Below are positions 1 to 64,000 of a DNA stretch of 64,000 bases, in pieces. How positions within the stretch are numbered: the first letter of the stretch is position 1; the number at the start of each line of letters is the position of its first letter. The notes under the pieces were generated by a model that saw only the letters and a list, made by a program, of their open reading frames with translations, made no database searches and was not told the origin of the DNA. Location: contig OZ004610.1 in the NCBI GenBank assembly GCA_963924565.1, forward strand, positions 25,172,001-25,236,000, given 5' to 3'. The DNA comes from Ascidiella aspersa (taxonomy: Eukaryota). Made by a program: the position numbers and the translations under genes.

Positions 1-304
1 TATATGGTATTGTGGCCTACACAATAAAATGTTCATGATTCTGTCGTAGGCAATATGTTAATAAATCACAAACTGCCTTACAAATGCCGTCAGTAGAACT
101 ATATGTACGTTATGCTATAGCTATTTGTTAATAATGTTCATCTAAAATATGTTTGAAAGAACTGATGGTACAGTTTAAATGACTCTTTTTGCAACCTTAA
201 ATAAAAAATATTCCATTATGAAGGCCATCCTATAATTCTTTACATTACATGTAAGCATAAAAAATTGATAGTCTAACTCTAATCAAAAAACAAAAATAAA
301 TTAC

Positions 305-974
305 CTTGCACGTTAATGTTGTTCATTTGCTTTTCGGTAAATTTTTCATGTAAGTCGATGACGCTCGCAGCGTGCATGACGACGTCAACGTCATAAAACG
401 CTGACGTCATCGATTCAAGATCGGTTACGTCACATTGGATCCACCTGATCGTAATTCCACTATCTAAGTGCATAAATATATCAAAACAGGTCGTGCTAGA
501 AGCAAACCAGATATATCGTAATATAATTTGGGCCAAAAATGCTCTGCCCAAATATGCTCTTTTTGCGAAACTACTTCCTAGTTCAGAAAGCTGCCTTCTC
601 AACAATAGGAATCGGCGCTACAATTTGGATATATTTTGTCGTAATTATAGTTCCAGATTCGCACGCGAGTTTGACTGGCAACCCTGTTTCTTTAAGTTAG
701 AGTTTTGTTTGACGATTTGTAGCACTTTATCAATTTAAATATCCATCAAAAAGTTCTACATCCGCGTACTGTTTGGAAGTGTCAGTTTAAAGTTGAAAAA
801 TGTGGTATGCCTACCTTTAGCACATTCAGCAATATCGTCTTTGATTTCTTGGGCAAATGTTATATCAAGTAGTTTTAGACATTGTACGTTGTCAATATTT
901 TTCATGGAAATTACTTCGACGATCTTTCTGCCCAGTCGACCTGCAGCCCCAGTTATCAAGTATGTTTTTCCCAT
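305..974 (-). CDS. HSD3B: 3-beta-hydroxysteroid dehydrogenase/extended-SDR-like gene, paralog 1 (exons 1-2 only; continues beyond the window start)
   Basis: Exon 1 974-815 (160 nt) encodes MGKTYLITGAAGRLG (TGxxGxxG Rossmann motif) and LLDI. Exon 2 463-305 (159 nt) encodes DVTD...VDVVMHAASVID...NINVQG. GT-AG boundaries; exon sizes are identical to paralog 2. Confidence 0.88.
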
Positions 975-2099
975 TATTTTATTTCACGTTTCTAAAAAGA
1001 TGTTTGCAATTCGAGCATTTGTAAGCTTTAATAGCCTACATTCAACCATTACAAGCTGATGTGTATAGAGAAATTGTAAAAAGGGTTACATTCTACAATA
1101 AAAACTCTTATAGAAACACGATAGATCCACATTTCCTTGTAATAGCATCTCTATTGTTGTTTATTGTTTTACTATATCTCATCTCTTAGCTTTCATGAAA
1201 TTAAGACTTATCCATACCATTATTGGTGCTTATAGTTTGTAACTCTTTACAAAATAGCTTTAGGACGTTTAACATCAAACTATACTCCTGAGGTTTTCTT
1301 TTACATTTCTTTCCGGATATTTTACCTTTTTCATCGATTTTTACCGTGTAGGTCTCAATTGACTTTAGCAACCGTAGAACACTTTTAGTGGTACCACACA
1401 GAGTGAATAGCGAAAAAGGCAACTGCTCCAAGCATTCTATTAAGTGGTCGTGTCACAATGAACGCCCTAAAATGGCGAGTTCTCGTAAATGAGTAGCTGC
1501 AGGACGAAGGTATATAATAATGGTTTCATTTGTGGCTTAATTACTGCATGCAGGTTCAAAGCATTACCAAACAATCACCGCCGTGCATTCTTCACATGTC
1601 TGATTAGGCTCGCTTCGTGAGATTTTGAGCAGTTTGAAACACTGATTATGGTAAGGATCGCAACTTTATCAGGTTCTTGTAAATGACGCTCTGCTTGGTT
1701 TGTTTCGGTTAATGTCTAGGTCGCCATCATAACAGTTTTGGTATACGAAGGCCTATAACGAAAAAGAGAAGTAAAACATGGCAAAGCTATACATGAAATT
1801 TGTTTTGACTATAAACAGTAGGCTTAGCGCCTTTATATCTTAACAACTTTAAATGTAGAAAAATCTGTACACAACATGCTACTGAGATAAAACAAAACGA
1901 AGCATCGAAAAAAAGGCGTAAACACGAGAATAATATGGCTCACATTCCGTCTCTGAAAGTCAATCCATAATATAAAACACATTTTTTTTTAATTACGCTT
2001 TTTATCTTGTAAATAAACTTCCAGATAGGGTTGGCTTGGAGTTTTATTGTATTTTGCCTTATGTCGTTCGATCGATTTGCTTAAATTGTCTTGAAAAGT

Positions 2100-5000
2100 T
2101 TAGGAAACATCTTTCTGTAGGATTTTGCTGATAAATTTTCTTGTGGACTCCCTAGACTCGGGCCAAGATCTTATTGGTTCGTACTTCATGTGATTGCGAA
2201 ACTTCTTGTGGCTAACTGTGGTATAGGTACATGCCTGGCGAATCATGTGAGGGGTTGGAACATTCTGAATAATAATAGTTTAGCTGGTTTAGTAACTTTT
2301 TCAAGACTAGCGAATAAGCTATAAGTTTTAATGAGTTTGTTACGAATCTTAAGGTGTGTTTAAGAGCAGGCGAATATGCGCAGCTCTTCGTATAGTTTGC
2401 AAAGAGAATACAAGTAGCTCACCTGAAGAATGCCAATTCCAGCGAAACTGAGAACCTTGTTTAGCAAATACAGCGCATTAACGATCGCCATAAGAAGCCA
2501 AAACGGGATAAAAGGTTCTGGTTTAACAATTTTATAACCCAGGTGACTGAGAAACTCCTCGTTTAATCTGCCATAGGAGAGAGTTGGTGTGTCATCACCG
2601 ATGAAGTATGCGTTTCCACCAATAAGCTGACTGTTTTCCTGTAAAGGATGTTAGGTCGACCTTTATTTGGAGTTGTACAACATTTGCATTTTTAATGTCT
2701 TTTAACAACTGTGTTGTTTGCTATTGTAGTTAGGTTTACCCTGTATAACTTTTAAATCCTAAAACAAATAGCATGTCCCGTTTAATAGCTGATTTCCCGT
2801 TTGCTATTAGCGTATAGTTTCTAATCCATTAATTATCATAACTATTCCTTATTAGCTACATACTACGGAATGGATTGACAACCTGCATGTTCTTTGCGGC
2901 GAGAACATGGCACCAGGCTGCATTGTCGACATGCATTCTTGAATGCAAGTGATCCGGCCCCATGATAAGTCGCATCTTTTTCGGTTGACCTTTGGCGTAA
3001 GTTGCGAGGACGGCGTCGTTTCCTCCATACAAGCCAACTGGTCGAATAACACAGGTAACCAATTTCTGTTAAATAAAAAATGTATACGTTACAGCAGGGG
3101 TCGGGAACCTATGGCTCTTTGGATGAAAGAATGTTGCTCGCCGAAAAATCGAAGCTATTATTTCTCAACATGATCTCAAATAAAAAAGCCGCCACGACCG
3201 CTTTCCTAACTTATTTTCTTTTTTGTGATATATAAGGCATAGCAAATTTTCGGCGCTTCGTGCGAGTCCTACTTGCTTTTCGAGGCTACTATCCAGTTTG
3301 AAGAAATCTCTTAGTATCCAAAATGTTCTATTCTTTTAACGAAACTCTGTAATCAAAGTTGTACAAACTTAGCTAATTCATTTTTGTTGCAGCATGTTTT
3401 GTCCTTTAAAGGGGAATAAAATAAACGGCCCTGCTTAATTTCCATTTTGTGCCAACCTATCACTAGATGTTAAAAACGTATATTATGTCTCTCCTGGAAA
3501 TGCAACAAAGAATATTTGACTTTTAAGGCTTACTTAGCTAAAAAGGTTCCCGACCCCTGCGTTATAGCAATCTTATCCACAGGAAAAATTTGTTTGACTA
3601 AAACGGCAACCTTTAATTAGTGCGGTAAAAATGCCTGCCATACATACACTAAAGACAGAACTAAAGAAATACTATAGACGTTATGCGATAGTTTACCAGA
3701 ATGTTACTATTTTTTTTGAATTTTGAAAGAATATAATTAGCTGTCTGAAAAGTTGATACTGGTCTATGGTAATTTATTACACCATGGGCATATTGTCAAA
3801 ATTTGTCAAAGACAAAATTGTGTTGTGCGAAGCTCGTAAAATTATTGCTCTTTGTTTACATTTTAATATTGGTTCACAGTTAATTTTTCTGTAAAAATAA
3901 TTTTAAAAAGAAATGTGGTTCCCATGTTGGGTCCCACTTTAGAAAATGATCATTTAGTCTACAAAAGCTATAGCCTTAGGCCCTGGAAAAATTCGGCTCT
4001 TATTTTTTTCAAGGGATATGTTTTGTATGGCTGAATGTAATACAGATGCTTAAAAGCGATTACTGGTTACGTTTAATACATGTTTTTATGTTATTTTTAT
4101 GTTATAAGCGTAATTACCGATTTTCCTTCAGGCAAAAGTTTTCTTCCGTTAGCGTCAAGCATTAGTTTTTCACTTTCTTGCTTAGTCTTGGCGTAACTAT
4201 CGTTTTTGTCCGGGATGAAATATGGAAAACTTTCATCTGCATCAACGATTGCTTCTCTACTTGGTTTGGGACCAATCACGTGAATTGAACTTGTATATAT
4301 GAGAAAACCAACGCCGTTCTCGCAGCACGCGTCGACGATGTTCATGGAACCTGTCAAAATTCAAATACACATTTAATTGGAATATACAAAAAATAACGAG
4401 GATGTCATGTAAACAATATGCTTTTATGCCTTTATGCATGGTACAAACTTGACAAAGGGCAATATAGCACAATCGATGCTTAACCCCCAAAGTACTAAAA
4501 CTTTTTAAGCCTTTCATTTTTCGATCAGGTTAGTGAAAATTTTCAGGTTACATAGTTACGCCCTCCAAACAGTATAGTCGGTAAAATTTTTCGCGGCCCA
4601 AAGTACCTTTCAGAGCTATTGCAGGCCGGCTACCTAAAACCACTACAACAATAGAAAGGATCCTTCTGTTTTGTTTTAATTGGGGCATACAAATTTGTAA
4701 AATGATGTCACAAAGTTACAATTAGTCCTAATAATACTTATGCCAATTAAAATCCGGTATTATCGCGCGTTGCGCGAAACAAATTGCTTCAATTTGTTTT
4801 AAACTGACAAACCTTTAATTAATAGGATATGTGATGCATGAGGCACAAATAAAATTTCAATATATCTCCAAATAACGGCATTTATAGTCTAGTTTAGCAG
4901 AAATTATACTGCATAGTTTATGAGTCACACGATGCAAGATGCCATAGAACGCATATCGACTTTGGGCTAAATAGATTAAAAAATCGTATAAACGTTTGCG

Positions 5001-7782
5001 CGAAGGACAAAAAATTGTTTTTCCACCGTTAATCTTGGCTAAAATTATAGTTTAGGGAGACCATGGCCTGGAGGCCCGTTGATGCGACAATTAGCCAAAA
5101 CAAAAACTCTGAGCTACGCCAACTTTTAAAATACAGTACAATGAATGTATGGCTATCATACGGCCCATAACCACATGATAAAATTAAACTATTCAACAAG
5201 CTCGTGGTCAACTAAAATGGCCAAAAGGCCCACAGTTTCACAGTCTTTTGTTATCCCAGGGAATCAAGCGAAGCGAGCTCTATTTTTTAATTTCTATTGA
5301 GTTTATTGCATTTTCACCAGGTTGTCGAACCGAACCCGGGAGTGGTATGAACCGGTTTTGCTTGTATCGGATATATTGCTACCGCTAGATAGTAGCAGAT
5401 AGCTACAAACAACTAAAACGATTACGTCACACTACTAAGGTTTTTGGCGGAAAATCGTATACCGCGCAGCAATGCTGCTTATCTGGCAGTTCGTTGTTTA
5501 ACATAGTTGCTACATGTACAGTTATCTAAATTAGTCGGTTTGTGGAATTAAGTATACAGATACACACTCGAATGTACAAATTAACCAAACTTATTTGCCT
5601 TGAAACAAAGTCTAATTTCCTTAACAAGCTTGGCATCTTGTCCTAGTTGGGTCTACTGACTATAATGTCTCTTAAACCAAAAAAAAATAAATGAACACAA
5701 ATTGACTTTTTTACGAACTTTGGTTGAATATACAAATTTCTAAACATAATTTGTCATTAATAAATGTAATGTTGTATTGTCATCGCAGTTAATAATGAAT
5801 GTTCATATGTTTATTTTAATATTATATTTAGCTTCACTATATAGGGAACATATCAATAGATGAAAATCGCTCTTGTGGTGTAAACGAAGTAATAGACCAG
5901 GGTTTCGGCAGCAAATATAAGGTGACTTCATCAGGGTTAATTTAAAACGAGAATCCGTTAGCCAGCTGACATGCTAAAAATGATATAAAGATTAATGGCT
6001 GGATGTTGTAGTAAGACGTAGTATGAGTATCAAATCCCAAACAGAAGTAGGGAGCCTATGATACTTACTACTTCTGTTTGGGCTTGTATTCGTACTACGT
6101 CAGAAAGATTATAAATTAACGAAAAAGCAAAACATCGCTAACGTATACCCGCCATCTGGTGTCTGCTGCCAAAATGTTGGTTTGTTGCTTCGTTTGCCCC
6201 AGGATAACGATTTTTATTTATTAAACTGTTTATTTTAGAGGATTTTGTAGCAGCAACATCTGACGTTGTATTAAAACATAGAAGTGGAAATAGAGCAACT
6301 CTATATGCGACCAAGCTTTACTATAACTAATACTGCTGGGTTAAGTTAACTTAGTAGCAAAATGCCTGGTATCGGCTTACACCTATAGTGCGTTGTATCA
6401 GCTTACACCTATATAATAACTTGTATGGGCTTAGACCGATAGTGTTTTTATGTTTCAAGGGAATCTTTTCAGGCCCAGCGGCACTATGCATACTAATACA
6501 TGTTGCGCCGTGTAAACTCTTTAAAGTGTTTGCAATTTCTGGTAACCAAAAGACTATTATTGACAATATTTCGAGAAAATGCGCAACTTTTTATGTGCTA
6601 AAGACGCCAGGTATCCTTTTGAATTAAAGTCTGGCCAATTTAAACCCAATAAACGCAATTCTTTTAGCGCGTTTTTGAGCTGCATATATTGGGCACGAGC
6701 TCGCAACAAAGGAATAGGTGTTTTTAAGATCAGTAGTTTTATGACATCACATGATGACGTAAATTAGTGACGTCATCCCCCCAAACAAAAATCGTAGATC
6801 CGCCCCTGCTAAGGGTATGTGCCTTGCCGAACGCATCCGGGTTACTATGTTAACAGCAAGATTCGCCGTTGTCGATCGTTGTTCAGCAGCACGTCAGAAG
6901 GGCTACAGAAAACATATACCAAAAAGAACTCTTTTCCCGGGAGCCCCGCACAACTTACGCATACTAATGCAACCAGGATTGTTTCAACTTCTCTTTTTTA
7001 TAATTACCCGTGACATTGACATTCCACACAAAATCTGGATCAAGCTTCTGAAAAACATCAATGATGCAAGCCATGTGAATGACCACGTTTACTTCTCGTG
7101 TTGCCTCTCTCACAGCTTTCTTGTCTGTTACGCTGACTTCGAGCCATTCTACAGAGATGTTTGCTCCTAAAACACAGTTACACACGCTAAGAATATTTAC
7201 TTTTATTCTGACCACTTTAAGTCGCAATGTAAAAATACCTTGTTACACTTGCTGTCGCAAAAGACATGTTACATTCTATGGGTCGCTATTCTGATTTAAT
7301 TTATTCAGATTTATGCAACATTACTATGAACGTAGAGAATTGATAAAAGGTATACCCGGGTTTCTTAATCGGCTGATTAGTAAATAGCGCATATATGCCC
7401 CTATCTTCGTTTCGACTAAACGTAATAAACACAGAATCGAGATCTGTTTATTTTTAGTTTCGATTGATTCACTTGCTGGGATAACTATTATATCATAGTT
7501 GTGCTTTTCCGATGACCCAACGACCTTGACTAAAAACAATATGTAACTTAATTTCAAATTAACTTTACTTAATTTTACCGTCAAGCACTTGAGAATGTTT
7601 CTCAACTTGCGAATACACGAACCTTTGCAAGCTTCTTTCTGGGACTTTTTTACGGCTTCTGAAAACTTTATATCTAGCAACTTAATCTTGGTAACTTGGT
7701 CAATATTCCTTTCACAGATTATTTGCAGCAAAGTGTTGCCCAGTAGGCCACCGCCGCCAGTTATTAGATACGTTTTACCCAT
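2100..7782 (-). CDS. HSD3B: 3-beta-hydroxysteroid dehydrogenase/extended-SDR-like gene, paralog 2, complete, ~371 aa
   Basis: Exons 7782-7623, 7166-7008, 4350-4118, 3065-2883, 2638-2423, 2264-2100 (1116 nt, phases consistent, GT-AG). Motifs: TGGGGLLG, HMACIID, NVNVTG, YTSS, catalytic YAKTK (YxxxK), IRPVGLYG, HVDNAAWCHVLAA, GNAYFIGDDTP. Confidence 0.92.
3095..3559. mobile_element. hAT-type MITE in HSD3B intron 3
   Basis: TIRs CAGGGGTCGGGAACCT / AGGTTCCCGACCCCTG; 8-bp TSD CGTTACAG / CGTTATAG (1 mismatch). Confidence 0.85.
6015..6101. repeat. Fold-back (hairpin) repeat, same family as 57204-57357
   Basis: GACGTAGTATGAGTATCAAATCCCAAACAGAAGTAG ... CTACTTCTGTTTGGGCTTGTATTCGTACTACGTC form an imperfect inverted repeat. 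Confidence 0.7.
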
Positions 7783-8624
7783 CTCTGTCTGATACTTGCC
7801 GAATGAACTCTGTCGTTTCGTGTAAGGCCTTGTCAAATAAATGTAGCGCGATAAGGGCAAAGTCAAACTGTGGGACAGAAGGAGTTATACACAGTATGGG
7901 CAGATGACATGCCTTAACCTAATGATACGACTGAGGGAAAATTAGTTATGATAAAAGCGATTATAAAAGTATTTGTATTAAAAACCTGAACTGTCTTTGC
8001 GCAATCAAGTAACGCTTTACATAACATCAGTGAACCTTGTTGAACGTTTACTTTTTTCGGGCATCTTGTTTGCGATTAATGATTAATTTTTATTGCTTTG
8101 TTTGCGTTTTCATTCTCTAGGAGAGCTTACATTAGGTAGGCCTAGATTACCATGCGAAGTGCCAAGACAAAATACGTATTGCTAGTAAACAACATCCTGA
8201 AACATAATGGATCGTTATTGATAGGTTTAATGTACCACGATCTACATTGTGATAAATCTAATTTGTTCAGTTCAGCAGGGATTACTTCTAACGTCTAGTC
8301 AAACTGTTTTTATTTTTTTTCAGTGAGTTGTAATAATTACTTTGAAGTCGTAGCCGGAGGGCTTTGTAGCCGGAGCATGGATCCGGAGCCCCGGAGCCGT
8401 GCACTTTTAACAGAGCCGGAGCTTTACGTGAAATTTAAATGGAGCTGGAGAAGGAGCTGGAGCCAGTTATTTAAAAAATAGCTTCGGCTCCGATGTATTT
8501 CATAAGATGCTATGCTACTAACCTTCCACTAATAACTGACATAATTTAACAGCAACCCTTCACAAAATTAGGAATTGTTGCCTCTTTGGCGCACCTTTTC
8601 TAACTAACTTTTTTTTACGGGTCT

Positions 8625-9310
8625 TTTTTACGGCTTCTGAAAACTTTATATCTAGCAACTTTATCTTGGTAACTTGGTCAATATTCCTTTCACAGATTAT
8701 TTGCAGCAAAGTGTTGCCCAGTAGGCCACCGCCACCAGTTATTAGATACGTTTTACCCATCTCTGTCTGATACTTGCCGAACGAACTCTGTCCTTTCGTC
8801 CTTGTCAAATAAATGTAGCGCGATAAGGGCAAAGTCAAGCTGTGGGCCAGAAGGAGTTATGCACAATATGGGCAGATGACATGCCTTAACTTACTAATAC
8901 GACTGAGGGAGAATTAGTCATGATAAAAGCGATTATAAAAGTATTTTGTATTAAAAACCTAAACTGTCTTTGCGCAATCAAGTAACGCTTTGCATAACAT
9001 TAGTGGCCCTTGTCGAACGTTTACCTTTTTTCGGGCATCTTGTTTGCGATTAATGATTAATTTTTATTGCTTTGTTTGCGTTTTCATTCTCTAGGAGAGC
9101 TTACATTAGGTAGGCCTGGATTACCATGCGAAGTGCCAAGGCAAAATACGTATTGCTAGTAAACAACATCGTGAAACATAATGGACCCTCGTTATTGATA
9201 GGTTTAATGTACCACGATCTTCATTGTGATAAATCTAAATTGTTTAGTTCAGCAGGGATTGCTTCTAACGTCTGGTCAAACTGTTTTAATTTTTTTCAGT
9301 GAGTTGTAAT
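8625..9310 (-). pseudogene. Tandem duplicate of HSD3B paralog-2 exon 1 plus upstream region; truncated, no splice donor
   Basis: Near-identical to 7647-8335. ATG at 8760 gives MGKTYLITGGGGLLG...EAVKK, then runs into MITE-derived sequence without the GT donor. Confidence 0.85.
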
Positions 9311-9311
9311 T

Positions 9312-9802
9312 CAGGGCTTTGGAGCCAGAGCCGGAGCGTGGATCCGGAGCCCCGGAGCCGTGCATTTTTAACGGAACCGGAACTGAAGCCTGAGCCGGAG
9401 CCGGAGCCAGAGCTCTACGTGAAATTTAAATGGAGCTGGAGCAGGAGCTGGAGCCAGTTGTTTAAAAAATAGCTCCGGCTGCGATGTATTGCATAAAATG
9501 CTATGCTACTAGCCTTCCACTAATAGTTGAATTCACATAATTTAACAGCAACCCTTCAAACAATTAGGAATTGTTGCTTCTTTGGCGCACCTTTTCTAAC
9601 TAACCATTATGGTGTTTCGTTTGTGAATATTTTGAAACGCTAGATATTGCAAATTAAGCGTTCAGCCTTAAACCTCAGTTTTTGTCGTAATGGAGCCGGA
9701 GCTGGAGCAATGAAATCAATAAGCTCCGGAGCTGGAGCTGGAGCTAACCTATGATAAAAGAGAGCTCCGGAGCTAACATTTACGACTGCTCCAAATCCCT
9801 TG
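9312..9802. mobile_element. hAT-like MITE with GGAGCC/GGAGCT subterminal repeats (partial duplicate at ~8351-8607)
   Basis: Ends CAGGGCTTTGGAGC / GCTCCAAATCCCTTG; imperfect 8-bp TSD TTGTAATT / TTGTATAC; many GGAGCY hexamers. Confidence 0.7.
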
Positions 9803-10519
9803 TTGTATACCCTCGACACAAAACTTATTTATTCTGAAGTTGATACGATAATGTCCTACAGTACTCAAAACCAGCGCACAATGTGCACTTGCGATATATG
9901 CATGGTTCTGTGCATATTTAAAAGTGCACATGGTGCGCATAATGTGCACTAGGGCAAAATATGCACCATAGAGTGCAGTAGTATATTTTGGAAAAGGCCC
10001 GGAAACGTGTTACCGAACCACGTTAAACGATCAATTTTTTTTTATATATGTAAGATTGAGCTGGTCCCCAAAGTTCGAAGTTTAAACTTCTGTAAACGGG
10101 TATAGGTCTACAGGATTTGAGTCTAGACCACCTGCAAATTCCATGCACATTTCACACTCGGAGCACATAAGTTGCATATTTAGTGCACATTTAGCCGATG
10201 TACATTTGGTAAAAATGTGCACATTTTATTAACCCGCCTCGGCTATAGCTTGACGGCCTTTTACATTTTAAATAGCCACGCTAAAACGAGTTTCAGCTCG
10301 CAAAATAGCACTGGTCTTGCAACGGTAATTAGTAATTACTTCACATCGCCCAAATAACGTCAATAGGCCAAGTGACGTTTTAAGCGATATAAAGCGTTAT
10401 AACTGGTAACTACCTTTTAACTCTAGGTAACACCAGGTATTTCTCTTAGTGTACGATAATTATAATCATCACTAGTCAAATCGGGATGTGTGGGATGCTA
10501 ACACTCAATTATTGCTACA

Positions 10520-10720
10520 GATTTAAGGTTCTGCTGGTTAAATAATGCATACCCCAGGGTAATGAGGAACTCGTTTACTTTGCCACATAAGAGTGTCATC
10601 ACCGCTGAAGTAAGCACATATTGGCTGATTTACTTGAAGTATGTTTAGTCAAAGTATTAGAAGTGCACTGCATAAGTTTGTCGCCATAAACTAGAGGACC
10701 AATCAATTAATTTATTCGCC
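10520..10720 (-). pseudogene. Decayed HSD3B exon-5 (and possibly exon-4) remnant
   Basis: ...CCCAGGGTAATGAGGAACTCGTTTACTTTGCCACATAAGAGTGTCATCACCGCTGAAGTAAGC resembles paralog-2 exon 5 (CCCAGGTGACTGAGAAACTCCTCGTTTAATCTGCCATAG...GTGTCATCACCGATGAAGTATGC). The minus strand reads AYFSGDDT, with indels. Confidence 0.6.
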
Positions 10721-11608
10721 TTTGTCCAATTTTGTGAGTCAACTACTCTTTCCGATTTCAACCAAATGGCTTTGTTTAATGAAATCCAGCGCAATGAGCA
10801 TAATAAAAATGAAACATCGTAAATTCCTTGTAGAGCATTACATATGCAAAGTGGGCCGCGTTTTCCAAAACTGGTGGTTGCTATATGCAGGCGCAGCCAT
10901 GACACTAAATGCAATAGTGTTAAAAAAACTTAATTTTTGGTGTTCCTTCGTGTGCAAAATTCAAATTCATATTTAAAATAAAATTTTCTTAAATAAATCA
11001 TTTTGGTGCACATATGTAGCCATAGTTCTGTGAAAATGTGCATAATTTACGCATATTCGCTCGTGTTACTTAGTTCCAGCAGTATTTATATATGAAAACA
11101 AAAATGTCGCAATGTTAATTCTAATTTAAATTTATTTAAATTGGGGTCTCCTATTAAAAAGGTTGGAGACCACTGTTCTAACGTCTAACATAAGTCCTAA
11201 TCGGTTGTAAAACGAAGCAAATATGAATTAAAAAAGCTCGCTTTAAGTCGCTGCTTGGCGCCTCCGACACCGGTTACTTTGCCTACCTTTTTCAAATCTG
11301 GGTTAACGCCTAATGTTGATTTGACTTTTAACTATAGTATTTTGTAAAGGTGTACAAAAATAATTGATGAATTGTATTTCATTGAATATTGGCGTTAACG
11401 ATACAATTTGAATTGAAATGAATGATTTCTAAACACTTCAAATTTATTTTAACAAAATATCTGAACAAATTTTAGGAAAATATCTTTAAACACACAAGTG
11501 AATATAAAATATGGTAAAAGCATTAACGACACTGCAAAACACAGGAAAACTTAGTCGCAATCTGATATTGATAGCAATTTAAAAATCAGACACGTCATAG
11601 TTTTGTTG

Positions 11609-14081
11609 TTATCGTTTATTAGAAGGTGTGTTAACCGGATCCGACCATGTTATGAATGAGAAGAGAGCTTTGTAGCATAACGCTGCGATGCCCAGCTGAG
11701 TGATGAGATGATACACTCTGTTTTCCAGCAGTGAATACCACGCCTCGGTGCAGCATTGTACAAGGCAACCCAGAATCTAAACACGTTTTAACAACAAGCT
11801 TTAAATTGTCTGCTTTTACATAAGAAAGACCAAGGTAAGAAAAAAGATTTTAAATAACTAGCAAAATTTATAATTGTATGGAGGAGTGCAGGGGAGCAAT
11901 ATGCAATTAAATCAGATTAATCGCAAATAAAATTCATATCATTGTTTAAATTGAAAAAAAAATACTTCAAAGTTAAAGGATACGTGACGCATTAGGCACA
12001 TAAGATTTACATATTGCTTGATATAATGGCATTTATAGTCTAATTTTTTTCGGGTTTAGGAGGCTTCCTTAATTTCCTTCAATTTTGGAAAAAGCTTGAT
12101 TAGAACTATTCTTGATACTTAACCATGTGAACAGTGCAGTCGGCGGCCCATAGGTTGAGAAACACTGATGTTAGCATTGACAATCACAGGCCGGATAACA
12201 AAACCTTTTTTGTCATTATTTACGTGATTAAACAAAGGAAGCGTGAAACAGTATTCAACAAAATACAGTGTGTATAGAAAGCATTAAAATGGCGCTTAGT
12301 TAACATTTTTTTCAAAATTTAGATTATATTTGCACCCGACAAACCTTTCCGATAATATTCTATTATTATTAACCGTTTTTTCAAACACGTTGCAGGCGGA
12401 AACAATCAACCTCGCGCTTTATAGTTTTGAGACCAATTTCTGAAATATTCACCTTTAAAACCGGTATAAAAGTACGCAGGGTTTTATGTGACAGGCCAGG
12501 CAGACATCCTCAAATCAGTGTGGGTAAGCGAGGCGAAAAGATTTACGGCACAAGACATTAATAAGTTATATGGCGCTCTTTTCTTAAAGTCGTCGTAAAC
12601 TAATGTCACCTTCTCTATGTATCCAATGTGCAGCGCTGCCGCTGTGTAGATTCCGACTCCCTACAAAACGCAACTTCTGCCAACTTATCTATTTAACGCA
12701 TTTTTTCTCTACGCGCAAATGTATAGTCGTATTTGCAAAAAAGAACGTGAGTACTTTGAAAACAATATAACCGCACACAGTATACTTATTTTCAAACTTT
12801 TACGTGATTTCGGTGCAGCCTTTCAGTTGTGGTTGGAATAGTGCTATAGTCTTTTTATGTGCCCAATGCGTCTAGTCTCCGTTTAAGAAAGCTTTGCAAA
12901 CTGAAACCAAATAAACGCATTGGTTTCGCGCTTTGCTCTAGTCACGTAACTTTGTTGCACAATTGCAAAAGCAAAAGTTGTAACGCTCAAAGGTAATATT
13001 GGCAAAAATCGCTTTAGCGTTGACATGTTTGGTCAAGTTTACTTGTCAACGCTAAATCGATTTTTACCTAATAACTTTTTCAAGGGGGAAATCACTGCAT
13101 TGGAAAGCTAATCAGTTATCATGAATAAAATACTTTGGGATCCGGTCGGCGCCGATACTGCCCTAGTATCGGACAAATACCGACACTATCACTTGACATC
13201 CGGTATCGACTCGATCCAAAATTATTGGAAATCCCCTATTGGCGGCCGTGAGAAAAATATAAATGTTTATGCGGCCGTCAATAGCTAGAAGGTTATACAC
13301 CCCTGGTCCCCTGGGCTAAATAAATAGGCTTTTTGCATTAAAAACTTAAAAAAAACTTAGTTCAAGGGTGTGGGGGGGGTGTCATTTGGGAGCAAGGTTA
13401 CTCACGTGACCAAAATGCATTTACCAAAACATCATAATTGGGTCTCTAGAGAAGTATTTACAACTGGGTAACCGACTACGATTGATAAACATAATGGTCG
13501 GTCGACAAAAACAGTCAATAAGGACCAACCTACTGTTTGAACGAGCATAAAAAAACTACAAAAGTTCTTAACAATTCATGTATGCCGTTCTATGTGTTTT
13601 TATATAAGGTAACTAATTAGTAGAGGCAGCGACAGAAATAAGTGTTTCTAAATTACAATGAACTAAGTTTTAGGGAAAATCAAAAAACCATCGCTTTCGC
13701 ATAATTTCTGTCGAGAAAAAGCATAATTTCTGTCGAAAAAATAGATGCATATCACCCTGTAAGGCTGTAACTGATCAATGTATTACACTCAGCAGTCCTT
13801 AAGGGCCAATGTCTACTCGCGTTGAGCGATTCAAATAAAGTTGAGTAAAATGGAGAATCAAGGAAATAACAAATATTCGTTTATCCCAAACATTCAATTT
13901 ATCAACACACTATTACCAATTAGCCCACTTAAAACCTGTAAATGTAAACTAAATTAAAGCTTTGCTTGAAATTATTTACCTTTTATATACAATGCCAACG
14001 ACTTACCGAAATGTCCAAAAGAATATTAAAAACTAGATCAAAGTTTTTACGCAAACCAATGTCATCGTCTTGTCCATCCAT
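11609..14081 (-). other. Candidate small spliced transcript (exons 14123-14051, 12660-12610, 11776-~11609); coding status unknown
   Basis: Three relatively GC-rich islands with canonical AG/GT ends; two different frames stay open across all junctions; AATAAA at 11620-11615. No recognisable homology. Confidence 0.35.
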
Positions 14082-16699
14082 AGTCCATGGGATGGATTAC
14101 TTTCCAAATGCAAATATTAGTTCCTGCTTAGTAGCTTATTCATCATAGTATTACCTGCAATAACTTATTATTTATTATGTAACATTATTACGTAACAATG
14201 TAATTTATCCTACAACTGTAGAACTCCAAAACTAGCAAAACATAGTAATTGTGCTTAAAAGCAGGGTTACCATGTTTATCTATCTAAAATCAGCCGCTTC
14301 TAAACTGATCCAGCATATTTTCTTTGTGATCACAAAAATACTTCATAGCGTGACGTCATAACATAAAGAGGTATTTTAGTTTTCAGTTAAGTTGTCGCGC
14401 GAAGGTGTAATTAGAAATTGGACCAAATTTGTTTCGGCACTTTGTTCGTACAGACAACTCACATCTCGGTTGTCTTGATTAAATTTACACTGAAATTACC
14501 CTACTAAAACACACAATAAGACGTATAAAGCTACAATAGCTAAATTAACTACATCGGAATTATCTATTATTTTACAGGAAGTATAAAACTTTTTTGAATT
14601 CTTATCGTGATGAACACAATACCTCGTACTAGCATACCAATTAAGGCTAAAGCGCAAGCAATCCAAAATTGCAATTTTGCTAACAGTAAACATCCAGACT
14701 TACTAGAAATTTTTCCTGATTTAAACCCAATAAGCGCATTTTTCAGGCTAAACGAGATTAGACTGTATTTAAGCTGCATATTTTTGCACGAGACTGTAAA
14801 AGAACAACATGTCTTTTCAAGAATGTTTGTTTTATGACGTCACATTATGACATAACTTGATGTCATCTGTAAAAAAATTCAACTGGCGGCCGTGAGAAAT
14901 AAAGATTGTCAATGCGGCCGACAGCAGCTAAAAGGTTGTTGTTGTGCACCCCTGCCTTAGATCAGGGGTCGGCAAACTTCGTTGTCGAGACACAAATATT
15001 ACTCTTTCAAGATTTATTAAAGTCCATACGTCTCTTCGACAACAGGGGCGGATTTATGATTTTTGCCTGGAATGGGGTACGGGGGACTATGATTTTTTTT
15101 AGAATGACATCACAAGGTTCACAAGGTTACGTTATACCGTGACGTTACATTACAATTGATCTTATAAACACTTCTTGTTCTCGTGCGTAACGCGAAGTCT
15201 AATCGACCGTATAGCGCTTAAAAACTGCGTTTATTTGTTTTCAATAGGCAAAACTTCAATTAAAAGGATGCGTGACGGATGAGACACATAAACGAGTTTC
15301 GACAAGTGTTGGAAATGACGGTAATAATTTAACAGAAATTTCTAAACTATATAGTTTTTGAGTCACATGGCTAAACATGGCAGTATGTATAACGCCTTTG
15401 GGCTGAATATATTTCAGTAGAACATATATTAGCTCTTGCGAAACGCAAAAAAATGTATTTACATAGTTAAACTTGGAGACGGGAATGTGAGCATTTTTTG
15501 CACAAAAATATGAAAATGTGAGCACATTTTTCCTTTTCACATTTTGACATAGTAAATGCGGGCACAATTTGATGCCGCAACTGTTTTCCTCTTACTCTTG
15601 ATCACTTAACTCTACTCCTCCAACTCTTCTCTAATTCTTCTCCTCTAACTCTTCTCCTCTAAATCTTTTTCTCTAAATAAACTCTTGTCACAAAACTGTG
15701 CGCACATTTTAAAAAAAGTTCGCACCTTTTTTTGCACATTTTTGCGCACATTGTGCAAAACTACCCAACGTCCCTATTGTAAACTTGGCTAAAAGTACAG
15801 GTGAGACCATGACCTGGTAACCTAGTGATGTAACAAGGAGCCAATTTAAAACTGTTAGCTACAACAAGTTTCAAAACACAGTACAATATATGTACGGCTG
15901 TCACACGGCACACTAAAAATTGCTGCAAGGTCTACATTTGGGCCACGTCTCACAGCCGACCACTAACTTAGATTTTTTTGTGTTTCATAAAACATTTACT
16001 AATTAGACCATTTATTGAAATTTTGATTTTATACCTCGGTACTTAATTTTCCATTAACGGAAATCTTTAATTTATGAAATTGTTAAAATATTTATCCTCG
16101 ATAATTAATCTGTCACCAATTTAGATTATACCATATTTTGTACAGTAATCCAAAAATAAATCGACTATCTAAACGGAACTGTATAATCCAACATCTAGAA
16201 TCCCTAGATAGATTAATATAATCTAAAATGGCAACTTATTTAATCGACCAAAAAAATGTAGACTAGTGATTCTGTGGTTCCCAACCAGGCCCCTTTAGGA
16301 TTCCGTACGAAGGTTCTATAGGTTCACGAGTACACCGGAAACTGACAAATTTCGTTTAAAAATATTTGAAGTTACTAAAACAAAATAAGCAATAATTTAT
16401 GGTGGTCCGTAAGCGTAATATAGATTTAAAAGGCGTCCGTAACTAAAATTGGTTGGGCCACTGCCCAAGATTACACGCTATGGCGACGTAAAAACTATTT
16501 ATACACATCGCAAGGACATAAAACGCACATTAAGTATCACTCCTCATTAAGTTGGCAAAACAGACCAATCACAGCAAACTTATATTAGGCCAATGTATAG
16601 AAAATGCGCCTTTTATTATAATGTTGGCTAATTAAAAAGCGTGACATTTTTGTTGACTAATCGGAATTAGTGTCAAGCCCTAAAATCGGAACTGTCCCG

Positions 16700-16958
16700 C
16701 AGAGGCGTAGCCAGGGTATTTTGCGCCCGGGGGCAAACTATAAAATTCACACCCCCTTCTCCGTGTTTGATCACGTTTTCTCCAACAATAACATAATTTT
16801 CCTTACTTTATACGAAAAACGATTCAAATTTTAATACAACATTGTATTTAAAGAAGAATCAGTCTCGTTTTGGCTTTTGAAAGCCTCATTTTGGCGCCCC
16901 TGCACCTTGGCGCCCGGGGACATATGTACCCCACCGCACCCCCCTAGCTACGCCTCTG
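16700..16958. mobile_element. hAT-type MITE
   Basis: TIRs CAGAGGCGTAGC / GCTACGCCTCTG; perfect 8-bp TSD CTGTCCCG. Confidence 0.88.
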
Positions 16959-17439
16959 CTGTCCCGCCTAAATCGGTAAGTGTGGTTAAAGTATAAAATA
17001 ATTGACTTGCAATACCTCTGATATATGAGATGGTCTCGCGGCACACCGTGACGGAGCGCTGTATGTTAATTAAAGCCTATGCGCACGTCTGCTGTAATAA
17101 ATGCGTTGAAGCAAATCCAAATGACTCGACCCAAGCTCAGGATGCCTATTATAATCGACTCGACTCGTGCTTGAACAACTGTTTCGCTTCTATATAGAAT
17201 TATTAAATAACAGCAATCGCCAAACTATAAAAATCAGCAAAATATGGTTCTTTTATTCCATTTTGAAAATATTCAACGTTTGTATGAATATCTACACTGT
17301 AAGTTATACGGAAGCGTGTTCCACGATAATTATGCTTTGACGTAGTTAAAATATGCAAAAAACGCTGTTTGGGGGCATGGCACGCGAAAAAAAAATATTA
17401 AAACACACAAATTTTCGACAACATTTTGACCTATTAGTA

Positions 17440-18248
17440 CAGTGATTCTTAACCTTTTTTTAGCCGCGCCCCCTTTGGTAATTTTCCTATGCCTCGCGCG
17501 CCCTACAAAAAGCCGTTCGAAATTTTTTAATTCAATATTACTGAGACAACATAGTGAAGCGTATTGTTGGTCGCGCAAAAACAATTGAGTTTCATTTGGT
17601 TGAAATGGCTAAACTGTAATTTAGGAGACTTTTTCGCATTGGGCTTACAACACATTGCTCGTGCTCGACACAATAATTTTTATCGAGCTGATTTTGACAC
17701 ACGTATTGCGAGGGCATATACTTCACAGTTGTACAGCTGCGATGTCGAGCGCAAATAAAAATGTCAAGCGCAAAAATTAAGCATTGCGTTATCGTGTTTT
17801 GAAATATGTGACGACACACAATACAACGGCAATGTTGCAAAACCATTATAGATTCGCGCAAAAAAGTTCGAGTCCCCTGTTGCTAGCCTGTTATCATTTA
17901 TCAAACATGGATAAAAAATAATTCGAAAGGGGGATAACTTTTATCGTTTAAGTTAGCAAAAATGTTGTTAAATAGGGCCGTTATACGTGATATGAAAACA
18001 GCTAATGGCACTCAAAGAGACTTTTGTGTTAAAAAATTAAACAACTGTATTGAAGGAAAGATTCGCGCGAATTTTTAGTTTCAGTGTTAAAGTTGGCAAA
18101 AAACAGAGTTTGTACAGCTGCAGGAGTGGTGCCCAACCCAAAGAAACAAATAAATTACTGAAAAAAATTAAATAATGAAGAAGAGCTCGCGCCCCCATAA
18201 GAATTGCTTGGCGCCCCCCTAGGCGCGCCCCCCGGTTAAGAACCGCTG
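17440..18248. mobile_element. Non-autonomous hAT element
   Basis: TIRs CAGTGATTCTTAACC / GGTTAAGAACCGCTG; perfect 8-bp TSD TATTAGTA. Confidence 0.88.
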
Positions 18249-18272
18249 TATTAGTAATATATTGGTTTAAAC

Positions 18273-19381
18273 CAGTGGTCAAACGCCGGTCCGCGGACCG
18301 GTACCGGTCCGCGAGGAGTTGGCTACCGGTCCGTAGCAGGGTTGTCAGATTTAAATTTTGTTTAAACACGAACAGAACGTAAAACCTAAAAACGTATTTA
18401 AAACACATTTAACTTCGTTCTAATAACCTACTACTCCATGGTTGTTTGGTATGATAAAAAATGCAAATTAGTTTACAGCTCTCGTGAGGTTCAAAACAAC
18501 TAATGTTTCCTGGCCATATGCGTTACATAGATCGTTCACAACATCCATAATGCAAATTTTTATTGCAAAATCTACTTCTAGTACTTACAATATATCGAAA
18601 AATGGGCTAAAATATCATGTGATTTAATTTTAAGCGTGCTCACCTTAAAGTACAATAGAATTTCATGCAAAGAATGTTTATAAACTATGCCCCATATTGA
18701 AATAATTTATTATTTTGATATTTAGGCAGGAAAGTTTTCGAAAAAACGTATGTATATTAATTAGTTTTAGCCTCTACAGTTGTAATGTAGACTCTATAAA
18801 ATGACAAAAATGTCAAAAGCCTAAAGATTTTTCTGACATCATTCTGGCAAGCCTTGTACGTATGTCTATCCCATACTTTTCAGGTGTCGGTCTGTGGTTC
18901 CTACGTTTTCCATTATTTTTTTTGTTATTACAATACATAGGCTAACTACCAAAAGTGTCTTGTAGGGCCTGGTCAAAAATGGGATCATACATTATTATAT
19001 GTTATACAAAAGTGTGACTTCTTTTGAAAGAATGCTTTAAATATCCTTATTTTGACAAGCTGGTAAGAATATAGGAATTGGCAATAATGGTATACAAGTG
19101 TATTTTTAAAAAAAACGTGAAGGCCTAAAAGTTTTATTGAAATGAGCCGCGGTCTGCGGGTTAAACTAAATTGTTTGGCTGGCCGAATGCCGCCCTCTGG
19201 TGTCAGTAAGTTCAATAATTCCTAGATGGGAGAACCTCTTTGCGGCAAAACAAGCATAACGTTTGCATTAAAAGTTGCAATAAATTTCCTTTTCTGAACA
19301 TTTGTTGTTTTTTAAGGCCGGTCCGCGACAAAATTTTAGTTTTAAACCGGTCCGCAGTGCAAAAAAGGTTGCCGACCCCTG
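18273..19381. mobile_element. Non-autonomous hAT element with GGTCCGC subterminal motifs
   Basis: Starts CAGTGGTC, ends GGTTGCCGACCCCTG; perfect 8-bp TSD GTTTAAAC; GGTCCGC repeated near both ends. Confidence 0.82.
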
Positions 19382-21221
19382 GTTTAAACAACACATTGTT
19401 AATGCGATAAAGGCTCGCGTATACAATATATTGCCCTAAAGAAGATATAAAACAGCCAAAATATTCTTGGTTGTAACTCAAAACTAAATTTGATACAATG
19501 TTACCTCAACGACAATTTTAAAAATATCACTACAGTTTTTGCTAATTTTGTAAACGATTTTTGTGCATTTTGTATTTGATTTTGACCAGCAAAAACATTT
19601 TTCGTACTATGACTAGCGTGGCGCTCGTTATGCAGTTTTAGCAACACTTTTAAATTTAAATAGAAATTTTAAATTACATGGTACGGTAACTTGAATAATA
19701 ACTTGTTGCTGCATCGTTTTCCCCAAATAATACTATCTTTGGCTATTAATTCATAGATTGAGGCGATTTGATTTCAGTCAAGAAAATAAGTATTCGCGTA
19801 TTATTAAGAACCAATAAAGATAACAAAGCCAAAGCATACATTTTCATGGGAACACACAATAATACCCAAAAAGCGGAAAAATCTACAAAAAGTATGAAGA
19901 CCAACGACATAATACAGCCAAATACGCAATAATATGCAGTACAAAATAAGATAGAAATCGTCTAAATGAGGCCTAAATCTGCAGAATACGTCCTAAATTA
20001 TTCCGAATAAGGTCAACATGGCCAAAATAACGCCTAAAACTGTAGCTAGGTAGAGGGACAGACGGCATTGGACGATCGGGGGCCGTCGGTATTGCATTAG
20101 CCGTTTTGGTGACGACGTTTGAACGCCCTAGTTTGACCGACGCCGTTAGGTTGCCGGCATCGGATTTTTAATTCTGTTTGGGGTTATTGTTGGGTAATGG
20201 GTGTGTTTAGAAAATGGGTTCGGGTTAAAATTAGGGGAGTTAGTGATGTATTTAACGATGGGGTTTGGAGTTGGGTAAAAAATTTTATATGTCTGATTCT
20301 GACCATTTAGGTTTGTTCAGACGGATTTGGTACCTATTTCGATTTAGACGGTGCTACAACCATTAGGCATTAGTCCTATTTGGGTGCTATTCCGACCTGA
20401 GTTTTATTCCGACTTTAATGTTGTTCTTATATCAGTCTTATGGCTGGAGCCCATTTTTGTGGTATTAAAATGATTTGATAGAAATACCTATACTGGAAGA
20501 ATTACATTTAACTGGTTTTAACTAGTGCCCTATCGGAAATATCTGATAAAAATGTATTATAATCTAAATTTTTTTATGTTTTTTTTTCAGTCACTGAATA
20601 GTTACTTGGAGATCAGTTGTTCGCTATCTAATAATATTAGTTTTTAAACAGATCAAGATTTGATTTTTTTATAAATAGTGAAAAAGCACGTTATAATTAC
20701 ACACTATGGTTGAGTAACTTAGTAAACTAAGTGGTCTACGAACTCGAATATTGTCTATAAGTTTAAAAAGTGTGCAATCGGCATTTAGGATTACATTTTA
20801 AGGGACTATACATAACAGTAAGTAACAATAATCTAATTTGACTTCATGTTGTAATAGGGATGGATAAAATTCACACAATTTGGCCATTAGGTCTTTTATG
20901 TATTTTGTATAGCACTTATAACTAATTTTTTTGGCGGCTAATTAATTTATTCAAATATATTATTAAAAACTGATATTGTTGCAATATGAGAAAAAACAGA
21001 TAAAAGTACAATTTGACTGTTATTTAAGTTACAAGTCAAAGTTCATAAACGACATTATGAGGTCATGAATGCCATCAACCAATGATACCAAAAAATGGAA
21101 AAAAGTTATATTTCCTTTGGGAAATGCGATAGAGAAAGGAAAGCAATTTCGTGGAAATATTATACATTTCCCGTTAAAGTGTTATATTCTAACATTGCGG
21201 TTTTTACCATTTTGCATTAAA

Positions 21222-24036
21222 ATGGGTTTTTGGAGTGATTGCGGAGATATGATTGATTTGCGGAATTCTGTCCGCAGAAATGGGTGGAGTGACACTAGAT
21301 TTCAACAGGTAAGTAATAAATATGGATTACTTGCAGTGTTGTAATGACTTAAGTCAATGACTTGACTTAAGTGCACTTAAGTCACTGTTTTTAAATGACT
21401 TGACTTGACTTAAGTCTTTTGGACAAATGACTTGGGTTAAAATAAATTGTTTTAATTAAGCAATTATTTACAAAACTGCGTTATTTATACCAATCTTTGC
21501 ACATAAAAGAGTTTGCTTGTAATATGCTGCTTTTGTGTTATTTTTGACTTGAGTTTCTCATAATCATCGGAGGAGTTTTCCGGTTTTCATAATTTAAAGT
21601 TTTATTTTTTTGACAAGGGCTGGACTTGAAGTTGACTTGCTCTAATTATGACTTGACTGGGACTTGACTTGTTATTTATTCAAAAAGACTTGACTTGGAC
21701 TTAAGTTATTTTACGAATGACTTGACTGGGACTTAAGTTATTTCAAAATGACTTGTTTACAACACTGATTACTTGAGAGGTAGCATAGCCAATAATTATA
21801 GACTACAGATATATTTAGATTTACAATACAAATGTAGACTATATTCAAAGCCAGTTAATATAATAATTAATCTATAAATATCTTGTTCTGTAAAAAGTTG
21901 TATTAGGCTACGTTATTCAAGGAAATTTTTGTATAGCGCAATATTGCTGGTGCTTTTTGTAGGTGTTTTGTTGAATGTACATGATATTTAATGTTGTGAC
22001 GCTATATTTTGTTAATCGTAAACATTTCATGAAAATTTCACGTTTTCGGAAGCATCAGTGCGCAGTAAGATTCCAAACAATTGCTCAGATAAATGAAGAG
22101 TTTCAGTTATCTTTATTGCTTTACTTAGTAGTTGGTTAAAAAAATTCGTCCAATAAAATTTAAAATATTCCTCTTTAGATTGCTAGCGTCGTCATTGGTG
22201 CGTACATCACCTTGTTAGTGATCGTGGCGTCATCGGACCCAACTTTTGACTGTTTAAAGCAAATGATTTACAAAAGCGATCGAGATATTCCCCAGTTTGT
22301 CCGATCGGCGGCTCATCGACATGTGGTGTCTGGAGGTTACTGTTTCGTTTGCCAAGCATTTGTGTAAGTAATAGAAGTAACACCGTTATGTTGCCTGGAT
22401 TTTTGATTAAAAGTTACACTCTATTTCTTGAACCTACACTCTATTTCTTGAACAATTATATTTTGCTTTGGAACAATATTTTCCTAGACACAATGCAAAA
22501 CATTGCAATAACTGCAACAAGTGTATCCCTGGATTCGACCACCATTGCCCCTGGATCAATAACTGCATCGGTCGTCATAATCACAAGTAAATCGAAATGT
22601 ATATAGAATTAGTTTATAAAACACTTCCAAAAAACGAAAAGGGGAATGTTGAAACTTAAATATACGAAGCACCTGTTTAAATTTAGGGGGGTTTACTAAC
22701 AAAACAAAAAAACGCACTAGCCTATATAGTTTTAATAAACAATGTAGCATATTCTTATTTTCAATGTTGATTTGTATCATATTTTTTTAAGGACCTTCTA
22801 TGGCCTAATGATTTTATGGCTAACCGCCAAAATTTTAATGCTTCCATCTTGTATCTTTGTCTTCATCAACAGTTTTCTTAAAAAGAACATACTGGCATCA
22901 GGTAAAAACTAAGTAAAATACTGATATAGCCTCCGTTCGATGTAAAATATTTTTTGCAACTATAGTTCAAAATTGTTTTTTGATGATTAGTAAAGATTTT
23001 AATACATATCAACAGATTTCTATTGGATGACCTTTGAAAGATGTCTCACTGTACAAATCATATTGGGATTCAAGATCGCCTTTCTCTTGTTGGTAACTGG
23101 TTACCTCGTATGCATTGTCAAGTTCCATAGATTTTTACGTAAGTTTTTGTTTTGTTCGGCCGATAAAAATACTGTTTTGCATATTCTAAAAATGTTATGT
23201 TTTTATTTGGCAATGGTTGCTTAATATCCAACAGTTAAAAGTAATATCCATTTCGACAAGCGCAAAAATCAGAATATGCAATTCGGCAAGCGCCATTTGC
23301 GCTTTCGTTTTGCTTAAACCGTATCTTAAGCAACGCCTAATTTTATTTGTAAAACTGTTTCAGAATATAGTAAAGTGTTCGCAATACGTTTCAAGGTAAA
23401 CTGAATATGTAAACAGAAGATATCTCCTCGCCCCTCGCCCTATATTACTTTTCATGGTTGTTGCAATTTTGTTGTAAAGGTTTGCCAGACAATAAAGATA
23501 TTTACTTTTTCCGTTTAACACTAAGAATATTTAAATCTATTTTATAACGGCACAGGTTAAATAAATTTATTGGTTTTTTTTCAGTCAGGGAAAACCTCAC
23601 CACCTACCGAGTAAACAAGACATTGGGAAATCATGACGAATATGTGGATGACGTTGAAGAGGGTGGTGCAAATCCCCAGCCGGTAACAGACTTAGCCAAG
23701 ATGCGTTTGGTAGGGAGAACCTGCACCACTTACCGAGTAAACAAGACATTGGGAAATCAGGACGAATATGTGGATGACGTTGAAGAGGGTGGTGCAAATC
23801 CCCAGCCGGTAACAGACTTAGCCGAGATGCGTTTGGGAGCGAAAATGTGCTTCCTCTTTATTCTAAAGGCCACCGCCATCAATTATCTGGAACAGCTGAC
23901 CGATCTGACCATTGCTTTCTCAGGTGCTTACATTTCGCTTTTCTGTGTTTATTTATTGGGAATTGTTTCACGCAGAGTATTTGCTTATTGTGAAACCGAC
24001 ATAGAACTATTAAGTGATATTGGATCTGGCAAATAA
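21222..24036 (+). CDS. ZDHHC1: DHHC palmitoyltransferase, ZDHHC1/ZDHHC11-like
   Basis: Exons 21222-21308, 22179-22363, 22488-22586, 22792-22901, 23016-23138, 23585-24036, in frame with GT-AG. Motifs: RRNGWS (ZDHHC1/11 N-terminus), SSDP, YCFVC...[44 protein letters not shown]. Choice between ZDHHC1 and ZDHHC11 and the exact C-terminus are uncertain. Confidence 0.88.
21334..21767. mobile_element. hAT-type MITE with GACTT subterminal arrays, in DHHC intron 1
   Basis: 11-bp TIR CAGTGTTGTAA / TTACAACACTG; perfect 8-bp TSD ATTACTTG; absent from the paralogous site at ~47830. Confidence 0.92.
23587..23836 (+). repeat. 126-bp (42-codon) in-frame tandem duplication in the DHHC last exon
   Basis: [11 protein letters not shown](H/Q)[21 protein letters not shown](K/E)MRL occurs twice; unit starts at 23598 and 23724. 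Confidence 0.95.
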
Positions 24037-25467
24037 TTCCGACAGATTAAGTTCGCTGTATCCAGCCAATTAGTGAACGCAAATGAAATTTTCCGAGATT
24101 TTATTTAAGAAGATACTCTAGCCTTGTTTAAATGATAAATTTCTATACGTTTGCAGTTACGCGGCAGTTTACGAGATTCTTCAAAGAGAAGTGCTACCGT
24201 GTCAAGTCCCTCAACACAGATGTGAATGTTTAGTTTTCGATTTCACTCGAATAGCTCGAACTTTCCCTTCTCACCTGCGTTTGGTCCTGCAATTATTCTT
24301 ACCTGTTGGTTATTGGATCGGGCAACAATTCGACTTTAAGTGAAGGTGTGCGATCTTGCTGAGCATTCTAAATCAACACTTTTAAACTTTCTTCTGCCCA
24401 ACGAGATGCGCAACAAGTACTGTTACTTTTGGGCCCATGCTATTTTAGTTACGTAATTATTTAGAATGGTTCATGGATCTTTAACGTAAAAACTTTGCGC
24501 TTAAATAAATTGTAAAACAGTTTTCGATTTATCGCTATAATTTCTCATTTTTTTACGGATTTGCAATATTTTATGTCCCGTGGTCAATCGCGGTTCTTCG
24601 GATTTGTATACTTTTCTACTTTAAAATATATTTTTTAAATACAATTGTAGATTCTGCTCTGAATGAATTGCGCAGTGGAAGTATTTAGCATAACATTTTT
24701 GCACATATTCCAAAATCTGCTACTAATTCCAACAAGCTTAATTTTCAGTACATTTTAAACTTTTAACCGCGATAGGTTGTGAAACATACGTGATGCTAAA
24801 CTAAACATAATATTTGAAAAAAATAATTGAATGATTAAAAACACACAGCAGAGCTCACTTTTAGTAGTGTTAGACCTGGTTCTCGGCTTATTGATCTTGC
24901 CATGGTCTTAAAAAATATAAAAATGATGTTGTCGCCACAATTTTCACGAAAACAAGTTGCTTTAATAAATTATACTCTGTAAAGTTATTGCGATTTCCGT
25001 GATTGGTGAAACAATAAAATTAAGACGAGGTTTATTCGTTATATACGCAAGCAATAACTTACAGCTCAGTCTGGTTTGTTTTGTTTTAAAACTAATTGAT
25101 GCTTAATATCCATTTAAATGACTACCTTGATATTACAAGTTTCTAACGGAGAGCTAACCGCAAACTTAGTCTAATATCTTAGTTTAAAGTTCGATTTATT
25201 ATGTCAAAGAGAGATTGTAACTGTACGGTAGGACTGCAATAATATTTCATTTGCAGAAAGAGGGGCTTTACCTTAAACCCCGTTTAGCCGATCTGTTGGG
25301 ATTTTTATCAATTAAGCACGAACCAAAAGCGAGAAGGTTTTGTTTGGGTTTTATGACAACAAAATAGAACAAACGACGACAAAACACATGCTATACATTA
25401 ATACGCCAAATAATAGAAAAACAGAACATAACATAAGCAAGGAATGAAAAGGGGCAAATGGCGCTTA

Positions 25468-25757
25468 GAAAGGTCCCAACACTCCCGCTCGCAGTACTAT
25501 GGAGAAAATTAAATCCGGAGCAAAACGTTTCTTTGAAAAGCGATCCCGAGGGACTTATTTTCATAAGGCCCTTTAAACGAATGGACTCCTTTGACTTCCA
25601 GGTAGTTTAGGAATAAATACCAGTCGTGACAGTAACTATGCAATGAAATTAAGCAAACTTTTAAACGGAATCACTTATTTTCAAAATCGTCGTAAAGCCC
25701 GTGCTCGGGAATTTCTCCAGTTCCTTCGCCTGCACAATCGTCTTCATCGTCACCGCA
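25468..25757 (-). pseudogene. Decayed duplicate of the glypican last two exons, interrupted by the EnSpm element (remainder 40190-~40235)
   Basis: Matches 50130-50215 and 50565-50766 with substitutions and deletions (e.g. TTCTCCAGTTCCTTCGCC...CACAATCGTCTTCATCGTCACCGCA). Confidence 0.85.
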
Positions 25758-27404
25758 CACTGTAAACTGAAAAGGTGGATTTTAAAGGGGTGGAAATATT
25801 CCACCCCCGCCAGGGGGGTGGAATGACTTGTTTTCGTCCCTAAAAGGCAATTAATTTCGATTTATACCCCAGCTTTAGATGTATGAAAGGTGGGATTTTA
25901 TTTTTACACCCCAACGCTAGGTTAGAAATTATTTTAAACCTTAAAAGGTGATTTTAAAGGGGTGGTGTTTTCCAAAAATACCCCTGTCACTGATTTAGCG
26001 TTGGGTTAGATTTGGTTTTCCACCCACCTAGTAGTTACATCTTTAGTTTAGAAATTTAACACCTGTGTTATTGGGTTATATTATGTTAACCACCCAGCTC
26101 GATAATTACTTGTTTTTTTTTTACAGTTGACTTTACTGAAAATAGATAAGAGTGAGACAACTATATCCTTATTGTTGTGTTGAAAAGTACGGCATTCCAA
26201 GACTGAAACGAATATGTTGTCTTCGAGAATTGCATATAAGTTTAAAAAAATGACAAACCAAATTCGTGATAAACTATGAATGACTCCACATAGCTTGTAC
26301 AGTTCTTAGAATACAACGTAATTTGCGGTAATAAGAATGTTAGGCTGTTCACCAGGTGATTAAAATGAACCAATCAGAGGAAACGTATCGGCAGTTAGTT
26401 ATCCGCAAGAATAAATTGTAAATATTCATCCGCATAAATATTTTAGGGAAAAGATTCATTAAATATATTAATACATAATTGTATATCTATTAAATGTATT
26501 TATTGTTTTTAATTCAATACAGCCAAACTCAGTGTTAGTTTCAGTTATAATTTATTTTTGTATTGACGATTCGACCACATAAAAATTTATCATGTGGTCT
26601 GCGCATAGGACTTCTGCGCATAGGACTTCTGCGCAAATGACTTTTGCCCAGTAAGATTAGAGCGACTTTGTCACATGTTATTGTTAAGCAGGATGGTTAT
26701 AGAATGACTGTTTTTGCGCTGAATGATGGACCATGACAACAGTAAGTTTATCAGTATATACCTTAGGAAGTATTTTGTCTAGAGTTCGTGTTGTATATAT
26801 ATATTTTGTTTGCTATTATTATTAGCTTTTTTTGTAAGTTATTGATGTTAGCGGCGACGACGGCCGGGAAAAATGGCGTTCAAGTTGGCTTATGGTTACC
26901 CAACATACAATAATTAAAAACTGGTTGCCACAAAATCTTTGAGATGTGTTCGAAAAACCTTATTTTTGATGCTGGTCTAGAATCCCAATACAACGAACAT
27001 TATTTTGGTTAGGGTTTCTGTTTGGGTGAGGTCAAATATTAATATTTAATAGTATTGCTTAACCTACCCAAGCCCAAATCTTCGAAATTAGTTGTTCAGC
27101 TTAACTTGTGTGTTTATTAATTGCCATTAAAAAACAATTTTTGGCGCTGGTCTTTGAATCATACCACAAATCACATTATTTTGGAAAATGGAGTTAATTA
27201 GTATGCGGGTTATTTGGGTTTAGGTTAAGTATTATTATTATATTTGTTCTTACATATTTCTGCCTTCCTTGCAGTTTCAACTTTGACATGTCGTTTTGTT
27301 AGTATTAACATAAATGTGCCAGGTTCTAGACCAGCGCCATGAATTTTTTTGAAAAGTCTCAAAATTGTTCATAAAACTGTTGCAACCCTGTGAAAGCTAT
27401 AGAG

Positions 27405-28205
27405 CGGTCATGTTCAAATGGCGGATCGCGCTCCGGTTCCGGATCTTTTCAGTGTTTTGTGCGGATCTTCTAATGTACTCCTAAAAAAATAAACTTTCTA
27501 CAGTGTTTTCATGTGACTACCAATTGTCAGTGTTAATGAATTTTAAAAAAAATCAAGCATAGAACGAAACTCCCAAATGCTAATCTTTGTGAGCGTTTAA
27601 AGATATCAGTCAGCCACAGAAAGCCCCAATTCGATGTTATTGTAAGACCTAAATTCAAAACAGGGGTTGGCAACATACGACCCGTGGGCCGGATGCGCCC
27701 GCCAATGTGATTAATTCGGCCCGCTGCCTCTTTGACAAACTAGATACGAGTCCATTTCAAATACTTTTTGACTATTTTAACTTGTAAGTGCGGAAAATTT
27801 TCCCGCTTCGCGCGAATCATCTTTCTGCGTCCGCCCTGTTTACGTTTTGATGCGGTCTTTTGAACTAGATCAGCGCTTCATTGCCGTTAATGGAAAGCGC
27901 ATTAAAAAATGTTGGACATATATTTTTTCACATTTTGTATTTTCGGTAATGTAATAAAAACTTTCAAGAAATTTAAAAGAAATGCTGGTATACCTAAAAA
28001 AATCGCGCTCGCCACCTGTGCCCTGACTTACAAAGTTTAACAAACACTAAACAAGATTAATTATTAAACTTATCGCATTTACATAAATAAAGCACCATAA
28101 AAATTAAAGTGTGTCCGATATGTTTACTATTCGTATTTGGTGGATCATCATGTTGTCAGGTTTGGCTGTGGTGGATCATGGCAAAAATCATTTTGAACAT
28201 CCCTG
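27405..28205. mobile_element. Degenerate hAT-like element nested in the EnSpm 5' region (second hAT end at 27661)
   Basis: Ends CGGTCATGTTCAAA / TTTGAACATCCCTG; TSD-like CTATAGAG / CTACAGAC. Confidence 0.55.
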
Positions 28206-28793
28206 CTACAGACATCCCCCTGCATTCTAAGCATAGGATATTTTGTCATTTTAATTTTTGGGTGCTGGTTTAAAGTCCCACCACTTTTTTGGTCACCAAA
28301 ATTTAAATTGCACACTTAAAATAAATTTAATTACACTCATCATACAAACCCTAACCCAAATGATATGTGCTAATTTAATAATTGTTTGAAATGTAGTAGG
28401 ATTCTAGACCAGTGCCAATATTTTTCGGGGTTAGATCTAATCCTTAAGTTAGCTGGAGCGCCAGCATTTGGGAATTGACATGACACATGACATAAAAATT
28501 GTCATATTAGTTTCTTCTAGGTTCTTGTCTGATGTAACACCTTATATAGTCTTTACTTTGTTTCTTTAATGTAGGGCCTTATTAAAACAACTATTTGCTG
28601 TACAAATCTTAAAAATGATTTATGTTCATTAAAGCGAGAATTTAGTGCTTTGACTAAAACAGTCTATTAGTAAATTAATTTCAAAGATATTTTACAAACT
28701 TTTTTTCTTTTAATTTGCCCTATGTATTTTTCTTAGTTTGAAGTGATTGTATAAATAAAAAAAAAAAGTGAAATTAGGGTTGCCTTTTTAAAA

Positions 28794-31166
28794 ATGACTA
28801 CAGAATTTATTTGTTCGTGTGTTAACTGCAATTCATTAAAGAACGATTTAAAGACCTTTCTTTATTACTTAAGGCATGAACACAATGATGATGACCTTTC
28901 TAATATTCAATGTCCAGTTGATAACTGTGGAAAGTCATGCTCATCATACCACTCCATAAGGATTCATTTTTACAGATATCACAGGGAACTTCTGGATGTA
29001 AGACATTTTGCACCACAAACTTCCAGTTTTGATAACACTCTTGCTGTTTCTGAAGAATTACCACTTCAAGAATCAAATAAATATAATGACCCTTTTCAAA
29101 AACAGTTTTTTCTGCACTACCTTAAGTGCCGCGAAAAATATGTTCTTCCAATATCTGTGTCAAAAAGCATTATGTCAGACACAATTTCCTTACTAGAACA
29201 GTACAATGAATATTTAATAAATAAAGAGCAACATTTGCCCAGAATTTATTTAACAGATAATACTCCAAAACTTATTTGGAACAAGATATGTAGTGAAAGT
29301 GTTTATACAAGGTTTTGTGAATCCATGGGAATGGTCAAGCCAAAACAAGTACAGTTAGATTCAACAAGTCATTTTCATTATGTTCCAATGTTAAACACAA
29401 TAAAAAATTATCTTTCACATTGTGATGTGGCTGACAGCATTGGAAGAACTCAGGAATGTCATGATAAACTTATCTCCAATTACATAAGTGGTACTGCATT
29501 CGTTGCAAATGAATTTTTTAAGGGTAGAAAGAACTTAATTCGAATACATCTTTACTGTGACGACTTAGAAGTGTGTAATCCTCTTGGTTCATCTCGAACC
29601 ATTCATAAACTGACATGTTTTTATTTTACTATTGGAAATGTTGAACAAAAATATTTGTCTGCATTGAGAAACATTCACTTACTACTTGTAACCTATTCTT
29701 CGCATGTTAAAAAGTTTGGATATGATGTTATTTTAAAACCATTTAGCTTAGATATGGAAATATTGGAAAGGGATGGTGTAACAGTAAGTGTAAAAGATGG
29801 TCGACAGTTACATTTGTATGGTGGAATTGCCACAATATCTGGCGATAACCTAGGTCTTCACGATATTGGTGGTTTCCGACGCTGTTTTTCCAGTGGAAGA
29901 ATTTGTCGCCACTGTATGTGTTCTTATCCTGATCTTTTGAATAAACCACATGAATGTATGTTTACTTTACGTGATGCAAATACTCACAAATGGCATGTAG
30001 AAAGCATTAAGAAAGATGCATCATTAGTTTGTGTGTATGGCGTTAGGTCGTCTCCCGTTTTTGGAACTCTGCTTTCGTTTGATGTAATTAACTGTCTTCC
30101 TCCTGATATTATGCATGATGTTTTGGAAGGGGTTATTCCAATAACAGTTGAGATTATAATTAACCAACTTCATAAACGCAATGTATTGTCAAGATCACAT
30201 CTGATAAAGCTTGTTAAAGGTTTTAAGTTTGGAAAAAATGATCAAAAAAATAGACCTGTTGCCTGGATTGCGGGTAATTCCACATCTCTAAATGCACATG
30301 AAGCTTGGTGTCTGTTCAGAGTATTGTCTTTTATCATTGGTGGAAAAGTTCCCCATGATTGTCAAGTCTGGGAGCTCTACAAACTATTATCTCTGATTTG
30401 CGAAATAATTTTTTCTCCGGAAATAGAATCCGAATGGATAAATTTGCTAGATGTTTATGTTCATGACTTTTATGCTCTTGTAATACAGTTGGAATCTTCT
30501 CAGATAAAACCAAAGTTTCACTATATGCTACACTACCCCAGGTTATTGGTAAGGTATGGTCCTTTGCGCCATTTATGGTCAATGAGATTTGAATCTTTTC
30601 ATCAACGCTTAAAAAAAGTTGTTAGGCAGTCCTGTAATTTTAAAAATATAACCCTTACAATTGCTCAACGAATACAAGGTCTAAAGTGTTGGGAACACAG
30701 AAATAAGTGCTGCTTACTTGAGGACTGCTTAATACCTGATCAAACATCTGAAACCTTCAAGGAATTTAATTTAAATACTTTACCCCTCTCTGTGATTCAA
30801 AAACTTGTAAACTTATTTGGTAATTTGAACAAATTATCATGTCATTGTGTTTCAAGTTTACTTTATAATTGTTACCTGTACAAAATTGGAGATACATTTG
30901 TTGTTGACATTGTGTGTGATATACCTGTTTTTTTTAAAGTGACTTCAATACTGCTAATTGAGGACGTACATTTTTTATTCTGTCAAATATTTGAAGTTCG
31001 ACATTTTGATGATCATTACCATGCATATTGTCTTTATGCTAGAAGTATGTTTTGGCATGTCATACGAGTTGGTAAAGAATTAAGTTCTGCAACTGATGTT
31101 TATGAAATTAATAATCTTATTTATGTTAAACTAAAATTCCTGCCTACTAAGTTAAAAAAGCCTTAA
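28794..31166 (+). CDS. EnSpm/CACTA-type DDE transposase, 790 aa, intronless, with N-terminal C2H2 zinc finger
   Basis: CPVDNCGKSCSSYHSIRIHFYRYH zinc finger; LYCDDLEVCNPLGS..HKL; SGDNLGLHDIGGF...CRHC; DIMHDVLEG; KPKFHYMLHYP...YGPLRHLWSMRFESFH, motifs typical of animal CMC-EnSpm transposases; lies between CACTG TIRs. Confidence 0.92.
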   Translation: MTTEFICSCVNCNSLKNDLKTFLYYLRHEHNDDDLSNIQCPVDNCGKSCSSYHSIRIHFYRYHRELLDVRHFAPQTSSFDNTLAVSEELPLQESNKYNDPFQKQFFLHYLKCREKYVLPISVSKSIMSDTISLLEQYNEYLINKEQHLPRIYLTDNTPKLIWNKICSESVYTRFCESMGMVKPKQVQLDSTSHFHYVPMLNTIKNYLSHCDVADSIGRTQECHDKLISNYISGTAFVANEFFKGRKNLIRIHLYCDDLEVCNPLGSSRTIHKLTCFYFTIGNVEQKYLSALRNIHLLLVTYSSHVKKFGYDVILKPFSLDMEILERDGVTVSVKDGRQLHLYGGIATISGDNLGLHDIGGFRRCFSSGRICRHCMCSYPDLLNKPHECMFTLRDANTHKWHVESIKKDASLVCVYGVRSSPVFGTLLSFDVINCLPPDIMHDVLEGVIPITVEIIINQLHKRNVLSRSHLIKLVKGFKFGKNDQKNRPVAWIAGNSTSLNAHEAWCLFRVLSFIIGGKVPHDCQVWELYKLLSLICEIIFSPEIESEWINLLDVYVHDFYALVIQLESSQIKPKFHYMLHYPRLLVRYGPLRHLWSMRFESFHQRLKKVVRQSCNFKNITLTIAQRIQGLKCWEHRNKCCLLEDCLIPDQTSETFKEFNLNTLPLSVIQKLVNLFGNLNKLSCHCVSSLLYNCYLYKIGDTFVVDIVCDIPVFFKVTSILLIEDVHFLFCQIFEVRHFDDHYHAYCLYARSMFWHVIRVGKELSSATDVYEINNLIYVKLKFLPTKLKKP

Positions 31167-31227
31167 ATATATTTTTAAAGGATTGTAATTTATAGAATTT
31201 CTAATTGTAAACTATATAAGTGAAAAC

Positions 31228-34200
31228 ATGGCATGTTCCTATCATGTAACCTATGAAAATTCAAAAAAAATTTTAAATGTAAATTGTCCTGAAAAAATTT
31301 ATGATGAAGTAACTCTAGTGTTTGGAGTTACCAAGTTTGATCTCCAATCCTATGCACCAGAATTTGATGACTGGGTGGATTTCGATAAATGCATCACCAC
31401 TGGTAGACTAAAAGTTGTTTGTCAGGATAATTCAAATCACATACTGGCAAATATTAATTCGTCACCCAATTCATCAATGAATAGCAGCGCTACCACTGTT
31501 GAGTATGATGGCAGTGAAAGAGAAGAATCAATTAAATGCAGCACTTCTGATAGTTCTGATGATGAACACAAAATTAATTGTTTAAAACCAAAGGTTTGGC
31601 CAGTGGTGTATAACATCCCCACATTTCCCAAAACTCTATCTGCAGAGTTGTCAACAATTGAAAATGACAAACAGCTCTATGTTGGAGGAAAAATTAGAAG
31701 AAAAATAATTTCTATTATTTTTGATGACCTATGCAGCTATACCGAGTAAGTACAATGTATTTCCCTATATATTTTTATTTTTAGTGCGATATTTAGTTAT
31801 AGTCTGTGGATAAAAAGCAAGGTAATTTTTTAGTGGTAACTAATTAAGTTAAATAAAATTAGTATGAATAACACAATGGGCATTGTGTCTTTGCTAATTA
31901 AAACTGTACATCTTTACTTTAATGCAGTGGTTCCAAACCTGTTTTTAAGGTGACCCATTTTGAAAAAAAAATTAGTTTGGTATTATCTTGCGACTTAAGC
32001 AATTGTCATATTATCATACAAGATTGCATTGCAAACAAACTGCGCTACAAAGCACTTACTTTTTCCGAAAAGAATATGTTTATCAAATCACTGATGAGAT
32101 AGCTTTGCTTGCTTGATGTCAGCGATTTGTTGAAATCGAGGGATTATTTTGCTTAAGCATATAGACCCATGTCACTGTTAACTTCCAGCCGGTTTCCCTG
32201 ATTGGTTTTCATATTTTTGTGTTTATAAATTCCAGTTTTGTGATCTCTTCACGTTTTGAATTTTTTGTTGTTATTTTTTCGCCCAAGATACATAATGGCT
32301 GAAAAACATTCGACCCCAAAAAATAATCAGGCGACCCAACGTTGGGTCGCGACCCATGTGTTTGGAACCACTGCTTTAATGTATGAAAAACTCTATTTTA
32401 TGTTTCTTTACAAGAAAATATAAGCAGTGAGATTTTATCGCAAATATTGTGCATGTACATCACATGACCAAGCTGAAAGTTGCAAAAATCTATCATACTG
32501 TAGGGGTGGGGTCAGATTAATGAGTCTTCATTTATATAATTGCCAAGATGAATCGACCACACTCCTACAAGATTTGAGATGGCCTGTCTTCGTGAGGCCA
32601 TTCAAGTCCAATTCTTTCCTTTAGTTCAGATACATGAACAGTCAATTTTTGCTGTCTTCAGTCAAAGCTGTAAAAGCCTCTCTCTGCACAAGGCAGTACT
32701 GGGTGATACTGGTTGATACTGTTTTTTATTCGATTGTGCGACTATACTTATTGGCGAAAATATTTCTAAAATGCACAGGAAATATTGACGTAGATATTCT
32801 TACGATTTTCAATAATAAATCACGTGACAACAAGGCGTGGTCTAAACCTTTTTCTCTCGACTCTTATAGACGGAAATAATATTTTTGTCCCAATATGGCT
32901 TGAACAAAAGTAACAAGGCATTCGTTGCAAACTCTAGCAAGAGATATCGGCAATCGAATTTAAACAAAAACTTTCATGACGCAACATTAAGGCGATAAAA
33001 CAAAGAATTAATTTGATGTGCTGACGTGTTGCGACAAATACTCCCTTTGCAAAGGTTTTGCAGTCATTTCGAATATATAGGAATGACATTATTTTCCAAT
33101 TGTTTTCGTGTGTTGTGTTTCAGCTGTTGTGAAATGCTTATGGAGCATTGGACGCGAAATTGTCCGATCATTTAACGCATTTGCGCAATTGTTTTTGGTT
33201 CGATTCCTGATTCCTCGAGAAAATTTTCGTTTGTGCCTGAACTGGCAAGGAGGATTTTGATGTCAGCGTTCGCTGGTTGCTTGAAATGTGTTTCATCGAC
33301 ACGCCAGAGCAGTTTGCTGTGGCTTTTTGCTTTTCAGGAAATCTGTGCGGCTTGCAGGAGAAAATCCCTGCACGGTGCGTTGCAATTCTGACGCCACCAG
33401 GAAGCCGTTGTTTTTGCGCGTTGCATCTCGATCTATCGCTTTGTCCAACGCTTGTTGTGTTTGTTTTCTGAAATTTCAAAATATTTTTCCGGCAGATGTG
33501 TGTTCGAAATTATCTGTAGCAACACTCAGTATTCAAGTTATTTATATTTTGGTTATAGACACACATATTTTCTATACTTATATATATATATATAGGCGCG
33601 ACAGGTTACACTTAAAGTTTGAGACAATTAATTACTGGAATATATATTTACTCACGTTACACATCTTTTGCGATTCAATACAAAATTAAATTCTATTGAT
33701 TTTTTACATTGAGCAACATTTCCTTAAAAATTTGCATTTTTTTTAGTTTGCACAATTCGTTCAATGTAAGTTTTAAAATAACGACGCATCACAAGAAAAT
33801 ACGCTTTGAAGTTGCTGCTTATTCACTATTGCTTTCAACAAAAGGCAGGAAATGGGGTGTTCCTAAAGTTGTGATTTGAAAGCTAATGTTTCGCGTGTGG
33901 ATAAATCATTATGCTTGATACGAGATGTTTAAACTCGTGTGTAAACGCGGCTGCGTGATGAGAGAAAAACAGACAAAAACCCAAAACGTACCAAATGTTT
34001 AAAAGAATTCGGAAATTTAACACGAAATTATTTTGTGCACAACAAAATTAAGTCGTGATTCACAAGTTTAACGCGTTGATTTCAAACTATTGAGCTCCAA
34101 GCACAAAAATTAAGCTCTTTTAACATTTATCAAAAGATCGTGCGATCGACGTTTAAGCTTAGACTTCATAGATATAGACTATACATAATTTGCGAAATGC

Positions 34201-37200
34201 GATACATAATGGTTTAATAAAAAGTCGCATTAAAACAATTTACAGACCTTTCAGTCGATATTTTTACTCATTATATATATAATTTTGTTTTTTTGTTTTT
34301 AAATGTATAATAGATTTTTCACCTGATAAACTAGGCAGAATCAGTTATTGTGAAATCCATAATTCCGTTTCGTTTTCCATGATTCCAAACAGTGGTGATG
34401 TCTTTATCGGCAACGCTTGTTTGTATTTCGTGTTTCGAATTCCAAGCAAATGCTTTGCTGACGCTATGGAGCGTCTCTTCACGTATCTTTCGATGAGATT
34501 AATTTCTTCTAAAGCTGGCTTCTTGCAAGTTCCAAACATGACAGTTTTTAGGCGGCCGTTTGTAGGTGGTCCATACAGATTTAGGCACATATTTTTTCTT
34601 TGAGCTTCGTTTCTTCAGTCTTCTTGGGAAAGTAGTTTGCAGGTGGTTCGTTCCTCACTCGCGGGCATCAATTTTGAGGAGGTGTGGGTCCGGATTAATG
34701 AGTCTTCATTTATATAATTGCCAAGATGAATCGACCACACTCCTACAAGATTTGAGATGGCCTGTCTTCGTGAGGCCATTCAGGTCCAATTCTTTCCTTT
34801 AGTTCAGATACATGAACAGTCAATTTTTGCTGTCTTCAGTCAAAGCTGTAAAAGCCTCTCTCTGCACAAGGCAGTACTGGGTGATACTGGTTGATACTGT
34901 TTTTTATTCGATTGTGCGACTATACTTATTGGCGAAAATATTTCTAAAATGCACAGGAAATATTGACATAGATATTCTTACGATTTTCAATAATAAATCA
35001 CGTGACAACAAGGCGTGGTCTAAACCTTTTTCTCTCGACTCTTATAGACGGAAATAATATTTTTGTCCCAATATGGCTTGAACAAAAGTAACAAGGCATT
35101 CGTTGCAAACTCTAGCAAGAGATATCGGCAATCGAATTTAAACAAAAACTTTCATGACGCAACATTAAGGCGATAAAACAAAGAATTAATTTGATGTGCT
35201 GACGTGTTGCGACAATACCTTATTTTAGGCAATGTAGGGTATGTCATCAAGACTAAAGTTTTGACAAATGTATACCATTCTGTTTACGTAAGTTTGAGTT
35301 ATGATGGTTTTTATATTAGGGCCTAACTTTCCTTTTTATTCATTGACAAATACGATGTACTAAAAAAACAACCCTTTTTGCTTGTTTCTGCATTTGTTAA
35401 GTTTATATAACAGAAATTTATTCTTTAGATATCCTTCATCATATCAATATAGAGAAGTCTGCAGTGCTTTAGTTCGCAAGTATCCAGTGCTTAGAGACAG
35501 ATTTTCTAACACAGGCTGTTATTTTGTAAGTTAACGTTTTTATTTATCAGTTTACAGCTACTTAAAGGCAGCTAAAATAGCCTAATAAAGTAGCCTGTAC
35601 AGTGTAACTCAGGTGTCGGGAACCCCTGTCATGCATGCCAAAAGTGGCATGCGGGATGATTTTTTAGGGTACGCTAAAGGGCAAGAGTATTGTGTTCGTG
35701 ACAGTTCGTTTTTTTTTTCCAAGGTTAGGGTATCTTTACAAAATTTAACTTATGAAATTAGATTTAATGGCATCTCCCAAGTTCTGTAAATTAGATTTCA
35801 GTTAACAGCAAGGCTGCGGAGTTGGACATAAGACTAGGTAAAATTACCGGAGAATAGCATATGGTGAAATGTTTTCCATGACTCCTATAAGTTGAGTGCC
35901 GACATCTATTCTATTTTAGTAAGTAAATCTGGGAAAAAACAGGCTGTAGAGTCTTAGCTGTACTCGGGACTCGATGTAATTGCACATTTGGCCGGAGTCA
36001 GACTCGGGTTGTTTTTAACAGACTGCACAGCCCTGGTTGCCAGTGCAAAACCAAAAATAGAAAAATGTTTGGCATGCGAGTTGTTGATATTTTGAAATTA
36101 TTTATAAACTGACACACTACATACAAAAGGTTGCCGACCCCTGGTGTACATCATAATCTTAGTTTATTTATAATATTTTGTATGAATATAGGTTACTTGG
36201 ATTAAGATGTTGCGAACAAAATTCAAAGATTGGCGTCGAAATTCAATTAACAATAAATATAGAGAAGAAATGAAAAAAAAATTTGGTCACCAAAATAGAA
36301 AAAGGAGCAGCATACCAGATGAAGAAGCTGAAATAGTCAGCAAAAAACGAAATGTCAGCACCAGCAGAAATGTAAAGAAATTTTGTTTTTCTGCAGTTAA
36401 TGTTATTTATATTTTCATTATTATTACAAAGGTTGGCTAAAGTTAGCCGTCAGGAAATTGATATGTCAGACTGGAATACTTTTTTATTATCTTTACTATA
36501 GCTCAAAATTTTTGAAAGTTTGTATGTGTTGTTTTTGGGTGCAAACTAGTATATATAATATATATTTTTTGTTTATAGCAGGATATTGCTGATACAGAGG
36601 ACGAATTTGGGACCAAAATACATGTTGATTACCTCAAAAAAGAATTTTTAAAGAAAGAACCTTGTCAACAGTCCATTGAAGATAGATTGGAGCGAACGTA
36701 CAGTAGCAGACGAGCAGATGTTTTAAGTGGTGGTTCAGCAAAAGAAATTTTAGAAAGATATTCACCCTTGACTACTTCTAAATGGGTGTGTATGTTTATA
36801 ATGAGCAATTCTGTATTTAACTTGAGTTGTATTGTTGATTTTTTCCACAATATATCTATTTATGATGTAAATCTTTTAGGAATTGTCAATAGTAAAACAT
36901 GATTTTGAATTATCTATGGTTTAATTACTTATTTGTAACAGTTATTTTTTTATAAAGATTCTGTTTGAAATGGGCAAAATAGTTGGAATGAACATAGATC
37001 AACGACTGAGAGAGCCACTTTTGTCAAAAGCCAAACGAATGATTCGATGGTCTAGCATCTCTAATTCCTACATGGATATTTTAGGTAAGTATATAAAAAT
37101 TTTGCTAGAATCAGGTCCACAGGTTTCAGTACGACAAAATAGTAAGATAAGGGTCATAATGTTTATGTGTTTTTGTGAAATTTATTTGTAGAACTACAAT

Positions 37201-39155
37201 TTACTCTACCCAGTTTAAATGCATGCTACATTGCTACATTCTGATGTGGTAAAATTTAAGGACTGTAAAGGTAGTTTAAACCATTTCATAGCTGCACTCA
37301 AAGCCAAGCAGCCAACAGATAGATAAATAACTAAAGAAACTCAGTCCTATTTATGAAAAAAAAATTTACTTTTTAGAAATGGAAAACGCATGGATTCTTT
37401 TTTTGCCAAGTATATTTAAAGAGAATCTGGATCATTTTTTTATCATTGAAAAGGTAATGTTGTGGAATATAATTATAACAACATTAAACATTTACAATGA
37501 GCTTCACATAGGAGTCAAGAACTAATTATAGCTCCATTAATTAGTGCACTGGCCGATTTGGCCCGCAAAGTTCCAATTTTTTGACCCGCGAACTGATACT
37601 CTGCTTTGCTGTAATCTAGCACTATCGATTTTTGTTTTTTTGGTATTGTAATTGACCAAAAAACTTCGTAAATGATCCTCTGTGATTTCATAACTACCGT
37701 AGCTTTTTTTCATAAGGTTAGTATATATGCCATAGGCCAGCAGTTGTTGACCTGGTGGGCCTAGGATGGGCGCAAGCTCCAAGTTAATATTTAAATTTTT
37801 TTGCATTGATTCTAATGGTTTCGTTTAGGTTTTACACCACTCCTACAGCGGTGTAGGCTACAAAGTCTGTTTTTGCCAATACATTGAAACAGCAATTTTT
37901 TTCATGGTTCCCGAGACCGACAAAACCCTTACTATTTTCAAGTTGTCGTAGTGATATTTAATTGAAAATGCCGAATTGCTTTTTGTAGGGTGGCGAAAGG
38001 CATAGGAAAATTACCAAAGCGGGCGCGGCTGAAAAAACTTTTAAGAACGACTGTAATAGGCTATGTATCATTTGCAAGCAATAAGCCTAAGAATTGCTAC
38101 TTAAAAACATTGGCCCGCAAGATAAAAAAAATATTGTTTTTGGCCCGCGATGAAAAGAAGTTGGACCACGCTGAACTAGGGTATCAGTAAAGTTAGGCTA
38201 TTGTAAGATTTAAAATAGTGACCTTTGCCATATACTTAAACCATTATCTCTCCAAACGTAGAAACAATGTTGGTTTGACCCTTACATGAAATCTTAGGCC
38301 ATATGGTTTCAGTTAGCCACCCTAGGCTTCCGTTGTAAGGATTGGTACAAATTCTGTAAATCTTGAAAAAAGCCAATTTTCTTTTTTTAAAACTATTTCA
38401 TGTTTAACTTTATGTTTTTTAAACAAATGTTGTGTTGACCATAGCATTTTTAAAATTGTTTTCGAATAATATGTAAGTTTTGTCAACCAGTCCTTTTTAA
38501 ACTATAAAAATATCTTTAAATTTGTTTCATAAAAATGTGTGGCAGCCCTGCACGTAAGATTAATATTTGTGCCATTATCGTATGCATGTTTAAAGGCCAG
38601 AGTACACATAAACAAATTGTTTATTTGCCTAGTTGAGTGATAGAGACTTTTATTTTCTTTTTGCGGAACCTTTATATTTCGGTTAATGAAGCAAAGATCT
38701 AAATATGGACGACATCTTTTTTTCAATTTTTTGGCATACTGTCCTTATCTTGCCTTGATTACAAGGAAGGCGACTAATGTTAGCAAGATTTTCATAATTT
38801 TTTTCATTGTTTTTTATATTATGTCTTATTATTGTTGGTCAGTATTACTGTAGATGACCAAACCACAATAATAATTTTTGCTTATTTTTAACTTTCATAG
38901 GAGTCTACATCACCGTATCCGGTAATAAAAATTTGCAGTGATCAATCAATTTCTGCGCATGTAGATGCTTCTACTATATCTGTAGATGGAGACTTAATCA
39001 CTGCAGTAGCTACGGCTATTTCAGCATATTGGGTTTTTAATATTGTTATACCACATGGCTGTACAAAAACAATGGCTTTTTTATGTGGTTACATACTGCA
39101 GCTTGGCGGCGTTAAAATTCCAAGCAGTGTTTTACAGGTCATAAACAGTTTGTAG
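31228..39155 (+). CDS. EnSpm second (accessory) protein, SAMD3-like, ~486 aa, 7 exons
   Basis: Exons 31228-31745, 35429-35525, 36192-36371, 36579-36785, 36958-37084, 37377-37453, 38901-39155 (1461 nt, no stops, GT-AG). Motifs: LQSYAPEFDDWVD; YPSSYQYREVCSALVRKYPVLRD...WIKMLRTKFKDWRR; RTYSSRR...EILERY; LPSIFKE; AYWVFNIVIP...TMAFL. These resemble SAMD3-like proteins linked to animal EnSpm elements. Confidence 0.85.
31925..32373. mobile_element. hAT MITE nested in EnSpm ORF2 intron 1
   Basis: TIRs CAGTGGTTCCAAAC / GTTTGGAACCACTG; perfect 8-bp TSD CTTTAATG. Confidence 0.92.
32499..35214 (-). mobile_element. Non-autonomous LTR retroelement (~2.7 kb) nested in EnSpm ORF2 intron 1
   Basis: Direct repeats 32499-33036 and 34675-35214 with TG...CA termini; 4-bp TSD ATAC (32495-98, 35215-18). 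Minus-strand PBS-like TGATGCCCGCGAGTGAGGAACGAACC (34670-34645) resembles the complement of an elongator tRNA-Met 3' end. PPT-like AAAGGGAG at 33048-33041. No gag/pol ORF recognised. Confidence 0.88.
35610..36143. mobile_element. hAT MITE in EnSpm ORF2 intron 2, with a second MITE nested at ~35809-36034
   Basis: Ends CAGGTGTCGGGAACC / GGTTGCCGACCCCTG; TSD-like GTGTAACT / GTGTACAT. Confidence 0.7.
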
Positions 39156-39819
39156 TTTTGTAACAAAGTATATGCCAATTATCACCTTTAAAAGTTCATT
39201 CCTTAGTAAGCATATGATTAATGTTTACTTTGATTTAATTTAAATGTATTATAACTACATAAACATATTTTTGCATAGCTTCAGTAAAAGTTCTTTTCTA
39301 AACTTTTAATTTCAAAAGTTGTAGTGTTATATGTTTCCCTTTAGACCCACATTATTAGCTTTTTTCGTTTGATACTGTTGTAAAACAATATATTTTCAAC
39401 TGCTACATGTATGTTTCTATTTGTTAAATTAACCTTCGGAATAACCATCTCAGCCAAAATTCTGTGACATGTTGTTTTCAGATCTGTTCTATTTTGTTGT
39501 TAAAACTTTCTTTTCTGCAATGTTTTTTTGACACCCAAACAATATGTTATGTTAGTTTTTGGATGTTTAGAAAGAGTTTAGATTTGAACCCTGATTAAGA
39601 GTGTTGTCATCATGTTAACTATTTGTTCTTTATTTTTGCGTTTCAACTTTTTTGGAATTCTGCCATGTTTTGGTAATGTTGTAAAATATACTATACATTG
39701 TTTATGTCATTAGTATGTGTGATTATACAATTGGTGGATTGTTAAATCCACCCTGAGGTGGAAATGCGAAAATCCACAATGGTTTGTGGTGTTTTACAAT
39801 GGGGAAGATTTTCTTAAAT

Positions 39820-40189
39820 CAAGGTGGATTCGTACAATTCCTTTCCCTTCGGGGTGGATTAACATAGGGTGTAAACAGCCCTATCCGCCCTAAAGGTTAG
39901 AACGTTAAATCCACCTTTGGGTGGTTTACGGAAAATAGAACCCATGGGCATAAAAATTGATCCACTAGCGAAGGTAGAAATTTCCACCTTTTCAGTTAGC
40001 AGTGCAGGGTGGATTCGTACAATTCCTCCCCCGTTGGGGTGGATTAACATAGGGTGTAAACAGCGTTATCCGCCCTGAAGGTTAGAACGTTATATCCACC
40101 TTAGGGTGGGTTACGGAAAATAGAACCCAGGGGCATAAAAATTGATCCACTAGCGAAGGTAGAAATTTCCACCTTTTCAGTTTACAGTG
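39820..40189 (+). repeat. 185-bp tandem duplication of the EnSpm right terminus, including the TIR
   Basis: 39820-40004 and 40005-40189 are closely similar; the inner copy ends CAGTTAGCAGTG (mutated TIR), the outer ends CAGTTTACAGTG. Confidence 0.92.
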
Positions 40190-41589
40190 CACGGTGTCGG
40201 TACTGAGCTTCTGGGATTAAAGTTGGTTGTTGATTTTTTAATTCTTTGCGGCGACGCAAATGCCAAGCATCAGTATAAAAGCGAAGCTTTTGGGACCAAA
40301 TTCCGTCCACCGAACTTTATATGAACTTAATGTCAACAAAACACAAGAGACAATAGCATTAATCAAATCAAATTTAATTAACCTAAGTCATGTCTTTGTG
40401 GTGTTTTCCAATTTCGATGAAATCTTGCTGAGAACTAATAATAATACACCTAATAATAAGATCTACTGCAGTCGGCGACCCAACCTAATCAAACGTAGAC
40501 CCATTTTTAGGTAGCGACCCATAGGTTGAGAAACACTACACCAATAAGGATGTCAAACCTGCGGCCAGCCTGATGCTTACGTGCGGCCCACCACTTATTC
40601 TCAGTAGTTGTTATTAAAAACAATTGTTTCGATTATCATCAAAACGTGTAGAACGCGCAGCATTTGATGTGGGCCTCATCTCATATCTTTCTAAAACTAT
40701 AATCGAGTCTAATGTCGCATTTCAACGGCCATTGAACACTAATTGTGCTCCCCTCATCAAAGCAAGTTATGTGTTTTCTGAATGTGTGCGTTTGCGTACC
40801 GTTTTAAGAAAATATAGCTGCTCAAAGGCGTCGTACCATGGCATGATACGACAAGCAAACTCAAGTTTTCGCGTTTCGCACGATTAGATCGAGATTGACT
40901 TATATATTTGCGTTCACTCTAGAAGAGCGGGAGATTTCACTCTAGAAGAGCGGGTGTTTATAAGTTAGGTTGTTTAATGACGTCACGATATGACATAACT
41001 TATGACGTCACCCCCTTTAATTTAATATGTTTTGCGGCCAATAAAAATTTTTAAAATGGCAATGCGGCCCATTGTGCTAAAATTTGGTCATCCCTGCCCT
41101 ACACTTAGACGTGCTGTGCAGTTTAATAAATGTTCTCTATTTGAATTTTTTATTCCGATGGTTAACGAGTGCACTGAAAACTGACAAATTTTGTTTAATA
41201 AAATCACGTTTGCTTGAAGAATGAGGTTTAAACCTTTACAGTAATCTATATGGCCGTCCGTAAGAGTGATATAGAATAAAAAGGCGTCAAAAAAATTCAA
41301 AAAAACAAGACACTCGTAATTTTTAGAAAAAAAACGAAAAATACACGATAAAGTATTTTGAATAAAAAATGAATATTAATATTCTTGCAGCTAGCATTGG
41401 AATTCTCTGTTTGTAAAAACGCCCTTTTCAGGCCTTTTTTCACGGGGCTATATAATCGTCGTCAAAAAGTTTAGACACCCTTAATATGCAATCCATTAAG
41501 GCATGGGGACTTATTCCTCGGCATAGAGTTAATTGCTACTCCAGTTTGTTATACAACTCCAGTTTTAATTTGACCAATTTAGCGCTTTG

Positions 41590-41875
41590 AATCGCGTTGG
41601 ACCGGTCAAACTAGGGCGTCCAATCATCTCACCAAAACAGCCGATGCCAGACCCCCGATGGCCCAATACGCTCTCCCTACAGTCTTTGGCATTATTTTGG
41701 CCATTTAGGCCTATACGGAGTATTTTAGGACGTATTCCGCAGATTTAGGTCTTATTCAAACGATTTCGATCTTATTCTGTACTGTACAATACATATTACT
41801 GCGTATTTGGCTATAATACGTCGTTGGTTTTAACACTATGGTTTTATAAATTTTTCTGCTTTAGGTATTGTTGCT
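41590..41875 (-). repeat. Interspersed repeat, inverted relative to ~19860-20150 and ~46706-46830
   Basis: Reverse-complement similarity, e.g. GGTCAAACTAGGGCGTCCAA vs TTGAACGCCCTAGTTTGACC and TTTAGGACGTATTCCGCAGATTTAGG vs CCTAAATCTGCAGAATACGTCCTAAA. Confidence 0.75.
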
Positions 41876-41884
41876 TTTTAGGTC

Positions 41885-42500
41885 TTATTGTGTGTTCCCG
41901 TTTGCTCCTTTTATTTTAACGCTGTGTTTAATAGACTCCCAATGGATTACAGCTTTAAGAGCATCCCACCGAATGTTTGAATTCACGTCATGTTTAGGAT
42001 TATTGCGGGTCACATAATCTTGTATTGTGCGCTTCGTGCTTTTTATGTATTCGTCATTTAACAAGAAATTTGTGTTTAGTTTCCAGTATCCTCTGCCACT
42101 AGGATAACTCGAAACTGTCAACTAAATTGTTAATATTTTATGATCTTATTTAATGGCTTGTGTGATGTTTGCGAAACTTAGGTAAATTAAAAATGACTTC
42201 GATAGCAAAAAGAAATTAATACGCGTGGCGGTCAAGGGGTTGATCTGAACCCGTAAGTATTGGCGGGTCTTTGGGTGCAAATGTCGAAACGCATCACATG
42301 ACTTGTAAGATTATATGTGCGATAAAACTCTGGCACGAGAGTTTCTGTTTAAATGAAAGGGACCCTGGTTTTTATCCATATATTACCTGCAACATAGCAT
42401 TGAAATCACCTCCCAAAATTAACTCCGAGTTGTCATTAAATTCTAGTTAATAGTCAAAAAAACATGGTCGTTGTTTGAGGCAAACACGTTGTACAATGGT
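41885..42500 (-). mobile_element. Degenerate L1/Tx1-clade LINE ORF2 fragment (APE endonuclease end and linker)
   Basis: Minus-strand pieces ILGGDFN, TRINFFL and GRGYWKLNTNFLLNDEYIK...IRWDALKAVI, with stops and frameshifts. Confidence 0.85.
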
Positions 42501-43707
42501 GCAAAGTTTACCGAAAACTGAAAAAAATCAAGTCTCTGTGAAAATAAACTTGCACAGTTACAATAACCTACTGCACTACAACGAATAAGTTCAATGCCGA
42601 ATCACTAGGAAATATGATGCTACAAATACAATTGAACGTATTGGAGCACCTCGTTGCTAATAAGAAATGAATGTTTCTAAAAAAACATTTAAATATGCAT
42701 GTTACTGATAATTGCGATTAGTTTTTTTTAGAAGATGTTAAAATATGCAAGTTTACTAGCCTAAATTTAAAAATAACACCATCTCAAAAACTAGAGCCAA
42801 TTCGAGAGAACGAATGTAATATTTGGATTCAGTAGCCCAGAAACATTCAAGAATTCTTGTAATATTTTTTGTATTGAACAAAAATTATTTTGGTTGGTCA
42901 GTGTTTCAATTCTTGATTTGTAACCGTTGATCAGCTACAGAATAAAATAGATTCGGACTTTGCCCCTCCCGCCTTTTTATTGGCAAGATGGCTTTTGAAT
43001 TCTTAGTGAAATCTCGCCGACCTAACCGCGACGATCGACAGATGCATCTTGTTAGCATTAAGTGGTATTTTACCCCTGACGTGTTAAAATGATTGGGAGA
43101 AGTGGCGCTTTTGGCGAAATTCACTTAGTTTACAGCAATGTAAAAAAAATATGTACGTTACTGCATATTTGGAAGAGTTATATCTATATATCATAACATT
43201 ATTTTGTCATATAGAAATAAATGTTTATAGGAATAAGTGACAGGCCAGTATTCTTAAGTGGACGACAGTTAAAATTACTCTAGCAAGCCCTTTTAACGGG
43301 TGATATGCTGCATAAGCGTCAGCGTTTTGTATATAATGTTGGTTTTGTGGTCAGCAGTATAATCCTATGGTAAAAAATAATGTGCAAGAAAAACATTTCA
43401 TCTTAAACCGGTAAAAACAGAACCAGTTTCGGCAAAGGGTTTTTGAGATAGGTAATGTAAACACGACATAAGTTTGTAGATAATATAAACACTTTACAAT
43501 ATGAATTAGGTCGCAAAAAATGCTATGCGAAGCTACTTGTTTGCTTTCATGTAAAATCATTTTGAAATCTAACTTTATTTTTCAGCGCAGAACAAATTCT
43601 CCAGCTTTAAAATTTATAATTATCCAACTTGAAGAATTTATTAGTATATAACTATTTGAAAAACTCTTAATCAGTATTTCATTTCTGAATCGTGGAAACG
43701 TCCAGAA

Positions 43708-44664
43708 ATGCTGAAAGGCAACGTGTTCGGTAATTTTTCTCGACTAGGTCCACCCGAATTATTCGCAGCAGCGCAGGTCTTAAACGTTATTGAAATTATC
43801 GGCCTGATTTGGCTCGTCAGCAGCTTCGTGGTTTACGGAATACGCAGCGGAAAATGGAAAAAGGCTGGGAACTCTTCGGAAGAGTTGAAGGTCAACCATC
43901 GACCGATTTACTTTGTCAGCCTTTCAACGCTTGTTTTCGGCCTAATAGGTTTGGTTTCTGACCAAGTTGTTCTCAACATAGAACATGGCGTTGGGCAAGA
44001 GGCTTACTGCAAGATTGCCACCATTTTTGGCATTATTTGTTTGCTATATTTCTTTTTATGTTATTACTTGCTTTTATGGCTGAGACTCCATTACCTGTAT
44101 GCGAATATATCCATTATACAGGACATCAGCCCGCTGTTGAAAATTTTCAAATGGCTGATGCTGTTGTTGTACCTTTTTAGTTCCTTCGCGATTCAGTTTT
44201 TTTACGCGTACGTTCATGCGACCGAAGATTCTGGAACTGGCTGTACCGACGACGGCCCGGTTTTGGTTCCCCGTTGGCCGGTGTATTTGCTGGTCAGTGT
44301 AATGTGGGTGGCACGGGCAACGTTGATTTTCCAGTTTCTCTTTCCGCTGCGCTCTCATTTGCGAGGCAGACACGCGAAAGAGATTTTGCGGATCGCCAAA
44401 CGTTTAGCAGCGATCACATCTTGCGGTTTAGTTTTCGACTTGGCTGTTTTGTTGGTCATAAAGTTGCATCGTGACGAAGCGGCGCATCTTTTCATCTTAA
44501 TTTTCGGTATCGACGTGTGTCTCCACGTGCTCTTCGTTGTGCTCTCTTTTGAAAATTGGACGGAAGTAGTCGCTTTGAGCAACTGGGTCAAAAGAACCCG
44601 CCCGCGCGACTCTGGCCCTGCGCAAGCTGCTACAGTTGAAGCAGTAAGCACGACGAACATTTAA
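43708..44664 (+). CDS. Intronless seven-transmembrane GPCR-like protein, 318 aa
   Basis: Single ORF with about 7 hydrophobic segments; Cys before TM3 (AYCK) and in ECL2 (GTGCT); LLWLRLHYLY at the end of TM3; no canonical DRY/NPxxY. Confidence 0.85.
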   Translation: MLKGNVFGNFSRLGPPELFAAAQVLNVIEIIGLIWLVSSFVVYGIRSGKWKKAGNSSEELKVNHRPIYFVSLSTLVFGLIGLVSDQVVLNIEHGVGQEAYCKIATIFGIICLLYFFLCYYLLLWLRLHYLYANISIIQDISPLLKIFKWLMLLLYLFSSFAIQFFYAYVHATEDSGTGCTDDGPVLVPRWPVYLLVSVMWVARATLIFQFLFPLRSHLRGRHAKEILRIAKRLAAITSCGLVFDLAVLLVIKLHRDEAAHLFILIFGIDVCLHVLFVVLSFENWTEVVALSNWVKRTRPRDSGPAQAATVEAVSTTNI

Positions 44665-46705
44665 AGCTGTTTTTCGATCTTTTGAGCGGTGCTCGAAATA
44701 CTAAGCACAGTTTTAACGGCGAGGCGTTGGCCACCCAACTCTCTCGACTAAACTTTTTGCAAGCTTGAAGTAAACAACACCCCAATCAGCCAATCGCATT
44801 AATAGGTTTGACTTTTAATTTATACGAACTATGTTTTCGTATTGCTTCTTTATCTTTCTCTAACTTTGGAGCAATTTTGCTTAAAAATAATCTTAATAAA
44901 TCTTACCTTGTAAACCAGTGATTACCAACATTTTATGACTTGGCTTAATATTACTGTATATCTCTCGGCACCCTTGGGCATTATAAATGGCACCCCAGCA
45001 AGGTGCCGAGGCACCCCGGTTTGGAACCACTGAATGGCGTGGGACACACAAATTTAAGTAGCAAACCATATAGCTTGAAATGACCTAATTTCAATGATAT
45101 GGCGGTGCATTGATAAGGAACCTGAGTTATCATATCGTTCTGTTGTTATATTTTTAATATTTGCACATTTAGAAGTAAAATGTGGCCTAATGTTATTGTG
45201 GAATAGCTTAGGTCGCTGCACCCTTTGGTAATTTGTGTTGCCAAAAACATTCCACCCATAATTCGTGGTTGTTGTTTTTTTCGCTTTTTTTACCGACTGC
45301 TCCTATTGTCCGCAAATGTGGTTTAGTGATAATTAAATAATGTTTATTTATCTTTGGTAGTTTGTTGATTCAATGTTGCCGTATAACCTTGAAATATCAT
45401 TTCTCAATAATTCGACATTTACATGACATGTTTTTATTATGCCACAGCCTTGACGTTTCCTAATGACCAAGAATCAGAAAACGGTTTAACCACATAATGA
45501 TTTACTGTGGTTGAAAGACCTTTAATCTCGCATTTAGTATTTTAATATTTTATTAAACTCGGCGTTAAACAGTAACGTGTTGTCTGTCAACAAACTGTCT
45601 TTCGGTTTAAACCAGAAGGCAAGTAAATTTTTAACAGTTCACTTTTTGACAATAAAAACTGCCATGAATTGCATGTGGTTAAGTTATAAGTAATCTTCCA
45701 TGTTATATGCATATAACACACGCTCAAATTTCAAAATGTGAATGCTGACGATCTAAAAGTGTTTTTCCTTAATAAAAATGTCTAACGCTGCAAAAAGGTG
45801 TGATAATACATATTCAGAGAAACTGAAAATAATTAACTCTTACCTATAGTTGATATTTAAGGAAATATATATGTCTTCTTAGGAGGATTTCTTCTAGTTT
45901 ATGATGAAAAACGAACAATCCTCCGAGGACACTAAAAATACATCAAGGTCCTCCAATTGCAAATTGCATTTTTCATATTTTTAACAGAATTTTACGTGAC
46001 TTTTCGGCGACAGAATAAGTTTGAATCTTATCGATGTTTTATAAATATTGAAAATAAAAAGGGGGAAACCCCAAATAAAATATTCCTGGTGAAAAAATTT
46101 TTTTTTGGATTTTATGCTGGTATACTTGCAACATGCGTGTACCCGAAAAAGAAGATTTATCTATTAAAGTAAAACTCCGTTTGACTTCTCCTCTTGTGGA
46201 GCGAAATTGTCGTCTTTTTGGGCGATGGAAATATGTTTGGCCTATGAAAAACGAATCGAAATTATTCGTAGCATGAAAACTCTCTAAAATGACAGTTTCT
46301 CCAACTTAATCTATATAATGTTTTATTTTCTGTATTCTGTGTTTTATGATAAACATATAAAAACAAAAGTATAAGAAACATGTGTTTTATTTTGTGTGTA
46401 CGCAATGAATCACGTCTTCTTGTGAAATAAAAGGTTTGGCGATATAAACCAAACAATCGCATTTTTTTCGCGCTTTGCTACTTTTTTAGTACAAATTAGA
46501 CTGATTTTGGATTGCATAAAACATTTAGGTCCGACCAGAGGCGTAGCTAAGGCTCTCGGGCGCAAAATACTGTGGGTAGGCTACACCTCTGGATCCGACC
46601 CCCACACGTTTCTATAACAAATTGTTAGTGGAAATTTATTACGGCCCGCCGAGAACTTGTCGAGTTTGGTTTGGCCCACGACTAGCAAACTTCTGCCGAC
46701 TCCTG

Positions 46706-49700
46706 GTCTAAATGGCCAAAATAACGCCTAAAATTTTAGGTAGGTAGAGGGTATTGCGCGATCGGGGGCCGTCGGTCTGGCATCGGCCGTTTTGGTGACG
46801 ACGTTTGGACGCCCTAGTTTGACCGATGCCGTTAGTGTACCGGCGTCGGATTTATAATTCTGTTTGGGGTTATTGTTGGGTAATGGGTGAGGTTGAAATT
46901 ATTAAAGGAGTTAGTGATGTACTTAAGGGTTGGGTTTGGAGTTAGGTAAAAGGTCAACCATAATGTATTAGTCCTACTTGGGTTTATTCCGAACTGCGTT
47001 TTATTCCGACTCTGATGTTCTTATCTCAGTCTTATGGCCATTTTTGTGGTATTAAAATAATTTGATAGAATACCTCCACTGGAAAAATTGCATTTAACTG
47101 GTTTTAACTAGTACCTTATCGCAAATTCCTGATAAAAATGTATTTTTCTTTAAAATATTTGTTTTTTGGGTTTTTTTTCAGTTACTGAATATTTTTTTTA
47201 TAAATAATAATTGCACACTAAATTGTTGAGTAACTTAGTAAACCAAGTGGTCTACGAACTCGAACAATGTCTATAAGTTTAAAAAATTTGCAATGGGCCC
47301 TCAGGATTACAGTACTTTAAGCCTAAGGGACTATAAATATCAGTAACAATAATCTAATTTAATTTCATGTTGTTATATATAATAGGAATGGATTAAAAGT
47401 ATTTTATACATTTTGTATTGCACTTGATTTATAACTGGTTTCTTTTACGCTTTTCAATTTATTCAAATATATTATTAAAAAATGATATAGAAAAAACAGA
47501 TCAAGTACAATTTGACTGTTATTTAAGTTACAATTACAAGTCAGAGTTCATAAACGGTATTATGAGGTCATGAATGCCATCAACTAATGATACCAAAAAA
47601 TGGAATTTTTTTATAATTTATTTGGGAAATGCGATTAAGAAAGGAAAGCAATTTCGTTGAAATATTATACATTTTACGTTAAAGTGTTCTAATATATCAT
47701 TGCAATTTTTACCATTTTGCATTAAAATGGGTTTTTGGATTGATTGCGGAGATATGATTGATTTGCGGAATTCTGTCAGCACAAGTGGCTGGAGTGACCC
47801 TAGATTTCAGCAGGTAAGCAATAAATATGGATTACTTTTGAGTGGTAGTGTATTTTGTTCGGCCGATAAAAATACTGTTTTGCATATTCTAAAAATGTTA
47901 TGTTTTTATTTGGCAATGGTTGCTTAATATCCAACGGTTAAAAGTAATATACAATTCGGCAAGCGCCATTTGCGCTTTCGTTTTGCTTAAACCGTATCTT
48001 AAGCAACGCCTAATTTTATTTGTAAAACATTTTCAGGATACAGTAGGCCTAAAGTGTTTTCACAGAGGCTTTGCTTGTTGTGAAACCGACATAGGACTAT
48101 TAAGTGATATTGGATCTGGCAAATAATTCCAACAGATTAATTTCGCTGTATCAAACCAAATAGTGAACGCAAATGAAATTATCCGAGATTTTATTTAAGA
48201 AGATGCTATATAGCCTTGTTTAAAAGATAACATTTCTATACATTTGCAGTTACTTTGCGGCAGTTTACGAGATTCTTCAACAGGAAGTGCAACCCTGTCA
48301 CGCCCCTCAACACAGACCTGAATGTTTAGCTTTAGATTTCACCCGAATAGCTTGGACTTTCCCTTCTCACCTGTGTTTGGTCCTGCACACATTCTCACCT
48401 GTTGGTTATTGGATTTGGCAACAATTCGACTTCAAGTGAAGGTGATCTTACTGAGCATTGCCCATTCTAAATCAACACTTTTAAATTTTCTTTTGCCCTA
48501 CCAGATGCCTCAACCGTATGATTGACTTAGGCCATGCCATTTTAGTGGAATAATTATTCTAAATGAGTTCATTGATCTTGAACTTGAAAACTTTTGCGCA
48601 TTTTTTTTAATGTATCGCTATAATTTCTCAAATTTTATGTGCTTGCATTGTTTGGTGTACCGGGGTCTATCGCCGTTCTTGGCAGCTTTGTTTTTTTAAA
48701 TTTTTCTACTTTAAAATATTAAAATTGTAATAATTTGCTCTGAATGAATTGTGAATGGTTTGTATTTAGATGAAAAAATTAAAAAAAAATCGCTACTAAA
48801 TCCAACAACCTTAATTTTCACTACATTTAAAACATTCGGCCGAAATCGGATTGTAAAACTTAAGCTAACTATAGGCTATGCTAATCATAAAAGCTAAAAA
48901 AAAATACGAAGGATTAAAAACACACAGCAATGCTCACTTTTAGTTAGCCCCGGTTCTCAGCTTTTTTATTTTGCGATGCTCTTAACAAATAAATAAATGA
49001 TACTGTCGGCAGAGTTTTTCACAAAACAAAGTTCAATAAATTATAGGCTACTCTGTGAACTTTAACGTTATGGGCGTGATTTGTTGGTGAACAAATAAAA
49101 TGGAAACGAGGTTTAGTGGTTATAGGCAACCAATACTTTAAAGTGGTCTGGTTTGTCTTTATTACAACGCATCGATGTATAACAGGCATTTAGATAAATA
49201 CCTTAATATTACGATTTTTTAACGAAGATTTTGCACTATAAGCTACTCATGTCAAACATTGAATACAGGCCGATTTAATGTGTCAAAGAGAGATTGTAAC
49301 TGTACGGCAGTTACATTAATGTTTTGCTTGTATTAATTTGCCACAAGATTTTTGAGTCTTTGCGTGCCCCTACTGTAGGTTGTAATTGTAAGGCACTGGG
49401 TTAACTCATTCCCTACAAAATATTTTGAACCCTAATGCAAAATTTGTAGCCACTTGAAATAATAAAGACCATTTTTGCTTTAAAAAAAGTTGATTACATA
49501 TTTGCATAAATCTGGAAAACATTTTAATACAATTTGACATGTAGTTCAACCTGATTTCCAGATTTAGAGTTAGACAAATACTGCTACCACGAAAGATTAA
49601 TATATTTAAAAAAAAAATAAGAAAAAGGGTAATATTGCAAGAAACGAGAACCTTTACCCAGAACCTCGCTTTGCTCATCTGCTAGGCTTTTTAGTAATTT

Positions 49701-50808
49701 AACATAAACAAAAAGCAAGAAGGTTTCGTTTGGATTTTATGACAACAAAATGGAACAAACGACGACAAAACACATGCTATACATAAATACGCCAAATAAT
49801 AGAAAAAAATAACTTAACATAAGTAAGGAAAGAGTCACGAAAATACTGAAAAAATAAAATATCAACAGAAAACAACAGCCGCTTTAAATTCTGGTGCCAA
49901 GACTTAAAAGTAGGATATGCTACTCCAAATGCCTCAATCAGTTGTTAACTGATTTAACCCTTTTTACCGCCTCTATTATCAGCACGGTCGAATAATGATT
50001 AGAAATCAAATATGCATGTAGGTACATTGGTGTTAGAAACTTTTTTGGCAGTATAGCTCTTTCGTGACGGTGAGGCTTCTGAATGAAGATGAAGAATATA
50101 AAAATTGAAAGAAAAAGGGAAAATGGCGCTCAGAAAGGTCCCAACGCTACCGCTCGCAGCACTATGGTGAAAAGTAAAGTTCGAAGCCAAACGTTTCTCT
50201 GGAAAGCGATTCCGGCTGCATTGTGATCTCCATCCTTGCCACTTTCTTCTAACCGAGCGTTGTCACCTTGTTTGGGAGCGCGGGATTCGTCGTCTGCACG
50301 CAAGAGGCTGCTGTTAGTGACAGACGCCTTGAAATTTGTCGAACTGCTGGCCGGAATCTCCTTGAGCGTCGAAGAAACGGAAGAACTACCTGAAGGCTGT
50401 ATCTCGTCGCGATTCCTTCTGTCCGTGTTATAATCACCTGTACAATTAACGTATACGAAAACATAAGGGCTGGTTACGGTCGCTTGAACTTCGAAAACAA
50501 AGCTATCGACAAATAAACCACAGCAAAGTAAGCGAGCACTTGAGACGATTTTCCGCATAAATTGTTATTTTCATAAGGCTTTTCAAATGAATGTTCGGCT
50601 TCCAGGTATTTAGTAGTGAATTCCAGTCGTGACAGCAACTATGGAATCCAATTAGGAAAAACGGAATCACTTACTTTTCGTATCGTCGTTAATTCTATTA
50701 TGAGGCACTTCTCCACTTCCTTCGCCCGAACTTGCGCCCGCACAATCATCTTCATCGTCACCGCACGGTGTCGGTACTGAGCTTCTGGCATTCAAGTTAT
50801 GTTTGTTT
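46706..50808 (+). repeat. Segmental duplication copy B (paralog of ~20012-25757 plus 40190-40235)
   Basis: Collinear similarity with copy A; lacks the 21334-21767 MITE and the EnSpm insertion. Confidence 0.9.
47727..48126 (+). pseudogene. ZDHHC1/11-like pseudogene (exon 1 plus 3' tail only)
   Basis: Exon 1 47727-47813 [29 protein letters not shown]|GT. The sequence then jumps to the equivalent of intron 5, so exons 2-5 including DHHC are deleted; a second deletion removes most of exon 6. Confidence 0.88.
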
Positions 50809-53800
50809 TTCCGCACAAAATAGGGGAGCTTTCGCAGGGCTTTTGGGATTGAGTCATATCCGTTCGGCAAAAGTAGAATCTTAAAAAATATGGTGGAGTA
50901 GTGTTATTCCGGTTGGAATTAATCTGCCAATGCCTTACAATACATTGTGCCAGGGTTTTATATGGTGGACCAGACGTCTTAACCAACTGATCTAATGTCG
51001 CGCAAAGTGGTGACAGTGGTAAAAATGCAAACATATAATCGTACAATGGACGATATTTACCTAAAGGAGAAAAGGGGACCGTCTTATTTTTTGATGTCCA
51101 ACAAAATTTAAACAACATATTTTATCACATGCCAGGCGGGTATATACACTAACTGAAATCACAAGCTGAAAGGTACAGTTTTGAAATCTAATAGGGAATT
51201 CCAAGCTCAGTACGACTGCTATGTGCCCAAACCTATTCCTATATCGTGGTTTTCTAGTTTTTTACCTTCGCAGTCACCCTGAACTTCTCGGCGGCCTGTT
51301 GGATGTGGCTGCTGACCCTTTTCACTTTCATCTCGGGATTACTTTGCTGAGCCTCCAGTCCCATTCCAGCCACATGCTCGTTGTATCTAATGTAAGCAAA
51401 CGAGTATACGAGTCGTAAAATCCAGACAAATATTGACACACAACATAAAAACGGCAGTCTGCCGCTGAGGAAGCGCCAAATTGCCGCCAACCAAGCGAGT
51501 CAAAGTGGCGTTTTTTTACATGCAGTTTTGTGCCCTTCCCTATACCTTCTGTCAAATGACAACCACAGCTCAAACGAGTCTGCGATCTTGTTTTAATTTA
51601 TTTTTCCGAGGTATTGCGTAGCCCGATTGGACAATAGGGAGCCGGCTTCTCTTTAAACGGCCCGGAAAATCGGCGCGAGTTCCAACTCAACGGCTTCTTT
51701 TGTTGCGCTGTAACATTTCGCGCGCCCGTCGTAAGAAATCGAAATATTACTCATCGTGCGTTCGCGGCCCGCGTGCGGTGTGTAGTTACCGCCTTTGTCG
51801 AGCGGCAAACATTTTGCGTGGCACGTTCCAAAGTTTGCCTAGGAAATCCCTCTCGCGATGCGATCGCTTTATGCGCGCCCCCGAGCTGAAACAAGCACTT
51901 TGATGCAGGGCCCGACCATTGCAAACGTGAATGTGCGAAGACGTGGGACGGCAAGATTACTTTCGCCCGAGTGTCGAATGACAAACGTTTCGAGGTTTCA
52001 TCGATTGGCCAATGCCCGCCTATAGCCTATGTACAACCTTTATGCCGGCGTTAACGCGTTGTCTTGGAGGCAGGGCGCCGTGCGCAAACAGTGGAGTTGA
52101 GTGGCACGCTCATATTCGATCAAACTTGTAAAGCGTATTAAACATATTAATATCACAACTTGTAACCGAACTTGCCTACAAAGCCTTGGTGGTTCATAGT
52201 GGATCATACAGGACCGGGCAAGTATTTTTGGAACCGATAAGGCTTTTATCGAGATATGTATACCATTTCACAACTTTATTTTATTCCATTTTCTAAAATT
52301 TGATAGAGGGAACTAGCAATACTTTTACAATAAAATTACAGTTAGCCACTAAACGATGTCATGTTAGTCAGTGACATATTTATTCTTTTACACAAACTGA
52401 GCGATACGCAATACTTCCAAATTTATTAGCGGGATAAATGCACCAACGGTACTACTCGAAGGCACACGATTCAATCAATACTGTTTAAACGAAGGCTTCT
52501 TTTAAATGTTTTTTTCTAGTTTTGACAGTATAATGCAATGCGTGTAAATAATGAAAATAAGTCAAGTCATATGTTCCACTTAGCCAATGACTCAATGACT
52601 TAATGTCTAATCTAATAGGTTCGATAGCAGGGTTGGCGGACAATTTTATTTTTGACCGGGGGCCGCATGAGAAACAGTAAATGTTCTAAAGGGTCGGGTA
52701 AAAAAATAATATGAAATATAAGTCATGTAAAGTGTGATTGCTTTTAAAATATAGCCGTAAATATCCTTGTTATAACAAGCTGGTAAGAATAAGAATGTGT
52801 GAGGATGCATTACAAGTTGATATATTCAACAAAATATTGTAAAATAAGGATAAAGGGCTTATATTTGTTATGAAGTGACCCAAGGGACGGATAATATTGT
52901 TTGGCGAGCCCCATACCTGGTACGCTGGACGTAGTTTGTCCGGGTCTGTTTTATCGCATTACAGCGGGTGTTAGCATTTACCCTTATCTGGACCTTTAAG
53001 CTGTTACAAACGTTAGGTTTTATTCGTGATTTACCATTTTTGTATTGGTCAAGGTATTATTTAAAAATATAATACATTTTAAACATCTTTGTCCTATTAT
53101 GAATTACATCCATCGTAAAAATAAATAAATACGTACTTGTACCCAAAAAATTTGTTACCGTAAAGAGCACTATTGTCCTCTGTATTATTGAGTAAATTAG
53201 AAGAACTAGGTGTTACCGAGAAGCGATGTTTTTCCCGTCCCAGCATGATCCATGTTTAGAGACCTGGAACGCTCCGTTCTTGGAAGAATCGCATAGTTCA
53301 TCGGGTAGGTTCAGAAAAAACGTGATAGAAAAATTGAGCTGGACAACAAATCTAAAACCATAAAAAATAAAAGTATGGTTAATAGGGATTTCTCTTCGCT
53401 GTTGAGCAATAACCAGACAGGACACACTTTAAACACCTTTATTTGATGCATTAGGTTTAAAATAAAAAAATTAACTACAAACAAAAAACTGGTTTGTCGA
53501 AGGAGATTTTTTTCCCTGAGAAAACGACAAATTAGAAAAATGTGAGTGATCTTTTTTTATCACACGAAATTGTATGTGCTGCACAGTGTCGTGTATAAAA
53601 ATATACACAACATCTTATACATGGTGAGCAGAGGCCTATCCGCATTAACTCTATTTGATTAAAAATATCGTGGTCATTGAACACATTTCTCGCTTTGTGA
53701 AATTCTTCGTTAATATTAAACTGTACCCGCTTCCAGCGGTACAATTTTAACATTTTGTTAAGGTCGTTTGTGTATTCGCGATAACGGCTTACAATAACAT

Positions 53801-56800
53801 AAAAGTTAACGGACAAATTTGATTAAGGTTTAGGGTCTATGAATGCCAGCTGAAGGGTAGCAATTTTATTTCCGTACTTTATGTGCCACAAATAACTGAC
53901 CATAACCTCCAGTGACGAAAATTGCTTAATATTTGTTTAATTTGGTTTAAAATTAATAGGTATGTTTTCAGGATTTTCAGGGTATGTACGGCTAGGTTTA
54001 ATACTACATCTTAAAAATGTATCCATATAGGCAGTTTTAGATATCAGTAACTTAACAAATTTCGACACACAGATTATAGGCTATGTGTGGCCCTCGAACT
54101 TAGATTGGCTGCCCTAATCTAACATTTTTTATTTTGACCTGAGCTCAAAAATCTTGGATATCATTTTTGGGTTGTTTTGCGGTGTGCAGTCTATGTGTTA
54201 AAAGGAAGACCTTTTCATGAAGAAAGAGTAATATTTATCCAACATATACAAATATAATAGAGCAATAATAGCCAACTCGCAAACAGCGCCATATTCTCTT
54301 ATATCGAATTTGAAGCAGGTTTGGCGAATGTGGTACACCAGGGAGGATCAATTAAAGACTGGTAATCTTAATTAACCGATGAACCTTGCCTTAAAGCGTA
54401 ATAGGTCAAAGGCAGACAATCAACGGGGTGCGGGAAAACACTCGAATCATTGAATTGGGCGGCATATCACGTTAAGCGTAGTCAGGCTACATCAGAAGTG
54501 CTAAATTGACTGATTGGGCAAGTACAGAGTTAAGGTCGCCGGTCAACCAGGCAATCAACGGTTGTGTTTCGACGACCATATACTGTTTTATCCCGAAACA
54601 AAGTTTTCCATGAACCTAATCTATTTCTGCACATGTCTTGCAAACAGCTATCAGGTCAATTTCCAAGAATTCTGAAACCCAAGCTTATTTTTTGCACGCT
54701 TTTCAACTTGTTTCTAATCCTAGAGCCGCTTCAAAGTAGCATTTTTGCACAGTTTATATGTTTTGCTGCTGTTGCTAAGGCAAATGTTCTTAGACTGGGT
54801 TCCGTGAACTAGTTTTAGGGGGTCCATGAACGCCTAATAAAAATATTAGTGCTTAGGTAAGTAGTAATCATTTTATTTAAAGAATTTAATTAAAAATAAA
54901 ACGATTTTGCACTGAATGTAGACTCCATTACACTTCACATTTTTGGACCGAAATCAGCAGATCTAGGTCTATAAGCCAAAAAAATTGTTAGGGGTCCGCG
55001 GTAAAAAAAGTTTAAGAACCCCTGTGCTAAAGTGATGACAAACCAATTGGGAATGGGTAACGATTAAATTTGACATATCCCAAGTCTTTTGTGAATAACA
55101 TAGAGCAAGTTTTTTAAGTTATCGAATTTTAAAAATCAGGTAACAAACTTTTTGCACAAGTGACAAGGTTAGAGTTGCAACATTTATGACAAGGCGTAAT
55201 TTCGAAAAAAATAACATTCCAGGAAACAAACCACGTAAAACCGAAATAAAAACCCATTTTGAGATTGTCAAATCGATTTGTTAGGATGCACACAATGCAT
55301 GGTCATACCGCGACGTAACAATGTTACGGTGCGTTAAAAAAACATATGGCCACTACCCGGCCCTCTGTGACCCTATCCCACGTATGCAAGGCACGTGTCA
55401 AATTTCCCAAACAGCGACTGGAAACTCGAGATATTTGCAGCGACCCCGAAATGCGCTTAAGATCGCGTGGTTGTCGCAGCGTTGTGCCATAATGTGCTGA
55501 GTAACCACCCGACAGGCCAAAGTCGCGCCGGCTCCCGGCATTTGCGGGTGTGTTTTACGGCCGAGATAAGAGCAAAGTGCCTGACTCACAAGACGCGTGC
55601 GTGCGTAAACCGCTCGGTTACAAAGGTGTCGTGATTTTATCCCGCGCCATTACGAGATAATGGCAAAGAAAGGACGCACGCCGTCGAGGTGATAGAAAGC
55701 GATTGGCGAGTGGTTAAAAATAAACTCTATAATGCCACTTAGTCGCACCATACGAGACCACCGGCACTTTCATTTACTCACTGAAATCGTTAACCGTGGG
55801 CCGCCCATAAATGCCTGGCCCAACTTCACGTCCTTTAGTAAGACCGTCCGAAATGCGAGAGAACGAGGTAATTAGTCACCGTGAGGAGCATTTACTGGCA
55901 CGCGAAAGAGAAAGGGAATCCACTTGAATCGTGGACCCACGCGTCTCTTTTACCGGAGGGTTTATTTGCCGAGCCCATGTAGTGGGCCTTTGTCACACCG
56001 ACATAACAAGAGGTCGGGCCGCTATGAACGACCCTTTGAAAAACCTTTTTAAGCCCTATCAAGTCAGTAGGGTCAGGCTGTATGGAACGAAAAGTTTTTT
56101 CACAGAAGTCTCCCTTGCCGCACATCCGCGGCCGAGCGTTCCCGACGTCCAATTAAATTTTGGATGATTTATATTCGTTTCGCTGATGCGATCGTGCAGT
56201 CAAGTCTGGCGCTCAGTATGTCATTTCGCATGACGAGAAACCTCTAGAGAGAGAACGGAACTATAGAGTCTACACAACTCGTGTTACCGATGCGCCCTGG
56301 TTTCGAGCTTTACCTCAAATCAACGTAAAATCAACGTTAATGTGTTTCCGCAGCAAACCCTTGAACAATAACATAGCTACACCGTTTGAATGAAGAAATT
56401 CGGGTCATTGTCACAGCAGCATCATAGTTGCAATGAATTAAATTAAAGCAGACTTTATTTAAATTGAATTGATACAGACGTCTAAAACATTATTAGAATC
56501 TAAAACTTATGACGTTTAAAGTTCAATATTCAACGTTTAAAAGAGTTTTTTTGGTAAAATCAGGTTGTCCTTTCAAGGTGCCCGCATAAGTTGGTGATAA
56601 CAGTTATATCTGACAGTGTTTCCCAAATTTATTATAATAATGATACTTTTAAAAACGTGCTAATATGGCTAGCCGGGGTTGTGTTATGCATATACAATAT
56701 ACAATCCCATTTGGATCAACTTAACAAATAGCGTTTTGACCGACAAGATGCTTTTAAACATGTGTTACATTTAGTTTTATGTCAATACGCACAAAAAGAG

Positions 56801-59800
56801 GGATACACAACCAGAGTGCAGATTAAAAAACGGAATAATAGACCTACTTGAGCATCTTGTCGCTCATGCGAAGTTGAGGCAGGCGGTTGAACACCGACAC
56901 GTCATCGATTTGTAAATCGTTGTTTCGTGATAATCTCGAGCCGAGCTGCGGCTCTGGGGACGTGTATTTCGTGCGATCTTTAAGCACCTCGTACGGGGGT
57001 CGAACCATGTCCCAGAAATTGGGCGGAAGACCATCGTCCGGATCGAGCGCGTTGTTTTTCTGCTGCATCCGACCTCGTCTTCTGCTCCGCCGTCTCTTCT
57101 TGCCTTTCGAGCTGCGCTGGCCGATGCGGGGGTCGTCCTCTGGACGAAAACGATAAATAACTTTCAAAACAATTTGTAGCATAATGGTTGGAGGTTGTAG
57201 TAAGACGTAATGAGCATATCAAATCCCATACAGATTACAGAAGTAGGTATCATTTTGAACGTTTCGAATAATCAGATGTTATAAATGAATAAAGAGTTAT
57301 TCGAAACGTTCAATATGATACCTACTTCTGTATGGGCTTTTATATTCTTATTACGACTTTTAAAAAAGTTATGTTTTATGTTCGTATACGTCTTTTTATT
57401 GTTCTCGCGATCCTGGTCCAAAACGAATTACGAAGGCAAATGGTATTGTACGAGTTGATATTAAAAAAAAGCTATTTTTACACATACGCCTAAGACTATT
57501 ATTGGCGTGATGGCTTACAAACAAACAACTGGCCTTAAACGGAAAACTATTCCGTTAAGCTATATACAGGAATTTTGAAGTATTTACCAAAAAGTACTTT
57601 TACATCTTTATTTAAAAGTTTAATATTTTAAATATTTATAATACAAATAAAAAACATTAGTGGTACGCTGAACCAAAGTTCTTCTATGTTGCAAAAAAAT
57701 ATTTGGACGGTTTATACTGTTTCGCCACTTTTTTTTGCCACCTATGCGTGGCATATACATTTGGGAACGCTAAAAACGTATACGCAGTCAGGTCTAAATA
57801 TTCATTATAATCGATTTATTGCTAATTGAAACTCTGTAACTATTTAAAACATGAAAAAATAAGAATAAAGTATTTCGTAACTAGTAAATTATGAATCATT
57901 AGAACAGGATATTCCTAAGTTCCTATCAAACAAATTAATGTTTACAAGGAATTGTTCTCAAATGCTTTACGCTCATTCAGTGTTTTATCCTTATAACTTA
58001 CAGTACTCAATGTTATTGGTTATTGTTCCGATGACAATATAGATACACACATACCCTTATTAATTGAATGAAATTTAAAATAAATAGCTTCGACCCAAAA
58101 TTATTTTAATGCCTATTTAAAACAGTCCAGCCACCAGTAACGACAGTCAACTGATACTGTAGCTAGATAGGTTAAATAACTGTTTGGCTAAAGTAAATAA
58201 AAATTACAAGTTACTCTAAAATAGTAAAAAAACAGGTACTACGACGCATTTTGGTGTTTATAAGTACCTGAATATCTTTTCGATCTTCGTCCAACAGCTT
58301 TAGTAATGCACTCTTCCCGCATCTGTGAAGCCAAGTAAAACGCGATAATAAATTATTTAGTAATGCCTTTTAGCTAACCCGTTATAATATTCTGGCCGTC
58401 CTTGGAGGCACTAAACGATTTTGCAAAACTGCCAGTTCGTACTTAAGACTTCTACTCGTGGAAGTTTACGAAGTATTTATTTTGAATATAAAAATGATAA
58501 GAAAAGTATAAACTCGTGTACATAAATTTAAATTAATGTATATATTTATATTGGTGATATCTGGCAGGAAAAGGCAACTTGGCTAATTTTATACCTACCG
58601 AACTTGTTTTGAAAATTTTGCTGTTTTTTGGGAGTGTCTTTACACAATAAAACGCAAGTTATTGACAAATAACAGTTAATATTTTCCTATTTTGTAACGC
58701 AAAGTTGCTATGTTCGAACAGCCTGTTTCTCCACGTTTAGCCAAGGATAAAGTTTCACGCATTCTTAATTGGCCAGCATGTGTGTTATAAAATGTCATTC
58801 GCGTAGCGCGAACAGCGTTTTAGTGGTTCGCGGCTTCTTCGACAAACAAAGGGACACGAAAACCGCCGGTGTTGCATCCTGTGCAATCTCGCGCGCGCAC
58901 AGATAAGCGGCCAATAATCGCGACTGGGCAACCTAGCGCTTATCGGGCCTAGCTTCCGCCGCGAGTGGAGTGTACAGTACAGTTTTCTTCATACAACTGC
59001 TACACCAGATCTAGACAAGCCAGCGATCCGGTGTAAGGCTGCAGTAAAGTAGGCTACCGTTTAAAAATGGATTGCCAACTTCTTAATGTACGTCGTTTCT
59101 TTACCTGATCACAAGCCACAACGTGTTTTTCCTTCATATTGTATACTGCGCTGGACAGTCATTTCCAGAACTGTAAACAAATCTGCGAGTATCCTAATGC
59201 GGTGGTTTGCAAACTTTGGAAGCTGGGACCGAGTTTTTTTTAACAACAAGCAGTATCGTATATATAGATTACATTTACCTTGGTAAATAAGACAAATGAA
59301 TGATGTTGTTTTGTGAAAGTAGTTTTAAAAATAAGTACATAAATCGTGATGTTGTCTATCCTGATATGTGTAGTTTTGATTCTATGCCTTGCCGATGCTT
59401 TTTGGAATATTTGCGATAAATGCAACTAGGGGTTCCCGATACTTTAGGTATTTTTTTCCGATACCGATAGCCGATATTTTGAAGAAAAGTACAGAGACCT
59501 AATCCGATACCAAGTGATGTCATTACTTTTGTCAAATGACAAACTGATCAAATTTGTGTAGAAAAAAACTGTAGTGAAAATGAATTTTAGGAAAATGTTC
59601 TTTTGCGTAAGGAAATCTATTTATCTGTGATACTTTTGGGTGATATTTTTTCAAAAATTTAACTTTTAAGACAGAAAACTCCACGTTATATCGCAAAACA
59701 TGGCTGCAATGTACAAATGAATTTTGTATCAAATCAGCAGTATGGCAAAAATACCCATAGTATTACTTAGCACCGGATATCTGTTTCGAACGATAATATC

Positions 59801-62800
59801 GGGCATTTCAAAATGAAACCATAAGAAAAGTTTATCTATTTAATATATTTATTACCGAGGACAACAATGTGTAATACCAGATTAAACGAAAAATAGGTGG
59901 AAAATTTAATAGTAGCCAATCTTAATATATTTAAGTTTTTTTTCGATATTCATTTTCCGATGAAACACTGGGAAATTCTAAAACTGTACGCGCTCGATAT
60001 TTATAACTTTGAAGAATTACTGTTTTCAAGGCGTTGTTGCGCGAGTCGGCCACTTCCTTAAAACCAAGAGCGTAAACGTAAACATCACTGACAGCGTCAA
60101 ATTGGCTTCAAGTCCATCGACCGACCGTGGCCTCGGCATATGTGATAAAGTGCCGACCGGTTCCGTTGTTAATCGAGCGAAGCGGGCACAATGCTCAACT
60201 GGGAGCGGAAACAAGACATCAAGGGGTGCTTCAGGAGCGGATTATGTTCTGATGCTCTCTTAGTTTTTGACCATTTGTGCGCGGCAGGTGCCAGTGAAAA
60301 AATCGACAAAAGCAAAACCTCGCATCTTGGTTGAAGCTTTTCAACGCTTGTTGTGTTTTCGACAGGAAGGTAACGCGAAAGCCAAACCGTGACGTGCGGC
60401 TAGACGCTACCGAGCGCTGCCGTGATTGACACAAGACGTTCGATGTCAATGTTGACCAGACCTTATGATCAGGACATAAAAAACAAAGCTTTCGTGCAAT
60501 CCTTGAGACTACTGACGACCAGCTTTAAAAGCAGCGGGTTTCGTTTTGTAGTCCATTGGTCCGGCCTCAAGGTTGGTGGACAACAAAAACCGGCTGCTGC
60601 TAATGTTAGCCATGTACTCTGGTGGGTTATCACGATTACAAATCGACGCCACGTTTTATTGCTTTATTTAGTTTTCGTAGGACAATTATAAACTCATTAC
60701 GTTAACCCTCATAGGTTTTTAAATGGGCATTGCAAGCAGTTTTACTATATCCTTAACTGTAATGCAATTCTATGTAGACTATGGTATATCGCATAACTTT
60801 ATAGTACGTTTTTGCAGCAAAAACATCCAAATAATGCAAGTACCTGCTCTAATTCGGGCAACTCCGTGTTATTTGTGGCGACGTCTGAGAGTGCTATGGT
60901 CAGTTGTTCCATAGTGGATTGAATGTCTTGGTCGTTGGCGTTTATACCCATTGCTGTAGCGGTCAATGCCGCAACAAAATGTTTCCAGTACAAATCGAGT
61001 TCGAACATTCCAACCAGGCAACTAAAAGTTGAAAAATGCAAAGCAATAAGCTTACTGTAAGGCATTATAATTTATAACAAACAACGTTTCGAGCTACGTA
61101 ACAAAATACGAACCCTCGAAGGATGTTTTTGCATAGGCCCGGACATGGTTTGATCAGAGTGAGAGCGTGGCAATGCGAGCAATATTGCATCTTCATCACC
61201 GATTCCCTGCACTGCCGACTGTCTACGGACTTCTCTGCTAACTTTAGCGCCTCGAATCCTGACTCGACGGCCTAAATATTATACATATTTGTTGAGTTTG
61301 CATTTCGAGCCAGTTTCGGTAATTCGCTATTCAAAGAATCGGCTAAGATTAAAAAATGTAATATGCATTTGACTAATAGTTTTCAGCCGACTTCTTGAAA
61401 AACAGTGTTTTTTATTTTGTTTTTTGTTTTTAGGGGAACGAACAAAATACCTTTTAACATCGTTTTTGTCAAAAGTAATTTAGGTTATTAATTATGCCAG
61501 TAAAGTTTCTCCTATGCACTTCGTTTAACTTTTTGTCCTTGGTTTATCATGCTCTTGTGCGCGGGAAGGATGAAATTAAAAATAAATAATTGGGTGTTGT
61601 ACTGAAACGCGGATAAAAACAAAGCGCCTTATATAGATTTGGTCGAATTGGGATGATTTTAACGGCAACAAAAACTACATACCTGGGTAAAAGACAGTGT
61701 TTGGTTGAACGCGGTGAACAAAAGCGTACTCATCTGGTCGGGGAGGTTCCCAAGTGGATTTATCTTGAGATAGGACTTCGACAAACAACGGTTCACTTTT
61801 GACGAAAATCTCCTCGACTGCCCTTGTTGTAACTTGAGTATAACCAGGCTTTGAAGCAACCTGCGTAAAATGTGCTTAAAACTTTAGGGCTTGGCTCGCG
61901 CATAAACGGGCAACTGTAACGGACACCATGACAAATTGAAGACGAATGGCTGGCCGACCGTGATTTAGGAGCGATTGCGCCAACTGACACGTGATAAGAT
62001 CTGGCCCCGTTGCCAATTTCCTCCCAAAGACGTCGAATATCGATCCACCTGCGAACGTTGCGCGAAAGAGTAGCCGCGAACAACGCGTATCGTGTTGGCA
62101 GATTTGTAGTTCAAGAAGGTCGCGGCCAGGTAATTGGACAAAGCCTCGCTTGGCCAAGGTCGCCGCTAAGCCGCTGTCGGGAAGTCAGAAGTTTCGCCTA
62201 AAGGCCGTGACACCTCCTAAGCTGCGACGCTGCGGCCCAACTACGGATCGCATCTCAACGACCGACTTATACGAGGCAAAGTTTACTGCCAAACAGTTCG
62301 CCATTCAATTAAAAATCGGTATGTGATTTGCGACTTTTTCTTCAATTAAAAATCGGTATGTGATTGCGACTTTACGTAACAAGCAATGGCTCGTTCAGGC
62401 CCAAAGCTTTTATAGAATGGTTAATATTACAAATCTTTTTGAAACTTTTTGAATTTTGGGAAAATGTGCCTTGAGAAATTGTTTTGCCGATTTACGTGGT
62501 TTGATTAATTATCTAACTTATGCGATAAATAAATAGTTCAGAAATAGTATTTTTGTTCTATATAATAATTGCGTGAACTGCGTTTCCTAACCTATAAACA
62601 TTTGCCTCGATCGATACACATTTTTTGCAATTCAGTGCTTATTTTTCGAGGCTGTGTCTATTGTGCGAACTGCCGTACACCATGCAGAAAAAACACAGGC
62701 GCCCAGATGTTGAATGGGCGTATGAAACTGCTGTTTTACTAGGCGCCATATGTCGTAATTTTTAATGTAATTCTAGTTTTGTAATTTGGATGCGCTTCTC

Positions 62801-63152
62801 TGTACTGTACACTAAGGGTTAAGATTCTATTACTTTGATAAGGATAAGAAAAAGACGGATCACGACTGTAAAACAAGACCGTAAAAAAAGGATGTTTTGA
62901 ATGATTTTTTTTAATTGCCATAAATAAGGTGCGCCCTTTAAATTTAACGAAACTTAACTAACCTGTCAATAGCACCTCTTAGTTCAGCTGCTATAGACTC
63001 TCTATCCGGTTGGTCACGAGCCAGCCTTAAGCCATTAAAGAAGGAATCGGCGATAATTTTTGGAGTGTTTCTTGTAGATTCTCGTAGAAACGCTCTGGAC
63101 AAAACTACCAGGGTATCGTTGCGATTCTTGGCGATGGCGTAAGTGATATCCT
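50130..63152 (-). CDS. GPC5: Glypican-3/5-like heparan sulfate proteoglycan, 3' ten exons (5' part beyond the window end)
   Basis: Exons 63152-62963, 61860-61683, 61271-61114, 61021-60844, 58322-58268, 57139-56848, 53351-53217, 51386-51266, 50879-50675, 50437-50130; all phases consistent. Motifs: CRESVMKMQYCSHCHALTLIKPCPGLCKNILRGCL, furin-type RRSKR, FFLNLPDELC...CWDG, QQSNPEMKV, HS site CGDDEDDCAGASSGEGSGE, hydrophobic GPI signal. The symbol denotes the GPC3/5 subfamily. Confidence 0.93.
54781..55024. mobile_element. Degenerate hAT MITE in a glypican intron
   Basis: Ends CAAATGTTCTTAGAC / TTAAGAACCCCTG; TSD TGCTAAGG / TGCTAAAG. Confidence 0.6.
57204..57357. repeat. Long fold-back repeat, same family as 6015-6101
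   Basis: ACAGAAGTAGGTATCATTTTGAACGTTTCGAATAA ... TTATTCGAAACGTTCAATATGATACCTACTTCTGT near-perfect stem, plus outer arms. Confidence 0.75.
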
Positions 63153-63658
63153 CTGCAAAAAGAACACGTTTAGGTCAATAATTGGGTAACCCACATCTTA
63201 GGGTTTTTTATAACTCTTTTTACCGCAAATTACAGTTTTAAGACAAAACTATTACAGTGTAAACATTTAAGATGCAACAGGTCAATACAAAAAATGATTT
63301 CAAGGTTTCAAATCCAATGGCGACAGTAGGGCGAAAAATCACTTGGGATTTATTCATTATCCGTATCCGTACAATCGTTCATCTATCCAAGTTTATAATG
63401 GAATTAGCACGCGCAGGCAAAGTTGCCAATAACCTACTAAGGTAAATCGATGGCAGACACAATCAGCCCTGTGATGAATAATAGATGAGTCTAAGCCGGT
63501 GCCTCACGTCACAGGACTGAAAACCTGGCCAAGGCAGTTTTTAAAACTGCAACATTCTGTATGTCTAATAAATTGCCTTCTGTGTTAAAAAAGTTCATAG
63601 TTTCGTTCCCGTAAAATGCCAACATACGTTTGTCGTAAAATGTTGGCACAGTAAATAT

Positions 63659-64000
63659 CAGTGTTATAATGACATAAGTCAATGGCGTAAATTATTTAAA
63701 CAGTGACTTAAATTGTTTTTAAATGACTTGTATCGACTTAAGTTTTGGGCGAAATGATATCACTCACTTGGACTTACTTGGGTTACAATTAAGTTTTTGT
63801 TTTCGATAATTATTGTTGAAAAAAAAATGGTTTATTATTTTAAAGTTTGTATGTAAAACAATTCGCTTGCTATATATTACGTTTTTGTTATTTTTTAGAT
63901 AAGATATTCCTCATACATGGACGAATTTACCAATTTTAATATTTTAACGTTTTATTTTATGCCAATGACTTTACTTGAAGTTGACTTGCTTTAATAATGA
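63659..64000 (+). mobile_element. Older copy of the GACTT-array hAT MITE (family of 21334-21767), cut by the window end
   Basis: Starts CAGTGTTATAATGACATAAGTCAATG; internal ACTTGAAGTTGACTTGCT is shared with 21625-21642. Confidence 0.75.

Follow-up and report, generated by a model that had tools for sequence, protein, structure and literature searches.

Structure of the element and its target site

The window, a 64,000-nt stretch of the Ascidiella aspersa genome (contig OZ004610.1), holds a whole EnSpm/CACTA-type DNA transposon with two genes, an intronless predicted transposase (ORF1) and, after a gap of 61 nt, a second gene modelled in seven exons (ORF2), as laid out in Table 1. The perfect terminal inverted repeats and target duplication named in the original prediction are borne out by the 22-bp pair, by CA on both sides and by an empty paralogous site in the window (50570-50798) at which both flanks are matched and CA occurs once. 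Two sister copies in the same genome share the first and last bases of the element, and for 8 CACTG-type elements the ends were read with no filter applied, 7 of them showing a 2-bp duplication. The usual target duplication of plant CACTA elements is 3 bp and that of RAG1/Transib/ProtoRAG is 5 bp, in contrast to the 2 bp seen here.

Both subterminal regions are rich in GGTGG/CCACC, with 9 motifs falling within the first 400 nt and 13 within the last 500 nt, compared with 1.2 per kb in the interior. The longer GGTGGA, which forms the last bases of the left terminal inverted repeat, occurs 16 times on both strands of the terminal 900 nt, and the inner 13.5 kb has 5 occurrences. At the right end, 39820-40004 and 40005-40189 are tandem copies of a 185-bp stretch, 92% alike. 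Based on the CACTG ends, the 2-bp duplication, the invariant transposase motifs and the subterminal repeat arrays, the assignment to the EnSpm/CACTA type stands; the element is a real animal cut-and-paste transposon, and it was copied recently.

Table 1. Features of the element, in window coordinates
Feature	Position	Strand	Remarks
Whole EnSpm/CACTA-type DNA transposon	25758..40189	+	14,432 bp; from ends and target duplication
Target duplication, left copy, CA	25756..25757	+	2 bp; single CA at empty site
Left terminal inverted repeat	25758..25779	+	22 bp, starts CACTG
Left subterminal region, GGTGG/CCACC in direct and inverted pairs	25758..26100	.	Motif count
MITE-like insert, 5' region	27661..28212	.	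Boundaries by eye; in both sisters
ORF1, intronless 790-aa predicted transposase	28794..31166	+	Single open frame
ORF2 exon 1, aa 1-172	31228..31745	+	Weakly PB1-like conserved N-terminal domain, Ser-rich linker, start of helical middle domain
hAT-like MITE, 449 bp, intron 1	31925..32373	.	8-bp duplication
Nested LTR element, ORF2 intron 1	32499..35214	+	4-bp duplication, LTR pair
ORF2 exon 2, middle domain	35429..35525	+	Exon model
MITE-like insert, intron 2	35610..36143	.	Boundaries by eye and older copy
ORF2 exon 3, third helix of middle domain and basic linker	36192..36371	+	Exon model
ORF2 exon 4	36582..36785	+	Exon model
ORF2 exon 5	36958..37084	+	Exon model, family B introns
ORF2 exon 6	37377..37453	+	Exon model, family B introns
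MITE-like insert, intron 6	37546..38174	.	Approximate boundaries
ORF2 exon 7, conserved C-terminal domain and stop codon	38901..39155	+	Exon model
Right subterminal region	39730..40189	.	Motif count and tandem duplication
Right terminal inverted repeat	40168..40189	-	22/22 match to left end
Target duplication, right copy, CA	40190..40191	+	2 bp; single CA at empty site

ORF1 encodes a predicted DDE transposase

The uninterrupted 790-aa zinc-finger transposase of the original prediction was recovered as one open frame with two C2H2-type fingers at its N-terminus, and its homologs align as far as residue ~780-790. Seven residues (D256, D351, C371, C374, H576, H580 and E600) are invariant in 40/40 aligned proteins, with the spacings C371-x2-C374 and H576-x3-H580; the CMC motif definition applied here is that given in the available part of PMC12730594. 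D256, D351 and E600 are probably the catalytic acids. The predicted structure (pLDDT 87.5) matches the folds of RAG1 (E 1.8e-11) and Transib (E 3.9e-4), and on this model ORF1 is a predicted DDE transposase that folds like RAG1 and Transib. Pfam gave no family above cut-off for ORF1, Transposase_21 included; among its 40 aligned relatives, two matched Transposase_21, four DUF4218 and six Plavaka at E <=0.01.

Structure and conservation of ORF2

Predicted splicing of ORF2 through six GT-AG introns gives a protein of 485 aa plus stop. The complete 7-exon second gene of the original prediction is backed by the ORF2 of family B, which is 31.6% identical and has 6/6 introns in the same alignment column and the same phase, four of the columns agreeing exactly and two within 3 columns. 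Exon 4 could alternatively start from an in-frame acceptor 3 nt upstream. Families A, C and D and several loci outside this genome share the position of the start methionine. A compact family B copy (C7:23811533-23818960, 7.4 kb) has both frames open and retains the motif of finger 1. A splice acceptor precedes the ORF2 start in two of three own-genome families and is absent here; with a background frequency of 40%, such an acceptor is uninformative on alternative splicing around ORF1.

Codon comparison with an older copy (C2) gave a dN/dS of 0.30 for ORF2 over 296 codons (Fisher p 9e-5), with dS (0.116) near the divergence of the introns (0.107) in the same comparison. Two other old copies gave weaker ratios of 0.58 (184 codons) and 0.80 (138 codons). 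These substitution patterns show ORF2 to be under purifying selection, and the gene is borne by the element.

Of 80 outside loci, 38 (32 distinct groups) have an ORF2 homolog next to the transposase, in 33 cases downstream on the same strand and in 5 upstream, and a reversed-peptide control gave 0 matches. ORF2 was not found in the other 42 loci, many of which are on short contigs. Within this genome, an ORF2-like match was obtained for each of the 8 transposase families examined, weakly so in three cases; family F has its two genes divergently oriented. ORF2 is kept beside transposases sharing only 25-40% identity, and its presence in 38/80 loci indicates that animal EnSpm elements have it as a regular component. 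An insensitive search with exon 4 returned 15 matches in this genome, with no host-domesticated ORF2 seen among them and all of those examined lying in element-like settings.

Domains of the ORF2 product and the SAMD3 label

The helical middle domain (~aa 150-222) is the most conserved part of ORF2. Its model in a homolog (pLDDT 86) has four helices and a homeodomain-like three-helix match at Z 4.4-5.9, with homeodomains making up 20 of the best 50 structural rows; according to the structure tool, values of Z below 6 may reflect a common arrangement alone. Foldseek with the same model returned none at E <=0.001 and nothing below E 1.6. Residues 206-265 are basic (18 K/R versus 7 D/E). Exon 4 begins ~45-50 aa past the end of the first three-helix motif, and its profile has a sole match, to the TFIIF helical domain (E 0.02); it may be the second member of a tandem three-helix pair. 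DNA binding by ORF2 is thus hinted at by the modelled fold of a homolog (Z <=5.9). A comparison of the middle region with ORF1 gave an hhalign probability of 0.3% for a counterpart there.

The PB1/ubiquitin-like N-terminus of the original prediction is likewise a hint, with a Pfam PB1 match in 2 of 19 homologs (best E 0.036). The domain matched the BILBO1 N-terminal domain at E 0.49, a CIDE-N cluster ranked third among Atlas matches of the homolog P0080, and a two-copy complex prediction scored 0.00, with the fold uncertain. The structure and profile searches yielded a RAG1/Transib-like fold for ORF1 and, for the ORF2 exons and their homologs, no Pfam family above cut-off. Sequence searches of the PDB gave nothing convincing (best E 1.3 for P0080; 0.021, 0.86, 0.024 and 0.031 for profiles A5, A6, A7 and A9, respectively).

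As for the SAMD3-like identity given to this partner protein, P0080 (20% identical over 195 aa, BLAST E 3e-6) finds its best named match in the language-model Atlas in a chordate SAMD3-like cluster (0.93, 209/256 features); the single SAM-carrying cluster scored just 0.75. Exon 7 retrieved only unnamed chordate clusters there (0.96-0.97, low recognition). No SAM domain was found by Pfam at E up to 1 in exon 1 and 19 N-terminal homologs, and ORF2 is therefore not classed as SAMD3. The SAMD3 name was also absent from 19 matches of a middle-domain profile and from a cluster look-up of 10 proteins; a word-based search with exon 7 gave 42 candidates, none at E <=0.01 and none bearing that name. ORF2 likely belongs among the proteins that databases label SAMD3-like, judging by a single language-model match made through a homolog; the likeness stands as a hint. 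No paper linking SAMD3 to transposons was found among the openly available papers listed in the literature searches, and Repbase entries or subscription papers may already describe these proteins.

Sister copies, nested insertions and present mobility

The two sister copies are ~99.5% identical to this element. Over 10,092 shared sites, private changes number 29, 28 and 33 in the three copies, which shows that they were copied recently from one source; because each has private changes, none of the three has begotten another since. An apparent divergence of 4.2% from the C7 sister was rejected as an alignment artefact of the 10-kb insertion in that copy.

As originally predicted, every nested insertion (the LTR element and four MITE-like inserts) lies outside coding sequence. 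The intron 1 MITE is 99% identical to its two sister copies and at most 82% to every other match, and it is missing from the older C2 copy. The inserts of introns 2 and 6 are likewise present in both sisters and missing from the C2 copy; at the intron 6 site, the flanks in C2 have an 8-bp overlap. The 5' insert is in both sisters too, in a region that no older copy spans. As these MITEs are common to both sisters, the suggestion that the element carries other transposable elements as cargo holds. The LTR element (TG..CA ends, LTRs of ~535 bp with 6 mismatches, no long coding frame) is in this copy only, and 40/40 scored candidates elsewhere match it over at least 1.5 kb at 88-98%.

The original prediction also called the element intact and autonomous. 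Both frames are open and the splice sites are whole, so the terms hold to that extent; six private missense changes count against the first, and the second is weakened because one of the six alters zinc finger 1. Its first histidine is Tyr25 in this copy alone, with histidine present in 33 of the 34 aligned proteins having a residue there and in both sisters. There is thus a substantial chance, short of even, that this copy is already disabled despite its open frames and looks intact because it is young. Besides Tyr25, such a view is favoured by Cys730 in place of the glycine of 24/40 relatives, by an ORF1 frameshift in both sisters, by the private changes, which exclude any of the three as a source of another, and by the 2.7-kb LTR element inside ORF2 intron 1, no copy of the transposon including it having been found. 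However, this copy retains its catalytic residues, finger 2, both open frames, all twelve splice sites and both ends; 5/40 relatives likewise have Cys at 730, and a single damaged finger need not end activity. This copy has drifted after landing, through the LTR insertion and the missense changes; it may rely on proteins provided in trans, or do no more than provide them.

Comparison with known systems

Animal CACTA/EnSpm elements such as SmTRC1 and its relatives (PMC1636069), ENS1_Cis of Ciona savignyi (PMC6004678) and the Takifugu CACTA elements (PMC9191631) share with this one, as far as the available parts of these papers describe them, CAC..GTG ends, a 2-bp duplication and a CACTA-type transposase. 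In the same parts, a full-length element is a transposase plus a protein of unknown function (PMC9191631), and a TnpA-like role is proposed for a second, spliced product (PMC1636069); two-gene animal CACTA elements and the idea of a TnpA analogue are therefore already in print. There, the second protein has no assigned domains or SAMD3-like link, and that of PMC1636069 has no similarity to other animal elements, in contrast to the ORF2 homologs in 38/80 loci here.

Maize En/Spm resembles this element in its short terminal repeats, in its subterminal motif arrays in direct and inverted pairs, and in having a multi-exon second product after the transposase; unlike maize En/Spm, the transposase here is intronless with N-terminal C2H2 fingers. 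Arabidopsis Spm TnpA, in the portion of its description available, has three-helix modules, and one is predicted here too; in Pfam, ORF2 has no sequence match to plant TnpA families. According to the accessible text of a preprint (bioRxiv 10.64898/2026.08.24.746577), plant TnpA works via plant demethylases, its DNA-binding domain consists of two three-helix HTH motifs ~45 aa apart, and TnpA-like proteins are apparently restricted to flowering plants; the tandem-HTH architecture occurs in animal element proteins too, and in animals the transposase itself typically carries the DNA-binding domain as a fused part. RAG1, Transib and ProtoRAG (CMCT clade, PMC12730594, in its available part) have only 9-14% sequence identity to ORF1, and the partner here, ORF2, is not a RAG2-like propeller.

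Proposed mechanism and alternatives

We favor, with a probability of roughly 0.58, the reading that this is a full-length, young, two-gene animal EnSpm/CACTA element that likely works as maize Spm does, with ORF2 as the likely binder of the end repeats. ORF1, as the predicted DDE enzyme, would cut and paste at the CACTG ends; ORF2, by analogy with TnpA, would bind the GGTGGA repeats near both ends and help to assemble or switch on the transposition complex. Its middle domain could be a three-helix DNA-reading module like those of plant TnpA, and its N-terminal domain may let it oligomerise. The end motifs of other element families differ (GAGCCA, AACCAA), as expected if reader and motif change together.

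A further reading, tentative and with the odds somewhat against it, is that animal EnSpm elements encode the missing animal TnpA in their second gene, which would also be the ancestor of vertebrate SAMD3 and of the many 'SAMD3-like' genes annotated in animals. In that case a separately encoded tandem-HTH protein would coat the subterminal repeats, with an exchangeable N-terminal polymerising module, PB1-like here and SAM in other lineages.

One possible alternative, which we regard as unlikely, is that the transposase alone reads the ends through its N-terminal zinc fingers and that ORF2 is a useful extra (for example an anti-silencing, activating or chromatin-targeting factor), not the GGTGGA reader. 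The GGTGGA motif lies within the inverted repeat itself, and the conserved zinc fingers of ORF1 could read a G-rich motif; the finger ligands are retained in 29-37 of 40 aligned transposases, and the nearest solved folds include Transib, a one-protein transposase. Against this, the most conserved part of ORF2 is predicted to be a basic, homeodomain-like three-helix bundle, and ORF2 is retained beside highly divergent transposases. In maize, moreover, both proteins are required, according to the available part of PMC1636069. That ORF1 and ORF2 are one gene whose splicing yields a fused enzyme is very improbable, for although fusion is typical of animals in the preprint cited above, two of four Daphnia homolog gene models combine a C2H2 finger and an ORF2-like body in one protein and the frames lie close together, ORF1 has a terminal stop and homologs aligning to its end, the ORF2 start methionine is shared, the gene order varies (family F and the 5/38 upstream loci), and the Daphnia models are predictions that may be deletion derivatives like the C2:8.23 Mb locus of this genome.

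Implications

In the literature found, no animal CACTA element has a demonstrated job for its second protein. This genome has near-identical young copies that carry both genes, which makes the ORF2 question directly testable. Were ORF2 the reader of the end repeats, two-protein transposition of the TnpA kind would extend beyond plants, which would qualify the view of a usual fusion in animals, as given in the accessible text of bioRxiv 10.64898/2026.08.24.746577. The old MITEs shared by the sisters clearly illustrate how one transposon copies others. Should the link to SAMD3 hold, many 'SAMD3-like' gene models would be transposon genes, and the vertebrate gene would gain its first mechanistic guess, DNA binding; if the second gene is indeed the missing TnpA and the ancestor of SAMD3, then SAMD3 would be a tamed transposon DNA-binding protein.

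The element and its insertion site

The window element is a young two-gene animal EnSpm/CACTA transposon, and the kind itself is already known. Earlier reports describe animal CACTA elements with 2-bp duplications, for which a TnpA-like second product was proposed in 2006 (PMC1636069), a full-length CACTA element with a second protein of unknown function (PMC9191631), and the Ciona element ENS1_Cis, with CAC ends and 2-bp duplications (PMC6004678); the available portions of PMC9004415 and PMC9341512 contain nothing on a second gene. The anatomy is as the original prediction described it, with perfect ends, a target duplication, a 790-aa transposase (ORF1), a seven-exon second gene (ORF2) and inserts outside coding sequence, all recognised inserts lying within introns or the 5′ region. 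The CA target duplication is real, because a paralogous stretch at 50570-50798 matches both element flanks and carries CA once. This stretch is likely a 3′ exon of a minus-strand glypican gene, so the element would have inserted into a degraded partial copy of the gene's 3′ end. A Pfam Glypican match lies at 61068-61271 (E 5e-12); Ser-Gly sites and a tail resembling an anchor are the grounds on which we assign the exon to this gene.

Coordinates of the element, its relatives and other features (G000, this genome; L-numbers, loci; B, C and F, other transposase families)
Feature	Location	Strand	Description
Element	window 25758-40189		Perfect 22-bp inverted end pair starting CACTG; CA on both sides
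ORF1	window 28794-31166		Single frame, 790 aa
ORF2	window 31228 to 39155		Seven exons; six GT-AG introns; 485 aa
Target site	window 25751-25757 / 40190-40196		Palindrome, five bases either side of duplicated CA; not seen in flanks of other copies read
Right end	window 39820-40189		185-bp tandem duplication common to both sisters; degenerate inner terminus left at 40004; older C2 copy alignable only up to inner unit
Glypican gene	window 50130-63174	minus	Likely 3′ exons ~50670-50785 and 50130-50440
Partial duplicates of glypican 3′ end	element insertion site; G000:C4:24.99 Mb; G000:C4:26.41 Mb		
162-aa frame	window 23548-24036	plus	Direct repeat, ~40 codons; similar sequence adjoins a glypican-like duplicate in L153
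Dehydrogenase-like exons	window 279-617 and 7324-7884	minus	Resemble 3-beta-hydroxysteroid dehydrogenase family gene; weak Pfam match at 7324-7884 (E 0.007)
334-aa frame	window 43660-44664	plus	Intronless; several hydrophobic stretches, multi-pass membrane receptor-like; Pfam search, nothing at E up to 1
Sister copy	C3:31072542-31083500		0.49% diverged; TA duplication; both ends shared with window element
Sister copy	C7:664996-685905		~99% alike; both ends shared; flanks not matching
Insertion in C7 sister	G000:C7:665611-675661		10 kb; 4-bp overlap
Family B copy	G000:C7:23811533-23818960 (L049-L050)		Both frames open, splice sites all present; C8 twin has ATA at ORF2 start
Transposase-less family	G000:C2:21454185-21461644; G000:C6:23220522-23227963 (L163-L166)		24-bp CACTG inverted ends; 2-bp duplications differ between the two copies
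Family C two-gene copy	G000:C8:25.26-25.28 Mb (L041-L042)		Flanking inverted repeats ~550 bp, 90% alike
Family F	G000:C7:14.36 Mb; G000:C1:30.24 Mb (L062-L065)		CACAG ends; GAGCCA subterminal motif; ORF2 likeness weak
Fused frame	G000:C2:8.23 Mb (L169-L170)		One open frame fusing transposase zinc-finger start to ORF2's first domains

Sister copies and cargo

Both sister copies carry a one-base insertion in ORF1; the C3 sister is without the end of ORF1 and without ORF2 exon 1, and the C7 sister has taken a 10-kb insertion and lost the exon 6 donor. Across 10,092 shared sites the three copies show 29, 28 and 33 private changes, and therefore arose from a single source at roughly the same time. 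Each of the four MITE-like inserts occurs in the three copies, and three of them are absent from an older C2 copy (~85% alike) in which the sequence bordering those sites can be aligned. Only the copies within the sisters match the 449-bp MITE at 99% identity, other matches among 40 scored candidates reaching at most 82%, and the MITE was therefore copied as cargo. Carriage of nested elements, as originally suggested, is borne out by the MITE-like inserts; the sisters share these four and not the LTR element, which belongs to a young family of dozens of members and is found in the window copy only, without counterpart in the sisters.

Transposase and integrity of the window copy

Searches returned 79 ORF1 relatives (23-41% identity), the best named being from Ciona intestinalis (36-37%). 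Transposase_21, DUF4218 or Plavaka labels are attached to three of the 79, and a Pfam search with ORF1 itself matched no transposase family. D256, D351, E600, C371, C374, H576 and H580 are invariant among 40 aligned proteins, in agreement with the C(2)C and H(3-4)H motifs that PMC12730594 describes for EnSpm-group members. The predicted structure is confident (pLDDT 87.5), with structural matches to RAG1 (E 1.8e-11) and Transib (E 3.9e-4).

In the window copy the reading frames, splice sites and both ends are whole, but six positions, three each in ORF1 and ORF2, set it apart from both sisters. One of the six is position 25, the site of the leading His of zinc finger 1: His is present in 33 of 34 proteins with a residue there, the window copy has Tyr, and the C2H2 pattern is now matched by finger 2 only. 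It is conceivable, at somewhat less than even odds, that this copy is already impaired for mobility.

The second gene and its distribution

Judged from its sequence, ORF2 is a genuine gene. Family B elements (7.4 kb, C7:23.81 Mb and C8:15.74 Mb) have the layout of the window element and an ORF2 that is 31.6% identical; all six window introns recur there with phase kept, the alignment column being identical for four of them and at most three columns off for the other two, and family B has one intron more than the window model. Against the older C2 copy, ORF2 shows a dN/dS of 0.30 (296 codons, p 9e-5), its synonymous sites having diverged as much as the introns, and values of 0.58 and 0.80 were obtained, on fewer codons, against two other old, decayed copies.

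An ORF2-like match was found in all eight transposase families examined in the genome, three being only weak. Among the best 80 of 415 transposase loci beyond this genome, 45 had 1.5 kb or more of downstream sequence, and in 20 of these a profile built from two ORF2 models found a match on that side; the iterated profile matched 38 of the 80 (32 groups; 33 downstream on the same strand, 5 upstream) and none with reversed peptides. ORF2 is also kept in a 7.4-kb family of two copies, 99.7% alike, whose ends and ORF2 look intact and which have no transposase; its homolog is 37-63% identical to window ORF2, exon by exon.

ORF2 is likely akin to SAMD3-like proteins, since a homolog of 522 aa encoded at outside locus L123, tied to window ORF2 by BLAST (E 3e-6), finds its best match in a chordate cluster labelled 'SAMD3-like' (0.93, 209/256 features) of the Atlas, a language-model protein-cluster resource, in a look-up restricted to named clusters. 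A SAM-carrying cluster reaches only 0.75 with this homolog, and Pfam found no SAM domain in ORF2. Vertebrate SAMD3 was not among the matches of any homology search with ORF2 parts or homologs, and a literature search found no publication linking SAMD3 to transposons.

Possible role of ORF2

A two-protein requirement is known from maize, as cited in animal CACTA papers such as PMC1636069, and we assign a probability of roughly 0.6 to a TnpA-like role for ORF2. In the protein, a conserved N-terminal domain of ~70 aa, which bears a faint, possible resemblance to PB1, is joined by a Ser-rich linker to a helical middle domain (~aa 124-222); a basic linker then leads to the exon 4 helices, and a C-terminal domain follows. 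With the middle domain as modelled in a homolog that has no introns (predicted fold, pLDDT 86), Foldseek gave no significant match, and a wider structural aligner gave a best Z of 5.9 (capicua), where values below 8 may reflect no more than a common arrangement. Homeodomains, mostly on DNA, fill 20 of the top 50 aligner rows, and spidroin domains rank equally high.

According to a 2026 preprint (bioRxiv 10.64898/2026.08.24.746577), the TnpA binding domain consists of two three-helix HTH motifs spaced by ~45 aa and bordered by linkers and splice junctions, and in animals is typically fused to the transposase. The spacing from the ORF2 middle domain to the putative helices of exon 4 agrees with the plant tandem. 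Unlike in the fused animal enzymes, ORF1 here closes with a stop codon and ORF2 opens at a conserved start, and in family F the ORF1-type and ORF2-like genes point apart. The fused frame on C2 probably represents a derivative formed by deletion, and it is resembled by some gene models of Daphnia, P0099 and P0101.

A candidate alternative to a TnpA-like ORF2 is that the ORF1 zinc fingers read GGTGGA; no ORF1 counterpart of the ORF2 middle domain was found. This motif is concentrated at both ends of the window element's family and of family B, and families F and G have other motifs. Such differences would fit a reader that changes alongside its site, and either protein could be that reader.

Follow-up and report, generated by a model that had tools for sequence, protein, structure and literature searches.

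Differing U5 tips in a pair of nearly identical LTRs from Ascidiella aspersa

In the textbook account the two LTRs of one insertion are identical end to end at birth, and LTR identity at insertion underlies both LTR-based dating and LTR-finding software. A 64,000-nucleotide stretch of the Ascidiella aspersa genome (termed the window) carries an LTR element whose present copy departs from this identity by five edits at the U5 tips. The difference may date from birth, and the locus raises the question of how two such tips could have come to stand in one element.

A non-autonomous element within a DNA transposon

The element is a non-coding sequence of 2,716 bp on the minus strand (positions 35214–32499, Table 1) with TG...CA ends and a 4-bp TSD. 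Re-analysis returned the same coordinates (32499..35214) and letters as the original prediction. The features of integrase-type LTR retrotransposons are present, i.e. TG...CA direct repeats, a TSD, an imperfect PBS and a PPT, and the spacers are symmetric, with 4 nt on the PPT side and 4 nt on the PBS side. The TSD length is within the 4–6 bp given for this type in the available text of PMC12440569. Judged from its letters, the TATAAA/AATGAA pair is a putative TATA-like or weak poly(A)-signal-like motif; two such PAS-like hexamers are found in 120 of 4,266 30-nt tiles (2.8%).

Table 1. Coordinates of the LTR element, its parts and the enclosing transposon
Feature	Positions	Strand	Description
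EnSpm/CACTA-like DNA transposon enclosing the element	25758..40189	+	perfect 22-bp TIRs, 2-bp TSD
Transposase of the enclosing transposon	28794..31166	.	intact, 790 aa
TSD, left copy	32495..32498	.	4 bp, identical to 35215–35218
Downstream (3′) LTR	32499..33036	-	538 nt, TG...CA in element sense
Outer U5 tip	32499..32514	-	16 nt; end joined to host DNA; terminates in ACA
Overlapping TATAAA/AATGAA hexamers	32527..32536, again 34705..34714	-	28–32 nt before outer end
Arm in 3′ LTR	32551..32569	-	19 nt, inverted copy of tip; loop of 32 nt to outer tip
AATAAA	32725..32730, again 34903..34908	-	canonical; LTR position 307; likely poly(A) signal
Internal region	33037..34674	-	1,638 nt; longest stop-to-stop frame 134 aa; no gag/pol match
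PPT-to-U3 spacer	33037..33040	-	4 nt
Short polypurine tract	33041..33048	-	8 purines
PBS-like tract	34645..34670	-	complementary to tRNA 3′ end through T-loop; starts TGA
Inner-CA-to-PBS spacer	34671..34674	-	4 nt, A-rich
Upstream (5′) LTR	34675..35214	-	540 nt, TG...CA in element sense
Inner U5 tip	34675..34692	-	18 nt; 5 edits from outer tip; terminates in TCA
Arm in 5′ LTR	34729..34747	-	19 nt, identical to 32551–32569
Second predicted hairpin	34757..34779	-	7-bp core stem, just upstream of arm; present in both LTRs
TSD, right copy	35215..35218	.	4 bp, identical to 32495–32498

Frames of at least 40 aa that overlap the element number 35, the longest being 134 aa. Eighteen translated stretches of the element (some overlapping) were scanned against Pfam and none reached the curated cut-off. 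The internal frames showed no significant PDB match and were below threshold in the Atlas, and host-gene homologue searches gave no matches. The phmmer match of an 81-aa frame is to one 6,328-aa protein with 14 short stretches; it looks repeat-inflated, and the protein is perhaps a vertebrate giant protein. Rfam searches of positions 32300–35400 yielded seven matches, all below the gathering score. By its absence of gag/pol capacity the element is a non-autonomous LTR element, and because no coding capacity was found a helper is required. Neither other family copies nor an autonomous partner are found elsewhere in the window (word size 7, E ≤ 1), and an exact 26-nt match is absent from the bacterial/archaeal genome contigs, which were searched to allow for contamination of the host. 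The tip analysis thus concerns one copy of the element.

An intact EnSpm-like transposon, which was not part of the original prediction, surrounds the element; the best named relatives of a neighbouring transposase are from Ciona (36%–37%). This nesting limits how old the LTR insertion can be. If the transposase is assumed not to be under selection in place, its frame would stay free of stop codons with a probability of 0.0016 at a neutral substitution of 5% and of 2.5e-6 at 10%. The LTR insertion is young.

The U5 tips, the arm and the PBS

The ungapped LTR core displays exactly two substitutions in 522 nt and no indels (sites 32605/34783 and 32790/34968), as was predicted for about 520 bp. 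The core identity is 99.6%, and at the U3 end the two LTRs agree down to the final base. The 18-nt inner tip and the 16-nt outer tip differ by five edits, with four single-base indels and one substitution in the best alignments, and here too the predicted difference by several indels holds. Five of the seven LTR differences are in the last 18 of 540 nt (P ~8e-7 with edits taken as independent, P = 0.006 when the tip edits count as two events). The similarity of the tips is matched by 204 of 20,000 shuffles, and by 708 of 20,000 with CA fixed; on their sequences, outer and inner tips are homologous. The tip edits form a genuine cluster, and age does not account for it. No description of tip-limited LTR differences was found in the literature searched.

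Each LTR carries a 19-nt inverted copy of the tip, an arm that had not been noted before, and loop and arm are identical in both LTRs. In pairing with the arm, both tips exceed all 232 background tiles, and the outer tip pairs better than the inner. The outer tip is three edits from a perfect match to the arm and the inner tip five; the duplex energies are −20.2 and −16.5 kcal/mol and the hairpin z values −2.85 and −0.76, respectively. With the U3 start, the outer tip forms a terminal inverted repeat of 3 bp and the inner tip one of 2 bp. By these measures the outer tip looks like the functional end. When the inner tip was corrupted at random, it came to match the arm as well as the outer tip does in 578 of 20,000 trials (edit distance) or 1,989 of 20,000 (energy). 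On these counts the outer tip is unlikely to have arisen as a damaged form of the inner tip. Relative to the other, each tip both gains and loses arm-pairing bases, and at two places the inner tip holds an arm-pairing base that is absent from the outer tip (alignment by eye). Arm-templated (quasi-palindrome) correction of one tip as the sole cause was rejected on these mutual gains and losses. Self-priming from a 3′-terminal hairpin was also rejected, since it would invert the 32-nt loop, yet loop and arm are identical in both LTRs.

A tRNA-3′-end-like motif (T-loop to NCA) matches positions 34645–34670 on the right strand, 4 nt from the inner CA. The motif occurs four times in the window against 1.4 expected, and it is the position, not the count, that is the evidence. 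This bears out an earlier observation that the PBS starts with TGA rather than TGG and extends into T-loop-like sequence. Two further departures are newly noted: the tract is one base longer than the standard geometry, and it has a mismatch at the conserved T-loop A. Each of the 113 tRNA genes that overlie the pattern carries 3 nt at the point where there are 4 in the window. The scan covered four of 64 parts of the collection and gave 122 loci (nine without a tRNA call); these were bacterial tRNAs, mostly Leu with no Met, and inform on geometry only. ARAGORN found no tRNA gene in the window, and the PBS alone gave no match in Rfam.

With one bulge allowed, the PBS shows two mismatches to both Met_CAU 12-mers and to three entries listed as “others” (compared by eye). 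A Met primer is plausible, but it is tied with three other tRNA ends in the checked list. Best-match PBS sequences that start with TGA, each with two mismatches, are also listed for the intact elements Clep_8 and Pdep_2 (PMC13524379, available parts); thus a TGA start need not mean that the PBS is impaired. Together, the five tip edits and the PBS departures form one contiguous block of 48 nt (34645–34692).

In Tf1-type self-priming the leader is complementary to the element's own LTR over about 11 nt. Here the longest leader complement is 6 nt, in the lowest class among 45 control stretches, and this type of priming was rejected.

How the tips may have come to differ

The leading explanation, to which we assign a probability of roughly 0.4, is that the element is a PBS-impaired passenger and that a single round of reverse transcription drew its two U5 tips from two separate RNA templates. 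As part of the same tentative reading, the outer tip would come from a co-packaged RNA, and the inner tip and PBS would be read through from the element's own RNA. The PBS is off-pattern directly beside the inner tip, and the outer tip fits the arm and the U3 end better; both observations support two templates.

The proposed process would begin with the packaging of the element by an autonomous helper. As its own PBS would prime poorly, minus-strand strong-stop DNA would be synthesised on the RNA of a helper or sister packaged alongside, and would jump to the element's 3′ R, supplying the outer tip used by the integrase. The minus strand would then read through the element's own PBS, spacer and inner tip. 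Plus-strand transfer would take place via R-U5 homology, as in Ty1/Ty3. Lastly, the mispaired 3′ end of the plus strand would be trimmed away or corrected to the minus strand; over cycles the U5 body would be homogenised, and inner tip and PBS would drift together as a vestige. This last step is a pure assumption for which no precedent was found. It is needed because a plain heteroduplex would erase the tip difference in about half of the progeny per cycle.

For other steps there is precedent. According to the available text of PMC5371799, Ty1/Ty3 do not take over their PBS from the tRNA, and their plus strong-stop DNA pairs with R-U5 where the minus strand ends; the available text of PMC6894440 describes a first transfer that is intermolecular, between family members packaged together. 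The original prediction had proposed a non-canonical priming or transfer mechanism. A departure from the textbook retroviral route is still the best reading, but the known Ty1/Ty3 route already permits a tip difference. If the two-template explanation is true, the element is a parasite of a parasite that borrows its helper's proteins, primer and integrase end.

Alternatively, an element whose tips were alike at birth may have had its inner tip and PBS garbled by a single error-prone event, such as faulty completion of plus-strand transfer, gap repair upon integration or clustered repair at a later date. We consider this unlikely, and it ranks second. It needs no family-level mechanism, and all departures are within the one 48-nt block on the inner side. 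Random corruption of the outer tip keeps the arm similarity of the inner tip in 2,579 of 20,000 trials by edits and 4,542 of 20,000 by energy, i.e. inner-like tips arise in 13%–23% of trials. Because arm similarity is so often kept, a single lesion of the inner tip fits these figures equally, and they do not demonstrate constraint on the inner tip. A lesion would, however, have to make about 8–9 separate small changes in 48 nt and yet keep the CA and the symmetric 4-nt spacer. The inner tip also still pairs with the arm better than every background tile, and it has the two arm-pairing bases (aligned by eye) that the outer tip does not. One copy cannot show that the tip difference is systematic, and the one-off lesion fits too.

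The tips might also be inherited separately throughout a lineage, autonomous elements included, each tip being copied from its own RNA end. The RNA would have to extend to the last base of the 3′ LTR, and the DNA primed by the tRNA, when a few bases long, would jump from the CA plus A-rich spacer to the CA-poly(A) junction. This is doubtful. The spacer after the inner CA is indeed A-rich, like a poly(A) junction, the TATAAA/AATGAA hexamers are 28–32 nt before the end, and each tip keeps arm-pairing bases absent from the other. The canonical AATAAA, however, is 226 nt upstream of the LTR end, as expected if the RNA stops far before U5, and the two PAS-like hexamers are matched in 2.8% of tiles. 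In the table of PMC13524379 (BLAST-defined LTRs; four of 34 parts covered, with molluscs in part 31 and dipterans in part 12) the LTR self-match stops at least 7 nt before the PBS in seven of eight His-labelled mollusc rows, in contrast to two of 36 dipteran rows with a PBS; the value for the present element is 6–9. These gaps may be long spacers, the His subgroup was picked post hoc from related rows, and annelid rows in part 1 mostly have gaps of 0–5. It is similarly doubtful that an invertebrate Ty3/Gypsy-type lineage exists in which the tips are inherited separately, priming jumps almost immediately to the 3′ end of the RNA and the working end is marked by a hairpin of tip and arm, so that the LTRs are born non-identical, the mollusc gaps of 8–21 nt being the same trait in autonomous members.

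A sequencing or assembly error in this C/G-run-rich, hairpin-forming stretch at the LTR-internal junction is improbable: four of the five tip edits are single-base indels that adjoin short runs of G or C, where it is mostly the inner side that has the additional base, and the PBS likewise has one base too many, yet no indel occurs across the 522 aligned LTR bases, a 2,370-nt frame 1.3 kb away is open and the window contains no N. Most improbable is an old element with LTR cores recently homogenised by gene conversion and old divergence kept at the tip alone; the PBS and tip look 15%–25% diverged and the internal region is non-coding, but the element sits inside a DNA transposon whose 22-bp TIRs are perfect and whose 790-codon frame is open, and this argues against great age, as does the U3 end.

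If sister copies share the tip mismatch, it would bend the rule that LTRs are born identical. As a family trait it would cause tools to mis-bound elements and shift TSD and PBS calls by 6–20 nt. It would also be a natural marker of the template for each cDNA end, which can otherwise be seen only by means of engineered markers in yeast or retroviruses. If the difference is limited to this one copy, it is a curiosity of little interest.

Comparison with known systems

The element resembles Ty3/Gypsy-type non-autonomous elements in its LTRs of about 540 nt with TG...CA ends, 4-bp TSD, PBS, PPT and lack of pol. It differs from these in its tips, five edits apart beside cores of 99.6% identity, and in its off-pattern PBS; the superfamily is not fixable without an RT.

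A further precedent is the R-U5-mediated rescue of PBS-modified vectors in MLV, reportedly described by Mikkelsen et al. in 1998 (cited in PMC5874298). That system and the two-template explanation reportedly have in common that priming takes place on an RNA packaged alongside, that a defective PBS is read through and that transfer goes by R-U5. The MLV cases are engineered vectors with rare forced events, unlike a natural invertebrate family.

A likeness to lokiretroviruses, which reportedly have non-identical terminal repeats, had been suggested. It found no supporting text in the available parts of PMC7947760, PMC9040795, PMC8922424 and PMC12067270 or in wider searches, mostly outside subscription papers. 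The accessible portion of PMC7947760 describes vertebrate gag-pol-env elements, some complete copies of which have identical or nearly identical LTRs; the host here is an ascidian. A lokiretrovirus identity is not supported, as no gag, pol or F-like env frames are found between the LTRs; these could be lost in a deletion derivative. Troyka elements (CG...CG ends and a 3-bp TSD in the available text of PMC12440569) are ruled out by the TG...CA ends and 4-bp TSD.

In the His-primed F-env Ty3/gypsy elements of molluscs (PMC13524379, available parts), as here, the LTR self-match ends before the PBS, by 8–21 nt in seven of eight rows. Those elements are autonomous (gag-pol-env), several have a perfect PBS, and their gap may be either a spacer or a divergent tip.

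In the plus-strand primer recycling of Ty1/Ty3, as given in the available text of PMC5371799, the product is a repeated U3-R-U5 with no tip-limited difference described, and Ty3 primes with the initiator tRNA at a bipartite site. Shared with the two-template explanation are a PBS that is not reset from the tRNA and a 5′ U5 and 3′ U5 that can have separate templates (PMC5371799).

The LTR element and its unequal tips

The LTR element (35214–32499, minus strand; 2,716 bp, non-coding) is flanked on both sides by a 4-bp target-site duplication (TSD), and spacers of 4 nt are present at both inner LTR ends, on the PPT side and on the PBS side. The original prediction described nearly identical LTRs that differ at the U5 end, and re-alignment shows this description to be accurate. 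The first 522 nt align without gaps and differ at two positions, and the tips are 5 edits apart. The inner tip (U5 end of the upstream LTR, beside the PBS) has 18 nt and the outer tip (U5 end of the downstream LTR, beside the TSD) 16 nt; their best alignment displays four single-base indels and one substitution. Five of the seven LTR differences lie in the last 18 nt (P ~8e-7, differences being assumed independently scattered; P = 0.006 when the clustering is scored as two events). The tips are related, as equal closeness was found in only 204 of 20,000 shuffles. The tip difference is real in this sequence and non-random, with a single copy as basis; a search of the window yielded no second copy.

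Features of the LTR element and of the transposon that encloses it (window positions)
Feature	Position	Strand	Remarks
EnSpm/CACTA-like DNA transposon enclosing the element	25758–40189	+	perfect 22-bp TIRs, 2-bp TSD
Transposase of this transposon	28794–31166	+	790 aa, open frame
Second-gene fragments of this transposon	31228–31749, probably also 36579–36902
Downstream LTR	33036–32499	-	538 nt, TG...CA
Arm in downstream LTR	32551–32569	-	19 nt, inverted tip copy, 32 nt before tip
Antisense frame	33017–33175	+	ends in CX2CX6HX4C pattern, zinc-knuckle-like
Mostly AT-rich middle of internal region	34324–33471	-	donor-like and acceptor-like bounding sites on element strand, by eye
Internal frame	34348–34614	-	89 aa; family-assigned Atlas matches all in one clan, ricin-B-type lectin families, 0.75–0.76
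PBS-like tract	34645–34670	-	T-loop-to-NCA motif, 4 nt past inner CA
Arm in upstream LTR	34729–34747	-	identical to downstream arm, 32 nt before tip
Upstream LTR	35214–34675	-	540 nt, TG...CA

The interior is 1,638 nt long with a longest frame of 134 aa, and none of the interior frames tested gave a significant Pfam, PDB or Atlas match. The 89-aa frame may be a remnant of a lectin domain, with Atlas scores below threshold and no Pfam support; the antisense frame likewise has no Pfam or significant PDB support. The AT-rich middle may represent an intron or a subgenomic splice.

The enclosing transposon, which has a 185-bp tandem pair close to its right end, is apparently young. Its transposase has 79 relatives, the best named being from Ciona (36%–37% identity); a few others carry accessions that we take to be Transposase_21, DUF4218 or Plavaka. 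The Ciona relatives make an ascidian host likely. At 5% neutral substitution the 790-codon frame would be stop-free with P of 0.0016. This low probability indicates a young age for the nested LTR element; the ~25% tip divergence is thus not due to age.

Elsewhere in the window, exons of 3-beta-HSD/SDR-like genes, partly tandem-duplicated, are found at 279–617, 7324–7884 and in a 978-bp tandem pair (7633–9530). A single-frame hydrophobic ORF of 318 aa (43708–44664, plus strand) resembles a seven-helix receptor by eye, with no Pfam match and no homologue at E ≤ 0.001. Positions 20060–25447 and 46746–49833 form a dispersed duplication of several kb (82%–96% identity, first copy interrupted), and 57236–57332 is a MITE-like inverted repeat (36 bp, 97% complementarity, spacer of 25 nt).

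Tip-arm pairing and the primer-binding site

Each LTR carries an arm, i.e. an inverted copy of the tip. A perfect match to the arm would take 3 edits of the outer tip and 5 of the inner. Among 232 equal-length background tiles the best arm matches take 5 and 6 edits, thus both tips surpass all 232. RNA folding of the last 74–76 nt gives a z of -2.85 with the outer tip versus -0.76 with the inner, and the terminal inverted repeat with U3 is 3 bp versus 2 bp. By eye, a perfect 6-bp closing stem is present in the outer tip and absent from the inner; two arm-pairing bases are present in the inner tip and absent from the outer.

A pattern scan bears out a PBS that starts with TGA and extends into T-loop-like sequence. 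The motif has four matches in the window against 1.4 expected; the telling evidence is its position. The tract has 4 nt where 113 of 113 tRNA genes under the pattern have 3 (122 loci, nine lacking a tRNA call; the genes are bacterial, most of them Leu), and it is mismatched at the conserved T-loop A, a base that the search pattern itself required. This A is generally invariant in tRNAs. The mismatch, at 34652, is at what we take to be the site where m1A58 would be read, and may stem from read-through misincorporation. One 48-nt block takes in the tip edits as well as the departures in the PBS.

Compared by eye with the 12-nt tRNA ends in the sampled supplement of PMC13524379, the PBS shows one bulge and two mismatches in a tie of two Met_CAU and three unlabelled entries, so the Met isotype is unproven. 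The sampled table of that paper has two intact elements whose best-match PBS tracts start with TGA; thus TGA alone is no proof of an impaired PBS.

Possible origins of the tip difference

In the textbook scheme both LTRs end up identical, and a first transfer between co-packaged RNAs is possible (PMC6894440, in part). Neither Ty1 nor Ty3 takes its PBS from tRNA, and the plus strand, once transferred, pairs with R-U5 at the end of the minus strand (PMC5371799, in part). By this route, the priming RNA supplies the 3′ U5, and the read-through RNA the minus-strand PBS and 5′ U5.

The preferred reading, which is tentative (probability roughly 0.4), is that the element's own PBS primes poorly. A helper (a proposed autonomous partner supplying proteins) or a sister RNA would provide strong-stop DNA, hence an integrase-ready outer tip; read-through would carry along the element's own PBS and inner tip, which would then drift. 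Two templates would explain both the contiguous 48-nt block and the better-formed outer tip. The reading requires one unprecedented assumption: homogenisation must act on the U5 body, and at the tip the mispaired plus-strand end must lose. The non-canonical priming or strand transfer originally proposed stands insofar as this reading departs from the textbook scheme, but yeast and retroviral routes are already able to produce such a tip difference. Rescue of PBS-modified MLV vectors by way of R-U5 is, to judge by its title, the subject of one paper.

Next, though unlikely, comes a one-off lesion at the inner tip's side. When the outer tip is randomly edited, an inner-like product equally close to the arm results in 2,579 of 20,000 trials (edit distance) or 4,542 of 20,000 (energy), so such a lesion keeps some standing; the reverse direction gives 578 and 1,989 of 20,000. 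Corruption from inner to outer is less likely than from outer to inner.

Lineage-wide separate inheritance of the two tips is doubtful. TATAAA/AATGAA at 28–32 nt before the end (120 of 4,266 tiles contain two hexamers of this kind) and the A-rich spacer would fit an RNA that terminates at the tip; however, an ordinary R/U5 layout is favoured by a canonical AATAAA lying 226 nt from the end. In the sampled PMC13524379 table (parts 1, 12, 31 and 34 of 34, with row searches; ‘none’ rows excluded), the BLAST-defined LTR falls short of the PBS by at least 7 nt in 7 of 8 mollusc rows labelled His and in 13 of 27 PBS-bearing mollusc rows (part 31), and in 2 of 36 dipteran rows (part 12); annelid gaps (part 1) are mostly small. 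Measured likewise, the element itself scores 6 or 9. The His-labelled subgroup was chosen post hoc among related rows, and equal numbers would follow from a long spacer; the mollusc gaps are therefore a lead only, and one that keeps separate inheritance at its low standing.

Sequencing error is less likely still: the tip edits are mostly single-base indels adjoining G/C runs, typical of such errors, but the local sequence has no other indel.

Comparison with known systems

The non-identical terminal repeats of lokiretroviruses, invoked in the original prediction, were not found in the sampled texts of PMC7947760, PMC9040795, PMC8922424 and PMC12067270, or in a wider search of main texts, mostly outside subscription journals. 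Troyka was rejected as the identity of the element by comparison with PMC12440569 (in part), and Tf1-type self-priming was also rejected. The feature would gain in interest should unequal tips of this kind recur in family copies or in autonomous relatives. The element is a non-autonomous LTR element of the integrase type, and its ends are most like those of Ty3/Gypsy, a likeness drawn from the ends only of a copy that has no RT.
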